Source: a virus (lineage: Duplodnaviria > Caudoviricetes). Taken from it: a DNA stretch of 60,838 nt. Shown here in pieces: positions 1-60,838 of this stretch (its first letter is position 1; every line of letters begins with the position of its first letter). The stretch lies in IMG/VR virus record IMGVR_UViG_3300048635_000011, positions 1-60,838 of that record; one strand, given 5' to 3'. A program made the position numbers and the translations under genes. The notes below the pieces were generated by a model. The model was not told the DNA's origin, did not search any database, and was given only the letters and a program-made list of their open reading frames with translations.

Positions 1-21
1 TCTTCTTCTTATCTACTCCTA

Positions 22-110
22 CTATATAAACTATCTGGTGAAGCTTAGAGGGAGCAACGGAGCGTAGCGAGTAGCGGACTGATAAAGCTGTAGACAGATA
101 GTTTATATAG
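22..110 (+). other. Structured ssDNA-like hairpin, copy 1 (resembles a primosome-assembly/ssi signal)
   Basis: Perfect 16-bp outer stem (22-37/95-110), AGCTT/AAGCT inner stem, GA-GC-A-AC-GGA / GA-GT-A-GC-GGA arms, apical GC-GTA-GC triloop; homologous copies at 48077-48165 (+) and 48202-48259 (-). Confidence 0.75.
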
Positions 111-232
111 ATATTAAATACAAAATTATACCTCCACACTACCTATTATTTCTTGGTTCAAACACTACTGTATAATATATATAAGAGAGAATTTCTAATT
201 TTCCTTATACTACAATCACTTACGAGAAATGA

Positions 233-296
233 TGTATATAGATCCATATACATTTGTATATGAGCTGATATACATCTGTATATAGATCCATATACA
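233..296. repeat. Three tandem palindromic 20-bp units at 22-bp period (iteron/operator-like)
   Basis: TGTATAT-agatcc-ATATACA at 233 and 277, TGTATAT-gagctg-ATATACA at 255; directly upstream of the RepL-like ORF. Confidence 0.9.
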
Positions 297-318
297 TTTA
301 GGTATTATTGGGGAATTT

Positions 319-768
319 ATGACCACAATACAGAAGCAAATTATTCTTGAGCAACTGGATACTTCTACAGGTGAAATTGAAACTACAGCAGTAGAAACTC
401 ATACCTATACAAAAACCAAAACAAAGAAATATGCTTGGTTATTTATAGAAGAACTCCATAGGTTATGGTTGTTAAACGAAATGGAATTAAAACTATTTAC
501 TCACATGATAACCATAATGGATGGTACAACTAACACAGCGGCTTATACTGCTCCTGAAAAGAAGTTAGTAATACAATCCCTCACAGAGAAAGAACTCACT
601 CCTAGAAGCGCAGGAATGCGGTTTAGTCAGCTAGTTTCTGGACTCTGTAAAAAAGGAGTTATTACCAAGGTAACCACCTGCTCTTATTTACTTGATCCTG
701 ATTTAATATCTTATGGTTTTGATGGGTTTAAACAAATAGAGAAGAATAGAGCTATATTTAATCAATAA
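319..768 (+). CDS. RepL-like winged-helix DNA-binding/replication protein
   Basis: 149 aa; C-terminal 'LCKKGVITKV...YLLDPDLISYG' resembles the RepL-family wing motif (L..kgii.k...Y.lNP....G); adjacent to iteron-like repeats. Confidence 0.55.
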   Translation: MTTIQKQIILEQLDTSTGEIETTAVETHTYTKTKTKKYAWLFIEELHRLWLLNEMELKLFTHMITIMDGTTNTAAYTAPEKKLVIQSLTEKELTPRSAGMRFSQLVSGLCKKGVITKVTTCSYLLDPDLISYGFDGFKQIEKNRAIFNQ

Positions 769-769
769 G

Positions 770-791
770 TATATTAGAATATTCTAATATA
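770..791. repeat. Perfect 22-bp palindrome TATATTAGAATATTCTAATATA
   Basis: Immediately after the ORF 319-768 stop; near-identical copy at 47863-47881. Confidence 0.85.
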
Positions 792-812
792 GAACCGAAA
801 AAAAAAATAAGG

Positions 813-1034
813 GTGCTGAAAATGAGAGAAACAAACGATAAATTAGTTGGTACATTAATAGGAGTAGATAGTCATGCTATGAGTATTATTAATCACTTTA
901 CACAAGCTGCTAAAGCACAAGGATGGGTAGAAGAAGATATAAATGAAGTAGTAGAGGATGCTATGTCAAGTACTTATGAATATTTAATACAGACTATCAC
1001 AAACCAGTTTATTATGAGAGAAGAAGTAGTATGA
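813..1034 (+). CDS. Small conserved phage protein
   Basis: LIGVDSHAMSII...AAKAQGW...I..V...AMS..Y pattern common in phage proteins; overlaps next gene by ATGA coupling. Confidence 0.7.
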   Translation: MLKMRETNDKLVGTLIGVDSHAMSIINHFTQAAKAQGWVEEDINEVVEDAMSSTYEYLIQTITNQFIMREEVV

Positions 1035-1339
1035 AATACTTAAAGTTAAGAAAATTATTAAGGGACTCTGCTCCTTCTATGAGTGAATATAGAGAACCTT
1101 TTATTAAGCGAGTTAATTTCCTCTTAAACGAAAGAAGAAGACTACGAGAGCATTGGCTAACTATAGAGGATGTAAACAAGTTTACAGAGTATAGAAAGAA
1201 GAACCAAATAGCTTTAAAAGATTTATTAGAATTTATGCAAAAAGATCCTAACACATTTGGGACTAACATAGGATACTGTGTATCCCCTATTGCTTGGATT
1301 GAACAAGAACTTAATCACAAATATGAGGAAAGACAATGA
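1031..1339 (+). CDS. Hypothetical protein
   Basis: Translationally coupled (ATGA overlap) within a dense operon. Confidence 0.7.
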   Translation: MKYLKLRKLLRDSAPSMSEYREPFIKRVNFLLNERRRLREHWLTIEDVNKFTEYRKKNQIALKDLLEFMQKDPNTFGTNIGYCVSPIAWIEQELNHKYEERQ

Positions 1340-1818
1340 ATACCATTAAAAAAACTTTACTGGGTATAACCTTAGTACTAACCGTAGGAGTAGCTTACCC
1401 ATTAGATAAGAGCACACCTAAAGCACTTAAGACTTGCCATGATGGGAAGAAAGCTATTGGTAGACAAATTAGATTTATCCGTAATTTTAAACGATTACGC
1501 CCACTTATAGTAACTAGAGCTAAATTAGCTGATATGATTAAGGCATCCCCTTGGTGTAAATTGGTTAAACCTAAAGGTAAGCACGGAGGTAATCACATGG
1601 TTGTTCTTCATTACAACTCTAAAGGTATTGTCGGTAAGCAATATAAGTTTAATTGGGAAGACACTAAAAGAATAAATCCTGACAGAGCTAGATATAGAAC
1701 TTGTGCTGCACCTTATGATGTTAGTGTGTTAAAGCAAGAAATAAAGTTATTAAAAGCTATGCCTGACGGAAACTTTAAAGGGGTCTGTGTATTAACAGCA
1801 GGTAACTTTAACTTTTAA
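1336..1818 (+). CDS. Putative secreted/periplasmic protein
   Basis: N-terminal KK + hydrophobic stretch + VAY (signal-peptide-like); GAGG RBS; 4 Cys. Confidence 0.65.
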   Translation: MNTIKKTLLGITLVLTVGVAYPLDKSTPKALKTCHDGKKAIGRQIRFIRNFKRLRPLIVTRAKLADMIKASPWCKLVKPKGKHGGNHMVVLHYNSKGIVGKQYKFNWEDTKRINPDRARYRTCAAPYDVSVLKQEIKLLKAMPDGNFKGVCVLTAGNFNF

Positions 1819-1828
1819 AGGGGCTAAC

Positions 1829-2221
1829 ATGGATATTACTAAGTTTATTTTATTAGAACTTATTAGATTAGGTGACATAAGACACTTAAACAATAAGCAT
1901 AAAGAGTTAATTAATACGACTTCTTACACTGTAGAGTATATTGAAAAGTATATTAAAGATAATATTAGAGTTACAGGAGAGAATGGTATGTTTACTTGTT
2001 ATGAGGACACGCTAGTTTTCAAAACTTGTAATGAAGAAGTAGAGAAAGAGCTACTAGAGATTATGGAGGGTACACCAGAGTTATTAGACTTATTACCTAA
2101 TGAACCAACTGATATACCTACTTACCTACGCAAAGGTATAGAGCTGCTAAAGAGCTACACAAAGGAAGAGAACCCTAAAGTGGTCGCTAGAGCATTATTA
2201 AAATTTAAGGAAAAACAATGA
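1829..2221 (+). CDS. Hypothetical protein
   Basis: RBS AAGGGG, operon context. Confidence 0.7.
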   Translation: MDITKFILLELIRLGDIRHLNNKHKELINTTSYTVEYIEKYIKDNIRVTGENGMFTCYEDTLVFKTCNEEVEKELLEIMEGTPELLDLLPNEPTDIPTYLRKGIELLKSYTKEENPKVVARALLKFKEKQ

Positions 2222-2418
2222 AATTTTTAGAATTAACACACCCTAATGATAATACAAAAGTACTAGTTAATATGGCTTTGGTTACTGATATAGAGGCAGC
2301 TCCAGAAGGTACATACTTGTTCTTTAACTATCATGATGCAAGTATGGGTGAACCAGCTTTTAGACGTGTTAAAGAGCCTCTCAGTGAGATTATATTATTA
2401 ATAAAAGGATTAAAGTAA
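2218..2418 (+). CDS. Small hypothetical protein (FlbD-like pattern)
   Basis: 'MKFLELT...VLVN..LVTDIE...T.L......VKE.L.EI' resembles FlbD-like small proteins. Confidence 0.6.
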   Translation: MKFLELTHPNDNTKVLVNMALVTDIEAAPEGTYLFFNYHDASMGEPAFRRVKEPLSEIILLIKGLK

Positions 2419-3029
2419 TGATTAACTGGTCACACGATGAATATATGCCTAATGGTTTACAACTACGCATAGAAACAACAGAAAACGATAGTGATTATCC
2501 AGAATTTTATACCTATGATGTTGGTAAACAACAAGCAGTTGACATTATAAGAAAACTTTTATTAGCCCCTGAGACTACTGAAGAGTTAGAGGAGTTAGAT
2601 GCTTCACTACAAGAATTTTACATTAGCTATCTTGGGTATGATTATGAAGGAAATAACCTACGGTTATTTGCTGGGTGGACTCTCTATAAGTATAGAGTGA
2701 AAGACGCAAAGATTGTTAAAACCTACTACAAACTAGGAAAGAAAATAATGAGAGTACTTGAAGCGATAACTTCACTAGAATTATTAGTTGTAAAACAACC
2801 TAATAATAAAGAATTGGTTGGTCTAATAGAAGACTGTAAGAAGTACTTACTGGACTCTGCAACTAGAGATAAATGGATAAAAAATGGTGATGAAACAGGC
2901 ATTAATAGTAATACATTAGAGAAGACTTTATATAGTATTGGTATCCAAAATAATACCCCTAAAGTAGTAGACTTAGCCTTAGATTTAAGAGAGCTTCGTA
3001 TTAATCGAGAACAACGGAATTCAAAATGA
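2418..3029 (+). CDS. Hypothetical protein
   Basis: TAATG coupling, 203 aa ORF. Confidence 0.7.
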   Translation: MINWSHDEYMPNGLQLRIETTENDSDYPEFYTYDVGKQQAVDIIRKLLLAPETTEELEELDASLQEFYISYLGYDYEGNNLRLFAGWTLYKYRVKDAKIVKTYYKLGKKIMRVLEAITSLELLVVKQPNNKELVGLIEDCKKYLLDSATRDKWIKNGDETGINSNTLEKTLYSIGIQNNTPKVVDLALDLRELRINREQRNSK

Positions 3030-3226
3030 ATGAATTACTGGACTTTGTAGAAGAATTTTTTAAGCAACATAAGGAAGCTGTTATGAAAGCAGTTAAAAGT
3101 ACGGATGCTGGTAAAGCACTAGCAGATGAAATCAAAGTAATGCAACAACGTAACCAATATGAAGAAGCAGGTGAAATGCTTAGTATCTTGGTTAAGTACC
3201 ATCAAATTAAAGGAAAGGTAAAATGA
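3026..3226 (+). CDS. Hypothetical protein
   Basis: ATGA coupling at both ends. Confidence 0.65.
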   Translation: MNELLDFVEEFFKQHKEAVMKAVKSTDAGKALADEIKVMQQRNQYEEAGEMLSILVKYHQIKGKVK

Positions 3227-3615
3227 GTAATAAAAAAGTAGGTGCAATTAATTTATTGTTAGCAGGAACTGTAGGAGGGATACTCCCTTTTGCTATGACT
3301 TCTGTAGCTGCTAACTTAATGGAAGCTAGTACTTTAGTAACGTATATATTGTGTACTGGAGTCTTTATTCTAAACTTAGTTATCAGTATGAATAGTAATT
3401 CATGGGGTAAAGCATGGAGTACAGGGTTCTACCTTAGTAGTACTATGGCTTTCCTAGCACCAATAGCTTCATTTATAGGTGTATTAGTATCACTACAAGT
3501 TATAAATGCTACTGTTATTATGGGAGCTTTAGTAGTTAATATTATTACTGCTATCCTATTCACTTCAGTATCATTAGCTTTATATGTTGTTGGTTCAGCT
3601 CTAAGCAAACACTAA
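3223..3615 (+). CDS. Membrane protein (about 4 TM helices)
   Basis: Almost entirely hydrophobic 130 aa. Confidence 0.7.
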   Translation: MSNKKVGAINLLLAGTVGGILPFAMTSVAANLMEASTLVTYILCTGVFILNLVISMNSNSWGKAWSTGFYLSSTMAFLAPIASFIGVLVSLQVINATVIMGALVVNIITAILFTSVSLALYVVGSALSKH

Positions 3616-3624
3616 AGGAAACAT

Positions 3625-3816
3625 ATGAAACTACCTCCTTGGTTGTACCTTCATATTCAAGCATTAGGGGCAGACCCTAGTTTAGAGTATGAAGAGTTAA
3701 TCTTATCTATAGACAAACTACTAGATGAGATTAACTACAAGGATTATGCAAGACACTATGCACTAGATGATGCAGCTTGTATATTATTAACAATGAAACA
3801 AAGAAAGGAAATTTAA
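3625..3816 (+). CDS. Hypothetical protein
   Basis: AAGGA RBS. Confidence 0.6.
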   Translation: MKLPPWLYLHIQALGADPSLEYEELILSIDKLLDEINYKDYARHYALDDAACILLTMKQRKEI

Positions 3817-3817
3817 T

Positions 3818-4030
3818 ATGAAATCAACAAAGCGTAGAGCTATTGGTTTAGGTACAGCAGATAACGATACTCCAGTAGGTACAATACCTGCTCTATTAAC
3901 TAAAGCTCAAAAGGATGCTTTTACTAAAGGAGACTGGAGAAGAGCTTGTGACATAACAGATGTAACTATTGATATGTTAAAAGGAGCTGCTCTAGCTACA
4001 GGTATTAAAAATATAAGAAACAAATATTAA
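3818..4030 (+). CDS. Hypothetical protein
   Basis: AAGGA RBS; followed by hairpin. Confidence 0.6.
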   Translation: MKSTKRRAIGLGTADNDTPVGTIPALLTKAQKDAFTKGDWRRACDITDVTIDMLKGAALATGIKNIRNKY

Positions 4031-4038
4031 AATATGAG

Positions 4039-4057
4039 AAGTCCCTCTGGGACTTTT
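4039..4057 (+). terminator. Putative intrinsic terminator
   Basis: AAGTCCC-tct-GGGACTT followed by TT. Confidence 0.55.
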
Positions 4058-4089
4058 GTGAAATTAACCAATTAAATAGAGGATAGTAT

Positions 4090-4560
4090 ATGGCTAGTTG
4101 GCTACAGAAGAAAAGACAAGCATTCAGTAAGTGGAATAAGCAAGATGAAGATAAAGCCGCCGCTAAAGCAGTTGATGACCACAATAAAGGTAATGGTATT
4201 ACTGGTTCTGATTATACAACAGCAGATGCGGTTAATAGTAGAGTACAAGAATATAGACGTAGTACTCATAGCGGTGGTAACTCTACTAATGCAGCGGATA
4301 TGTACCTTAGAGAGTTGGCTGAACGTGATGCAGCAGACAAAGCATACGCAGCTAGAGAAGCTGATTATAAATTGCTATTAGGTTTATGGGAACACTCTGA
4401 TATGATTGGTACACCAGCTTATAAAGCAAGACGTATAGCAAGCATGTTAAATAGTCGCCCTAGAGCAATAGAAAGAAGAATACATGACGCTAAGATTCAC
4501 TCCTTTGAATGGTGTGAACGAGAAGACGCTAGAGCAAAGTTACTTGGAGGTAACCGATAA
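4090..4560 (+). CDS. Hypothetical protein
   Basis: GAGGA RBS, 156 aa. Confidence 0.7.
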   Translation: MASWLQKKRQAFSKWNKQDEDKAAAKAVDDHNKGNGITGSDYTTADAVNSRVQEYRRSTHSGGNSTNAADMYLRELAERDAADKAYAAREADYKLLLGLWEHSDMIGTPAYKARRIASMLNSRPRAIERRIHDAKIHSFEWCEREDARAKLLGGNR

Positions 4561-4892
4561 TGGCTAATAAAGTAGAAAAGAGAGGTAGCAACAAACGCTA
4601 CTACGCATTAAAGAAGGGTATTAGTACAAGTCGTACTGGCTACCGTAGGAATGGGCATAATCGTACAGAAAAGTGCCCTACGGTGAACGCAGACTTAGGA
4701 AACACCATTGCTTTACTACTAGTACAACTAGCTACTAAACATGGGGTTAGAACCTTAAAAGGTAAACCAGTTACTAAGTGGACACCAGCAGAATCTTGTA
4801 CCACAGGAGGGGGATTTAACGTATTGCGTCCTTATGTGAATACACACAGCTTAAACGCTGAATTTAATAAGTATACCCATACACCTGTGTAG
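4560..4892 (+). CDS. Basic hypothetical protein
   Basis: GGAGG RBS, TAATG coupling. Confidence 0.7.
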   Translation: MANKVEKRGSNKRYYALKKGISTSRTGYRRNGHNRTEKCPTVNADLGNTIALLLVQLATKHGVRTLKGKPVTKWTPAESCTTGGGFNVLRPYVNTHSLNAEFNKYTHTPV

Positions 4893-4910
4893 GTAAAAAA
4901 TAATATTTAA

Positions 4911-4938
4911 AAGCCCTAGTTACAGGGCTTACTTTTTT
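4911..4938 (+). terminator. Putative intrinsic terminator
   Basis: AAGCCCT-agttac-AGGGCTT then ACTTTTTT. Confidence 0.65.
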
Positions 4939-4952
4939 AAGGAAATACTCTA

Positions 4953-7004
4953 ATGAGTGAATTTAAGATTTTTGCGGATGCTGTAAACAAAGCATTAAAT
5001 GATTTACAAAATACTACTACCTTATATGTAGTAAATACACGAAAGAAAGAAGTTTTTAACAAATACTTAAGTCTATTCCCTGATGGTACAGATAAAGTAT
5101 CCGAAAGAACAGGAAATACCCATCATCAATGTAATTGCTGTAGTCATTTCATACGGGATGTGGGTAATGTTGTAGCTATTAGTGATGATTTATCTATTAC
5201 TACTATATGGGGGGATTTGGATTTACCTTACCCTTATGATGTAGTAGCCAAAGGTTTAGATGAATTTATAAAAACTAAAGCTATTAAAGGTGTCTTTTTA
5301 TTAAACACTAATAAAGTAGGGGAAAAAAGTAATATTCAAACTACTTTTGGGTTTGAACAAACCCCATTACCTACTGCTATTAAATGGCATCACTTTTATG
5401 GTGTAGTTAAATCAAGATATATTTCACAGGAAATTAGCACCAAACAAGCAGAAGCTGCTAGTTCTGTACAAGTTATTAAACGTGTGCTTACAGAATTCTC
5501 CATAGATGTTGCTGAGTACATATTAGAGTTAATTCAAGATCCTACTCAACCACTCTATAGAGGGGAAGAGTTTAAACCTTTAGTAAAAGAATTTATTCTC
5601 AACAAACAACTCTATGATTCAGTACCTTTAGAATTAAAAAATACTTATATTTGGGCAGGTAAAGCCAATAAACTACGTGGGTTACGTAATTCCCCTATTG
5701 GTAAATTAATTGAGAATATCACTCAAGGAGTAGATAAACAAAAAGCCATCTATAAATATTTAGACATGGTAGCTCCTGATAACTATCAACGTCCTAAAAA
5801 TATCGCAATAACCCAATCTATGTTGGAAAAGCATATTAAACTAATTGATAATTTAGGTTTAACTCATTCTTTAGGTAGACAACATGCAAGCCTACAAGAT
5901 ATGAGCCTTAAAGATATTTACTTTGGTTCTCAAACTCATATTGATACTTTTAAAGACACTAATCCTTTAATGGATGTATTAAAGAGTGTAGTAACCCACA
6001 AAACTTCTACTAAAGGGGCACTACACATTGGTATTGAGGAGTTCTTTAATGAAGTATTACCTAATATAGACACAATGGAGTTATTACTAACTAATGATAT
6101 TACAAATAACTTAGTAAATATTACTAAAAATAGTAATCCTGATAGTAAAAACATATTCAAATGGGATAACCCTTTTGCTATTAGTTATATAAATAATACT
6201 GCTGATGCTAACCCTATTAAAGACTTAGTTGAGAAACGAGGTGGTGATGTAAATGCTCATTTACGTGTATCCTTAGCATGGGAAACTCGTTCTGATTTAG
6301 ATATATCAGTAAATACCCCTAATATGGGGCATATTGGGTTTAGCTCTAAACAAGGTGTATTAGATATAGATGCTAATTTCAATCATATTGTAACTGATCC
6401 TGTAGAAAACTTACGTTGGTCTAAGAATCAATTAGCCACTGGGGATTACCCTATTCACGTTAATAATTACAGTATTAGAGAAGGAGGTAATTCTTTTACT
6501 ATTCAAGTTGAGTTTAAAGGTGAAATAACCAATTATACTTACCCACTAAATCTTACTACACGAGTGGATGCTTTCACTTTAAAGTATAATAAAAAGAAAG
6601 ACACTATTAGAATTGTTAAGTTAGATAAGCGATTTACTAGTGATGCTGTAGCTAAAGAAATATGGGGTTTAAAAACCAATACATTTATTCCAGTTACTAT
6701 GGCTACTTTATCCCCTAATTATTGGGGATTTGACAAAGGTAATAAACATTACCTATTCATGTTAGAAGGGTGTAGAAACCCTGATCCTGTTCGTGGTATA
6801 TATAATGAGTTTTTGGTGGATACTTTGCGTACTGCTAGAAAGTCCTTGGAGTTACTAGCTAATAAAACCATGTGTGAATACTCGGACAACCAATTAGCAG
6901 GAGTTGGATTCTCTTCTACTGTAGATAATACTATTACTGTTAAAACAAAAGGGGATTTATCCCGCACTTATATAATTAAATTTGGAGGCATTCAGAATGC
7001 TTAA
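4953..7004 (+). CDS. Large conserved phage protein with HxCxCC motif and a YfaP/DUF2135-like domain
   Basis: 683 aa; HHQCNCCSHFIR; 'LRVSLAW..SDLDISV..P...LDIDAN...PVENLRW' matches the DUF2135-like pattern. Confidence 0.65.
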   Translation: MSEFKIFADAVNKALNDLQNTTTLYVVNTRKKEVFNKYLSLFPDGTDKVSERTGNTHHQCNCCSHFIRDVGNVVAISDDLSITTIWGDLDLPYPYDVVAKGLDEFIKTKAIKGVFLLNTNKVGEKSNIQTTFGFEQTPLPTAIKWHHFYGVVKSRYISQEISTKQAEAASSVQVIKRVLTEFSIDVAEYILELIQDPTQPLYRGEEFKPLVKEFILNKQLYDSVPLELKNTYIWAGKANKLRGLRNSPIGKLIENITQGVDKQKAIYKYLDMVAPDNYQRPKNIAITQSMLEKHIKLIDNLGLTHSLGRQHASLQDMSLKDIYFGSQTHIDTFKDTNPLMDVLKSVVTHKTSTKGALHIGIEEFFNEVLPNIDTMELLLTNDITNNLVNITKNSNPDSKNIFKWDNPFAISYINNTADANPIKDLVEKRGGDVNAHLRVSLAWETRSDLDISVNTPNMGHIGFSSKQGVLDIDANFNHIVTDPVENLRWSKNQLATGDYPIHVNNYSIREGGNSFTIQVEFKGEITNYTYPLNLTTRVDAFTLKYNKKKDTIRIVKLDKRFTSDAVAKEIWGLKTNTFIPVTMATLSPNYWGFDKGNKHYLFMLEGCRNPDPVRGIYNEFLVDTLRTARKSLELLANKTMCEYSDNQLAGVGFSSTVDNTITVKTKGDLSRTYIIKFGGIQNA

Positions 7005-7434
7005 TAAATATAGAGAAGCTTTATTAAAAAATACTCAGTTCCCTACTTCAAAAGGTAATGTACCTCTTCGTGTACTTTTTTCTATGCCTATTGTACGTGA
7101 TAGTAAATATAGAAAAACAGGCTCAGCTCCTGTAGATAACTTTACCTTAGAGTACACAGCTAATTTGTTGGCTAAAGACATACATAATCCTTCAACTATT
7201 AGCTTTTCCACTAAGAAGCCTACTAAATCTAAAGCAGAGCTTAAATTAGAGCTTGTGCAAGATATTGTAGAGTATCGACAGGAGAAAGAAAAGAAAGCTG
7301 TAGAAGCTAACATACAACGTACTGCTACATTGCATAGAAAACAAAAGTTACAAGAACGTTTAGTAGCTATACAAGAAGGCAAAATTGAAGAGCTAAGTGA
7401 AGAAGAAATCCGTAAAGAACTTGGTTTAGATTAA
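6997..7434 (+). CDS. Conserved coiled-coil phage protein (partner of the 683-aa gene)
   Basis: F.TSKG.V.L..LF.MP N-terminus, charged helical C-terminus; start at ATG 6997 after GGAGG. Confidence 0.7.
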   Translation: MLNKYREALLKNTQFPTSKGNVPLRVLFSMPIVRDSKYRKTGSAPVDNFTLEYTANLLAKDIHNPSTISFSTKKPTKSKAELKLELVQDIVEYRQEKEKKAVEANIQRTATLHRKQKLQERLVAIQEGKIEELSEEEIRKELGLD

Positions 7435-7475
7435 TTTATAGGAAGGTTAGGGGGTAACCCCTACCTACAATTAAA

Positions 7476-7766
7476 ATGAAAACATTATTAACGACTACAC
7501 TGACTACATTATTACTAGCTACAACTCCTATATTTGCATCCTGTGGAAACTTGTTTGATACAGAACATGATGCGATTGCAGATGATCTGCAAGATTCTTA
7601 TCCAACATGGATTGCATATGACATTAAATATAAAGCTGTGGTGGGCAATGTATCTCATCTTGACTTAGTAGTAGACCTACCTTATGGGCATACTGCTTTT
7701 ATTAAGGCTTTACCAGTAGAAAATAACCCCACTTACACCGCTTATATGGTACGTTGTGATGACTAA
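7476..7766 (+). CDS. Putative secreted protein
   Basis: MKTLL...LLLATTPIFA signal-peptide-like N-terminus. Confidence 0.6.
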   Translation: MKTLLTTTLTTLLLATTPIFASCGNLFDTEHDAIADDLQDSYPTWIAYDIKYKAVVGNVSHLDLVVDLPYGHTAFIKALPVENNPTYTAYMVRCDD

Positions 7767-8391
7767 TATTAATAAAGTCTATGCAGAATCTAATAGATTC
7801 CAACGATTATTTAATAGTAATATAAATAGTAAGCTGCTCGGCTCTATGCTATTAAGTGAAATTAACGAAACTATAGAAGCATTTATAGCAGAGGATACTA
7901 CAGAAATACGTGACGGGTTATGTGATATAGCAGTATTATCTTTAGCTGCTTGTATTGTTATAAATACTCCTACAAGCACCTTAAATTATTCAGGGAGTAC
8001 TTCAGTAAACTATAAACGCTTAATGACTAATGTATTAGGGCAAGCATCTTACATTGTAGGGGAACTCCTTGTAGTAGAAGATACCCCTACTAGATTAGAT
8101 ATAGTTGATATAGATGACGTACTAGACGCTATCCAAACGTACTATTTAAGCAAACTACCTAATCACTCTTTTATCGCTGATTTACATGAAATTGTTACAT
8201 CCAATATGAGTAAATTTTGTAAAACTAATGAAGTAAATTCCACTATCAGCAAATATGAAGCTTTAGGTGTAAAAGTTGACACTCGTTGTATTGATGAAAA
8301 TCTATACGCTTGCTTTGCAGCTACTAATACTAAAGTAGCTCCAAAAGGTAAGCTTCTTAAATGTATAAATTACAAGCGACCAAACTTATGA
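7756..8391 (+). CDS. MazG/PRA-PH-like NTP pyrophosphohydrolase
   Basis: 'SEINETIEA...EIRDGLCDIAV' and 'EIVTSNMSK' motifs; C-terminal GKLLK..NY..P. Confidence 0.75.
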   Translation: MMTNINKVYAESNRFQRLFNSNINSKLLGSMLLSEINETIEAFIAEDTTEIRDGLCDIAVLSLAACIVINTPTSTLNYSGSTSVNYKRLMTNVLGQASYIVGELLVVEDTPTRLDIVDIDDVLDAIQTYYLSKLPNHSFIADLHEIVTSNMSKFCKTNEVNSTISKYEALGVKVDTRCIDENLYACFAATNTKVAPKGKLLKCINYKRPNL

Positions 8392-8630
8392 AAGTATTAG
8401 TAAAAAAAGCTGTAGTTAATGTACCTCCAGAAGATATAGGGGTACTACTAACTAAAATGACTCCTTCGGAGTTAATATGGTGCTTTCAAAGCTATAATAA
8501 ACAAGCGTACATAAGCACTCCTACTGAATGGCACAAGAAAAGTACCATTATAATGCAACAACTACATAACCTCGTATGGGATAGAGGTGTACCTATTATA
8601 AAGAAGGATAATACCCATGACAAAAAGTGA
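8388..8630 (+). CDS. Hypothetical protein
   Basis: ATGA coupling with upstream gene. Confidence 0.55.
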   Translation: MKVLVKKAVVNVPPEDIGVLLTKMTPSELIWCFQSYNKQAYISTPTEWHKKSTIIMQQLHNLVWDRGVPIIKKDNTHDKK

Positions 8631-9165
8631 TATTAAAAAACTTTTAGAGAAAAGCAAAGCAATACTTATTGGTTCGGAAGCACTGGAAGCTTCTACAGAA
8701 GATTCTGATTTAGACTACATTATGCTACAAAGTGAAGTAGCTGACATTGAAAATTTACTTCCTTTAAGAGTAATAAATACTCGAAACACATTAACAGATA
8801 GCCCTTCATTCGACCTAGATAGACATAGTGGTATTTATCAATACCATTGCTACGATTTAGAAGCATCTACAGGCTTTAAAATAGATTTCTTATTATTTAA
8901 TGATGTAACAAAGTTTAGAGCTACAAAAAATGCTGCGCTAGTAAGTAAATTTATCCATCATAATGTAGCTAATTTACAGAATAAAGATGAACGTGTTCGC
9001 ACATTTGTTAATTTATACCAACATTTCTATGAACATCCTAATAATAAATTATTATCTACTCCTCCTATTGATACAGTTTCTGTAAAAGATGATGTGTATC
9101 ATAGATTACATGAAGAGTTAAACTATGCTGAAAGACCATACTTAGAATTACATACAACATTTTAA
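8617..9165 (+). CDS. Pol-beta-superfamily nucleotidyltransferase-like protein
   Basis: hhGS-x9-DxD motif (LIGSEALEASTEDSDLDY) and third acidic residue in KIDFL. Confidence 0.65.
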   Translation: MTKSDIKKLLEKSKAILIGSEALEASTEDSDLDYIMLQSEVADIENLLPLRVINTRNTLTDSPSFDLDRHSGIYQYHCYDLEASTGFKIDFLLFNDVTKFRATKNAALVSKFIHHNVANLQNKDERVRTFVNLYQHFYEHPNNKLLSTPPIDTVSVKDDVYHRLHEELNYAERPYLELHTTF

Positions 9166-9207
9166 TTATTACCCCCCTACTAAGTTATTTAGTAGGGAAG
9201 GATTTAT

Positions 9208-10365
9208 ATGAATATACCAGAAAAAATAGAAGCAGGTTATAACACTCGTAGAGATACCTATTCAGGCAAACTAGCCTATGTTACTTGGATTAACCCTCGT
9301 GGCAAACGTATGAAAGAACCTTCATGGGAAAAATGGAGGGATAAAAAATTAGGTTCAGATATTTATGACAATACACCTTTAGAAGGGTTTGTACTTAATA
9401 AAAAAGCAGGGGATTACACAACGCATTGGAATAAGCGTTCAACTTATGCAAGAGTACATGACCCTCGTGGATTCGAGGTGGAACTCACCATTGAAAATTT
9501 ACTTTATATCTTGGATTATGCAGATTGCCTAAAAGGTAAAGGATTAGAAGGAGAATTTGTATATGGTATGGAAGGTAGAGATTTATGGTTAATACCTATT
9601 ACATCTCCTATATATAAAGATTCTATTGTAGTAAAAAGTACCCCAAAAGAATCCTTAGACCAGTTTACTACTCCCTCAAAACTAATTGTGGGTAACGTAT
9701 ATGAGTTACATGGTAAAGGTAAAGACTACACCTACATGGGCAAGTACCCTACAACGTACACTGCGAAAACTCATCATACATTTGCACGTATGGGCACATA
9801 TACTTGGGGGGAAGGTTCAAAGTACCTCCAAGTTGAAGGATGGGCTGCATTAACTCGTAAAGTATTTAAACCTGTGGTAGAAGTAACTAACCCTGATTTT
9901 AAGAAATTAGAAGCTACCTTTCATCGTGATTCTTGGGCTTACTGCAAAAAAACCCGTACTAGAGTATTTCTTACAGAAGAAGAAATTGAAGTACAAGCAG
10001 CTATTATTCGTAAAGGCGTTGTTAAAGCAATACAAAAGTTTACTCGACCTAAAGACTTATTAGTACAAGGATACTTCACCGTTACAGTACATTATTTAGA
10101 TAAGGACGCTTGTTCTTACTTATCTCATAATAGAGTAGAAACTCAAGTAGCTAACACAGAAGATGCTCTTGCTTTAACAAATGCAGAACTATTCCGTAAA
10201 GGCAAACCAAGTAAAATTATAGTAGGTAATCAATACTTCTCTGAAGAAGAGCCTATTGATATAAACTATTCTGTTTTATTTTATGGAGTCCCTAAAACAC
10301 AAAAAGATACTAACTTAGCCACTAATTTTTACACACAAGTAAAAGGCTTACACGAGGACATTTAA
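9208..10365 (+). CDS. Conserved phage hypothetical protein
   Basis: N-terminal 'KLAYVT...E.SW..WRD...N.P..GF...RVHDPRGFEVELTIENL' block familiar from many phages. Confidence 0.75.
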   Translation: MNIPEKIEAGYNTRRDTYSGKLAYVTWINPRGKRMKEPSWEKWRDKKLGSDIYDNTPLEGFVLNKKAGDYTTHWNKRSTYARVHDPRGFEVELTIENLLYILDYADCLKGKGLEGEFVYGMEGRDLWLIPITSPIYKDSIVVKSTPKESLDQFTTPSKLIVGNVYELHGKGKDYTYMGKYPTTYTAKTHHTFARMGTYTWGEGSKYLQVEGWAALTRKVFKPVVEVTNPDFKKLEATFHRDSWAYCKKTRTRVFLTEEEIEVQAAIIRKGVVKAIQKFTRPKDLLVQGYFTVTVHYLDKDACSYLSHNRVETQVANTEDALALTNAELFRKGKPSKIIVGNQYFSEEEPIDINYSVLFYGVPKTQKDTNLATNFYTQVKGLHEDI

Positions 10366-10366
10366 T

Positions 10367-10789
10367 ATGAAAGCTAAAGATATTGATAAAACAATTGCTG
10401 TTAAATTGCATCAAATTAAAAAATACAAATTACTCTATAATAAACGTTTCCGTTATATTACTACTGGTAGTTTATTATATTTAGGTACAACCTACAAAAT
10501 ACAAACATTATCCCCAGCTATTGCTTCTGAAGTACTCACATTACTTCGTTTAACTAAACAAACACTTGTAGAGTATGACCTAGTAAATAGTAATTACCAT
10601 AATGGATTCACTATTGATGAGTTTATCAAAGATTTAGACACCCGCTTACTACAAATTAAACAAGTAGAAGGTAAAGCGGATTTACTTCAAATGGAAAAAC
10701 AATTAAAAACTTTACAAAGCGAAAAAGCAAAACGCATAAACACTCTAAAGGGGTTAGAAAAACAATTAAGTAAATTAGTAGGTAAATAA
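10367..10789 (+). CDS. Hypothetical coiled-coil protein
   Basis: GAGGA RBS; helical C-terminus. Confidence 0.7.
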   Translation: MKAKDIDKTIAVKLHQIKKYKLLYNKRFRYITTGSLLYLGTTYKIQTLSPAIASEVLTLLRLTKQTLVEYDLVNSNYHNGFTIDEFIKDLDTRLLQIKQVEGKADLLQMEKQLKTLQSEKAKRINTLKGLEKQLSKLVGK

Positions 10790-10815
10790 GATGCCGATAG
10801 ATTTAAATAAGCTAA

Positions 10816-12756
10816 ATGGAGACTTTTATGAAGCGTGTAATTAATGGTAAGGATGCTCTTAATCTAGCTCCTATTAAGTATAAGTATGCTTATGAATTCT
10901 TTCTAAATACAGGTAAAAATTTCTGGATACCCCAAGAAATAGCCGTAGGGGAAGATATTAATTCATTTAAGTATGGTTTGAATGATGCTGAACGGCATGT
11001 ATTTACTCATGTGTTTGCTACGCTAAGTACTATGGATAAGTTAGCAGGTAATATTCTTAATGAATTGTCTACCAAAATTACCAGTCCAGAACACCAATTA
11101 GGGATAGCTGCACAGATTTACCAAGAAGCTTACCATAGTGATAGCTACTTATACTGCTTAACGCCTGATCATGAGGTTCTAACTGAACATGGTTGGAAAG
11201 TTATAGGAGATATAACTACTACTGATAAAGTACTTTGTTATGATCCTGACACTTCATCAAGTAGCTTTCATACACCATCAAAGGTACATAACTACCTATA
11301 CACAGGGGATTTAAATTACTTTGAGGGCAGATACTTTAAACAAGTGACTACGGATGATCATAGAATGCTTTGTATTGGTGCAAGAAGTAGGAAGAAAAAA
11401 GTAAAATTAGCTAAAGAGTTTCCAGTAAACTCTAAAGTAAACTTTACTTTATTAAACCAAGCCCCTTTACAGAGTGTAGGAGTAGGCTTAACAAACCACC
11501 AACGTCTACTAATAGCACTACAAGCAGATGGTACAGTATATTACAATAAATGGCACTTTACACTCTCAAAACAACGCAAAATTAAAAGGTTATTAACTTT
11601 GTGTGCATCACTAGGGTACACAGTTACTACTTCACCTACAACTAGACAAAACATTCCTAATCAAAAAAACTGCACTATATTTAGGGTAAGTGTCCCAAAA
11701 GGAGTGGTAGCTACGAAAAGCTTCTCAGACTGGGTAGAATATAATCAATCTACACAATACTACACTGATTTTATGGATGAACTACAGCACTGGGATTCTC
11801 ATATTAGGGTAGACGGAAGACCATCATTTGTGTATTGCTCTACAAATAGTACTAACGCTGATATAGCTTTAACTATAGGGGTACTGGCGGGTAAGAGAGT
11901 AAGTAGAAATGTTCAAATTGGTAAAGGTACACGTAAAGATTCTTATAGAATAACTTTCGTAAATGCTGACACTGCTAAAGGTACTGTAGTTAAAACTACC
12001 AAAAAGGTTTTTAAACAACAAGTACACTGTCTAACAGTACCCACTGGGTTTTTTGTGGTTAAGGCAGATAATAAAGTGTCAATAACAGGTAATTGCGCTA
12101 CTCATATTGGTTTGGATGAAGAATGGTTATGGAGTAGATGGGAACAAGTACCAGAAATAAAAGCTAAGATTGACTTCATGACAGATAGCTTAAAATCTCA
12201 AACCTTTCTAGGACAGTACTTTACTGTAGCAGCAGTGCTAGAGTCTGTATTCTTTATGACAGGTTTCAACCCTATATTTGCATTGGCTCGAAATAATAAA
12301 GTGAAACGTGTTACTGAGGTATTACAGTATATAGCAAGAGATGAAGACCTACACATTAAGTTTGGTATGGAAACCATTAAAAATATTATTAAAGAGGAAA
12401 ACTTAAAAAAAGACCTTATAACTAAACATTTTAGTAAAATTCTTAATGAAGCTTTACGTTTAGAATATGATTATATTAACTTCATTTATAGTGAAGGAAG
12501 TACTATGGGTTATAACCCTTTGGAACACATGCAGTATGCTTCCTTAAGAGCGCGTAATGCTATGCGTTACTGTGGACTATCAGAGAAACATTTAATACTT
12601 CCTGAAGCTCCAAAGTCCCCTACATGGATACATGAAATGCTTTTAAGTAAGAAAGAAAAAAATTTCTTTGAAGCTAAAGTAACAGAGTATCAATCAGGGG
12701 GGTTGGATTGGAGTAACCCAGACGTAGACCCTTGGACTTTAGAAATTAAAGGATAA
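10816..12756 (+). CDS. nrdB: Class I ribonucleotide reductase beta subunit containing an intein
   Basis: FWIPQEI, QEAYHSDSY (E..H...Y radical motif), LESVFFMTGF, IARDEDLH, NFFEAKVTEY. Confidence 0.92.
   Translation: METFMKRVINGKDALNLAPIKYKYAYEFFLNTGKNFWIPQEIAVGEDINSFKYGLNDAERHVFTHVFATLSTMDKLAGNILNELSTKITSPEHQLGIAAQIYQEAYHSDSYLYCLTPDHEVLTEHGWKVIGDITTTDKVLCYDPDTSSSSFHTPSKVHNYLYTGDLNYFEGRYFKQVTTDDHRMLCIGARSRKKKVKLAKEFPVNSKVNFTLLNQAPLQSVGVGLTNHQRLLIALQADGTVYYNKWHFTLSKQRKIKRLLTLCASLGYTVTTSPTTRQNIPNQKNCTIFRVSVPKGVVATKSFSDWVEYNQSTQYYTDFMDELQHWDSHIRVDGRPSFVYCSTNSTNADIALTIGVLAGKRVSRNVQIGKGTRKDSYRITFVNADTAKGTVVKTTKKVFKQQVHCLTVPTGFFVVKADNKVSITGNCATHIGLDEEWLWSRWEQVPEIKAKIDFMTDSLKSQTFLGQYFTVAAVLESVFFMTGFNPIFALARNNKVKRVTEVLQYIARDEDLHIKFGMETIKNIIKEENLKKDLITKHFSKILNEALRLEYDYINFIYSEGSTMGYNPLEHMQYASLRARNAMRYCGLSEKHLILPEAPKSPTWIHEMLLSKKEKNFFEAKVTEYQSGGLDWSNPDVDPWTLEIKG
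11155..12093 (+). mobile_element. Intein with LAGLIDADG-type endonuclease domain (313 aa)
   Basis: Starts CLTPDHEVLTEHGWK; block B VTTDDHRM; LQADG and WDSH endonuclease blocks; VHCLTVPTGFFVV; ends ITGN/C. Confidence 0.92.
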
Positions 12757-12803
12757 AACAATGAATACAGTACATCAAACAGAAACATCTACTTCTATCC
12801 CTG

Positions 12804-13061
12804 ATGAACAACGACCTCCTAAGCAACATCCAGAAGCACCTATACCTTCAGATAAAAAACCAACTAAGGGTTAATATAGTGGATATACAATTAACAGCAA
12901 AAAGTATTTGTAATAAATACCCTGATGTCATGGCAGCTTATAAGAAAGCCAAAGAAGATGGGTTTCCTTATATAGCTACTAAATATTGTATGTACTCTAC
13001 TTATAGATACCTGAATATTTTAGCTGACAAACGTAAATTGGAACTACAACTTAAAGTGTAG
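12804..13061 (+). CDS. Hypothetical protein (start uncertain)
   Basis: ORF; a 37-aa Pro-rich ORF (12761-12874) with its own RBS overlaps it, so the true start may be GTG 12879. Confidence 0.45.
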   Translation: MNNDLLSNIQKHLYLQIKNQLRVNIVDIQLTAKSICNKYPDVMAAYKKAKEDGFPYIATKYCMYSTYRYLNILADKRKLELQLKV

Positions 13062-13130
13062 TTAAATGAAATTAGAGTATAACAATATAACTATTAAAGT
13101 TATTATGAAAAATATTAATGAGGAAAATAT

Positions 13131-13331
13131 ATGAAAAAATCAAAGGATTTTATTAGTTTAGCTGATAAAGCTAAACACGTATCTATCAAAAAGAAATCAG
13201 GGGACGGTGGTAAAGATGTGTATGTGGGTACTGTCAGTCTTACTGGTGGAGCGATTGATCAACAAGTACGGAGTAACACCCCAGTAGGTGTTATAGTTAA
13301 ATTACTCAATAATGAAGGTATGAAGGATTAA
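13131..13331 (+). CDS. Hypothetical protein
   Basis: GAGGA RBS. Confidence 0.65.
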   Translation: MKKSKDFISLADKAKHVSIKKKSGDGGKDVYVGTVSLTGGAIDQQVRSNTPVGVIVKLLNNEGMKD

Positions 13332-13334
13332 ACC

Positions 13335-13829
13335 ATGATTTATGATTTAGAATTAAGTTTTAGTAAAATCCCAATGCTTGAGGTTTCACATGGAGATATG
13401 TGTGAGTTTATAGCTTTATTACAACGCACATTTATCCCTAATAGAAGCACTTATGCTTTCAACTGGAAATCTGTTAAAGACTTCTCAATGAGCTTAAAAC
13501 ATACTGTAAAAATTAAAGGTGTACCCCATGAATTATTCATTGGTAAGAATTCACATAAATTACATGAGTATTCTCATGCTTATGAATTCTCCTTTGGGCA
13601 ACATAGTGGGTCTATTCGTTGCTATGTACACAATGATGAATTGGAGCTACAAGAGAGTTTAGAATCTATGCTAGGGGTGCTACATGAAGCAAGTCCTAAT
13701 AATATTAGTTGGAGTAAGAAAGTTGCTAGAATTATTAAAGGTGACACTAGTTTAGCTTATGAGTTAGAACCCAACATATATGATGAGTATAAGAAGGAGC
13801 AAAATAGTGAAGAAGGAGAGGAAGACTAA
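13335..13829 (+). CDS. Hypothetical protein
   Basis: AAGGA RBS; acidic tail. Confidence 0.7.
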   Translation: MIYDLELSFSKIPMLEVSHGDMCEFIALLQRTFIPNRSTYAFNWKSVKDFSMSLKHTVKIKGVPHELFIGKNSHKLHEYSHAYEFSFGQHSGSIRCYVHNDELELQESLESMLGVLHEASPNNISWSKKVARIIKGDTSLAYELEPNIYDEYKKEQNSEEGEED

Positions 13830-14193
13830 CCTCAAACTTAAACAGTATGCTGACTTATCCTTATATGTTGTACCCCCTATGAAACGAGTACTCGATGAAA
13901 GGGGGTTTATATATATAGTACTTGATTCCGTTTTCCCTGATTACGTTAAAATGGGAAAGACTAAAGATATGAAAAAACGTATCGCAATGTATAATACTGA
14001 TAAACCGTTCCCTACTACTAAATTACATTTTATTAGTAGGGAATTTGTTGACTGTAAAAAAGTAGAGGAAGCTATTAAAGTTACTATTTATGATAGTATA
14101 TCCCCTACTACTTTAAAACAAGAGTGGTTTGAAATTAAACATTTAGACTATATTAAGGGACTTATAACAGAAGCAGAGGATATTTATGAATAA
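13780..14193 (+). CDS. GIY-YIG (T5orf172-like) nuclease-domain protein
   Basis: GFIYIV...YVKMGKT..MKKRI..YN...VE..I......EWF. Confidence 0.8.
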   Translation: MMSIRRSKIVKKERKTNLKLKQYADLSLYVVPPMKRVLDERGFIYIVLDSVFPDYVKMGKTKDMKKRIAMYNTDKPFPTTKLHFISREFVDCKKVEEAIKVTIYDSISPTTLKQEWFEIKHLDYIKGLITEAEDIYE

Positions 14194-15118
14194 ATTATAT
14201 AATTACTTTTTAGCATTACTTGTATTAATTGGGTTACATGGTTGTATAGGGGATTACCCTATGCGATTGTATAATAATATTGATATATACGAACCAACTA
14301 CATTAACAGAGGATAAATATGGTGTTACATACCATGTGTATAATACCCACTTAAACCTTAATAATTTTACCTTATATGGGGAAACTACTAAAGGCATTGG
14401 GCATGTAGCTGTAGTATTACATGGAACAGCTACAGTTAGTAATGGTACTATATCAGGTTACTACAACGGTATATCTGTAGATAATGAATTAGACTCTAGT
14501 GTGTACAATAAGAAAATATATAAAGTAACTAAAGAACAAGCAACTCGTATAGCTAAAATGTATATACAATTAAGCTCTTACGAGCCTATTGTGGATAGAT
14601 TAACTATTACTAATTCTTTAGAAGCAGGTATATATGTAAAAGCTTATGTGAATAGATTCATATTAACTCGATCTACTATTATTGGCTCAGGGTATATGGG
14701 AGTTTACTTAGATCATAATTCTTATGGAGCTATCATTATGCAAAATACTTTTGAAGCTAATGGCTACGCACCAAGAGAGCCAAAAGAAGGTATAGCTATG
14801 GATTCTACTAGTAATAATTTAATATCAGATAATACATTTATAGCTAATGCTAGTAGAGGTATATCTCTATACACAAATTATGGAGAAAATTCTTTAACGC
14901 GAACTACTTGTGATGATAATCTTATTACACATAACACCTTTAAAAATGGGGTAAATGGAGTATCTATAGCCGCAAGACAAAACCGTATGGTTATAGGGTA
15001 TAAAGGAGCTGACTACGCTAAAAACAATACTGTTAGTGATAATACTTTTATAAATGTAAAATTACCTATCGAAGTTTTAGACACTCCAAATTACATAAAC
15101 AATAATATAATAAAATAG
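14186..15118 (+). CDS. Lipoprotein with right-handed parallel beta-helix (pectin-lyase/NosD-like)
   Basis: Lipobox-like LHGC after hydrophobic leader; repeated N.I..NTF..N...GI motifs. Confidence 0.75.
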   Translation: MNKLYNYFLALLVLIGLHGCIGDYPMRLYNNIDIYEPTTLTEDKYGVTYHVYNTHLNLNNFTLYGETTKGIGHVAVVLHGTATVSNGTISGYYNGISVDNELDSSVYNKKIYKVTKEQATRIAKMYIQLSSYEPIVDRLTITNSLEAGIYVKAYVNRFILTRSTIIGSGYMGVYLDHNSYGAIIMQNTFEANGYAPREPKEGIAMDSTSNNLISDNTFIANASRGISLYTNYGENSLTRTTCDDNLITHNTFKNGVNGVSIAARQNRMVIGYKGADYAKNNTVSDNTFINVKLPIEVLDTPNYINNNIIK

Positions 15119-15125
15119 AGAGAAT

Positions 15126-16133
15126 ATGTTAAATATAAATAAACTACCTTTATCCGTAGCTGTATTCTTAGCTAGTGACCAGTATGATTATGATAGTAGA
15201 GATAAAGTTATCTCTGCTACTAGCATCCTACGTCCTGTTAAAAAAACCATTATGGGGTATAGAGCAGCTAAAGAGGGTATTGTAGAAGACTTAGATGTTA
15301 CAGATGTCTTAGCTAGTAGAGATGGTACTGCATTACATGATGCTATTGAAGCAGTATGGGGAGATGCTACTTTACGGTATAGAGCATTAACTAAATTAGG
15401 ATATGATTCTAATTTCATAGACCGTATTGTAGTTAATCCTACGCAAGTTGTTAATGGGCAAATCCCAATCTATATGGAAAACAGGGAGGAAAGAGAATTA
15501 GAAGGACATATAATTACAGGAAAATATGATATTATCTTTGATGGACAAGTAGAAGATTATAAGAAAACTAGTGCTTTTAAAGTTATTAAAACCTTAGATG
15601 ATTTAGCTAAATATGTTCCTTTAACAGAAGAGTATACTCCTACAGCATGGGAATACGCTATGCAAGGTAGTATATACAAATGGTTAAATCCTACAAAAAT
15701 ATTTGATCCTTATATGCGGATTAACTTTTTTATACGAGATTACAACTTACAAGCTAAAGCACGTGTTTCAACTAATCCTTTTAGTGTATTAATCCCTTTA
15801 TTTGATACTGTGCAAACAGAGAAATTTTTGGTTCAACGTATAAAGGATTTACAAAAGCAATCTGCTTTAAAACAAAGTGATATTACTCCTTGTACACCCC
15901 AGCAATTATGGATGGATAAGCCAAAATATAAATACTATGCTAACCCAAGTAAAACTACAGGTAGGAGTACACGTACATTCACTTGTCAAAAAGAAGCTGC
16001 TATACATAAAGCTAAAGTAGCCCCCAAAGGGGTTTGGGTGACAGATAGGGGCAAAGCTAGAGCATGTGCTTACTGTAGAGGTAGACCTATATGTAAACAA
16101 TACAAACAATTACACAAAGAAGGTAAAGTATGA
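15126..16133 (+). CDS. N4 gp42-like PD-(D/E)xK nuclease (Cas4/RecB-like)
   Basis: GTALHDAIE, ITGKYD...DYK..S, Q.SIY.WL, C-terminal CAYC...C; synteny before primase. Confidence 0.85.
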   Translation: MLNINKLPLSVAVFLASDQYDYDSRDKVISATSILRPVKKTIMGYRAAKEGIVEDLDVTDVLASRDGTALHDAIEAVWGDATLRYRALTKLGYDSNFIDRIVVNPTQVVNGQIPIYMENREERELEGHIITGKYDIIFDGQVEDYKKTSAFKVIKTLDDLAKYVPLTEEYTPTAWEYAMQGSIYKWLNPTKIFDPYMRINFFIRDYNLQAKARVSTNPFSVLIPLFDTVQTEKFLVQRIKDLQKQSALKQSDITPCTPQQLWMDKPKYKYYANPSKTTGRSTRTFTCQKEAAIHKAKVAPKGVWVTDRGKARACAYCRGRPICKQYKQLHKEGKV

Positions 16134-18271
16134 CTTATTTAAAAGAAAAAGTTAGATTTAATAAAAGCGAAGAACTTGTAGATTTACTATCCAGACGTAT
16201 ACAAAATGATGATAAACAATTTTATAGGTTGCTTGTTGCTTACTTTTTTGGAAAAGTAGCTTCTAATATGCGAGCTAATATCCATTCTAAAGCAATAGGG
16301 AAACTCCCTATTAATCTATACGTTATTAATTTAGCTAATTCAGGAGCAGGTAAATCGTATAGTAATTCTATTTTAGAACACAGTATTTTTCACTTATTTA
16401 GACAAATATTTGTTACTCAAACTATGCCAGCAATGGTGGATAAAGCTGTAGTACGTATGGGTATGGAACAATCCCTTAAAACAGGTAACCCAGAAGAAGA
16501 GGAGCAAGAAGTAGCTCGCAAAGAAATTCAATCTCTTGGTTCTATGTTATTTAGCTTTGATAGTGGTACAAGCCCAGCTTTTAAGCAACTGCGACAACTA
16601 CTACTAAATACAGGTATAGGTGCACTTAGTTTAGAGATGGATGAAATAGCTCGTAATATAAGCTCTAATAGTGAGCTATTCACAGCTTTATTAGAAACCT
16701 ATGATAGTGGTTACATAAAAACAAAGCTTATTAAACATACTAAGGATCAACCTAGGAGTACTGAGATAATAGGGCAAACTCCTAGTAATATGCTTTTGTA
16801 TGGTACACCCTCTGTTTTACTTAATGGAGGAGCTATAGAAGAAGAATTTAAAGGGATGTTAGAAACAGGTTACAGCAGACGTTCTTTATTTGGGTATAAC
16901 CCATCTGGTAAAAAACCTTCTAATAAAACAGCTAAAGAGATATATAAAGCTTTAACCTCTGATAAAAACCAAGCCTTAACTACTCAAATGGCTAATGATT
17001 TAGCTTTACTAGCAGATATTTCTAATTTAGGTAGAACTATAGAAGTTACAGAAGATATTACTATTTTACTTATTGAGTATCGTTTATATTGTGAACGTAA
17101 AGCTGCGGAATTATCAGAATATGATAAAGTGGAAAAAGCTGAAATTATGCACCGATACATGAAAGTGTATAAATTAATGGGAGCTTATGCTTTTATTGAT
17201 AACAAACCTGAAGTTAGTAAACATCATTTAAATGCAGCTATCACTCTAGTAGAAGAATCAGGAGAAGCTTTTAAAGAAATTATTAAACGTGATCCTCCTT
17301 ATATTAGACTAGCCAAGTATTTAGCTGAAGTTAAGAAAGATTGTACACAAGCAGATTTAGTTAGTGTTCTACCTTACTATAAAGGTACAGAGTCCGCTAA
17401 ACAGACTATGCTCAAGTTAGCTACTGCGTGGGGTTATAGAAATAACATTACTATATATCGTAAAGAGCAAGATGGTATAGAATTTATTAAAGGTGAAACC
17501 CTAAGAAAAACAAATTTAAATAAAATTGTTATAAGCTATAGTACTAAAGTAGCAGAAGATTACTTAGGGCAATTTGTACCATTTAATGAACTCCATAAAC
17601 TAATGCAATCTCCTACCCATCATTGGGTAAATCACCATTTACAAGGTAATTACCGCAATGAAGATAATTGTCTTAAAGGTGTTGGGTTCAACTGTGTAGT
17701 GCTAGACGTTGAAAAAAGTGTAGATATTCCTACAGCTAGGTTACTAATGAAGGACTTTACATACTTACTATACACTACTAAGCGGCATACAGAGCAGGAG
17801 CATAGATACCGTATTGTATTACCTATATCCCATCACTTACACCTAGAAGCCGATATTTATAAACAATTCATGAATAATATTTATAGTTGGCTTCCTTTTG
17901 ATGTTGACAAACAAACCAACCAAAGAGCTAGAAAATGGCTGACTCATAAAGGTATGTATCAGTATAATGAAGCTACTATGTTAGATGCTTTACTATTTTT
18001 ACCTAAAACAGATAAAGCAGAGTCACTTAAAAGAAAAATTACAGAAACAAGCGATTTAACAAACTTAGAAAGATGGTTTGTTTCTAACGTAGATGAAGGT
18101 AGAAATAATCAGCTTATTAAGTATGGTTTAATGCTAGTGGATGCTAAATTTCCATTAGATGTTATACAAACTAAGATATTGAATCTTAATGCTAAGTTCT
18201 CTAAATCTTTAAGCGAAACAGAAGTACTTAGCACCGTAATGATAACCGTAGCTAAAGCAATGGTTAAATAA
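16130..18271 (+). CDS. N4 gp43-like DNA primase (P-loop + primase domains)
   Basis: SGAGKS Walker A, MDE Walker B, VLDVE, YTTKRH...RYRIVLP, GRNNQL; N4 synteny. Confidence 0.9.
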   Translation: MTYLKEKVRFNKSEELVDLLSRRIQNDDKQFYRLLVAYFFGKVASNMRANIHSKAIGKLPINLYVINLANSGAGKSYSNSILEHSIFHLFRQIFVTQTMPAMVDKAVVRMGMEQSLKTGNPEEEEQEVARKEIQSLGSMLFSFDSGTSPAFKQLRQLLLNTGIGALSLEMDEIARNISSNSELFTALLETYDSGYIKTKLIKHTKDQPRSTEIIGQTPSNMLLYGTPSVLLNGGAIEEEFKGMLETGYSRRSLFGYNPSGKKPSNKTAKEIYKALTSDKNQALTTQMANDLALLADISNLGRTIEVTEDITILLIEYRLYCERKAAELSEYDKVEKAEIMHRYMKVYKLMGAYAFIDNKPEVSKHHLNAAITLVEESGEAFKEIIKRDPPYIRLAKYLAEVKKDCTQADLVSVLPYYKGTESAKQTMLKLATAWGYRNNITIYRKEQDGIEFIKGETLRKTNLNKIVISYSTKVAEDYLGQFVPFNELHKLMQSPTHHWVNHHLQGNYRNEDNCLKGVGFNCVVLDVEKSVDIPTARLLMKDFTYLLYTTKRHTEQEHRYRIVLPISHHLHLEADIYKQFMNNIYSWLPFDVDKQTNQRARKWLTHKGMYQYNEATMLDALLFLPKTDKAESLKRKITETSDLTNLERWFVSNVDEGRNNQLIKYGLMLVDAKFPLDVIQTKILNLNAKFSKSLSETEVLSTVMITVAKAMVK

Positions 18272-18276
18272 TATGT

Positions 18277-18296
18277 ACCCCTCTATATAGAGGGGT
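18277..18296. terminator. Palindromic hairpin after primase
   Basis: Perfect palindrome ACCCCTCTATATAGAGGGGT. Confidence 0.5.
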
Positions 18297-18329
18297 GCTA
18301 TCTAATAATAATAGAGAATAATAACAATA

Positions 18330-19049
18330 ATGAGTAATATAAATAATAATATTATCCTAATTACAGGACAATCTAATAGTGGTAAAACTACAGGATTAGA
18401 ATTCTGGAGTGACCATGAAACTAAAGTAGTAATTAATACAGATGCTAAAACTTTACCTTTCAAACATAAGTATAAAGAAATTAAATTAACAGACCCTAGA
18501 GTAGTTATTGATGCTATTGCTCAAATAGAGGCAGATGCTACAGTAACAGGAGCTGCTTTAGATACTTTAACTTTCCTTATGAGAGCTTATGAAAATCAAT
18601 ATGTTGTTACCTCAGCGGATACTCAAAGAGCTTGGGGGCAGTATGCCCAATTCTACATTGCTTATATAAATGCTATTAAAGCAGGTACTAAAGATTACGT
18701 AGTCATGGCTCATGAAGCTGATGTGTTTAATGAAAAAACTATGGAGTATGAAACTACTATACCTGTTAAAGGTGCAGTAGGTAAAACAGGAGTTAATGCT
18801 GACTTTAGTGTTATTGTAAGAGCTGTAAGAGTTAATATGGATGACTTAGAAGGTATTGAAAATGACTACTTACACATTACCGAGGAAGAAAAAGAAGATG
18901 GGGTTAAGTATGTCTTCCAAACTCGTATCACAGAAACTAGTAAAAACCACCCTATGAGGAGTCCTAGAGGATTATGGGAACGTAATGAGTTATATATTGA
19001 TAATAATGTACAGACTATTTTTGATAAACTACATAAATTTTATAACTAA
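18330..19049 (+). CDS. N4 gp44-like AAA ATPase (Sak4-like)
   Basis: GQSNSGKT Walker A, LDTLTFLM, MAHE, RSPRGL; synteny. Confidence 0.88.
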   Translation: MSNINNNIILITGQSNSGKTTGLEFWSDHETKVVINTDAKTLPFKHKYKEIKLTDPRVVIDAIAQIEADATVTGAALDTLTFLMRAYENQYVVTSADTQRAWGQYAQFYIAYINAIKAGTKDYVVMAHEADVFNEKTMEYETTIPVKGAVGKTGVNADFSVIVRAVRVNMDDLEGIENDYLHITEEEKEDGVKYVFQTRITETSKNHPMRSPRGLWERNELYIDNNVQTIFDKLHKFYN

Positions 19050-19069
19050 AAAAAAAAAAGGAGTAAGTT

Positions 19070-19486
19070 ATGGGTATAGATGCTATGGGTAATAAGCTCA
19101 TTATAGGTAATACCTATGGTGTTACGATTACTAACAAATGTTACACCACCACTTATGTAGGAACACTCCATAAGTTAAATACCTTTAAACCTACTATCAT
19201 TTTAACTTATATTAGCAGGGTTCTTACTACATCTGGGGAGAAAGGAAATTTACTTGGTTTACAAGTAGGTTCTAAATACTCCACTGAAGGCTGTAAGCTT
19301 ATTCCTATAGGTGCTCCTATAGGTAAACGCCCCACTATGTTAAAACGCCCTTTAAAAGGTGACTACTATTGGTATAAGCAAGGTATTGTAGATGGGGAGG
19401 AAATACTTTATAACCCCTGTAGTGATTGTGGAAATCCTGTCAAAGTAGGGTATATTTGTAATTTTTGTGGTAATGATAAAGGATAA
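19070..19486 (+). CDS. Hypothetical protein with C-terminal zinc ribbon
   Basis: DAMGNKLIIG N-terminus; CSDCG...CNFCG. Confidence 0.7.
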   Translation: MGIDAMGNKLIIGNTYGVTITNKCYTTTYVGTLHKLNTFKPTIILTYISRVLTTSGEKGNLLGLQVGSKYSTEGCKLIPIGAPIGKRPTMLKRPLKGDYYWYKQGIVDGEEILYNPCSDCGNPVKVGYICNFCGNDKG

Positions 19487-19493
19487 ATAGGAA

Positions 19494-28500: not shown

Positions 28501-31500
28501 AATAACTGTAAATGAGCATTAATAACACCATTAGTAGTACCATCTACCTCTCTTGCTAGGTTAGTAGTTATACTGGTTACTTTATCTTTACTGGTTAGTG
28601 CTTGTGTGTATTCTGCTAGAGCTACTAAACCATCCATAGAATGATACTTCTCCCCACCTTCTTCACTAATAGCCTTAAGTACTACCTTTCTCTCTGCATC
28701 AGTAAACTTAGCATCACCACTATTGATAATAGCTACTGCTTCAGCCCACTTACTATTTACATTACCTTTCTCATCCACATATCCTGTATCGAAATCTTCT
28801 ATTACAGTAGAAGAAATTTTACCTCCTAATGCTTCAACTATAGCTCTCTTATGTGCATTAATACCTTCCACATTAGACATCTCTATGGTTGCATCCCAAT
28901 CAGTTGCATCAAATGCAAATCTATGAAGCTTAGTATTCTGAGGATTAATTAGTTTATTAATGAAACCATTTCTAGCATTACTCCATGACTCCAATTCCAT
29001 AGATATTTTGGTTTCATAATCTAAGTTACCATCTGCATCTTGAAACTGCTTATGAAATTCTAATATAGCATCTATACCTTTTTCTGCTTCTCTATTCTTA
29101 CCTTTTAGACCATTACGCTCTTCTATATGTCTCTCTTCTATATTATCCACATAACCATTTATCTGCATAACACCTAGTTTACCTAACCGAGCCATGAACT
29201 TAAAGATGTTCTTCTTTGGTTTATATTGCACCTTCTGATTCTCAATAATAGCTTCCTTATGTAAAGGAGCTACATCAGCGTAAGTTTTCTTCATCTTATC
29301 AGGAGCAGTTGTTACTACTTCAGTAGGGTTTACTTTAACTACTTTCTCAAGATCAAATAGAGCTTTATTAAGTTCTTCTTGTTCCTTGTAAGTTTCAATA
29401 CTCTCTTTAGAGTCTTCATTTACTCTAGCTAAACCATTACCTGTATCTGTACGTTCTGCTTTAAGTCTAACAAAGTTAATCTCTGCTTCCTTATTATCTG
29501 TTTGGAACTCAGGGTTAAGTGTTTGCATAACCTCACTGGTTACACTAGTAAACTCTACATCTCCCATGTGCTTTAAGGTAACTAAACCATACTCACCAAA
29601 GCTAGTAATTAATCTAGTTTCAAAGTTACCATCTATATCATCATTCAACTTAAGGTTAAGTTGCTTGAGTACTGACCTACCTATGAAGTCTTGTGCATTA
29701 GGTAATAGAGTTCCTATCTCCTGTAGAGTCTTTTCAGCTCCATCAGGTAATACAGAATCTTTAGGTTTACCTAATAATGAGTTAATAGCTCCTTCATCAT
29801 TCATAAGAGTATCCATAGATTTAGTAGCTAACCACTCTCTTGTAGCTATAGCGGTAGCAGTAACAACATTTTCAGTCATTACTCCATCAATATCTCTAAA
29901 CATATCAGCAGGTGCTTTACCTAATACTGATCTATGTTGTTTACCATTACCAAACCAACTTCTTAATGTATTCTCTGTATATTCCTTATGGAACGGTACT
30001 AACCAGTCTTGTATTAATGCTTCTAATTGTCCTTCTGCTTCTGTGTTTAAATCGTAGGTGTCTACTACCTCTTTAAAACCTTCTTTAGTTTGGATTGAAG
30101 TAAGGAAGTTTACAGAATTACCAATAATACTACTTGAAGTTTTCTTAGCTTGGGAAACCATATTATATATTGGTTTTAAACTTTGTGTGTATTTACTATC
30201 TTTAACAGATGAGGCTACCTCTGTAATATTAGCTTGACTATTAATAGTGGGGTTTATATTACCCTTCAATAAATGTTCAATAGCATTATCTGGATCAGTA
30301 ACAACTTCTGTGTCTTTACTTTTATTAGGGGTTTGATTAGCTAAGTAACCTTGTAACTCTTCAATTGTAGGGCTTGTGTAGTCCGCTAGTGCGTTCTTAA
30401 TAGCTTTGCTTTTAGATAGTGTGCCTTTAGATATAGCACGTCTTATATCGGCTCTGAGTGTCTCTACTGTAGGCTTAGTATCCACATCCTTCTTAACTAT
30501 CTTTTTCTTCTTTTTAGGTACATACCCTTTAGTGAAAGTGTACTCTTTGCTACCATCAGAATTTACTTTAACAGTATAGGTAATGTCTTCTTTTTCTATG
30601 TGCTTAATTAGGTTTTCAACACCATCTTCTATACCATCAAAAGTTTTCTCATACCAAGTACCCTTCTTATTAATAGTTTCAATGACTTTTTTAGAATTTT
30701 TATCATGTAATTTTTGTTGCTTTTTATTAGCAGATATAGCTTCTGCTCTACGCACTAAATTATCTACGAATGTCTTAGCATCTCCTTCTAATCCTGCTTT
30801 TTGTAGTTTTCTAAGAGCGGGTAGGCTAGTAGAGGGATTTCCCGCTTTAGTCATTACTATAGGTTTAATTTTAAGGTCAGTGAATAGTAGTTTCTTTAAT
30901 TGTGAAGTACTCTTAGGGTTAAAATTTTTGGTTAATTTATCTAAATTAGACTCTTCTCTTTTAGTAGGCTTTTTAATTTCAACAGGCTTAACCCATTGCC
31001 CTACAGTAGTATTATCCTTAGTAACATCTGAGTAAATATACCCTGCTTTTTCTAAATCATTGGCTAGTGCTTGCTCTCCTTTATTATAAGTAGACTTAGC
31101 TAAGTACGCTTTAGAATCAGTTAGTATTTTAGCTCCTGCTTCTAATGCTGTAGTAACTTGAGCCAGTGTAGCCTTGTAATTTGCCCTACTAGGTGAGCCA
31201 TTAACACTTACAAATACAGTGTCTTTACTTGAGTATTTTCCACTATTAACAGGCATAACCTTATTGTCAGTAAGCTGCTTAGCGTAGCTTCCTGTAGACT
31301 TATTACCTATACCAATATACTGAGTAGCCATACTTAGCTTCACAGGAGCTTTAACAGCATCAGGTTTAGCAGTAACTTTAAGCTCAAATGGTTTAGTACT
31401 TGTCGGTTCTAATTTAGAAGCCAATCCACTTACTACACCCTTTACTGTATCTGTATGTACTAGAACAGCTTTCTCTACTTTTGTTAGGAATCTTTCTGCT

Positions 31501-34500
31501 TGAGGTAAACTAACATCTTTTCTCTTAAGGAAAGACTTTATATTAGTTACTTGAGAATCAGATAAACTTTTGGTTTTTAGTAAAGGGGTTACCTTATCTT
31601 TAATAGCTTGGATTGCTTGTACGTCTTTTTCAACTACTTTATTTTCTTTATTTAAGAGTTTTTTATAGACTGATCTAGCTCGTTCAATAGTGTAATTAGA
31701 GGACTTAAAGAAATCCTCTATCCAACCAAGTTCCCCCTCATTTAAATTTTTAGTCTTAGCTAATTCTAAAGTAGTTTGCTCTATCTCATCCTTTGTTTTA
31801 AGAGGTGTACCAGTATTAACATCAGTTAATTTAGTAACCATATCAAGAGCTGCTCTAGCTAGTTGAGCTTCTGGTAAGATACTATTCTCTAGTAGCTCAG
31901 GAGCATTCCTTACTTCATTGGTTTTTCTATACACAGGTATTTTATATGTGCCTGTACCGAAGTCTATAGTAATAGTTTTATTTTGCCTCTTAGCCTCCGC
32001 TATACCATCCTGTAACTGTTTAACTTTCAGTTCATGACTATCTACTAGTGTCTCTAACTCTTTGAATAAAGGAGCAGGGTCTTTTCCTGACTGCACTGCT
32101 TCAGTAATATCAGCAATATGTTTAGGTAACCCTTTTTTATCTACATTGTTACGATTAGTTGATAGTAAATCTTTAGCTACTTTACTGTTACTTGCTTTAA
32201 CTTTAGTAACTAAATCTTCATATACATTTACAGCAGCTAAAGCTTCTCTAGTTTTAGGAGCAAGCTCTTTCTTATCTATAGAGTCTAAAGTCTCTGTAAC
32301 ATTACCTGTAGAACCATAGTTACCTACGATGTCTAGTACATCTGAAACCAATACATCTTCATTAATGTTACCATCTTCATTTACTTGTTTATTGATGTCT
32401 ATAGCTCCTTCTTGTGCCATAGTATCCTTTAAGCCTTCTGTAATTCCCATTGACTGCGTGAGTACATTATAGGCTGAATCATATTCAGCTCCTTTTAGTG
32501 TCCCTAGTTCATCCAAAGCTTCACTTTGAGCTTGTACACGAGTAGTAATATTCTCCCTTATAGTTTGGTTAGGTCTTTCTTTTGAGTAAGTCTCAGTACG
32601 CATATTCCTTAGAGCTGCTATACCAGTCTTATGATCATTACTCATAGAAGGAGTAAACCCTTCATCTAAAGCTATATTCCAAGCTTCATCTTTACTTTTA
32701 CCTGCTTTAATAGCTGTGTTGTATTTAATTCTTGTTTGTTGTAATGCGTTTCCAAATTCTTTATGGCTGATGAAAGCCGCGTTATTCCCCATATTACTAT
32801 AGTAAGAACCATCTTGCTTAATACGTCTTCCTTTATAGCCCTTAGTACCATTAACTCCTATACTTGCCCATTCCATAGCACCAGCTAACTTAGCTCCTTC
32901 CAAGTTAGTAGATTTACCCATAATGTAATCTCTAATAGCAGGTCGTCTATCTTTCATTAGGTAATTCTTGAAGATATTCTCTTGCATCTCATTGGTCACA
33001 TAGTCAGTATCCTTAGCTCCTATAGCTTTTAAACCAAGCTTCATAGTATCAGGGGTAATCTGGTACTTACCTACTGTAAAGATTCTGTCATTATGCCCTC
33101 TTGGTAGAGATTGCCTTCTACGCATCTCTCCTACTGTCATTCTATTGAAGTTTATAGTAGCCCCATGTGCGTCACCTGCTTGTCCTTTATTAAAAGAGCC
33201 ATAACCTCCTTCTCCTTTAGATACTAAGCTTCCTATACCTCCTTTAACTATCTTAGGAGTATCGAAGGCTGCTTTAGTAGCACTACCTGCCATAGCTCCA
33301 ACAGTGGCTGCATGGAGCATTTTACTTTTATCTATAGACTTATTAGTGTGGTGAATACCGCTTAATTGTTCTAGTGCGTTAGTGCTACCTTCCTCTAAGA
33401 ATTCACTAGCACCCCCCACTACAACACCACCCACTAATTTAGCAGGTTTACTAGTAAGTAACTTATTTAATATTGTACCTTTAGATACCTTAGTTTTTTT
33501 AGCCAGTATCCCCAAAGCTTCTGATAATGCTTTAGACTCTAAAGGTTTAAATAAGCCCTTAAGCCCTTTACCTGCAATAACTTCTGCTCCTACCTTATCA
33601 ATCAAGGTAGCTGCCGTAGAATATGCTCCAATAACAACCATCTCTTGTCCATTAGGATCAACACCTTTATGGTTTTTCTTGAAGTCTTCTACACCTTTTC
33701 TGTACCTATCATTAGCTATAGCAGTGAAAGCTACTGGAGCTGCATACACCATTGCTAACATTTCAGGTAGGGACTCTGCTACTACTCCTGCCACTGCTTG
33801 AGGGTTATTAACAATACCTTTCCCTATAGTAGAAAGTACCGCACCTGCTGCTTTTAGACGATCTCCTTTACTCCAGTCCTTAATAGCTTTATCTGTTCTA
33901 AATTTAGTCTGCCTATTTAACTTCTTATCTTTGGAAGTATTAGTGTAGTCACTGATAACTTTATCGCTACTCTTCTTCATCTCTTGGAAAGTGCTTTCAA
34001 CTGTCTCAGATGCTTTTAGCAAGGTATACGCACTACCTGCTCTAACATTAGGAGCATTAATAAATGCTTTTTGCTCTTTAGAGTAGCGTTTAGCTTTCAG
34101 GTTTTGAGTATACTCTTCTTCATCAAACCTAGTGAATTTCTTAGCGAAAGCTCTCCTAGAAGCTTCCTTTTCTGTGTCCTTGGCTACTTTAGCATCTATT
34201 GCTTGTATACTCTTAAACATAGCTCTATCTGCTTTAGTAACGTCAGAAGTAGTACTTACATTGGCTACTGAAGCTACTGCTCCTAGTACTTTATCTACTG
34301 CTTTAGCAGATGCTCCAACGTATTTAACTCCTATATTAGCTGCTGCACCACTATAAGTATCAATAGCATCATCAGATAACCTTTTACCATTATCAGACTT
34401 AGTCCTATTAGTCCTGTCTTCTAATGTTTTAGCAATGTTGTATTGAGAATAGTAGTTACCAGAATATTCAGGTCTATTCATAAAATCATTAAGACTACTA

Positions 34501-35045
34501 CCATCAGGTAGCCTAAGATCAGCTAAAGTTCTCTTATTGTAGTAAGGATCTTGTCTTGAGTTATCAATCTCCATTGTAGGAGTTTTAGCCCCTACAAAAT
34601 CTTTAGGTACTGGTAGTTGCCCACTAACTATTTTGTCATAAAGAGCTTTCTTAGCTATTTCTCCTTGCCTAAATACATCTTCGTTGGTTACCTCACTTGT
34701 AGGTACACCTAAGAATGTAGCAAGGGTTTGTCTTTGTCCTGCCATTTTAATCTGGTTACGAGGAATAGATAACCACTTAGCATCTTTAGTAGTTTCGTAA
34801 GCATCAAAAGTTTTTAGTACTTCTTCAGCATAAGCCAATCTATAATCCCCTACACCATCTCCGTCATGTACAGGATTCTTAGCTAGGCTAATTTGCTGTA
34901 GTCTATTCTGTTTATCTACAGACTTATTTATTAAATTAGCTTTCTTCTGTTCTCCTAAACCAATGATAGGAGCTGATAGAACCATAGGCTCATCAGGTGT
35001 GTTATCAAGCCCATTAAATTCATTAGGGGATAATAGATCAGTCAT
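22575..35045 (-). CDS. Virion-encapsidated RNA polymerase (N4 gp50-like)
   Basis: 4156 aa, no Cys seen; NPQ..KLHR, motif A EVDGTTNG, motif B RNMAKYPL..IVYSAG, motif C VFDA; C-terminal QYSDFVARY. Confidence 0.97.
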   Translation of the reverse strand: MTDLLSPNEFNGLDNTPDEPMVLSAPIIGLGEQKKANLINKSVDKQNRLQQISLAKNPVHDGDGVGDYRLAYAEEVLKTFDAYETTKDAKWLSIPRNQIKMAGQRQTLATFLGVPTSEVTNEDVFRQGEIAKKALYDKIVSGQLPVPKDFVGAKTPTMEIDNSRQDPYYNKRTLADLRLPDGSSLNDFMNRPEYSGNYYSQYNIAKTLEDRTNRTKSDNGKRLSDDAIDTYSGAAANIGVKYVGASAKAVDKVLGAVASVANVSTTSDVTKADRAMFKSIQAIDAKVAKDTEKEASRRAFAKKFTRFDEEEYTQNLKAKRYSKEQKAFINAPNVRAGSAYTLLKASETVESTFQEMKKSSDKVISDYTNTSKDKKLNRQTKFRTDKAIKDWSKGDRLKAAGAVLSTIGKGIVNNPQAVAGVVAESLPEMLAMVYAAPVAFTAIANDRYRKGVEDFKKNHKGVDPNGQEMVVIGAYSTAATLIDKVGAEVIAGKGLKGLFKPLESKALSEALGILAKKTKVSKGTILNKLLTSKPAKLVGGVVVGGASEFLEEGSTNALEQLSGIHHTNKSIDKSKMLHAATVGAMAGSATKAAFDTPKIVKGGIGSLVSKGEGGYGSFNKGQAGDAHGATINFNRMTVGEMRRRQSLPRGHNDRIFTVGKYQITPDTMKLGLKAIGAKDTDYVTNEMQENIFKNYLMKDRRPAIRDYIMGKSTNLEGAKLAGAMEWASIGVNGTKGYKGRRIKQDGSYYSNMGNNAAFISHKEFGNALQQTRIKYNTAIKAGKSKDEAWNIALDEGFTPSMSNDHKTGIAALRNMRTETYSKERPNQTIRENITTRVQAQSEALDELGTLKGAEYDSAYNVLTQSMGITEGLKDTMAQEGAIDINKQVNEDGNINEDVLVSDVLDIVGNYGSTGNVTETLDSIDKKELAPKTREALAAVNVYEDLVTKVKASNSKVAKDLLSTNRNNVDKKGLPKHIADITEAVQSGKDPAPLFKELETLVDSHELKVKQLQDGIAEAKRQNKTITIDFGTGTYKIPVYRKTNEVRNAPELLENSILPEAQLARAALDMVTKLTDVNTGTPLKTKDEIEQTTLELAKTKNLNEGELGWIEDFFKSSNYTIERARSVYKKLLNKENKVVEKDVQAIQAIKDKVTPLLKTKSLSDSQVTNIKSFLKRKDVSLPQAERFLTKVEKAVLVHTDTVKGVVSGLASKLEPTSTKPFELKVTAKPDAVKAPVKLSMATQYIGIGNKSTGSYAKQLTDNKVMPVNSGKYSSKDTVFVSVNGSPSRANYKATLAQVTTALEAGAKILTDSKAYLAKSTYNKGEQALANDLEKAGYIYSDVTKDNTTVGQWVKPVEIKKPTKREESNLDKLTKNFNPKSTSQLKKLLFTDLKIKPIVMTKAGNPSTSLPALRKLQKAGLEGDAKTFVDNLVRRAEAISANKKQQKLHDKNSKKVIETINKKGTWYEKTFDGIEDGVENLIKHIEKEDITYTVKVNSDGSKEYTFTKGYVPKKKKKIVKKDVDTKPTVETLRADIRRAISKGTLSKSKAIKNALADYTSPTIEELQGYLANQTPNKSKDTEVVTDPDNAIEHLLKGNINPTINSQANITEVASSVKDSKYTQSLKPIYNMVSQAKKTSSSIIGNSVNFLTSIQTKEGFKEVVDTYDLNTEAEGQLEALIQDWLVPFHKEYTENTLRSWFGNGKQHRSVLGKAPADMFRDIDGVMTENVVTATAIATREWLATKSMDTLMNDEGAINSLLGKPKDSVLPDGAEKTLQEIGTLLPNAQDFIGRSVLKQLNLKLNDDIDGNFETRLITSFGEYGLVTLKHMGDVEFTSVTSEVMQTLNPEFQTDNKEAEINFVRLKAERTDTGNGLARVNEDSKESIETYKEQEELNKALFDLEKVVKVNPTEVVTTAPDKMKKTYADVAPLHKEAIIENQKVQYKPKKNIFKFMARLGKLGVMQINGYVDNIEERHIEERNGLKGKNREAEKGIDAILEFHKQFQDADGNLDYETKISMELESWSNARNGFINKLINPQNTKLHRFAFDATDWDATIEMSNVEGINAHKRAIVEALGGKISSTVIEDFDTGYVDEKGNVNSKWAEAVAIINSGDAKFTDAERKVVLKAISEEGGEKYHSMDGLVALAEYTQALTSKDKVTSITTNLAREVDGTTNGVINAHLQLLPPLTESVKHILRRGGLFFKGDPWKNAQEYLESKGALDNYENIAKKMTTHFKYAKDKLSDQDKAKFVVLEELFGKLVIEETLEGIKVFTVSKGARNMAKYPLMTIVYSAGNASIKEEIVNSFKLDVYKKLAEAKAKGDKTGDYTDLLVLQQQVGILIGKKGFKFSNQEFLIKNNKVTNSKDPNYPLHWVFPKGDFDTASLIDRTYGTAMVGAVDEVLGGLKANSQAIVEAVRLSAEISKIIYERRVVEKTQLKGHELSKKEKDEIMYLMQRNGELTSVKNPASTGFNDSTPFGELERVPLENKEDGSVQTRFNAPITKIATTLENGEIVTKESDPVTTNTTTIKAHSLSGDIGVKGFLTQNIGFDAYVNSRAMLRSKMLHVFDAQMINSQDVMKDTKPVNRDFLEVNRNHSIMKETQKTVVRALQQVQKFTPKEKQALQEALFGGEKALLTRGTTNETTGNSIREPHTKISDWFKLFNETVYQVEKNRDQFFDEVISSEQFRETGTAYKVDNPLTAKVTPDQATTERIENMEKQLQTLKDLKSKEKKGFLKGVETQIKHYEAIIKRNNKKLKAARHSDLRVKPKEAIAEAELQLIALNFAKTPQYKGEDTINKIEDQIEQRKWMRDNPEEVIQTYIDDLLKEDFLSEEVINEEREAKKEERKLEAKDKSNERIIQRLSKTLDGKLPENTRHIIITDMLNSLESDDNVHIPNQVEGIITSSGANLLSYTDRFGNEITFSARTDLLYVNNDMVDMDKLGDVFTFTEAEKKAIEEGDLDNATEAIKYGILVNKNYYPRNRQKVTEAIRGSFNSTFESLINEKDFENVLEQRVTAETVQDVYDELGNKDKTNIDASHKERLDSLMEDLITPFLKKVDRVKVQIQSKTKYNEGRINGKNIFINIGSSVTSAMPIQEVFTHEIAHAIWDVGLNGNTFARRELVNLFKDAQKQLEAKYGKNAYEIFLDKDANGNNVFVNERAERKVAKQTYGYIFDNKSTDTLSEFGTFALTNQKFIEALKTLKKSKKKLSTDKSFLDNLVTIFSKILDFIASKFYGTDTSKSLDQSVLALAGKVNEISIHHSVGIIAKAKQTVDSTTGRLLIQYVVQPLTTLNSKALKTLRFKSSKYNIPHKLATIATGGFNIALKLTNEPTRKVTSEVLDRADMHRDNILRKTYVEMSKPSNSRRSWNAMLRQVKKLLDGQAEATTSEVATSVEQGFDPDKRISDKDWMKLNNGVLKTSLHNLINTYSLAQIGSLMRSEQYLSKKIKETESKLRASKEYNFYRAQAEGLGKLMATGNSNIEMQYKNVDTIVKGHLIEGFEVDSKAESLIDELSTLYAIKHTDSDVKATTARYIKHEGTRKVEYNGIETMMSLQQNFEQESLDRLFQGNKLNTIKGWTVENTNSDIDMQFVTANKMREMENQGYINHGLLDKSKQTIRDPNKTKVYLMTSRTAALQRWQSGIVSTVAQHRKGSSIEDIYQRIDAENDVYDQYAISAQVDLDKMRKQGIKVLQRQRAGNYKYEGTNPLSPTVTADGIHTFSYLMNEETKVELLGKEDKANVVLGQMYGSIIRKTEAKSFNKKVVIKAHDEFMASYRGNEHKFTKISIDSDNAKYKEYFEMMPYDMRQDLKQTWGGDYMYIKTDLLDMVLGFRKFSFTNWLDSKLPLHKELKRTMLLTGQIWQAVVSRAKRNVVILTPAVLAANVVSNMVLSVVKGVPFTYALKYQSSGVADIISYQEMLTKVNKAKRHLKANPKQKNRKALETKIHRLETELAKSPVHDLIEEGTFQTIVEDVTEKEDSLTKAVSNAFPETAKKLKGASDAIPDKIKDIYHVAVISPNTKLGKILTNATQYSDFVARYAMYRYLTEVKKVDKKTAIEDIMDTFIDYNENTSKAAQYVNDIGILMYTKFLFRIQRVILQIFSKHPATAIGVEVLQQALGNLPDIPDAFLPFKMSLSRLSSPEGLIDDAFQFNILNYLSYLIPH

Positions 35046-35061
35046 ATTTTTATACCTTTGT

Positions 35062-36882
35062 TTATCTAAAGTTTATTTTACCAGCAGATTTCTTCTTAGC
35101 TGTAGCTCTTAATTTAGCTTCATTATTCCTTTTGGCTACCTCTAGGAACATCTTAGGATTACTACTCATTAAGTCTCTTGTTAGAGATTCTAACATCTTA
35201 CCTACTTTTTTATGCCCATCATCCTTAAATTGAGCAAACCAATTTTGATCTGTAGTCTTTTTAATGAGTCCAGAGTACAACATTCCTTTTATATTGTCAT
35301 TTAAAGGTATCTCTGCACCGTCTACTTTAATAATATTAGTAAACTTAAGATCAGTCATCTTAAGTTTAATAGCATCATGGGTATCTTGAGATATACCACC
35401 AGCTAGACCATAGTTCTTCTGTCTTTCATCTAATAATTTACTGTAGGTATCAATAGCTTTACTATAAGAAGTACCACTTTTACCATTCTTACCCTTTAAT
35501 GAGGAATCCACTTTAGCTAATTCTTTAGCTCCTTTCTCTTGGTTCAGGTAGGTCTTACCCCATCTATCAGCTTCATTAGAGTCAGCAGCATTCTGTCTAA
35601 TAACACTAAGAGTTTCTGATGGAGTCTTGCCAGCTAATTGAGCAGCTTTAATAATCTCATTAAATCTCTTATACCTCGCAGGGTCTGAACCAGCTTTAAC
35701 TGTGGGTGTACGTTGTAAATCCTTTATACCTTTAGCTATATTTATGTTTCTTTGGAAGTTCTCTTGTCCCTGTTTATACTTATTATTCTGTGTAGCATCC
35801 CCTAGCAATACATTTTTAAAGCGTTCTGAAGTATTTTTATTTTGCAACTCAGTAGGTAAATTCGTCAATTTAGTAGCATCTGCTGTATTTTTAATACCCC
35901 TACCAGCATTAATTTGAGCTTTACCATAATTATCCAAATTAGCCCCATAGTTTTCTTGAGCTATTTTATTAGAAGTATTTTGAGCATGTAAGTAATCCAC
36001 GCTGTTTTGTATTTGTTTACCTGTAGTTACAGCTTGTGATGTAGTATGTTTATCATCATAAACTGTTTGTTTATTAGCATTGTCTATAACTCTACCATCC
36101 CCCATCAACCCAGCATTTCTTACTGTTGCTTGGGATTGAGCATGAGCGTCATCTTGTACGCGAGCTGTGTTCTGTAGCTTAGCTAGTGCTTGTGCATTAC
36201 CAGTTGCTTTACCTTGCTGATTTAGCCTAGCTGTCAACATATCAGAAGCAAACTTCTCTTCTAGTTTGCTATTAGTAAATGCCTTAGCATCTCCTGTTAA
36301 AGATAAATTGCGTATAGCTTGTGCTCTCTGAGCTTGTTGAGTAGCAAATAACTCAGGGGCTTGCTGTAATTTTAAGTGGTTTAAACTATTACTAATACCT
36401 ACACCTGCTTGTGCTAATGCTGCTGTACGCATCCTACTATCAAATGCTTGTTGCTGTGTATCTATACCAAACTGTAATCCTTCATTACCTAGATTGGTTC
36501 TCTGTAAGTTAGCACTTGCTTGAGCCATCTTTGCATTAAAAGCTTGTTGTTGGGTATCAACTCCAAACTGGAGTGCTTGATTACCTAAACCTGTGTGCTG
36601 TAAGTTAGCTTTTGCTTGTGCTTGTTGTGCTGCAAATGCAATAGGATCTTGCTCTAAATTAAGCTGTGCTTGGTTATTATTAATTACTAACCCAGCATCC
36701 GTTAATGCTCTAGTCTTATCTCTAGCAGCTCTCTCTAATGAGTCTACTGCTTGTTTACGGCTAATAGCTCCTAATTGCCCTACACCTTGTACTGCTTTAT
36801 TAATAGAACTGCCAGCATCACGCATGAGCTGATTACTACCACTAAAGTTTGGTGCATTTATATTTCTCCACGTAATTGGCAT
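35062..36882 (-). CDS. N4 gp51-like internal virion/ejection protein
   Basis: MPITWRNINAP N-terminus; Q/A-rich; synteny next to vRNAP. Confidence 0.75.
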   Translation of the reverse strand: MPITWRNINAPNFSGSNQLMRDAGSSINKAVQGVGQLGAISRKQAVDSLERAARDKTRALTDAGLVINNNQAQLNLEQDPIAFAAQQAQAKANLQHTGLGNQALQFGVDTQQQAFNAKMAQASANLQRTNLGNEGLQFGIDTQQQAFDSRMRTAALAQAGVGISNSLNHLKLQQAPELFATQQAQRAQAIRNLSLTGDAKAFTNSKLEEKFASDMLTARLNQQGKATGNAQALAKLQNTARVQDDAHAQSQATVRNAGLMGDGRVIDNANKQTVYDDKHTTSQAVTTGKQIQNSVDYLHAQNTSNKIAQENYGANLDNYGKAQINAGRGIKNTADATKLTNLPTELQNKNTSERFKNVLLGDATQNNKYKQGQENFQRNINIAKGIKDLQRTPTVKAGSDPARYKRFNEIIKAAQLAGKTPSETLSVIRQNAADSNEADRWGKTYLNQEKGAKELAKVDSSLKGKNGKSGTSYSKAIDTYSKLLDERQKNYGLAGGISQDTHDAIKLKMTDLKFTNIIKVDGAEIPLNDNIKGMLYSGLIKKTTDQNWFAQFKDDGHKKVGKMLESLTRDLMSSNPKMFLEVAKRNNEAKLRATAKKKSAGKINFR

Positions 36883-36893
36883 AATACCTCTCC

Positions 36894-37349
36894 TTATCCT
36901 ATTGAATTACCATTAACACTGTGCTTACTCATGTAGTTAGCCAATGAACCATAAGGGTTCTTAGCACCTGAACGCTCTAACGAGGTCAATCTACTACGTT
37001 GTCTATCCTCAATAGTATTGTTAATAGTGGTTGCTTGGTTAGCTAAGTTCCTATTAGCATAATCCTTCTGAAAACTAAACTGCTTCTTAGCTTGGTTCAA
37101 TTGTTGTATACCATTCCAAGCATTAAACATACTCCCTGCTACACTAGCTCCACCTGTGAGCCAACCAATATTATTTGCTCCTCCTAACATAGATTGTTGA
37201 TTAAGACCAAATTCTATAGGTTTATATGCCCCTACAGTATTTTGAGGTACTTGTGCTGATACTGGAGGAGTAACCCCATACTGTAAGCTATTCCCTATGT
37301 TAGGTAACCCACTATTTATCCCTATTGGGAAGTTATAACCATTAGCCAT
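36894..37349 (-). CDS. N4 gp52-like ejection protein
   Basis: AKKQFSFQK....N..NQ...N..EDRQ..R motif; synteny. Confidence 0.8.
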   Translation of the reverse strand: MANGYNFPIGINSGLPNIGNSLQYGVTPPVSAQVPQNTVGAYKPIEFGLNQQSMLGGANNIGWLTGGASVAGSMFNAWNGIQQLNQAKKQFSFQKDYANRNLANQATTINNTIEDRQRSRLTSLERSGAKNPYGSLANYMSKHSVNGNSIG

Positions 37350-37353
37350 TATT

Positions 37354-39375
37354 TTATTCTCCTGTATTATCTGGTAAACGTAACTTCTTAGTTGTAAATG
37401 TTTCTACATCTTTTAAACTAAATGTACCTATATTACCTGTGTGTATTGTTCTGTTATAATAGTCCTCTGGGGACTCCCTTCTACTTGTGTAAGCCACTAT
37501 GCTATTTAACATATACATTGGATTACTTAGTAATTTTGTAGTATTAAGGGTTTCTAGCCCTTTATCTAATTCATCTTGTCGTTCTGATAATAAGTCTTCC
37601 CATTCTTTATATTCATTAACAAAATCCAAGTATTCTATACTTGTCTTGGCTGTGGTTATCTTTGTTAATAAAGTTACCCCTTTAATGAGTTGGTCTGCTA
37701 AACTAGCTCCATCAATACCTTTAAAAGCCCCTCCATATTGACTACTAATTAGTATTGTACCTAGAGTTAATAAGTCTCTTAGAGTTCCTGAAGTGTTCTT
37801 AGCAATAAAATCTAAGGTGTACTGTACTATAACCCCTTCTACTGTCATACTTGCTAAAGCCATAGCACTAGCTAGGGAACTAGCTGCTCCTGTTAAAGCC
37901 AATGACTTACCTGCTGTAAATGCCATTAACCCCACACCTATTATTTGTAGTAAAGAAGTAAAAGCAAATGTCTCATACCAGTGTAAATGTATTTTCTGTA
38001 TACTGTTGACTATGGTAAGTACTGATTTATACCCAATAAGCTCCTGCTCACTCTTACTAAAAAAGTCCATAACATGCCTATTAAGAGGTATCATAAACCC
38101 TATCTCTTCACTTGCATCAGCTTTGCGTATAGATTTCCTAACATTTAAATTAGAAGCTCCCCAATTACCTGATATACGCACAAAACTAGTAAAAGTTAAA
38201 TCATGTATTTGTAGTTCCTTATAGTTAGTACTGCTGTACTGATGTTTTAGTATTATGATGGGGTACACTACTACATTTGTTCCACCATTACCATCATCTT
38301 CTTGCGCTACTCCAGTTGTATAGCTTCTAACTACATCTCCCACAACTCCTATTGAACCAGAATGATAAGTAGTAGTAGTGTCTCTAAATTGTATATGAAT
38401 ATGTAAATCATCCTCATAATAGGTAGCTGTTCTCATACCATCAATACTATCATGAAAATATGTTTCACTAACTAGAGCCTCTAAAGAGAAAAAATTAGCT
38501 ACTTTAACCAAAGAATCTGTAGAGTATAGGCTAGTACCTATTACTATAAAAGCGTCATCTATTAAGTTTATATCAGGGTTATCATTAATACTATCTGTAA
38601 TTGCATCTAATTTAAGCCCTATCTTTTTTAAAGCTTTTTTTAAAGATTTAGAACGGGTATTTATAGTAGTGTTATAATTTACTTTGTCTTTTCGTATGGG
38701 GATTATAGGGTAGAACTCACTTCTATATAAGTTAGTATCTAAAATATCAAGGTTAGGGTAAGTATGTGTCTCAGGTAGGTAGTACCAGTATTTCGTCCTA
38801 TTATTATTATCTTTATATTTAACCCTGTACATATATCTATTAGAAGGGGAATTAGGTTCAAAAGGTAATACTCCAGTACCTATAGAACCTTCTGTGTTAC
38901 TTGAATCCAGAGAGTCATAGACTATGGTTGCTGTACCATTAGCATTCAAGGAATACCGTAGGTATTTTCCTAGCAAAGTTGTTCCGTTATATAAAAATCC
39001 ATCTGCTTTAATCCAACTATAGTTATCCTGTAGGTATTTCCATATAATATAGTCATTATCAATTACTCTATAATTAGAACCAATAACACTTGTGAAGGTA
39101 CTACCGTATAAATCTTGTAAGATTATAGCTATCCTACCATCTGAGGTAGTTGTGTTACTTAGATTAGAATTGGGTAACCCGTAGTAGTAATTAGTATTAC
39201 CGTACTTCCATAATGAATGAAGCCTCCTACCCATATTGGATATAGAGGCTTCTACTAAAGCATCCGACACATCATTATTTGTCATTATTGCTTCTACTAC
39301 TAACTCTTTTCTAATATTAGGCACTTCTGCAACCACCTCATTAATGGTTGTGTTTACTATTGTTTCTGTTGCCAT
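37354..39375 (-). CDS. N4 gp53-like structural protein
   Basis: FYPIIPIR, I.DNPD...IDDAFI, WYET..F, hydrophobic C-terminal segments, ESP.DYY.RT; synteny. Confidence 0.8.
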   Translation of the reverse strand: MATETIVNTTINEVVAEVPNIRKELVVEAIMTNNDVSDALVEASISNMGRRLHSLWKYGNTNYYYGLPNSNLSNTTTSDGRIAIILQDLYGSTFTSVIGSNYRVIDNDYIIWKYLQDNYSWIKADGFLYNGTTLLGKYLRYSLNANGTATIVYDSLDSSNTEGSIGTGVLPFEPNSPSNRYMYRVKYKDNNNRTKYWYYLPETHTYPNLDILDTNLYRSEFYPIIPIRKDKVNYNTTINTRSKSLKKALKKIGLKLDAITDSINDNPDINLIDDAFIVIGTSLYSTDSLVKVANFFSLEALVSETYFHDSIDGMRTATYYEDDLHIHIQFRDTTTTYHSGSIGVVGDVVRSYTTGVAQEDDGNGGTNVVVYPIIILKHQYSSTNYKELQIHDLTFTSFVRISGNWGASNLNVRKSIRKADASEEIGFMIPLNRHVMDFFSKSEQELIGYKSVLTIVNSIQKIHLHWYETFAFTSLLQIIGVGLMAFTAGKSLALTGAASSLASAMALASMTVEGVIVQYTLDFIAKNTSGTLRDLLTLGTILISSQYGGAFKGIDGASLADQLIKGVTLLTKITTAKTSIEYLDFVNEYKEWEDLLSERQDELDKGLETLNTTKLLSNPMYMLNSIVAYTSRRESPEDYYNRTIHTGNIGTFSLKDVETFTTKKLRLPDNTGE

Positions 39376-39390
39376 TATATTACCTCATTG

Positions 39391-40278
39391 TTAGCTACTA
39401 GTTGCTCCTGCTAGTAAGCCAATACCTACTTTGGCTTGTCCTATAACTGCATTAATTGATCCATCATCTAATTTACTAGGTATAGTATTATTTGTATCTG
39501 TTGATAATTTAACTGTATGTGCTTGCACCATTAGTCTAGCTAATTTTTGTTCTGCATCTCTAGCAAACCCATCTTTTTGGGCTGTATATAAGGCTACCTG
39601 TGCAGTCATAATATCTAGCTGTTTGACTTCACTATTCTTTTTAGCAGTTAGTAAATTACCCTCTAAACCAGTTTTAGTTACCTGTATATTAAGTAGGCTA
39701 CGTTGTGCGGCTAGATTTAGTTTCTCTTCCTCTAAGTTAAGCTTTTGTTGGGTTACTAATGCGTCATCCTTAGCTATTTTAGCTGCTTGGGCTGCCACCA
39801 ATAAACTTTCTTTTTGTGTTTTAGTGTTTTGACTATCAGATAAAGCACCTTGTAATACAACAAGTGCGGTGTCTTGCACCGTCTTTAATATTTGTTTATC
39901 TAACAGAGAACCTTGTTTTGGAATATTTAAAGTATCTGCCTCTAAACGTAACTTTTCTGCTGTTAGGTTACTTATTTGTTGAGTTACTAAATCTTTGTCT
40001 TTATTCAATTTAGCAACTCTAGCAGTCTCTACCTCTATTTGTTTAAGTGTTAAGTCTGCTTGAGCTGCTGCTTGATGCCTACCTAGTTCATATTGTACAC
40101 TCTGCCCTAATACAGCGGTTAATGCCCCTAAATACACAGTAGCATAATCAGAACTTTTAATACGTTGTTTCTTAAACTGATAGTCAATATGATCTTCTAC
40201 AGAAGCCATAAGTTTATCAAATATACCTGTTCCTGTTACTGAACCAGTAGTAATACTATTTATATCTATGGTAGTCAT
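39391..40278 (-). CDS. N4 gp54-like structural protein
   Basis: ITTGSVTGTGIFDKLM...RI...DYA.VY...; LY.AQ.DGF.RD. Confidence 0.85.
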   Translation of the reverse strand: MTTIDINSITTGSVTGTGIFDKLMASVEDHIDYQFKKQRIKSSDYATVYLGALTAVLGQSVQYELGRHQAAAQADLTLKQIEVETARVAKLNKDKDLVTQQISNLTAEKLRLEADTLNIPKQGSLLDKQILKTVQDTALVVLQGALSDSQNTKTQKESLLVAAQAAKIAKDDALVTQQKLNLEEEKLNLAAQRSLLNIQVTKTGLEGNLLTAKKNSEVKQLDIMTAQVALYTAQKDGFARDAEQKLARLMVQAHTVKLSTDTNNTIPSKLDDGSINAVIGQAKVGIGLLAGATSS

Positions 40279-40290
40279 CTATAAACTCCT

Positions 40291-40797
40291 TTAGTCAATA
40301 CTTCTATTTAATGCTTGCTTAATTTTTAGTTCTTCTAATTCTTCTGGAGTTAAAGGGTCTAACACATGAATACTCAATTCAGGTACAGCAAAACCTACTC
40401 TACGATCTTTACCCCCCGCACCTTTAACTGTTTTAAAAGCTTGATATTTACGCTCTTGCATGTGTTTAAATATAATGTAAGGGACATGGTAACCATCTGT
40501 AGTATTAAATAATACAAACTTCTTGTGAGTGCCTACTATACTATTTGATACAGTATACACCTCTCCTTTAAGGTTAGTTTTATTAGGATTCATCATTGTT
40601 ACATTAACTCGAATAAGCCTACTTGCTTGTTTTCGTAAACGTGCATTACGTTGTACGTTTGATTCTTCTTGAACTACTAAATCTTCTGATACTTGAGCAT
40701 CCTCTAGTAATTCTTTTAATTTGGATTTTCCTGCTTTATGATGATACTTAATGTTCATCAAATCTAAACGTGACTTTAATAATTCTACTTCAGTCAT
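40291..40797 (-). CDS. N4 gp55-like protein
   Basis: LIRVNVT.MNPNK..L.GE..TV.N..VGT..KFV.F...GYHVP; LDPLTPEEL. Confidence 0.88.
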   Translation of the reverse strand: MTEVELLKSRLDLMNIKYHHKAGKSKLKELLEDAQVSEDLVVQEESNVQRNARLRKQASRLIRVNVTMMNPNKTNLKGEVYTVSNSIVGTHKKFVLFNTTDGYHVPYIIFKHMQERKYQAFKTVKGAGGKDRRVGFAVPELSIHVLDPLTPEELEELKIKQALNRSID

Positions 40798-40823
40798 TTT
40801 ATTTTCCTACTTTCCTTTAAAAT

Positions 40824-40846
40824 ACTCCCCTTATTATAAGGGGAGT
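40824..40846 (-). terminator. Terminator after the major capsid gene
   Basis: ACTCCCCTTAT-n-ATAAGGGGAGT followed by ATTTT on the minus strand. Confidence 0.65.
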
Positions 40847-40857
40847 TCTATATGTTT

Positions 40858-42276
40858 TTACCAAGCTGCTACAGTTTTAACTAAAGCAATACGCTCTGGA
40901 CGTAAAGCCATAAAACCATAGTAGTATTTCAAACTAGAGAAGCCAGTTTCACCATAAGGGTCACGAGCATAAGACTCAGGAGACTCAGGTTTAACATGCT
41001 TAGTCTTGAATTTGAAAGACTTACCATTAGTTTCAAAACCAATAGTTGTGAACGACTCGCTACCTACTACTAACATTGGGTAAACGTTATATTTACCACC
41101 AGTCTCATAATAACCAGCATTGTTAGTTACTGTTTTACCAGCTCCATCCCAATGTGCCATCTCAGGTACAACAACTAAACGGAATTGGTCAATAGCTCCA
41201 ATTTCACCACGTAGTAAAGTAGTACCAGCAGCATAGTGACGTGCATCAATAAATGCTTGATTACCAAATCCATCAACCATAGCTTTAACCATAGGGATAA
41301 GCTCTGAGCCAATATACATGATATAAGCAGAATTAACTGTCTTAGTATCAATCATACGAGTACCAGTAATTACTTTGGTATTTTTAGGTGTACGATTATT
41401 TGAAAGATCAATAGCTAAACGCATTAAATCATTATAAGTTACTTGAGATACGTTGCCTGTTTCACCGCTTAGCTCACTAGTAGTAAGAGCTGAACCTGCA
41501 TAACGAATAACACCCGCAGCATTGAGTAAATCTACTTGTAGAGCGTCCTCAGTTAGTTCAATAGCTCCACTCATTAACTCACGATTTAGGTGCATCTGTA
41601 ATTCAGCATCTGTGTCAAAGTCAAGAGATTCTTTAGTGTAGTCATAGTACATACCAAACTTTTCAAAAGTACCTTCTAAATCAACACGGGTAAACCCAAC
41701 TCGGTTTACAAATCCACCATTCTCTGTAAGAGCTGGTAGTTTAGCCGAAATAGTACCTACGTCTTTGCTAGAGCCATAAAGATTACCTGATACTGGAACT
41801 CCTGCGTTTGAATCATCAATAGTCCAAGCAGGGGTAGCTCCTGTAAGAGCTGTCTTAGTAGCTGCATAACTAGTAGTAAATACTTTAAGAGCTTTAAATA
41901 TATCTACTGCTTTAGCTTTAGCTGCTGTAAGAGCTGCTGCTGTAGTAGCACCTTCACCAACTGCATAATGGTTAGTGTAAATATTCTTTCCTTCTTCAGG
42001 ACGAGCAATAACAATAGTTACCTCAACAGTAGTGCTAACACCTGCTGCATCAATACCTTGGTCATTTACGTTAGCGTCATCTAGTAATGGTACATAATGA
42101 TAACGACGAATCTTTTTACCCATGTGCTTAGGCATAGAAGTAACGTCTGCTAACTGAGAGAAATAAGATTCTTTACGTGCTTCCTTAAGAGCTTTACGAA
42201 TGTAGTAATCTGTACGAAATTGTGTGCCAATAGTAGAATCAGTTCCACCAATAGGATTGTTGTATGTTTGTGCCAT
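40858..42276 (-). CDS. Major capsid protein (N4 gp56-like)
   Basis: MPKHMGK.I....YVPLLDD.N.NDQGIDA, GNLYGSSKD.G.I..KLP.LTENGG.VNRVGFTR, DPYGETGFSS. Confidence 0.97.
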   Translation of the reverse strand: MAQTYNNPIGGTDSTIGTQFRTDYYIRKALKEARKESYFSQLADVTSMPKHMGKKIRRYHYVPLLDDANVNDQGIDAAGVSTTVEVTIVIARPEEGKNIYTNHYAVGEGATTAAALTAAKAKAVDIFKALKVFTTSYAATKTALTGATPAWTIDDSNAGVPVSGNLYGSSKDVGTISAKLPALTENGGFVNRVGFTRVDLEGTFEKFGMYYDYTKESLDFDTDAELQMHLNRELMSGAIELTEDALQVDLLNAAGVIRYAGSALTTSELSGETGNVSQVTYNDLMRLAIDLSNNRTPKNTKVITGTRMIDTKTVNSAYIMYIGSELIPMVKAMVDGFGNQAFIDARHYAAGTTLLRGEIGAIDQFRLVVVPEMAHWDGAGKTVTNNAGYYETGGKYNVYPMLVVGSESFTTIGFETNGKSFKFKTKHVKPESPESYARDPYGETGFSSLKYYYGFMALRPERIALVKTVAAW

Positions 42277-42287
42277 AATTAATCACC

Positions 42288-43361
42288 TCATATAAAATTG
42301 TTAATATCTAATTTGTCAAATTCTTCATCACTCATCTCCAAAATATTAATAGGAGCTTTCTTAGATGAAGGTTTGCCTCTAGTAATAGAAGCTGCTTTAC
42401 GTCGAGCATTAGTTTTATTTGTCTGTGTGTTAGAATTATCTGCACTAGGTTTAGTGGAGTTGTTCTCTGGGTTGAAAGCACCTGCTTTGTCCATTGAGTC
42501 CCCTACTATCTTGTAAGCTTCAATATCTGATACATTAGTTAAACGCCCTAATATACGCTCTCTCGCTACATTATCACTGATCTGTTTATATACACCTGAA
42601 CCAATATGATCATTAATGTCTGCGATTATTTGTGGGGACTCAACTAAAATCTTACGACTAGTCTCATCCCATTGGTTAGAAATAACATCTAAAGTTGTTC
42701 GATAAGATGGTGTATCTTGAATAGCTTCAAGCACCTGATCTAACTCTACTTCTGAGTCACTAACCGCATAAGAGTTTGGTTCATACTTTGTTTCTTCTAA
42801 GTCAATATCAATAGGGTCTACACCACTATCTTTAACTAATTTAGCTATTGCATCTGGGTTCTTCTTACTTAAATCAATAAGGTAGCTAAGCTTATCTGTG
42901 TCTAATAAATCATTATTATCTAACATTTTAATAATGTTTAGATTTGGTTTAATAGCAGTCATCTTTTTGGAGTAATTAGCCCCCATTTGCATAAGTGTAC
43001 GAGCTTCATCTACTGACTTAACTTGCATATCAATACCATTAGCTCTGAAAGAGCTTAATAGAGCTTCATACTCTTTTTGGTAATCAATAGCAGGTTGTTC
43101 TTCAGCTACTTCCTCGTTTTCGGAAGTAGTATTTGTTTCTTCTTCACCATCAGACGAAGTGTCTTCTGTCTTCGTTGTTGCTTCAACTTCTTCTTCTTCT
43201 TCTGTTTCATTAGTATCTTGTTGCTCTGATGTATTTTCCTCATCGTCTTCTACAGTAGGAGCTTCTTCTTTATCCTCTACTACTTCTTCTTCCATATCGG
43301 ATAATAGGAGTTTATCTAACTCCTCGTCCGACATTCCCATTACGTCTAGTTCTTCACTCAT
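42288..43361 (-). CDS. N4 gp57-like protein (annotated tape-measure/scaffold)
   Basis: Acidic N-terminus, F.ANG.....EA..LMQMGANY..KM...KP, LIDL.KKNPDAI.KL.KDSG.DP, MSDEEF. Confidence 0.9.
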   Translation of the reverse strand: MSEELDVMGMSDEELDKLLLSDMEEEVVEDKEEAPTVEDDEENTSEQQDTNETEEEEEVEATTKTEDTSSDGEEETNTTSENEEVAEEQPAIDYQKEYEALLSSFRANGIDMQVKSVDEARTLMQMGANYSKKMTAIKPNLNIIKMLDNNDLLDTDKLSYLIDLSKKNPDAIAKLVKDSGVDPIDIDLEETKYEPNSYAVSDSEVELDQVLEAIQDTPSYRTTLDVISNQWDETSRKILVESPQIIADINDHIGSGVYKQISDNVARERILGRLTNVSDIEAYKIVGDSMDKAGAFNPENNSTKPSADNSNTQTNKTNARRKAASITRGKPSSKKAPINILEMSDEEFDKLDINNFI

Positions 43362-43702
43362 TACAATACCTCTTCATTAAGTTCTGCTTGAGTAATTCTG
43401 TCTTGAGCCAAACTATTCTCGGACATATTCCCTAACAACTGTAGTTTAGTAAAATATTGTCTTAAATACCCAATAGCATCTAATTGTTTACTAATGTGTG
43501 TCTGGTCTTCACTACCTTGGACTTGTGGTGCTGCTTTAAGTTCTACTAATGCGGAAGCTTCCTTTACAAAGTACCCATCTAGGATAACTTTCTTAAACAA
43601 TCTATTACTAAGAAGTTTATTCAAGTTATCACGAGCTGCAATGTTAGCTTCTGCTTGTTTAATACTAATTTCTATTTCTCTAATATCTGTATTCATATAC
43701 AT
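43361..43702 (-). CDS. N4 gp58-like protein
   Basis: L..NR.FKKVIL.GYF..EA..LV; synteny. Confidence 0.85.
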   Translation of the reverse strand: MYMNTDIREIEISIKQAEANIAARDNLNKLLSNRLFKKVILDGYFVKEASALVELKAAPQVQGSEDQTHISKQLDAIGYLRQYFTKLQLLGNMSENSLAQDRITQAELNEEVL

Positions 43703-43745
43703 ACTGTCTCTTGTGTCCCCTTAATGGGATATTATTAGTTAAGTC

Positions 43746-45713
43746 TTACTTTTTGGATTCTACTTGCTTATTTTGTTTTCTGTCAAGTTTCTCTAATTCC
43801 CTTTCTTGATTTACTCCTTCTTCTTGTTCTACATAATCTAAATCCTTAAGATCGGCTGTGCTACCTTCTGTTCTAGCTTTAGCTAATAGGTACTGAGCAT
43901 TAGCCTGTTTAACAGCTATATCAGCTTGTTTCTCTTGAAGCTCTGCTTGTAACATAGCTACCTCTAATTGAGCTTTCTGCTCAGCGATAGGGTCAGGTTT
44001 AGGCTCAAACTCTTTAATCTTTTTTGCTAAATAAGGCATTTTACGTAATGTTGCAAAATCAGTTAATATAATTTGCGTAAACTCAGGAGGCATAGTATTA
44101 CCAAGTGTTTGCAACATAAATGAGAGTTCTTCTGCCTTATCATTATCTGCCTCTGCTGTACTTATGGTTAAGCTAATATCAATGTTACCTGCTAAGTCAT
44201 CTCGTCTAACAGTCACAAACTCATCATTAGTAATTCTTACTACTTCTTCCTCTGATAAGAACACAGCATTCATACTAATGAACTTACGTCCTATTCTTTT
44301 AATACCTTCTGCTAATCTACGTAGTATACCTAATTCTCTTTTGCTAGTAGCATCTAAAGCACTTTTAATACCTGTAGCAGTTTTACCTAAACTATTACCA
44401 CTAATACCTTGACTAAAGGCTTTAACCCCACTAATACTTTCAGCCTCATTACTTTGTAATTGGAGCATTTCATGAGCCGATCTTGGTATCTCTGGGTACG
44501 TGTGCATATGAAATGCTTGGTTGGGATCTACATTAGGGTTAAATTCATAATCCAGCCCTCTATCAAACTTACGTTTATTAGTTACATCTAAAGCATCCTT
44601 ACGACTGCCCATTTGTCCATTAGCACTACGAGCCATAGAGTCAATCATACCTCTGGTTACTGCGCCTATTACTTTTTGGTTATCAATTAATAACTCTCCG
44701 TCAGGTTCACCATAGTTATGCTTTTTCCTTGGTAAGTATTGAATTAGTACGAAAGGCAACTTTTCATCAGGAAAAGGGTTCTCTTCCATTCTAATAAGAG
44801 TGTCCCCAACCCAAGTAGCTACAAATGGTTTAACAATTCCAGTACCTTCATAATCCCAGTAACCCCAATACTCAAATGCTACAAACTTCTTACGAGGAGC
44901 ATCATTAAAAGTAAAATCTGCTGTACTCTCATAGTTAGGATGCCCTTGTGTGGAGTTACCTTCTACATTAATATTATCTAAATTTTTATATCTACCATCC
45001 TTTTTTAATTCTGATAAGGAGGTTTCAAAACTATAAATAACAAAATTGGCTTTTTCTATATCGCCTTCTGCTGTAGGGTCAATAATAACATCTTTATAAT
45101 TGCATACCTCTACGGTAGGGTGATTTGCCACAGTAACCAACTGTTTAACCAACTCTGTACCTGTAACTTCTTCTTGTAAAGGGGGTAACCCTTGTTGAAT
45201 CATACTAGCTGCTTGTTCATTATCTAATATAGGCATCATACTAGTTACAGGAATCTCCACTTCCTTAATCTCTTGTACGTTAGTCCAACCAACCCTAACA
45301 ATAGCTGTCCCTTCATCTACTAGCGTCCTAACAATAGTATCTATAAAGTTTATCTTATCTATTTTAGTATTAAATTGGTTATTTAATATTAGCCCATTTT
45401 GTATAGCACTTTCTTTGTCCTCAAAACTAATGGGATCAGTATTAAACACATCCTCTGTACTAAGGAAAGGTTCACTTAAAGCAGCATACCTCCACTCTGC
45501 TTGTTTCCTAATTAATTTAGGTTGAATAGTGGATTTACCTTTACGTTTACCAAGTTTTGCTTGTCCCGTAATATTTAAGTGGTCTAACCAGTTGTCCACC
45601 TCTACTGTGTGGGCACTATGAGAAGTAGTTGCTTCTCTATAATCTTGTTTTAAATCACTCACCTTTGGAGGGTTAGCCCAATCCGTAAGTTTTGTTGTAA
45701 TTACTTCTTGCAT
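43746..45713 (-). CDS. Portal protein (N4 gp59-like)
   Basis: LTDW.N.P....LK.D, PKLIRKQAEWRY.ALSEPFL, R.EENPFPD.KLPFV, A...RSANGQ. Confidence 0.96.
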   Translation of the reverse strand: MQEVITTKLTDWANPPKVSDLKQDYREATTSHSAHTVEVDNWLDHLNITGQAKLGKRKGKSTIQPKLIRKQAEWRYAALSEPFLSTEDVFNTDPISFEDKESAIQNGLILNNQFNTKIDKINFIDTIVRTLVDEGTAIVRVGWTNVQEIKEVEIPVTSMMPILDNEQAASMIQQGLPPLQEEVTGTELVKQLVTVANHPTVEVCNYKDVIIDPTAEGDIEKANFVIYSFETSLSELKKDGRYKNLDNINVEGNSTQGHPNYESTADFTFNDAPRKKFVAFEYWGYWDYEGTGIVKPFVATWVGDTLIRMEENPFPDEKLPFVLIQYLPRKKHNYGEPDGELLIDNQKVIGAVTRGMIDSMARSANGQMGSRKDALDVTNKRKFDRGLDYEFNPNVDPNQAFHMHTYPEIPRSAHEMLQLQSNEAESISGVKAFSQGISGNSLGKTATGIKSALDATSKRELGILRRLAEGIKRIGRKFISMNAVFLSEEEVVRITNDEFVTVRRDDLAGNIDISLTISTAEADNDKAEELSFMLQTLGNTMPPEFTQIILTDFATLRKMPYLAKKIKEFEPKPDPIAEQKAQLEVAMLQAELQEKQADIAVKQANAQYLLAKARTEGSTADLKDLDYVEQEEGVNQERELEKLDRKQNKQVESKK

Positions 45714-45723
45714 AACTTACTCC

Positions 45724-47136
<1,413 letters not shown>

Positions 47137-47139
47137 ATT

Positions 47140-47850
47140 TTATACCCATCCATTCATTTCTAATTTTACATTATCAAAATTCTCTCTATGAAGTAGTGAA
47201 TTTCTTTCTATACTTACACAAGCTGCTTCAAACTTAGCTAAGTACCTTTCTTTTTCTCCATTAACTGTATCACCACTTAAACCTACACTCAATCTTGAAC
47301 CAATATACATTAGTAAAGGCTCTAGTAGCATATCAGGTAACTCTAACTCTAAATCAGGTAAATTACTACTGTTAATATCTATTTTAGGGTGGGAAGCTCT
47401 GTAGGTAACATGAATAGTGTTACCTGTTATTGGGTAAGGGTGCTCTATGACATTATAGGTAGGAGTAAATACAGATAGAGCATTATCTCTATTATTTAAT
47501 GGTAATTCTACCCCTACCTCATTCTCAACTCTTTCTACTTTAAGTACATCCCCTATAAAAGGATACATAGTTGAATCTGATATGTACTTAATAGGTTCTG
47601 TACTACTTATATTACTTTGGGCATATTTAGCATCTAATTTATATAAGGATAAATTACTCTGCAAGTCTAAGGTTACGCTATTAACTTTAACAGGTAATCT
47701 TTTATATATAGCTACTAATGCTATATTTATGTGAGGTATAATTCTAAAGTAATCCTCTGTCTGTATAGAGGTGTTCCCCTCAAAACCACTATACTCTATT
47801 AAGGATAACTCCCCTGATATTAAGTGATCGAATATTTCTTGTAACTTCAT
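47140..47850 (-). CDS. N4 gp67-like head-tail adaptor
   Basis: MKLQEIF..L..GELS...IN.AL..IYKR...LELP..L...L..YI..R...GWV; true start 47850 after AGGAG RBS. Confidence 0.88.
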   Translation of the reverse strand: MKLQEIFDHLISGELSLIEYSGFEGNTSIQTEDYFRIIPHINIALVAIYKRLPVKVNSVTLDLQSNLSLYKLDAKYAQSNISSTEPIKYISDSTMYPFIGDVLKVERVENEVGVELPLNNRDNALSVFTPTYNVIEHPYPITGNTIHVTYRASHPKIDINSSNLPDLELELPDMLLEPLLMYIGSRLSVGLSGDTVNGEKERYLAKFEAACVSIERNSLLHRENFDNVKLEMNGWV

Positions 47851-47862
47851 TTTTTGTGCTCC

Positions 47863-48037
47863 TATATTAGAATATTCTAATTTACTTCTATATATCATTT
47901 GTATATAGATCCATATACGTTTGTATATGGATTCATATACGTTTGTATATAGATCCATATACATCTTTTCTCCTAAGTGTATGTAAAATATAGGAAAAAA
48001 ACTTTTTTCTCTTATATATATTATACAGGGTGTTTTT
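47863..48037 (-). repeat. Second, inverted copy of the origin-like cassette: palindrome + 3x22-bp units + AT-rich flank
   Basis: Units at 47900, 47922, 47944; reverse complement of 47964-48037 aligns with 160-232 (CTGTATAATATATATAAGAGA...CACTTA.GAGAAA.GATGTATAT); TATATTAGAATATTCTAAT at 47863. Confidence 0.9.
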
Positions 48038-48076
48038 CATGTATATTTTTCTTTTTTCTTTTCCTTCTTTTTAACC

Positions 48077-48165
48077 AATAAATTAATAGTAGGTGAAGCT
48101 TCGATTGAGTAGCGGAGTGTAACGAGCAACGGAATGAGAAAGCTGTAGACTACTATTAATTTATT
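48077..48165 (+). other. Structured ssDNA-like hairpin, copy 2
   Basis: 16-bp outer stem of different sequence from copy 1; same GGTGAAGCT...AAGCTGTAGA core; GT-GTA-AC triloop. Confidence 0.75.
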
Positions 48166-48201
48166 ATTCTTTTTCTCTTTTTTTCTTTATGTGCGCTTTC
48201 G

Positions 48202-48259
48202 GCTACAGTATTCTCCCTGCGATGCTCACTACGTTCCGCTTCTCAGTCGATACTTCACC
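48202..48259 (-). other. Structured ssDNA-like hairpin, copy 3
   Basis: Minus strand GGTGAAGTAT CGACT GAGAAGCGGA ACGTAGT GAGCATCGCA GGGAGA ATACTGTAG, with the same spacing and compensatory changes. Confidence 0.7.
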
Positions 48260-48318
48260 TCTCGCTTGTAATGGTATTGTTTTATGTGTTCTCTTCTTAT
48301 ATTGGCTCTCTGTTCGAT

Positions 48319-49908
48319 TTAGGCTATATATGAATCTATGTCTTCGTAATCATCTGTTTCTATAGTATCCCATAATTCAGGCGATTCTTTCTTTGGTTTG
48401 ATAGGTAGGTTTGCAGAAGGTTTCCAAGGTGTCATATTAGCTAACATGCTAATGGTATCTATAAAGTCATCATGCTTGCTTTTAAAGGCACTCTTAGTTG
48501 CTAACTTAAGCTCATTAAGTGCTTCTTGTATCTCCTTACTTTCTTTCCGTTCTTCTGGAAAATAAATCCTATTCATTTTGAACCAAGGTACTACCACATT
48601 AAACCTTGTTATCTTATCTGTTACAGGTCTTATACCTACTGTAGTACCATCTTTATCTTTTGCTAAGGGGAAGAACACATTTCTACTCATCATCTCATTT
48701 TGAATCCAAGATACAAATCCTTTTTGTTGTCCTGATATTTCGATACCTACTGATTGTGGATTGTACTCTTGGGCTAGTCTAAAGAGGTCTTCTATGTTCT
48801 TATCCATCAGTTGCTTCTCTACTATACCGTCTACCCAAAACCAATCACCATTATTATTATATGCCCATACACTTATAACAGAGTAATCAGCACTGTTCTT
48901 ACTACTAGTAGCAAAGTCAGTAGTAATGTAGAAGTTAAAGCTACCTCTATTCTTTAATAAGGAAGCTCTCCTATACCAACTAATATCACAATCTTGTATT
49001 AACCTATCTTCATCACTCATAATCCGTAACATAAGTTCTTGGTTAAAGGTATCAATCTTACCTGAGTTCCTAGCCTTCTCATATTGGCTCAATACATAGT
49101 CATAATCAAATCTGTCTTCCCATGCTCCTTTAAAGTCTTCCCTCTTAACAGGGAACTTCTCACATACAGGGAACACATTAGCGTACCAAGCACCTGATTC
49201 AATAGCCTTGTACAAAGGATCACGGGCATTAAACGGAGTACCAGACCATATAGTTTTTCTTCTGGTAGGATGTAATGCGTAGTCAACAGCTTTATAAATG
49301 GTGTCTTCTATACTTGCTATTACTGTTGGACTCCTAGCATCATCATCTGATATTAAGTCATCAAGTACAGCAAGTACTGGTCTTTGCCCTTGCTCTTTTG
49401 CACCTCTGACTCCAGTCTTAGCCCCATAGCCCCTAACTATAAACTTATGTCCTGATAAATTAGTAAACTCATAACGTACATCAGTAAACCTAGTATGTGG
49501 TATATAATGCTGTAAGAACTCAGAGTTTTGCCACCTATATTCTAAGTTCTTCCTCATATTCTTAACACCATTCTCTATACTATCTGAAACGTATAAAGCA
49601 AAGCTAATATCCCCAAACTGAGGTAAACTCCCATACACAGCTACATACAAGAAGAGATACTCTCCCAAAACTGTAGTTTTTGCAAGACCTCTACTACACA
49701 TATTACAGATACCTTTCTTACTACCTGCTATCTGGTCTAACATCTTATAGTGTACTACTGGAGTCTTATGTTCCTCTCCAGTACCACCATTAACTAATTT
49801 AATAAAACTAACAAACTCTAAAGCAAAATCACTTGGTATGTAATTTGGATTATCCTCATAATCTACATCATTTAAGTAGTCTTCTACTTGTTTTTTAATC
49901 ATTCCCAT
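48319..49908 (-). CDS. terL: Terminase large subunit (N4 gp68-like)
   Basis: RGLAKTT Walker A, VLDDL Walker B, GTPFN, TTDFATS, HDDFIDTISML. Confidence 0.97.
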   Translation of the reverse strand: MGMIKKQVEDYLNDVDYEDNPNYIPSDFALEFVSFIKLVNGGTGEEHKTPVVHYKMLDQIAGSKKGICNMCSRGLAKTTVLGEYLFLYVAVYGSLPQFGDISFALYVSDSIENGVKNMRKNLEYRWQNSEFLQHYIPHTRFTDVRYEFTNLSGHKFIVRGYGAKTGVRGAKEQGQRPVLAVLDDLISDDDARSPTVIASIEDTIYKAVDYALHPTRRKTIWSGTPFNARDPLYKAIESGAWYANVFPVCEKFPVKREDFKGAWEDRFDYDYVLSQYEKARNSGKIDTFNQELMLRIMSDEDRLIQDCDISWYRRASLLKNRGSFNFYITTDFATSSKNSADYSVISVWAYNNNGDWFWVDGIVEKQLMDKNIEDLFRLAQEYNPQSVGIEISGQQKGFVSWIQNEMMSRNVFFPLAKDKDGTTVGIRPVTDKITRFNVVVPWFKMNRIYFPEERKESKEIQEALNELKLATKSAFKSKHDDFIDTISMLANMTPWKPSANLPIKPKKESPELWDTIETDDYEDIDSYIA

Positions 49909-50098
49909 TACAATACTCTGGTTTAGTTTCTTTAGTTAATTTACGAATAATACAATTTGTTTTATATGCCCATATTAAAGTAGGTCTAACTCCTTCAGGT
50001 ATATCAGGTATACTACTTAGTGCGGAGTAATCTTTCACAAGTTTTACTTGGGTTGTACATCCTGTCAATAATATCGTCAATAGTAACATTATCTTCAT
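49895..50098 (-). CDS. Putative o-spanin lipoprotein
   Basis: Lipobox LLTGC; overlaps the upstream TM gene in the lysis cassette. Confidence 0.7.
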   Translation of the reverse strand: MKIMLLLTILLTGCTTQVKLVKDYSALSSIPDIPEGVRPTLIWAYKTNCIIRKLTKETKPEYCNGND

Positions 50099-50222
50099 TA
50101 TAATATCCTTTAATTTCTTTAGTTAAGTTAGCATGTTCTTCTCCTGCTAACACCCCCATCTTATACATACCACCTACAGCTATTGCTAATAAAATGGTAA
50201 CTCCTATATCTGATAAACTCAT
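50013..50222 (-). CDS. Putative i-spanin
   Basis: N-terminal TM, follows endolysin, overlaps lipoprotein gene. Confidence 0.6.
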   Translation of the reverse strand: MSLSDIGVTILLAIAVGGMYKMGVLAGEEHANLTKEIKGYYNEDNVTIDDIIDRMYNPSKTCERLLRTK

Positions 50223-51886
50223 AAGTATCCATTATCCTCCAAGTACGCTTTCATTACTTTAAAATGTGGGTACAACGCTAATAAAAGTACCCCACCTAAT
50301 ATATAAGGAGTATAAGCAGTAGCTCCTAATTGAGCTTGTAGCGTAGTAATTTGGTTACTCAATTCGGTAACACTTTCTCTACTTTGAGTTAGTTGCTCTG
50401 TTATCTTAGAAAACACATCACCATTGCGTATTAACTCCTCTGCTACTCCAACTTTCACAACAGCCCCTGTTGTGTTGTTCCGCATTGTTCTACTTTTGTG
50501 TAGTTTTTTACGAGTACCACCTTGCTTAAGGGCTATAGTATAATTTTTTATTAATTTAGCTACGTAATCATCTTTACCATCATGGTTTTTATCTACTACT
50601 TTAACTCCATTATAATATCTTTTAATCTTTTTCCAATCCTTATTTTGTAAGGCTGTCATTAATCGGGTATTATTCTCTAAGAAACCTAGAAAAGCTAGTA
50701 GTTGCCCTTCTTCTGTGAATTGGGCATCATGGAATGCAAATACATCCTCAAACCCACTAACTTTCCAATTACTCCCTAATATTTGGTACTTACCCCAACT
50801 ACAAGCTTCAATAGCAGCTTCCTTATGCACCCTATATGCCTTTTTAAATCTATCTTGTTGCCTTTGTAACGTACCGTACTTGAAATAAGCCCTTTTACCT
50901 ATTAAATCTTTAATACTAGGGTCTTGCATTGCAAGTTTACTAGCACTTAGCCCATACTTCCTTAAAGCTTCTGTAAATTTATGTCTTTCAAATAGTATTC
51001 TTGGATTCCCCTTGTAGAAACCCTTGTTATCCGACTCACTTTTTATAATAGCCCACAATATAGCTAATTCTATATTATGAATTTCACTAAATTCTTCTAA
51101 ATTACTATACACTTTTGTAACCCCCTCTAATTCTTTGTTAGTAAACCCAATAAAGTTGTTATTAGTAGTAGCCCATACAGTCCCTTTTAACCCTGCTATA
51201 CGTATTTTACCTTCTAAAGTATTATTTATACCTCCTATAGTAGAATCTGCTAAAGAATTAAACACAATAGGATACACATAATGCCCAACTACACGTAGCT
51301 TATTTAAGCCAAGATTAAAATTACTATAATTACACGCCTCGCTACACATAATACCTTGGCTACCACCCATATCAACATCAATAGAATGTATTGTTATATT
51401 ACTAATACTGCCTTCTGTATCTATACTGTAACCATCCTCTTTAACTGCATACGCATGAAAACCTGTATCTACGTGATACCCATCAATATAACCTTTATTA
51501 AAAGCTAGTAAGGTAGAATCATACACCTGCTCATTATGTCGTATTAAACACTCTTCTACAGTCTCATTACCTTTTCTTTTACACCTACTATAGGGTCTAG
51601 TCGGGGTAGAGTTATAGGTAGTGTATTCTTTGATTAAGAGGTTGCTTGCTCTAATATTCATAGCGTCCCCTCCATAGTTTTTAAAGGTTACCTCTTCTAT
51701 AGTTACCATAGGGTTACCTAATAAAACCAAAGGGATAAACACATTACTAATAACTAGTTTTCTTATACTAACTGGCTCTTCTGCTTTTATGTATAATCCT
51801 ATATCTGTGTTTCTATTTGTACCCTCTATTTGTATAGTATCATACACACCACCACTAATCTTTCTTAGTATTGTGCTCATGTACAC
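50219..51886 (-). CDS. Endolysin: beta-helix-like N-domain + N-acetylmuramidase (DUF3380) + C-terminal hydrophobic helix
   Basis: AIIKSES...P.ILFERHKF, A..ACSWG.YQILG.NW...GF, E..QL.AF..F, W......YNG. Confidence 0.85.
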   Translation of the reverse strand: MYMSTILRKISGGVYDTIQIEGTNRNTDIGLYIKAEEPVSIRKLVISNVFIPLVLLGNPMVTIEEVTFKNYGGDAMNIRASNLLIKEYTTYNSTPTRPYSRCKRKGNETVEECLIRHNEQVYDSTLLAFNKGYIDGYHVDTGFHAYAVKEDGYSIDTEGSISNITIHSIDVDMGGSQGIMCSEACNYSNFNLGLNKLRVVGHYVYPIVFNSLADSTIGGINNTLEGKIRIAGLKGTVWATTNNNFIGFTNKELEGVTKVYSNLEEFSEIHNIELAILWAIIKSESDNKGFYKGNPRILFERHKFTEALRKYGLSASKLAMQDPSIKDLIGKRAYFKYGTLQRQQDRFKKAYRVHKEAAIEACSWGKYQILGSNWKVSGFEDVFAFHDAQFTEEGQLLAFLGFLENNTRLMTALQNKDWKKIKRYYNGVKVVDKNHDGKDDYVAKLIKNYTIALKQGGTRKKLHKSRTMRNNTTGAVVKVGVAEELIRNGDVFSKITEQLTQSRESVTELSNQITTLQAQLGATAYTPYILGGVLLLALYPHFKVMKAYLEDNGYL

Positions 51887-52238
51887 TCCTTATTATAGTG
51901 ACATCTCCCTTATTATTTACTTCTAATCCATACTTTTGTAGTAGTTTCTTAGTGATAGCTGTGGGTAAATGTTTACTAATTAACGTAATTATAGGGATAC
52001 TAATCAAACTTGTTATAGTAGCAAGTGCTAATTTAACATCTTCTCCTAAACCAAGATAATCCACTACTGGTTCAATAATTCCATAAGTTAAAGTTACACT
52101 AGCTCCTACCGCGTATAACGTAAATAGTAGTGTAGCTTTACCTTTATAAGCTTGTAGTAAGGAACTGGTTAGTACTGCTCCCACTAAGGTTATTTTACCT
52201 TTATATATTACAAACCATGCTGATACTTCTGTGATCAT
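51855..52238 (-). CDS. Putative holin
   Basis: About 3 TM segments, basic C-terminus, directly upstream of endolysin. Confidence 0.7.
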   Translation of the reverse strand: MITEVSAWFVIYKGKITLVGAVLTSSLLQAYKGKATLLFTLYAVGASVTLTYGIIEPVVDYLGLGEDVKLALATITSLISIPIITLISKHLPTAITKKLLQKYGLEVNNKGDVTIIRSVHEHNTKKD

Positions 52239-52960
52239 TAATCCCCCTTATGCTCTATTATTATTGGTTTATGCGCTATTTCCTTAGCAGTAGAAGCACC
52301 TGCTTCTAATAGTTTCCTTTGTTGAGTTACTAACTCATAGGTTGCTTTTCTTAAATCTGCAATACTCTGATCTTCTTTAATTGATACATCTAGCTCCACC
52401 TTAGTAGCTTCAGGTACTTTTAAGTGAGTTAGTAGACTACTTGCACTATCACTTCTTACTTTAGGGCTAATTGTTGTATCACTCATTAAGGAAGCCAATG
52501 TATTAATTGCCCGTTGGTGTACATCAGCGTTTAGTATATGACTAGGCACTAAAGTCTGCTCCACTATAAGATTTACTAACTTATTCTTATTATATGCAGC
52601 AACGAAAGCACTAATCTTCTTCTCAGTAGCACCTTCCTTCAGTAAACGGCTATACCTATCAGGGAATGTTTTAGTATAAGCTACTACATTAGTATCCCCT
52701 AACATTTTGTGACTACAATACCTTACAGCAGATAAATAATCTTGCATTTTATACTTACCTGTAGCTAGGACACTAGTGAAAGATAGTAAGTTCTCACGAT
52801 ACACTTCTCTTAAAGCAGTATCACCTTGAACCAAATTATTAATATTGGTTACCATTTCATCATTAATAGTAGCTCCTAATTGTTTATTAGGCATTACTCT
52901 TTTAAATTGTTCTATTGATATTAAATCCATTATATTTCCTCTATTGTAGTTGCGAATCAT
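52238..52960 (-). CDS. Terminase small subunit (N4 gp69-like); start probably at MDLIS
   Basis: RENL.SF..VL..GKYK..DY..AV.Y.SHK..G.TN..AY..TFPDRY; S.KVR.D.A.SLLTHLK. Confidence 0.88.
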   Translation of the reverse strand: MIRNYNRGNIMDLISIEQFKRVMPNKQLGATINDEMVTNINNLVQGDTALREVYRENLLSFTSVLATGKYKMQDYLSAVRYCSHKMLGDTNVVAYTKTFPDRYSRLLKEGATEKKISAFVAAYNKNKLVNLIVEQTLVPSHILNADVHQRAINTLASLMSDTTISPKVRSDSASSLLTHLKVPEATKVELDVSIKEDQSIADLRKATYELVTQQRKLLEAGASTAKEIAHKPIIIEHKGD

Positions 52961-53430
52961 TCTTATTTAGAAAGTTGCACAGTATAATTTTTAAGATAGT
53001 ATGTAGAAAGATTATGTATTTCAAATTATTTTGACATAAGTTAGTAATCAGGTTTTTCAAAATTTTAAATTATTTTGACATAGTGTAGTACTACCTCACC
53101 TTACTATACCTAATAGGTATACCCCCCTATAGATACCCCTATAGATAGATATTAATAGTTCCTACTAGCTTATACTTATACCTCACCTATACTATACATA
53201 GCTTATACATATACCATACATCTAGTACATAACTAGCTCATAACTAGTACATAACTTATAGTGTAATACACAGTAGTTATCTCAATATAACTTATAGGTT
53301 CTACTCCTACCTAAACATACCCTCAATACTATACCATACCACACATCCTACCTATTGGTTACCTATACTATACATTATACTCCTCACATATCCCATAGTG
53401 GGTATACTACACTACCTACTAGTAGATACA
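52961..53430. other. Non-coding strand-switch region, probable genome terminus/packaging region
   Basis: Between divergent late and early blocks; direct repeat AAATTATTTTGACATA (53023, 53067); G-poor low-complexity tract ~53084-53430. Confidence 0.55.
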
Positions 53431-53487
53431 TCAGCAAAACATATATTTAAAAACATAGCAATCATGCTACACATAAGGAGAAGTACT

Positions 53488-53739
53488 ATGCACAATACTT
53501 TTAAAGAAGCCTACCTAGAGTGGGAAACAGAACAGAAGAACAGTAGAAGAATGATAACTCGTACCTATAGAGTAAGAGGACTCGACCATAATAACTTTAA
53601 GCTACTAGGCTTGAAGGACATAGGGAGTACTGCCTATAGAGGTACAAGCTGGGAGCATTACTACATTGGTATTATCCGTAGTACCAATGTGGCTATTCTA
53701 GTTAATGGAGAGCATATAGTTATATCAGAATACTGTTAA
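53488..53739 (+). CDS. First early hypothetical protein
   Basis: ATG 53488 after AAGGAG and cassette 1. Confidence 0.7.
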   Translation: MHNTFKEAYLEWETEQKNSRRMITRTYRVRGLDHNNFKLLGLKDIGSTAYRGTSWEHYYIGIIRSTNVAILVNGEHIVISEYC

Positions 53740-53844
53740 GACCGCTAACATCACCTATTCAAACGTAGGTGATAGAGTAAACTTTCGTAAAACATTTTTT
53801 TAAAAAACATAGCAATAATGCTAATTAAACAAGAGGAAAATACC

Positions 53845-54186
53845 ATGTCAAATTCAAACAAAGAGCAAGTAAGAAATTCAGAGTTCAAGAAGCTAGGAAA
53901 GTGGGCTAAAATGTCGAAAGCAATAGACAATCTATTAGATGCAATCCTTGGTGGTACTAACACTGTTGCAAACGTAGTACTAGATGCAAGTGACGTTGTT
54001 GATAATACTTCTGCTACAGCTAAAGAGTATATTGATGGTGAGTTGCTAGGTTGGAGAATGGATGCAATCAAATCAACAAATGATGCTGTACACAAGTATC
54101 AAAAAGAGAAGAAGTCTATAGCTCAAATGAAGGAAGAGAATGATGCAACTTTCAAAGCTCTAAACCTTCGTGGCAAGAACAAGTAA
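53845..54186 (+). CDS. Early protein, possibly N4 gp1-like
   Basis: ATG 53845 after GAGGA; amphipathic AILGGTNTVANVV helix and position suggest gp1-like (weak). Confidence 0.6.
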   Translation: MSNSNKEQVRNSEFKKLGKWAKMSKAIDNLLDAILGGTNTVANVVLDASDVVDNTSATAKEYIDGELLGWRMDAIKSTNDAVHKYQKEKKSIAQMKEENDATFKALNLRGKNK

Positions 54187-54239
54187 CCTAACCAAACCAC
54201 TAGCAATCCTGTTAGTGGTTCAACCTTTGGAGTAATACC

Positions 54240-54458
54240 ATGAATAAAATAGATTACAGTGTAATGAGTGAGAAAGAATTAGTAGTAGCCTTTGATAAGT
54301 ATATGGTTAAGTGGAATAATATTGTTAATGCGATGGGTATTGTACCTAAGAAAATACCCACTTTCACTGATTGGCTTGAAGTTAAAGGCTTAGTGCATAA
54401 GTCACCTATGAATAAAGCAACAGAATTAGATGATTTCGATACTTCTATACCATTCTAA
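54240..54458 (+). CDS. Small early protein with SSB-C-terminus-like tail (DDFDTSIPF)
   Basis: GGAG RBS; acidic tail ending IPF. Confidence 0.75.
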   Translation: MNKIDYSVMSEKELVVAFDKYMVKWNNIVNAMGIVPKKIPTFTDWLEVKGLVHKSPMNKATELDDFDTSIPF

Positions 54459-54468
54459 CCTAACTAAT

Positions 54469-54492
54469 AGCTTACCCTTCGGGGTAAGCTTT
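54469..54492 (+). terminator. UUCG-tetraloop hairpin
   Basis: AGCTTACCC-TTCG-GGGTAAGCT then TT. Confidence 0.65.
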
Positions 54493-54553
54493 AAACTTTC
54501 GTAAAACACCTATTTAGAAACATAGCAATCCTGCTAACTAACTGGAACATATC

Positions 54554-55129
54554 ATGATACATCATCAAACCAATATACCTAACTACCCTTCCATATACAC
54601 TAACAAATTGATAAACCCTGACTTCTGTGATGGTGTTGCTATTATTGGTTCACTTCACTTATCTGATATTGAATCAGAGTGGATACTATCCCAAACTCTA
54701 CGTGCTATTGCTGCTGGCTATACCATTGTAACAGGGAACGCTATTGGGGCTGATACTATTGGTGCTAGTCAAGCACTCCTTAATAAATCCCGCCTAATAT
54801 CTGTACTCCCACATTCATTGGATTGGTTGGATTGGGCTAGAAACCAACAACTAAATCGGGACTGTATGGCTAGTGATACTACTCTACTCTTATCACCCTT
54901 CAAACAGGGGACTAAACTAGTACGTGCTAACTTCTTATACCGTAATGGCTTAGTAGCCCAATTCAGTAAATACGTTATAGCTGTTAATAACGAGTCTCAC
55001 GGTGGGGGTACTGGTAACACCATAAACCATGCTCTTAAACTAAAACGACCAGTGCGCCTATACGATACCTCTGGTACAACTTGGTGGAAACGCTTACCTA
55101 ACAAGCATCTACTAAACATCATAACATAA
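54554..55129 (+). CDS. DprA/Smf-like SLOG-superfamily protein
   Basis: VAIIGS, TIVTGNAIGADT, LLLSPF..GT.....FL.RN.LVA..S, GGT.NT..HA....RPV. Confidence 0.85.
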   Translation: MIHHQTNIPNYPSIYTNKLINPDFCDGVAIIGSLHLSDIESEWILSQTLRAIAAGYTIVTGNAIGADTIGASQALLNKSRLISVLPHSLDWLDWARNQQLNRDCMASDTTLLLSPFKQGTKLVRANFLYRNGLVAQFSKYVIAVNNESHGGGTGNTINHALKLKRPVRLYDTSGTTWWKRLPNKHLLNIIT

Positions 55130-55223
55130 ACAATAGCCTACCCTAGTGGTGGGCTTACTCTTTTTAAAACATTTTTTTAAAACCATAGCATAACTTTGTG
55201 CTACTATAACTGAGGAAATCACC

Positions 55224-55559
55224 ATGAACAATCACGTAAAAGCTTTAATCAGTCTCTTAGATTCAGAATACATGATCTATTCAGAGAACTTCGATCCTTC
55301 AACTTCACATCTTTCTAAGTCTTCTAAAATGATGACATTTGAAGAATTCTGCAAGCATGTTGACTTAGGAATAGCAAGTATGGCTCATGAATTTGAAGAG
55401 TACCTATTGAATATTGGATACCCACCTATCACACTAGCCGAGTATATAGAATACGATGTAGATGATGAAATAGCCTTTAAATCAGAGGAATCTCTAACTC
55501 CTGACGAATGGGCTAGAATCCATAATGATGATTATTTCATTAATGATATACCTTTCTAA
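55224..55559 (+). CDS. Acidic early protein with SSB-C-terminus-like tail (DDYFINDIPF)
   Basis: GAGGA RBS; ends NDIPF. Confidence 0.78.
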   Translation: MNNHVKALISLLDSEYMIYSENFDPSTSHLSKSSKMMTFEEFCKHVDLGIASMAHEFEEYLLNIGYPPITLAEYIEYDVDDEIAFKSEESLTPDEWARIHNDDYFINDIPF

Positions 55560-55653
55560 CCTAACTAATAACCTAACCTTAACTGGTTGGGTTTAAGTTT
55601 TTTAAAACACTATTTTAGAAGCATAGCAATATTGCTAACTTAGGAGAAATACC

Positions 55654-55872
55654 ATGAACAAAGAACAGAAGTTAAGACATAGACGTTTAGGTAAGATGTA
55701 TCTTAAAGCTATCAACTCAACTATAAAGAGATTGGAGAGAGTTTTAGATGTACTTGACCCTAATATGACTGGGCAAACTCAGCAAGTTAAAGAGTTAGAA
55801 GAGAAGCTAATATCAGCAGTCCAACTACGTAGAAAGATGGTGGATTGTTATTGGAACTATAAGGAAATTTAA
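55654..55872 (+). CDS. Early hypothetical protein
   Basis: AGGAG RBS after cassette 5. Confidence 0.72.
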   Translation: MNKEQKLRHRRLGKMYLKAINSTIKRLERVLDVLDPNMTGQTQQVKELEEKLISAVQLRRKMVDCYWNYKEI

Positions 55873-56145
55873 ACTAATACAGAGTCTCTTAATTGAGACT
55901 CTATTGGTTTCCCCGATTACACAACACACCTACAACGAATACTCCTTTGAAGCCGTTACTCCATTCAGGATTGGAGATAGTAACCCTCAGTAGCAGAGGA
56001 TAGTACCAACAGATTACACAACATAGTAGTTGTAGCTACCTAAGAAGTAAAGGATAGTAATTTACTTTGTAGTTTTTTAAAACACTTTTTTAAAGGAATA
56101 GTACAATAAGTACTAGTTATTTATACTTTATTAAAGGAGATCACC

Positions 56146-56472
56146 ATGATCACATTATACGTTAAAAACCAAGGCATTTACGACCTTACAAACGCAACTG
56201 TAATTATCGAAGATAACCATCTGCTTATTAACAACAATAATGTAGAGTTTACTACAGATATTACAGAGACAAGAAGCCGTGAAATATATGATAAAGATCC
56301 TCAGAACTTCCGTTTAAACATTGATAAGGCAGAAGAAAGCAACAAAAAAGAGCTAGTGGATGACTTGCACAACTTACTAGAAATACTATGGAAGTGGGAA
56401 ACCAATAGCATAGGAATACCAGCAGCAGGTAAGTGTTATATGTTCACTAACTTCCTAATATATATAAAATAG
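56146..56472 (+). CDS. Early hypothetical protein
   Basis: AAGGAG RBS after cassette 6. Confidence 0.72.
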   Translation: MITLYVKNQGIYDLTNATVIIEDNHLLINNNNVEFTTDITETRSREIYDKDPQNFRLNIDKAEESNKKELVDDLHNLLEILWKWETNSIGIPAAGKCYMFTNFLIYIK

Positions 56473-56522
56473 CCTAATAAATACCTTACACCCTATAGGG
56501 TACTAAACTAAGAGAAATAATT

Positions 56523-56756
56523 ATGAACTACGAAACTTATGTAAAAGAACTAACCCCTAATAAATTTACTGCTTATGTATGTGAAGAAAATGCTATATGG
56601 AATAGTGATTCTCACTTACTCAATTTAGAAGACGCTATAACTGAGTACGATAGTATTGACTTCGACAATGAGTCATTTGTTATAGGAGTAGGAGTAGCCA
56701 ATTCTAAGGAGAATGCCTTAATAGAGGCAAGCATGGACTTAGGTAAGCAATTATAA
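56523..56756 (+). CDS. Acidic early hypothetical protein
   Basis: 77 aa ORF between hairpins. Confidence 0.65.
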   Translation: MNYETYVKELTPNKFTAYVCEENAIWNSDSHLLNLEDAITEYDSIDFDNESFVIGVGVANSKENALIEASMDLGKQL

Positions 56757-56865
56757 CCACTTAACATCTGGACTCCTTATGGGGTCTTGGTGTTTAGATT
56801 ACACAAAAGATAAAACACTTTTTAAAAACAAAGGCAATTAAGCCATTAACTAAAGGAATTTAGCC

Positions 56866-57702
56866 ATGTCAATAGCAAGAGATATTCTCAATAAGACAAT
56901 GAAAGTAGTACCTACAGCACCATACAAAGATTATGTAGAAAGCTGTGAGTTCAAACAAGTAAAACCATTAGCAGAAAGCACATTCAATAAAGCACAAAAG
57001 GAAGCAATTATGAACCAAGATACAAATGTAGTAGATACAGAAGAGCAAGATACAAAAGTAATAGTAGATGAGTTCACAGTGGGTACTTCAGCAGTAGCAG
57101 ATGCATTCACAGAGGAAACCAAAGAGGGGGATTCTAATAAGGTATTGGCTCAATTAACTAGCTCAAAGAAGTTAAGCCCTACTGTATTCCTTAATAACCT
57201 ATATATACCACTAGCTGAATGGGTTATAGGACAGGAGTCTAAGGTACAACATTACCCTGTAGAGACTGTAAACCATAACACTAGAGGTAATAACTACTCT
57301 CCAACTATATTTGTAACAGAGGATAACTTACCTTTAGTTAAAGAGTTATCGTCACCTAATTCTACTTATGGGTTAGCTATGCAGATAACTTACCGTCTAC
57401 CTGCCTCAGATACAAATCCAGATGGTTCAAAGCGTTTAGACCTATCCAATAAGGATACTACTGAATTATCTAATGGTACATTCACAATATATGCTGTAAA
57501 AGAAGGAGAAGAGCCTGTATATCTGGGCAAGATTCCAGTTTATTACAAGGACGGTGGTCATGTAGCTATTTGTAATATAATCGCAAATGACGCATACAAC
57601 ACGGAGGTACAGGGTGGAGTATTTGATCATGAGTATCTCTATCCTTTAAAGTATGGGACTATCAAAGGTTCTAACCCAACTATGCAGTCATTACTAGACT
57701 AA
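56866..57702 (+). CDS. Early hypothetical protein
   Basis: AAGGA RBS after cassette 7; 278 aa. Confidence 0.75.
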   Translation: MSIARDILNKTMKVVPTAPYKDYVESCEFKQVKPLAESTFNKAQKEAIMNQDTNVVDTEEQDTKVIVDEFTVGTSAVADAFTEETKEGDSNKVLAQLTSSKKLSPTVFLNNLYIPLAEWVIGQESKVQHYPVETVNHNTRGNNYSPTIFVTEDNLPLVKELSSPNSTYGLAMQITYRLPASDTNPDGSKRLDLSNKDTTELSNGTFTIYAVKEGEEPVYLGKIPVYYKDGGHVAICNIIANDAYNTEVQGGVFDHEYLYPLKYGTIKGSNPTMQSLLD

Positions 57703-57750
57703 TCAACACGGAGTCCTATTCTGGGACTCCTATAACCAAGGTAACATACC

Positions 57751-58122
57751 ATGAACAACAACGAAGCAACATTAATAGGTTTACTCATTGCAGTAGTTAC
57801 ACTCTCATTCAAAGCAGTAGTATTCATAGTAAAGATAATACTAGCTGTAGTAGCTGGTGTAGGAATCACTATATGGTCTATCTATATGGCTTCTAAACAT
57901 GGAGCATTATATGAGAAGAAAGAAGCAGAAAGACATGATTTACTCCTATCTATCTTAATAAATATGAGTAGCCAACCTCTCGGATTAAACCTTTTAAACC
58001 TAGAACAAGTAGCACAAGAAGCTAGTAATCACTGGTATCTACTTAATCGTCCTATTGATGAACCATTTGATGTTATAGAGGTAGAGTATGCTCTCAGTGT
58101 ATTAGACCTAAGCTTACTATAA
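57751..58122 (+). CDS. Early membrane protein
   Basis: Long hydrophobic N-terminal segment. Confidence 0.7.
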   Translation: MNNNEATLIGLLIAVVTLSFKAVVFIVKIILAVVAGVGITIWSIYMASKHGALYEKKEAERHDLLLSILINMSSQPLGLNLLNLEQVAQEASNHWYLLNRPIDEPFDVIEVEYALSVLDLSLL

Positions 58123-58212
58123 TCTAATACCCTAGCCTTCGTGGTTAGGGTTTAACTTTCGCAAAACACTTTTTTAGATAGGTAGTAATTACGCTATAAC
58201 TGGAGAGAGCCA

Positions 58213-60838: not shown

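Follow-up and report, generated by a model that had tools for sequence, protein, structure and literature searches.

Site A of an uncultured N4-like phage (Caudoviricetes) most likely marks a captured replication-origin module centered on a RepL-like protein, and this module may also gate transcription. It lies at 22-792 (plus strand) of the window, i.e., the whole 60,838-nt stretch of record IMGVR_UViG_3300048635_000011 analyzed here, and an inverted second cassette, site B (48260-47862, minus strand), is situated 47 kb away. Both cassettes have in common a 59-nt GC-rich head with a 16-bp stem, an AT box, three palindromes and an AT palindrome (Table 1). The ORF is present in A only, and B consists of the complete non-coding set without the gene. 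That the pair represents an origin module of RepL initiator and iterons, duplicated in cis and with arrays that also block transcription, seems to us about an even chance. The start of replication in N4-like phages and its coupling to late transcription are poorly defined; no dedicated initiator is named for them in the literature that we found, and full-text searching returned no paper in which both "RepL" and "Schitoviridae" occur. The module is compact and testable, comprising a 149-aa protein, three 22-bp sites, an AT box and a hairpin, and might be used to learn how plasmid-type origins come into lytic phages, what a gene-less copy does, and whether one protein links replication and late gene expression, the two cassettes providing a natural comparison with and without the gene. 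If they are only a repressor-operator pair, the protein is an ordinary accessory regulator.

Table 1. Coordinates of the features of sites A and B and of the neighboring genes in the window.
Feature	Position	Strand	Description
Hairpin A	22-110	.	16-bp perfect AT-rich stem, arms 22-37 / 95-110, 100% complementary; 1-167 uncorroborated by Logan contigs
Head A	37-95		59 nt, GC-rich, conserved; two direct 9-mers AGHARCGGA at 53-61 and 70-78
AT-rich block A	160-232	+	21-nt box 168-188 with perfect TATAAT 171-176; 44-nt spacer to first site
Sites A	233-296	.	three palindromes, 22-bp period, (T/C)GTATAT-N6-ATATACA (putative binding sites)
RepL-family gene	319-768	+	149 aa, divergent winged helix (predicted); RBS GGGGA 8 nt upstream
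AT palindrome A	767-792	.	AT-only, 22-bp perfect core 770-791; overlaps RepL stop, ~30 nt before next start
Downstream gene of A	822-1031	+	70 aa, PHROG 1933
gp67-type virion structural gene	47140-47850	-	PHROG 2125, 3.7e-57, profile 1-234 of 234; starts at 47850
AT palindrome B	47862-47887	.	~12 nt past third site, directly 5' of AGGAG RBS of gp67-like gene
Sites B	47900-47963	.	three palindromes, 22-bp period (putative binding sites)
B insertion and box	48008-48063	-	B-specific 35-nt A/G-rich insertion, then 21-nt box 48028-48008
Hairpin B2	48077-48165	.	16-bp perfect stem 48077-48092 / 48150-48165 around head 48092-48150
Unit B1	48201-48260	-	degenerate copy of 59-nt head, same sense as cassette, without own closing stem
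terL (large terminase)	48319-49908	-	PHROG 38, 1.5e-96; immediately upstream of B

An earlier note, made from the sequence alone, had described both cassettes. Every element that it claimed in A and B was found in its place, and the order of hairpin, AT-rich block, sites and gene is real. Its view of B as A minus the Rep gene also holds, since the third palindrome is followed by the AT palindrome after ~12 nt in B compared to 470 nt, with the ORF inside, in A. Two sequence comparisons align 168-296 with 48028-47900 over 129 nt at 77% or 78% identity (E 1.2e-24), and the AT palindromes (767-792 and 47887-47862) align separately at 25/26 identical positions (E 3.4e-6). Identity between A and B is 21/21 in the box and 48/59 in the head, and the half-sites are invariant (12/12), whereas outside the modules only 28/44 positions of the spacer and 11/29 of the flanks are identical; the distance from box to array is nevertheless 44 nt in both sites. 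This mosaic conservation, 81-100% in modules and 38-64% in spacers, speaks for selection on both copies. Box, sites, AT palindrome and RBS of the next gene follow each other in this order in A as in B, the cassette being co-oriented with and abutting the downstream gene and the AT palindrome adjoining its RBS. A Logan contig from run X1 covers window 168-4000 with 0 differences and has other letters upstream of 168, so that window 1-167, hairpin A included, is known from the window's own assembly alone; the contigs of this run do not cover window 1-134, and those of run X2 cover only a short piece at 2216-2544.

Comparison of the ORF product with Pfam and PHROGs gave no direct match and no RepL match at E ≤ 10, PF05732 had no match in the six translated frames of the window, and the gathering score of this family (20.3 bits) is not reached by the ORF. 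An exhaustive phmmer search detected nine relatives beyond the protein itself. Among these, P0007 (E 3.3e-7 with the ORF) aligns to PF05732 along its entire length with 35.7 bits (cut-off 20.3), and six of six relatives of P0007 carry this domain; another, P0006, matches it weakly at 16.9 bits. When P0007 was left out, hhalign still aligned the group of the ORF with the PF05732 group over 125 columns at a probability of 96.5% (E 8.4e-10). Of 30 feature hits in the ESM Atlas (best score 0.96), 23 belonged to RepL sets, the RepL clusters having structural TM values of 0.57-0.68 and two of them being 60-69% viral. On the strength of the P0007 link, the hhalign result and the 23 Atlas hits, the ORF product is, as judged from sequence and model comparisons, a divergent relative of RepL (PF05732) and not a threshold member. 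Together with the winged helix predicted by AF2, this bears out the earlier assignment of the ORF as a RepL-like winged helix-turn-helix protein. Foldseek returned nothing at E ≤ 0.001 with the ORF model.

The AF2 model (pLDDT 75.1) places a winged helix, i.e., a helix-turn-helix and a wing, at residues 46-133. A homodimer model reached 0.45 compared to 0.00 for the best control, with run agreement of at least 97% of contacts and a partner pLDDT of at least 78; 20 of 30 proteins solved as same-chain pairs attained such a score, compared to 1 of 23 solved as single chains. Such a predicted symmetric dimer would fit the palindromic sites. All matches in structure searches were winged-helix domains, from transcription factors as much as from initiators (best VIA Z 7.5; pPS10 RepA Z 5.9), and Foldseek and VIA-align cannot separate an initiator from a repressor; the family profile, searched against PDB sequences, retrieved nothing above chance level. 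A word-indexed homologue search recovered only the protein itself among 14 candidates, tblastn found no match of the ORF in cultured phages and plasmids or of its closest homologue, P0002, in cultured phages, the smaller family alignment gave no confirmed locus in viral, metagenome and genome collections, and P0008 alone had no match in metagenomes. The homologues sit on contigs of 0.7-49.6 kb, those with P0006 measuring 47-50 kb, and the ORF lacks a C-terminal tail that is present in the nearest of them. P0009 (1312 aa, 7 matched stretches) was excluded from all alignments and P0010 (130 aa, partial) from alignments A2, A4, and A5.

The 21-nt box of A recurs exactly at 48028-48008, its 2 matches in the window comparing with 0.06 expected and with 1 of 100 shuffles reaching 2. 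The motif GTATAT-N6-ATATAC is at chance frequency with up to 2 mismatches (13 matches, 11.4 expected); without a mismatch there are 6 matches, and these coincide with the three sites at 234-295 and the three at 47901-47962. Three sites at a helical spacing of 22 bp, ending 22 nt from the start codon of the rep gene in A, correspond to what is expected of an iteron array, i.e., at least three helically spaced sites beside such a gene. They are, however, palindromes, that is dimer sites as in the λ origin, and not directional iterons; GATC is present in the central 6-mer of the first and third sites of A. With up to 3 mismatches the 16-nt core of the AT palindrome has 2 matches in the window, which is the chance level (2.46 expected), both copies being exact, and the 18-nt AT palindrome is found in 76 viral contigs, presumably by chance where DNA is AT-rich. 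In the viral and genome collections searched, the site-array pattern has no match. Among all 40-mers of the window, the 20 with the lowest duplex stability include box and palindrome regions from both sites, AT palindrome A ranking second; these regions and the 40-nt windows in AT-rich block A belong to the top 0.2%, as would be expected of an unwinding element, but the genome has 33% GC and a promoter would look alike. None of the four E. coli-type DnaA boxes (TTWTNCACA) of the window lies in site A or B; such boxes are not universal in phage origins.

Stems A and B2 differ at 11/16 pairs, changed on both sides, yet every pair is kept, a result reached by 1 of 500 shuffles (slid controls were 29-48% paired). 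Hairpin A folds with a z of -4.46 as RNA and -3.68 as DNA. Site B contains two head units in opposite orientations, of which only B2 has its own stem. The B2 head is oriented relative to its cassette opposite to head A; B1 alone does not stand out in DNA folding (z 0.59) and could pair with B2. Site A has one head unit, the DNA upstream of it being missing or uncorroborated by independent contigs. Two further matches to the hairpin-head pattern are unrelated GC-rich coding stretches. Rfam finds three tRNAs and nothing else in the window.

Tandem sites at 21-22 bp precede the RepL gene in all three cultured-phage loci examined, out of 10 records that were hit. There are 3 plus 1 direct and 1 inverted repeats of 21 nt in Pseudoalteromonas phage HS5, 2 repeats at 21 nt in Vibrio phage 1.148.O, and four palindromes at a 22-nt period in Sodalis phage phiSG1; in HS5 and 1.148.O a toprim or primase-helicase gene comes two genes after the RepL gene. 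Site A resembles these loci in its RepL-family gene with tandem sites (2-6 per locus) at a 21-22-bp period in a long upstream gap, and phiSG1 in particular in that the sites are palindromic at a 22-bp period. In contrast to these phages, none of which is N4-like, it has a long-stem hairpin, an AT palindrome and a gene-less second copy, and its array abuts the RBS, whereas the arrays of phiSG1 lie upstream of a -35/-10 pair. Neither phiSG1 nor HS5 has a second, gene-less array, so that B is without parallel in the loci examined.

Proteins with the PF05732 domain are classed as single-winged-helix plasmid initiators in a preprint (bioRxiv 10.1101/2024.09.03.610885), and RepY, a replicase of this type, is described as functional (PMC9025767). 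The ORF product is similar to the RepL initiators of plasmids (pSN2-type Rep; RepY of Paracoccus/Sulfitobacter plasmids), which are small (~150-190 aa) single winged helices with tandem putative binding sites preceding the gene; it differs in its score below the Pfam threshold, in its length of 149 aa and in its presence in a lytic-type N4-like phage instead of a plasmid. λ O is described as binding 19-bp imperfect inverted-repeat iterons beside an AT-rich tract that is unwound (PMC7466680), and palindromic sites adjoining such a tract, as here, would thus fit an origin. Unlike the present sites, ori-λ is located inside the O gene, O recruits the host helicase through P, and λ has a single origin. 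For RSF1010 (IncQ), oriV is described as having two hairpin ssi signals on complementary strands which are served by the element's own primase (PMC8567376), to which the repeat region, the two opposed head units of site B and the primase encoded by the phage may be analogous. The 59-nt heads on 16-bp stems nonetheless differ from the 40 nt of RSF1010, there is no sequence relation, and the primase families differ. Initiator sites recur away from the rep gene in P4 crr, P1 incA, and R6K α/β, where the second sites act in cis as co-origin, enhancer or copy-number control; these systems share binding repeats only, whereas here the whole non-coding set is duplicated, inverted and 47 kb away.

The RepL region sits among accessory genes of mixed ancestry. 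The relatives of the 70-aa gene downstream of A are found in T4-like phages and not in N4 core genomes, this gene has no match in the contigs of five relatives, and window 1-4000 has no blastn match in cultured phages. The RepL-like protein and the site array are both absent from these five contigs (30-85% complete), so that N4-like phages replicate without them; N4 itself replicates from its genome ends. The likely genome end in the window is near 52961-53400, where strands diverge and hairpin early promoters begin. As to B, terL abuts gp67 in 14 of 14 relatives, which makes B a lineage-specific insertion and answers positively the earlier suggestion to look for empty terL-gp67 junctions. It is the sole intergenic gap of more than 60 nt within a 30-kb leftward block that is headed by the gp67-type gene, the first downstream of B, and reaches the 4156-aa virion RNA polymerase. 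The inflection of GC skew proposed as a further mark is not seen at B; the skew follows the coding strand and is therefore uninformative.

We propose that a RepL-type initiator and site module of the small-plasmid kind sits in the accessory region of the phage and that its whole non-coding part, but not the gene, was duplicated into the terL-gp67 junction. RepL dimers would occupy the three palindromes on one face of the DNA, the 22-bp spacing being two helical turns, and the nucleoprotein complex would melt the adjoining, very unstable AT box. The long-stem hairpins, on both strands at B, may be priming or loading signals for the phage primase by analogy with IncQ ssiA/ssiB, and B might itself be a second origin or might bind RepL in cis as a partner of A. 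As the array lies between the sole conserved TATAAT box and the next RBS in both copies, bound RepL should throttle its own operon and the gp67-to-virion-RNA-polymerase operon, and late gene expression would thereby be tied to the ratio of RepL to sites. A bolder version, in which RepL fires origins at both A and B and holds late genes off until new genomes titrate it away, strikes us as rather unlikely. In this version the same minimal replicon could also let phage DNA persist in a plasmid-like carrier state, which to our knowledge is not known for Schitoviridae; the phage-plasmid or carrier state suggested earlier finds no support, as no tyrosine integrase, ParA (AAA_31) or ParB_N is encoded in the window, from which ~18% of the genome is missing.

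Co-orientation with the next gene and the RBS-adjacent palindrome are explained by a role in transcription and are not needed by an origin, and the AT palindrome, at such different distances from the sites in A and B, probably does not belong to an unwinding unit of fixed layout. The protein might be purely a transcription factor, an autorepressor or timing regulator of RepL-like fold with two operator sets and no role in replication; this reading, close to the Rep-derived regulator of the earlier note, is the main rival, and we regard it as possible if somewhat doubtful. The box would then be a host-type promoter with TATAAT and no -35, the palindromes roadblock operators in the leader, and the long hairpins the ends of upstream units, and B would put the gp67-to-virion-RNA-polymerase operon under the same control. 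Palindromic sites and a predicted symmetric dimer suit such a regulator, as does the shared order from box to RBS; any rep transcript must cross the array, the third site of which ends 22 nt ahead of the RepL start codon, repressors predominate among the fold matches, and an internal promoter would naturally be placed in the gap at B. The host polymerase is, moreover, described as reading the late genes of N4-type phages from σ70-like promoters (PMC4496689, PMC9163698). However, a consensus scan, the consensus of which may not be that of the host, calls no σ70-type promoter at the box in either site, and the conserved TATAAT, 57 nt upstream of the first site, has no conserved -35. Sites at about +50 to +113 from the box start are unusual for an operator, the ordinary terminator of this phage (40830-40855), a short GC hairpin with a T run, is unlike the hairpins with 16-bp stems and 59-nt heads, and the family is known from replication initiators, with phage RepL genes beside primases.

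Two other readings seem less probable than these to differing degrees. That the cassette is selfish or passively duplicated, A being autonomous and B a miniature gene-less derivative with little or no phage function, is improbable in our judgment. It would account for B as an insertion relative to all 14 relatives, for the accessory surroundings of mixed ancestry, for the absence of protein and sites from the five relatives' contigs and from viral and genome collections, and for the occurrence of some homologues on 1-2-kb contigs. On the other hand, the ORF list of the window contains no transposase, integrase or nuclease, the differing stems are not shared terminal repeats of the cassettes, and the mosaic conservation argues for selection on both copies. 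For the mobile-element pair of the earlier note, the insertion status of B speaks in favor and nothing else does; with differing stems, a winged-helix protein as the only gene and no integrase, the pair does not look like one of miniature transposable elements. Least probable is a packaging or partition site, with the protein as a TerS-like or centromere-binding adaptor and B as its recognition locus: B does abut terL, but the window encodes no ParA or ParB, the likely genome end lies ~5 kb from B, and the family link of the protein is to initiators.

The two cassettes of this N4-like phage, site A (22-792, plus strand), which holds ORF 319-768, and site B (48260-47862, minus strand), are composed of the same modules in the same order, as first described. 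Besides a GC-rich hairpin head (head A and head B2), they share an AT box (21/21 identical; 2 matches in the window vs 0.06 expected) and three palindromes per cassette with a 22-bp period and invariant half-sites (12/12). The motif GTATAT-N6-ATATAC occurs six times in the window without mismatch, and these six are exactly the three palindromes each of A and B. Between box and palindromes lies a spacer of 44 nt in both cassettes, yet only 28/44 of its positions are identical. A 26-nt AT palindrome (25/26 identical) is located just 5' of the ribosome-binding site (RBS) of the next gene in each case, and beyond it identity drops to 11/29. Since the modules show 81-100% identity vs 38-64% for the spacers, this mosaic argues for selection on both copies and against a recent passive duplication. 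The earlier view of site B as site A without its gene is borne out, as the third palindrome and the AT palindrome are separated by 470 nt containing ORF 319-768 in A and by about 12 nt in B.

Site B is an insertion, because no more than a few tens of bases separate the end of terL from the gp67 start at 14/14 loci from relatives, which thus display the empty junction that the earlier note proposed to look for, while the gap in this phage measures 468 nt. Both the ORF 319-768 protein and the site array are absent from the contigs of five relatives (30-85% complete), and the site-array pattern has no match in the viral and genome collections. The gene following cassette A has relatives in T4-like phages, and cassette A therefore resides in an accessory region. 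Site B has an open frame (47964-47851, minus strand) whose ATG lies at the first palindrome and has a good AGGAG RBS; this frame runs in phase through palindromes and AT palindrome into the gp67-like gene (274-aa ORF); the corresponding ATG in site A opens a frame of 18 codons only. This in-phase frame is probably due to chance, a leader peptide being the alternative.

The 149-aa product of ORF 319-768 is a near-orphan with nine relatives among 1.84 billion representatives, encoded on contigs of 0.7-49.6 kb. One relative, P0007, matches the RepL family PF05732 over its full length (35.7 bits vs a cut-off of 20.3), PF05732 is likewise present in 6/6 of P0007's own relatives, and a profile-profile comparison of the query group without P0007 against P0007's PF05732 group gives a probability of 96.5% (E 8.4e-10). 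In the ESM Atlas, RepL clusters surround the query both in feature space (score 0.96, 23/30 hits) and structurally (TM 0.57-0.68); several such clusters are mostly viral. The AF2 model (pLDDT 75.1) comprises an N-terminal beta region and a winged helix, for which PDB searches return generic winged-helix domains only, from repressors and initiators alike. Of the earlier proposal of a RepL-like winged-helix protein, the fold and the relatedness to RepL hold, but direct family scans of the protein found no family; we class it as a divergent RepL relative below the threshold for membership. Homodimer prediction yields a symmetric dimer scoring 0.45 (best control 0.00), a mark reached by 20/30 one-chain-pair structures and 1/23 single-chain structures, with contacts agreeing in at least 97% and pLDDT of at least 78 across runs. 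Such a predicted dimer fits the palindromic putative binding sites.

Searches with P0007 identified RepL-type genes in 10 cultured-phage records, three of whose loci were examined. Pseudoalteromonas phage HS5 carries 21-nt repeats (three direct, one inverted, and a fourth direct) 90-200 nt upstream of its RepL gene, Vibrio phage 1.148.O two repeats 21 nt apart, and Sodalis phage phiSG1 palindromes TTACTC..GAGTA, four at a 22-nt period plus two further ones. Given their presence in all three, tandem sites of 21-22 bp upstream of the RepL gene are a family trait. The palindromic 22-bp design is common to phiSG1 and sites A/B. The RepL gene of both HS5 and 1.148.O lies two genes ahead of a toprim or primase-helicase gene. 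In contrast to this phage with its site B, HS5 and phiSG1 lack a gene-less array, no second set of the repeats occurring elsewhere in either genome. PF05732 proteins have been grouped with single-winged-helix plasmid initiators (bioRxiv 10.1101/2024.09.03.610885), and RepY is reported as a functional PF05732-type replicase (PMC9025767). The latter work describes the roseobacter 'RepL' of PMC6789725 as non-homologous to PF05732, and that plasmid was therefore set aside as evidence. Two RepL-like ORFs close to strand switches are mentioned for crAssphage (PMC4111155). RepL-plus-repeat modules are thus already annotated in phages; new are the Schitoviridae-type, N4-like host lineage, our literature search for 'RepL' together with 'Schitoviridae' having found no paper, the complete gene-less second copy inserted ahead of structural genes, and the conserved long-stem hairpin with GC-rich head.

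Both head A and head B2 sit on a perfect AT-rich stem of 16 bp. Between the stems 11/16 pairs differ, and pairing is kept in all 32 cells, which was reached in 1/500 shuffles (slid controls 29-48% paired); with two sequences only, the compensated changes are suggestive and no statistical proof. Even so, a perfect stem of 16 bp, set in one register around a shared head, would rarely arise by chance. The two heads have opposite orientations relative to their cassettes. Site B contains a degenerate third head, B1, oriented opposite to B2 and lacking a stem of its own (z 0.59), which can pair with B2 (-66.95 kcal/mol, z -7.07). Direct 9-mers AGHARCGGA occur twice per head, and 5/6 matches of this motif in the window fall in the three heads.

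The reading we favour, at about even odds, is that the A/B system is a captured RepL initiator-iteron module. Site B would then serve as a further origin or as a partner of A in cis, for which P4 crr, P1 incA and the R6K origins offer comparisons. Duplex instability of the AT box region ranks within the top 0.2% of window 40-mers, and phased palindromic putative dimer sites beside an unstable box recall ori-lambda (as described in PMC7466680), as the oppositely oriented heads at B recall the RSF1010 oriV ssiA/ssiB pair (as presented in PMC8567376); the phage encodes its own primase. The sole conserved TATAAT precedes each array and the RBS of the next gene follows it, so that RepL occupancy should also block transcription, both of its own operon and of the operon from gp67 to the virion polymerase.

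The main rival, that such a block is the sole role of the RepL-like protein, is in our estimate less likely. A role in transcription is supported by the orientation of both cassettes, which is that of the gene after each, by the AT palindrome hugging that gene's RBS, and by B being the sole sizeable gap within the 30-kb late block. Against the rival, promoter scanning calls no sigma-70-type promoter at either copy of the box, the palindromes would fall at +50 to +113, and the phage's normal terminator is quite unlike these long-stem hairpins. GC skew and DnaA boxes do not discriminate between the origin module and this rival. Two further suggestions of the earlier note did not fare well: a phage-plasmid lifestyle found no support, and the lack of common ends and of a transposase speaks against a mobile-element pair.

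Logan contigs of sequencing run X1 independently assemble box, palindromes, gene and AT palindrome of A and all of B. A 15.2-kb contig shows zero differences from the window over 168-4000 and extends 5.4 kb further upstream, so the phage genome clearly runs on upstream of site A; a 28.7-kb contig contains site B arranged as in the window. Before 168, the letters of the former contig differ from the window and resemble the A-rich block preceding the box in B, and 1-134 is without cover in X1 contigs; for hairpin A, and for bases 1-167 as a whole, there is therefore no independently assembled counterpart. Base 168, at which the X1 assembly and the window part, is precisely where the AT box common to A and B begins, which points to a breakpoint in this repeat, either of the assembly or between strains. 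A hydrothermal-vent metagenome run contains 95% of sampled words from window 1-3000.

The window spans an entire IMG/VR virus record, 60,838 bp and classed as linear; it has a completeness of about 82% (CheckV), and it breaks off within an open gene. Its gene content is that of an N4-like phage, with terL 64-70% identical to Schitoviridae terminases.

Coordinates of hairpin heads and selected genes in the window
Feature	Position	Strand	Remarks
59-nt GC-rich head	37-95 (A) vs 48092-48150 (B2)		48/59 identical
Giant virion RNA polymerase	22575-35045	-	4156-aa ORF
terL	48319-49908	-	PHROG 38, 1.5e-96
gp67-type virion protein	start 47850	-	PHROG 2125 profile covered 1-234 of 234
Exonuclease, primase, Sak4-like protein, SSB	among rightward genes of 1-22283	+	

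The window yielded no gene for a family-A DNA polymerase, the sole PF00476 signal being weak and inside the virion RNA polymerase, and no RNAPII-like ORFs were noted there; these genes presumably reside in the ~18% of the genome missing upstream of base 1. Six copies of a ~34-nt motif with a terminal 5-bp-stem hairpin (TAGCA-N4-TGCTA) lie upstream of rightward genes at 53436-59428. Their resemblance to early promoters of the N4 virion RNA polymerase type marks this window end as the early region. The neighboring divergent gap of 437 nt (52961-53400) has a C-poor, G/T/A-rich minus strand with many short TAGG/TATAGG-like repeats and a 21-nt direct repeat (tatgtcaaaataattt.aaat) present twice immediately before the first leftward gene; this gap is a possible genome terminus or terminal-repeat region. 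The gp67-like gene is directly followed downstream by a collagen-like, Gly-X-Y-rich tail-fibre gene (45724-47136, minus strand) with densely packed repeats of 9-nt periodicity and a local rise in GC (0.42). A 646-aa ORF (10816-12756, plus strand) has parts with matches to PHROGs of the ribonucleotide reductase small subunit, of PhoH-like proteins and of thymidylate synthase; a gene fusion or an intein would be possible explanations. Three tRNA genes (20030-20448, plus strand) specify Leu-AAG, Gly-ACC and Tyr-GTA; the A at the first anticodon position of the Leu and Gly tRNAs is unusual.

Follow-up and report, generated by a model that had tools for sequence, protein, structure and literature searches.

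The window, by which we mean the whole stretch of 60,838 nucleotides that was analysed, belongs to an N4-like phage that encodes a 4156-aa virion RNA polymerase (vRNAP; phrog_2206, 1019.7 bits). It contains two related sites, A and B, which together carry three copies of a small folded motif. Copies 1 and 3 each head a duplicated module of ~300 bp that is made up of the hairpin, a promoter-like box and three palindromic repeats, and module copy A sits 5' of a gene for a putative RepL-like protein. The features are listed below in the order of their positions in the window.

22..110, + strand: copy 1 (W1), with the core at 52-78 and the apical sequence GCGTAGC; 16-bp outer stem 22-37/95-110, GGTGA/GTAGA internal loop and stem AGCTT/AAGCT; covariance model 49.3 bits
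168..188, + strand: promoter-like 21-mer with TGnTATAAT at site A, an exact match to site B
233..297, + strand: three palindromic repeats (CATATACnnnnGTATATG type) at site A, family D5; candidate iterons or operators
319..768, + strand: gene for a 149-aa putative RepL-like winged-helix protein, directly 3' of site A
767..804, + strand: second shared palindrome (TATTAGAATATTCTAATA type), behind the RepL-like gene; pair I2, 87% complementary
47140..47853, - strand: gene behind site B, virion structural protein, N4 gp67-like (phrog_2125, 3.7e-57)
47850-47887: twin of the second palindrome, just 5' of the start codon of the gp67-like gene
47900..47964, - strand: three palindromic repeats at site B, 89% identical to site A
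48008..48028, - strand: the same promoter-like 21-mer at site B, an exact match to site A
48077..48165, + strand: copy 2 (W2), with the core at 48107-48133; 16-bp outer stem 48077-48092/48150-48165; covariance model 45.0 bits
48193..48265, - strand: copy 3 (W3), with the core at 48218-48244; conserved GGTGAAG...CTGTAG frame at 48260-48204, outer pairing weak only; covariance model 48.5 bits
48319..49908, - strand: gene in front of site B, terminase large subunit (phrog_38, 1.5e-96)

The promoter-like 21-mer has two exact matches against 0.06 expected. Scans of sites A and B for sigma-70 promoters and terminators gave nothing above shuffles, GC and AT skew track gene orientation only, with no turn at site B, and the metatranscriptome run X2 (contigs only) holds error-free pieces of the late genes and leaves 47813-48413 uncovered. 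The 149-aa protein has a RepL feature score of 0.96 with 23/30 matches in the RepL set (Atlas language-model features), and its predicted structure reaches a TM of 0.57-0.63 to RepL clusters. The description as RepL-like comes from these language-model features and the predicted structure only: the protein has no Pfam or PHROG match, with PF05732 absent even at E<=1, a word-index search matched the protein itself alone, a PDB sequence search was uninformative and BLASTP gave no alignment with the HTH_36-like protein of locus L115. A different hairpin-bearing repeat, present in six copies, lies directly 5' of small genes at 53.4-59.4 kb.

The core of the motif is 27 nt long and occurs three times in the window without gaps. 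Searched for as GAGNANCGNA-NNGTANN-GAGNANCGNA, it has three sites with 0 mismatches against 0.00 expected by chance, a number of matches reached in 0/100 shuffles, and the same pattern read backwards has 0 matches across the whole record. With filters off, a covariance model finds only the three copies above noise in the window, the next match scoring 7.5 bits (E 8.6). A preliminary description of this DNA had reported three co-varying copies that align without gaps, and they are present as quoted, with compensatory changes in every paired segment; the coordinates that it gave, 48077-48259, hold copies 2 and 3, whereas copy 1 lies at 22-110. Copy 2 falls within a stretch that is absent from site A and is antisense to the flanking late genes; the next start codon is 256 nt away, and the copy falls within the late operon.

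From base to tip, the motif consists of a closing stem, an internal loop with 5'-GA over 5'-GNA, a GNANC/GNANC helix, a second loop with 5'-GNA over 5'-GA, and 2 bp under a GNA triloop. The two core arms are alike (GAGNANCGNA x2), giving the motif a pseudo-twofold shape. Among the three window copies the apical pairs around the GTA loop covary (GC/GC, GT/AC, AC/GT), the arm dinucleotides CA/TG, TG/CA and AG/CT form Watson-Crick pairs in the GNANC/GNANC helix with its central A.A, the next stem outward changes between AGCTT/AAGCT and AGTAT/ATACT, and an additional stem of 2-3 bp adjoining the core likewise covaries. RNA folding gives one common architecture for all three copies. The 16-bp outer stems that had been described earlier stand for copies 1 and 2 but not for copy 3, the outer region of which has just two interrupted 3-bp stems and the fold of which is no better than shuffles (RNA z -1.40, DNA z +0.58). 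The good fold z-scores of copies 1 and 2 are owed largely to these outer stems, and the complementary strand forms the stems just as well. Three other readings of the fold were dropped by eye: a sarcin-ricin reading of GGAAC/GUACC, because the covariation matches the plain Watson-Crick register; a hammerhead, because CUGAUA is present in copy 1 only; and a K-turn, because the loop sizes are incompatible.

The covariation is retained in a larger alignment of 26 instances, in which 8 of the 10 pairs vary on both sides. Paired cells amount to 87.3% in these instances compared to 71.9% in shuffles, with 0/500 shuffles as high, and at least ten distinct GNANC/GNANC combinations occur with the central A.A invariant. 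The N of the C(GNA)G-type loops takes all four bases (A 12, C 7, T 5 and G 2 in the 26 instances); one Streptomyces plasmid copy has an apical loop of non-GNA type. The three window copies are members of a widespread, strand-specific conserved folded motif. The numbers of G.T cells (7) and A.C cells (4) give no clear strand signal, and structures of single-stranded DNA (ssDNA) and of RNA are indistinguishable from sequence alone (PMC5737381).

The core recurs with covariation in a microvirus, two inovirus-like elements, Streptomyces elements and plasmids, PromA plasmids and two Firmicutes genomes, and the T7-like phages G005-G007 also carry the motif. A covariance model, applied to the sequence gathered for this analysis, matches relatives of the window copies in ssDNA phages, plasmids and bacterial genomes. 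The wider search gave 38 new loci, 15 of which passed a two-pair test while 6 had one pair and 17 none, and only those that passed were used; among the first 10 loci, L007-L012 (a common GAA-rich stretch with unpaired arms) and L006 (which fails pairing) were set aside as chance matches. Tandem 17-nt arrays of a similar unit were also seen (L004, L005, L097/L105/L110 and L098); their pairing differs, except in L098 via G.T.

In Dulem virus 149, the microvirus, the motif occupies a 70-nt intergenic gap (30.0 bits, E 6e-7). It is also present in L170, a 6.9-kb provirus with Zot-type, Rep_trans and DUF2523 genes, and at L101, where it lies between a secretin gene and a G2P/RepSA-type replication gene; the Microviridae capsid family had no match in the three small contigs searched. 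The microvirus and the two inovirus-like elements carry the motif on the gene-sense strand, and it is this strand that Microviridae and Inoviridae package. The contigs that carry the motif span 37% to 68% G+C with the same core, and the core is also the same alongside four different replication-protein types. This constancy fits a reader other than the element's own replication protein.

The two Firmicutes genomes are different in that they contain many copies, 28 in a Turicibacter MAG and 25 in an Enterococcus genome, which are dispersed or tandem, near housekeeping genes and in some cases in 51-53-nt tandem arrays. The Turicibacter copies have ~130 nt of flank in common, and two contigs stop 54 nt past a copy. 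In Enterococcus a looser pattern located the motif in 16 of the 18 regions examined: seven copies lie between two same-strand genes and on their strand, three behind a same-strand gene and three before one, and only three are antisense to both neighbours. Each Firmicutes genome has one match to the Y1 transposase family PF01797, on contigs C89 and C57, neither of which has a motif match, and 6/14 control genomes also match this family; a Y1 transposase adjoining motif copies was not found in either Firmicutes genome.

Among N4-like phages the motif is sporadic. It was found in 0/11 related N4-like genomes at E<=0.1, 8 of which are >= 90% complete, and in 2/81 N4-like loci (80 terminase loci and L014). 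A search for related loci by the gp67-like protein gave one distant locus, which lacks the motif; a strict 57-nt pattern with the GGTGAAG/CTGTAG frame had 0 matches in viral_contigs; and blastn of the element, and of its G006 version, gave no match in phage records. Literature searches, including by sequence string, found no publication naming this motif.

In many of these settings the motif lies close to replication genes. It is 400 nt 5' of a Rep_trans gene in L121, 5' of an HTH gene in plasmid pM92, next to an SSB gene in L130 and between mobC and repA in a 12.4-kb Acidovorax plasmid. In Streptomyces chromosomes it is found, at 4/4 assessable loci, ~230 nt 5' of genes for winged-helix proteins of 165-168 aa that have weak RepL, RP-C and HTH_36 matches, and in pTer331 it is ~270 nt from GGTGACA repeats beside repA; the repeats of Streptomyces and of pTer331 were classed as iteron-like by visual inspection. 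The strand of the motif is that of the rep-like or viral genes for W1, the 4/4 Streptomyces chromosomal loci, pM92, L121, L101, L170 and L135; in two theta-type plasmids it is the strand opposite to repA. In three settings, namely copy 2, the G005-G007 phages and pTer331, the motif is opposite to all neighbouring genes.

Given that the motif is found in ssDNA phages, plasmids and chromosomes, and often beside replication genes, it most likely marks where one DNA strand starts being copied. We suggest, with a probability of roughly 45%, that the motif is an ssDNA start signal for complementary-strand synthesis and that this signal is divergent at site B. In this model, which we draw from the context of the copies, the RepL-like protein would bind the palindromic repeats and the region would be opened or displaced; the purine-rich strand would then fold into a compact, melting-resistant hairpin; and the hairpin would serve as a complementary-strand start signal similar to a single-strand origin (sso) or a single-strand initiation signal (ssi). 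The hairpin might be read by the RNA polymerase or the primase of the host, or by the primase that the phage itself encodes, phrog_2135. The polarity of each hairpin would set the direction of synthesis, leftwards from copy 2 and rightwards from copy 3, so that initiation at site B would be divergent. From copy 1, synthesis would proceed leftwards and leave its repeats behind. Of the priming signals proposed in the preliminary description, the DNA structure and the arrangement of one signal per strand at site B fit the comparative context, whereas the option of an N4 vRNAP promoter is not supported. Against the start-signal model, the 28 and 25 Firmicutes copies near housekeeping genes are not predicted by an origin-specific role, and the covariance model matches none of the characterised ssi or sso examined. 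In addition, the ssDNA-phage cases are compatible with an RNA as well, since the sense strand there is also the mRNA strand.

A broader form of this proposal, to which we give distinctly less credence, is that the core defines a cross-phylum class of single-strand origin. Such a G.A-zippered hairpin might be recognised by RNA polymerase or primase, as host enzymes that are conserved universally. Copying of exposed single strands would begin at it in ssDNA phages, in rolling-circle and conjugative elements, in the RepL-type modules of tailed phages and even in chromosomes. Minus-strand origins are thought to be diverse and host-restricted, and to our knowledge they are known for just a handful of model ssDNA phages and plasmids. 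If the proposal is true, the 27-nt core would be a portable and easily recognised marker of sites at which single strands are converted to duplex, it would help directly to locate origins in uncultured phages, the present N4-like phage among them, and it would be a compact example, open to testing, of how sheared G.A pairs build a DNA fold.

Alternatively, the motif may act as RNA, in the untranslated regions of mRNAs or as a small RNA, and could then have a part in the protection or processing of transcript ends or be the target of a conserved protein. We regard this as a tentative but serious alternative. Copies 1 and 3 and the copies in L115, Streptomyces, L121 and the ssDNA phages are on the sense strand of neighbouring genes, copy 3 begins ~55 nt past the terminase stop codon, and most Enterococcus copies are on the strand of a neighbouring gene, as a 3'-UTR element would be. 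Moreover, purine-rich conserved internal loops are common in functional RNAs, and RNA energy parameters give like folds for the three window copies. The three settings in which the motif is antisense to all its neighbours are, however, awkward for a cis-acting mRNA element, and a promoter-like box or repeats separate the motif from the gene both in the window and in Streptomyces. The strand bias in Firmicutes does not single out RNA, because co-orientation with genes would also correspond to placement on the lagging-strand template. The C(GNA)G triloops are of the DNA mini-hairpin type and are not the usual RNA tetraloops. Lastly, the motif is missing from the RNA family library Rfam, with no family matching even up to E 10: Rfam 15 gave only three tRNAs on the whole window, only weak miRNA-type noise at site B at E<=10 (RAGATH-35 reaches 15.9 bits against a threshold of 38.9), only two tRNAs in 15 bacterial loci and nothing in four viral loci. 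If the motif were RNA instead, it would be a widespread structured RNA motif absent from that library.

In a second alternative, which we consider unlikely, the motif would be a selfish repeat of the REP or MITE kind, propagating as folded ssDNA and of no use to this phage. The numbers of copies in Turicibacter and Enterococcus, some of them tandem and near housekeeping genes, the common Turicibacter flank with two contigs ending soon after a copy, the sporadic occurrence among N4-like phages and the fact that copy 2 is an insertion relative to site A would all be expected of such a repeat. The window copies, however, have unrelated outer stems and differ by compensatory changes, which indicates that they are old and were selected for their fold rather than being recent products of transposition. 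A core shared across phyla is also unlike species-specific REPs, the sole Y1 transposase match in each Firmicutes genome is on a contig without a motif match, and the recurrent placement beside rep genes or on viral strands would need an extra explanation.

An improbable third reading takes the motif to be a cruciform or hairpin in double-stranded DNA that is bound by the RepL-like protein or another regulator and controls the promoter of the module. The fixed position at the head of the duplicated hairpin-promoter-palindrome module, the A+T-rich 16-bp outer stems of copies 1 and 2, which would ease extrusion and fold on both strands, and the pseudo-twofold core with both arms reading GAGNANCGNA are in keeping with it. 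Against it, the same core occurs with unrelated replication proteins and where no RepL-like gene is seen nearby, G.T pairs on the motif strand would become A.C mismatches on the other arm, and copy 3 is without a long stem. Finally, a role of the copies as early promoters, from which the injected virion RNA polymerase would transcribe by analogy with coliphage N4, is close to refuted despite the vRNAP gene of this phage and the N4-type geometry of loop and heptamer with GCGTAGC in copy 1, since transcription from the sense-strand copies 1 and 3 would run the wrong way, site B is located in a late structural operon, the motif is absent from all 11 related N4-like genomes, none of five motif-bearing non-N4 phage records (three of them complete) has a vRNAP match, bacteria and plasmids carry the motif too, and the six-copy repeat at 53.4-59.4 kb provides better early-promoter candidates than the G.A hairpins.

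With REPs the motif shares imperfect hairpins in dozens of dispersed or tandem intergenic copies, in the two Firmicutes genomes, and a conserved GTAG, the hallmark of REPs, within the CTGTAG frame of the window copies. It differs from them in the cross-phylum core, in that no Y1 transposase was found beside the copies and in being present in this phage in just three compensatorily varied copies. The promoter hairpins of N4, of 5-7 bp, are carried by the template strand and precede the start of the early genes by ~11 nt, whereas the apical Watson-Crick stem of the motif has 2 bp and its copies 1 and 3 are sense with respect to the downstream genes. The motif is like the N4 promoters in being a small hairpin, read here as DNA, with 3 nt in the loop, in the sheared G:A pair, which we infer from the sequence, in its apical heptamer (GCGTAGC, GTGTAAC and ACGTAGT in copies 1 to 3) and in its presence in an N4-like phage. 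PMC4496689 describes the N4 promoters as small hairpins in which a sheared 5'G:A3' pair closes a loop of 3 nt within a G+C-rich heptamer, and as resistant to melting, a property that the hairpins of the motif would share. C(GNA)G loops are of the DNA mini-hairpin type according to PMC13037366 and PMC4496689; the d(GCGNAGC) heptamer is exact in copy 1, and copies 2 and 3 retain its shape via compensatory closing pairs.

[quoted passage not shown] PMC5703833 reports that sso are portable between replicons with different Rep proteins and lie at variable distance from rep, and that in the pSN2 family small HTH RepL initiators accompany ssoA. Similarly, the motif occurs alongside Rep proteins of several types and at varying distance from rep, and copy 1 has a RepL-like gene as its neighbour. 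Conserved features of sso are the RSB sequence and the CS-6 hexamer (PMC4598088, PMC5703833). TAGCGA in copy 1 resembles the CS-6 hexamer TAGCGT (PMC4598088), but neither copies 2 and 3 nor the family at large conserve this CS-6-like hexamer. The RSB sequence has 0 matches in the window at up to three mismatches, and the covariance model, with filters off, scored at best 7.7 bits (E 2.3) against pUB110, pT181 and pIJ101. The motif further differs in its core of ~27-43 nt compared to ~160 nt for ssoA, and in being cross-phylum and present in double-stranded DNA phages, whereas the classical sso types are host-restricted or confined to Firmicutes.

A likeness to the ssi signals of ssDNA phages had been suggested in the preliminary description. 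In sequence and fold it was not borne out, the covariance model with filters off scoring at best 8.5 bits (E 1.4) against phiX174, G4 and M13, and the conserved G.A loops and the central A.A are not features of the signals of these phages. In arrangement, the motif is like the G4 complementary-strand origin, the phiX174 primosome assembly site and the M13 minus origin, which are one-strand hairpins that start complementary-strand synthesis, and in ssDNA phages it is, like them, intergenic and carried by the viral strand. The origin of G4 is annotated in its record between genes F and G. The position of the motif in pTer331, 5' of ardC and on its template strand, recalls the Frpo-type leading-region signals of the F plasmid, and site B, with its hairpins on both strands, resembles RSF1010, in which ssiA and ssiB are paired signals on opposite strands.

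By sequence, the source of the window is an N4-like phage; the virus record is linear, has 60,838 bases and is ~82% complete. The features of interest are listed here.

Features of the window (coordinates, strand, description)
52-78 (+): 27-nt core of hairpin copy 1, at site A
48107-48133 (+): 27-nt core of copy 2, at site B
48218-48244 (-): 27-nt core of copy 3, at site B
Behind site A: gene for a 149-aa protein, RepL-like by ESM Atlas features and predicted structure
In front of site B: terminase gene, its DNA similar to N4-like phages
Behind site B: gp67-like structural gene
Encoded in the window: virion RNA polymerase (vRNAP), 4156 aa (phrog_2206, 1019.7 bits)
Encoded in the window: major head protein and portal; N4-type primase and exonuclease
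10816-12756 (+): 646-aa ORF, both ends matching ribonucleotide reductase small subunit, the middle other families (PhoH-like, thymidylate synthase)
20030-20448 (+): three-tRNA cluster (Leu-AAG, Gly-ACC, Tyr-GTA)
45724-47136 (-): tail-fibre gene composed of periodic repeats of 9 and 18 nt (collagen-like Gly-X-Y); here contigs of sequencing runs contain numerous length variants and joints
52960-53440: gene-free 480 bp between leftward late and rightward small genes, containing AAATTATTTTGACATA twice
53436-53469, 53790-53823, 54503-54536, 55604-55637, 58163-58196, 59395-59428 (+): 34-nt repeat ending in a small hairpin of the type TAGCA-4 nt-TGCTA

The 646-aa ORF may represent an insertion or fusion.

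The three hairpin sequences are exactly as quoted in the preliminary description; 0.00 matches to the core pattern are expected, and a covariance model search found no fourth copy in the window. Folding with RNA parameters gives one architecture common to all copies: at the base is an outer stem, followed by a conserved internal loop in which GGTGA faces GTAGA; next come a stem of 5 bp (AGCTT/AAGCT or AGTAT/ATACT) and one of 2-3 bp, also covarying, with the core at the tip. Each core arm has the consensus G1 A2 G3 N4 A5 N6 C7 G8 N9 A10, and the core is organized as follows: (i) the arms pair as G3-C7', N4-N6', A5·A5', N6-N4' and C7-G3', (ii) below this helix 5'-GA is left facing 5'-GNA, and (iii) above it 5'-GNA faces 5'-GA, followed by a 2-bp stem capped by the GTA loop. 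In this register, the swapped arm dinucleotides previously described become ordinary compensatory Watson-Crick pairs. The proposed 16-bp outer stems hold for copies 1 and 2 and not for copy 3, the entire fold of which is no better than those of shuffled sequences.

Sites A (1-330, +) and B (47840-48330, read on -) are homologous across ~300 bp and share the order hairpin, 21-mer, three palindromic repeats and first gene. The 21-mer, which has an extended -10-like TGnTATAAT, is identical at both sites, and a second palindrome (pair I2) is also common to them. Copy 2 has the opposite orientation and lies within a stretch missing from site A. The 149-aa protein has no match in Pfam or PHROG; the ESM Atlas groups it with RepL (feature score 0.96; 23/30 matches RepL), and its predicted structure compares to RepL with TM 0.57-0.63.

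The motif extends beyond this phage. A viral search with the loop letter relaxed gave 31 loci, and of these 11 retain the complete set of four tested pairs; a third pattern added 38 viral loci, with both arm pairs kept in 15. A 20-letter version of the pattern found 15 loci in bacterial genomes: five Streptomyces, three actinobacterial MAGs, Anaerolineales, Tepidisphaerales, an Enterococcus genome carrying three copies in tandem and four contigs of a Turicibacter MAG. By BLAST, the motif is also present in Dulem virus 149 and on plasmids: eight from Streptomyces, members of the PromA group including pTer331 and pIPO2, and one from Acidovorax. In an alignment of 26 distinct instances, 87.3% of cells are paired versus 71.9% in shuffles (reached by 0/500), changes are two-sided at 8/10 pairs, and slid registers are only 26-47% paired. 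The covariation seen in the three copies persists in this larger alignment; since viral rows were chosen by two variable arm pairs and bacterial rows had arms fixed by the pattern, the evidence free of selection bias lies in the closing stem and in the apical pairs. The covariance model built from this alignment (R1) has 43 matches at E<=0.001 in 83 sources, and no Rfam family covers the window copies, four viral loci or 15 bacterial loci searched. Other viral contigs carry tandem arrays with a 17-nt period (L004 9255-9300, L005 811-900, L097/L105/L110, L098 4180-4250), the unit sharing its fixed letters with the core arm plus loop (GAGNANCGNANNGNANN); the arm helix cannot form in most of them.

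Many relatives lie beside replication genes. Three settings are of the ssDNA phage kind: in the microvirus Dulem virus 149 the motif occupies a 70-nt intergenic gap on the sense strand; in L170, a provirus of 6.9 kb whose genes include Zot-type, Rep_trans and DUF2523, it is on the gene strand; and at L101 a secretin gene flanks it on one side and a replication gene of G2P/RepSA type on the other, within ~850 nt with small ORFs. At L121 a Rep_trans gene starts 400 nt after it, and at L130 an SSB gene adjoins it. In Streptomyces it precedes by ~230-400 nt a same-strand winged-helix gene of 161-168 aa (4/4 assessable chromosomal loci and plasmid pM92), and the chromosomal genes, of which those at three of the four loci were tested, have weak RepL, RP-C and HTH_36 matches; by eye, repeat-rich, A+T-richer DNA separates motif and gene. 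On pTer331 the motif lies ~115 nt before the apparent ardC start, on the ardC template strand, and ~270 nt from a GGTGACA repeat cluster near repA, which we do not name an origin because a published description of the related plasmid pSFA231 (PMC4290620) puts a region resembling oriV 5.1 kb beyond repA on the downstream side. Copies 1 and 3 face away from their repeats, as by eye do those of Streptomyces L118 and pTer331.

Several phage contigs show further features. In L013 (1000-1700, -) and L117 (900-1060) the motif lies within long gene-free stretches where GGCGGCCTTAGCCGCC units recur and small hairpins abound, GAA loops being frequent among them; an Rfam search of L013 gave no match. Two complete phages of 43-44 kb (L116, L117) have a T7-type RNA polymerase gene and, at the genome end, a second, shorter RNA_pol-like ORF that adjoins the motif. 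A 4,911-bp viral contig with the motif encodes a protein matching PF00729, the S-domain family of viral coat proteins, which RNA viruses and chimeric ssDNA viruses typically have.

Several features argue for a signal that acts on single-stranded DNA when this is exposed and that is not recognised by the Rep protein of the element carrying it: the motif is found on viral strands and next to replication genes of four unrelated kinds, its orientation relative to these genes is fixed, its loops are of the C(GNA)G type, and in some cases it is antisense to every neighbouring gene. The chromosomes of Firmicutes depart from the replication-gene picture: copies there adjoin housekeeping genes, and hits number 28 in the Turicibacter MAG and 25 in the Enterococcus genome; the Streptomyces genome has one. 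Chiefly because of these copies, the motif may instead be a structured RNA or a selfish repeat; GTAG is a hallmark of REP elements. By a looser pattern the motif is present in 16/18 fetched Enterococcus regions; as judged by a crude ORF caller, 13/16 have the same orientation as a gene next to them and 3/16 are antisense to both neighbours. The one RNA run shows no coverage of site B and lends weight to no reading.

The earlier suggestion of N4-type vRNAP promoters is not supported. N4 promoter hairpins occupy the template strand, their loop being centred at -11 (PMC4496689), whereas copies 1 and 3 lie on the strand that is sense for the genes behind them. The motif is absent from 11/11 longer N4-like genomes (8 at least 90% complete) and occurs in phages without vRNAP: 0/5 other motif-bearing phage records (3 complete; 3/5 with T7-type RNA polymerase) have a vRNAP match. 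Of 81 loci, namely L014 and 80 surrounding terminase genes with 65-72% identity to that of the window, the model matches two, both of one lineage, 3 kb upstream of terminase. The six 34-nt repeats are better candidates for early (vRNAP) promoters: they directly precede small genes at 53.4-59.4 kb, beside the gene-free 480 bp, and together look like a real early region. The copies at 53436 and 53790 each sit 10-20 nt before the RBS of a small + strand gene. The gene-free stretch is probably a genome-end or host-promoter region.

For the single-strand start signal, we suggest that the RepL-like protein would bind the palindromic repeats of the module and that the hairpins would start synthesis of the complementary strand in the N4-like phage. 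Judged by polarity, synthesis would run leftwards from copy 2 and rightwards from copy 3, making site B divergent.

One close analogue is the single-strand initiation (ssi) signal of the kind used by phages and plasmids, such as Frpo and RSF1010 ssiA/ssiB. R1 has no match in phiX174, G4, M13, pUB110, pIJ101 or pT181, the window has no RSB sequence, and by these tests the motif falls outside the characterised sso and ssi signals that they represent. Literature searched by sequence string and topic, in main texts, yielded no paper on this putative single-strand start signal. The closest functional analogue is the single-strand origin of rolling-circle plasmids, described in PMC5703833 as portable, specific for one orientation and dependent on RNA polymerase for priming, with ssoA of the pSN2 family going with small HTH RepL initiators.
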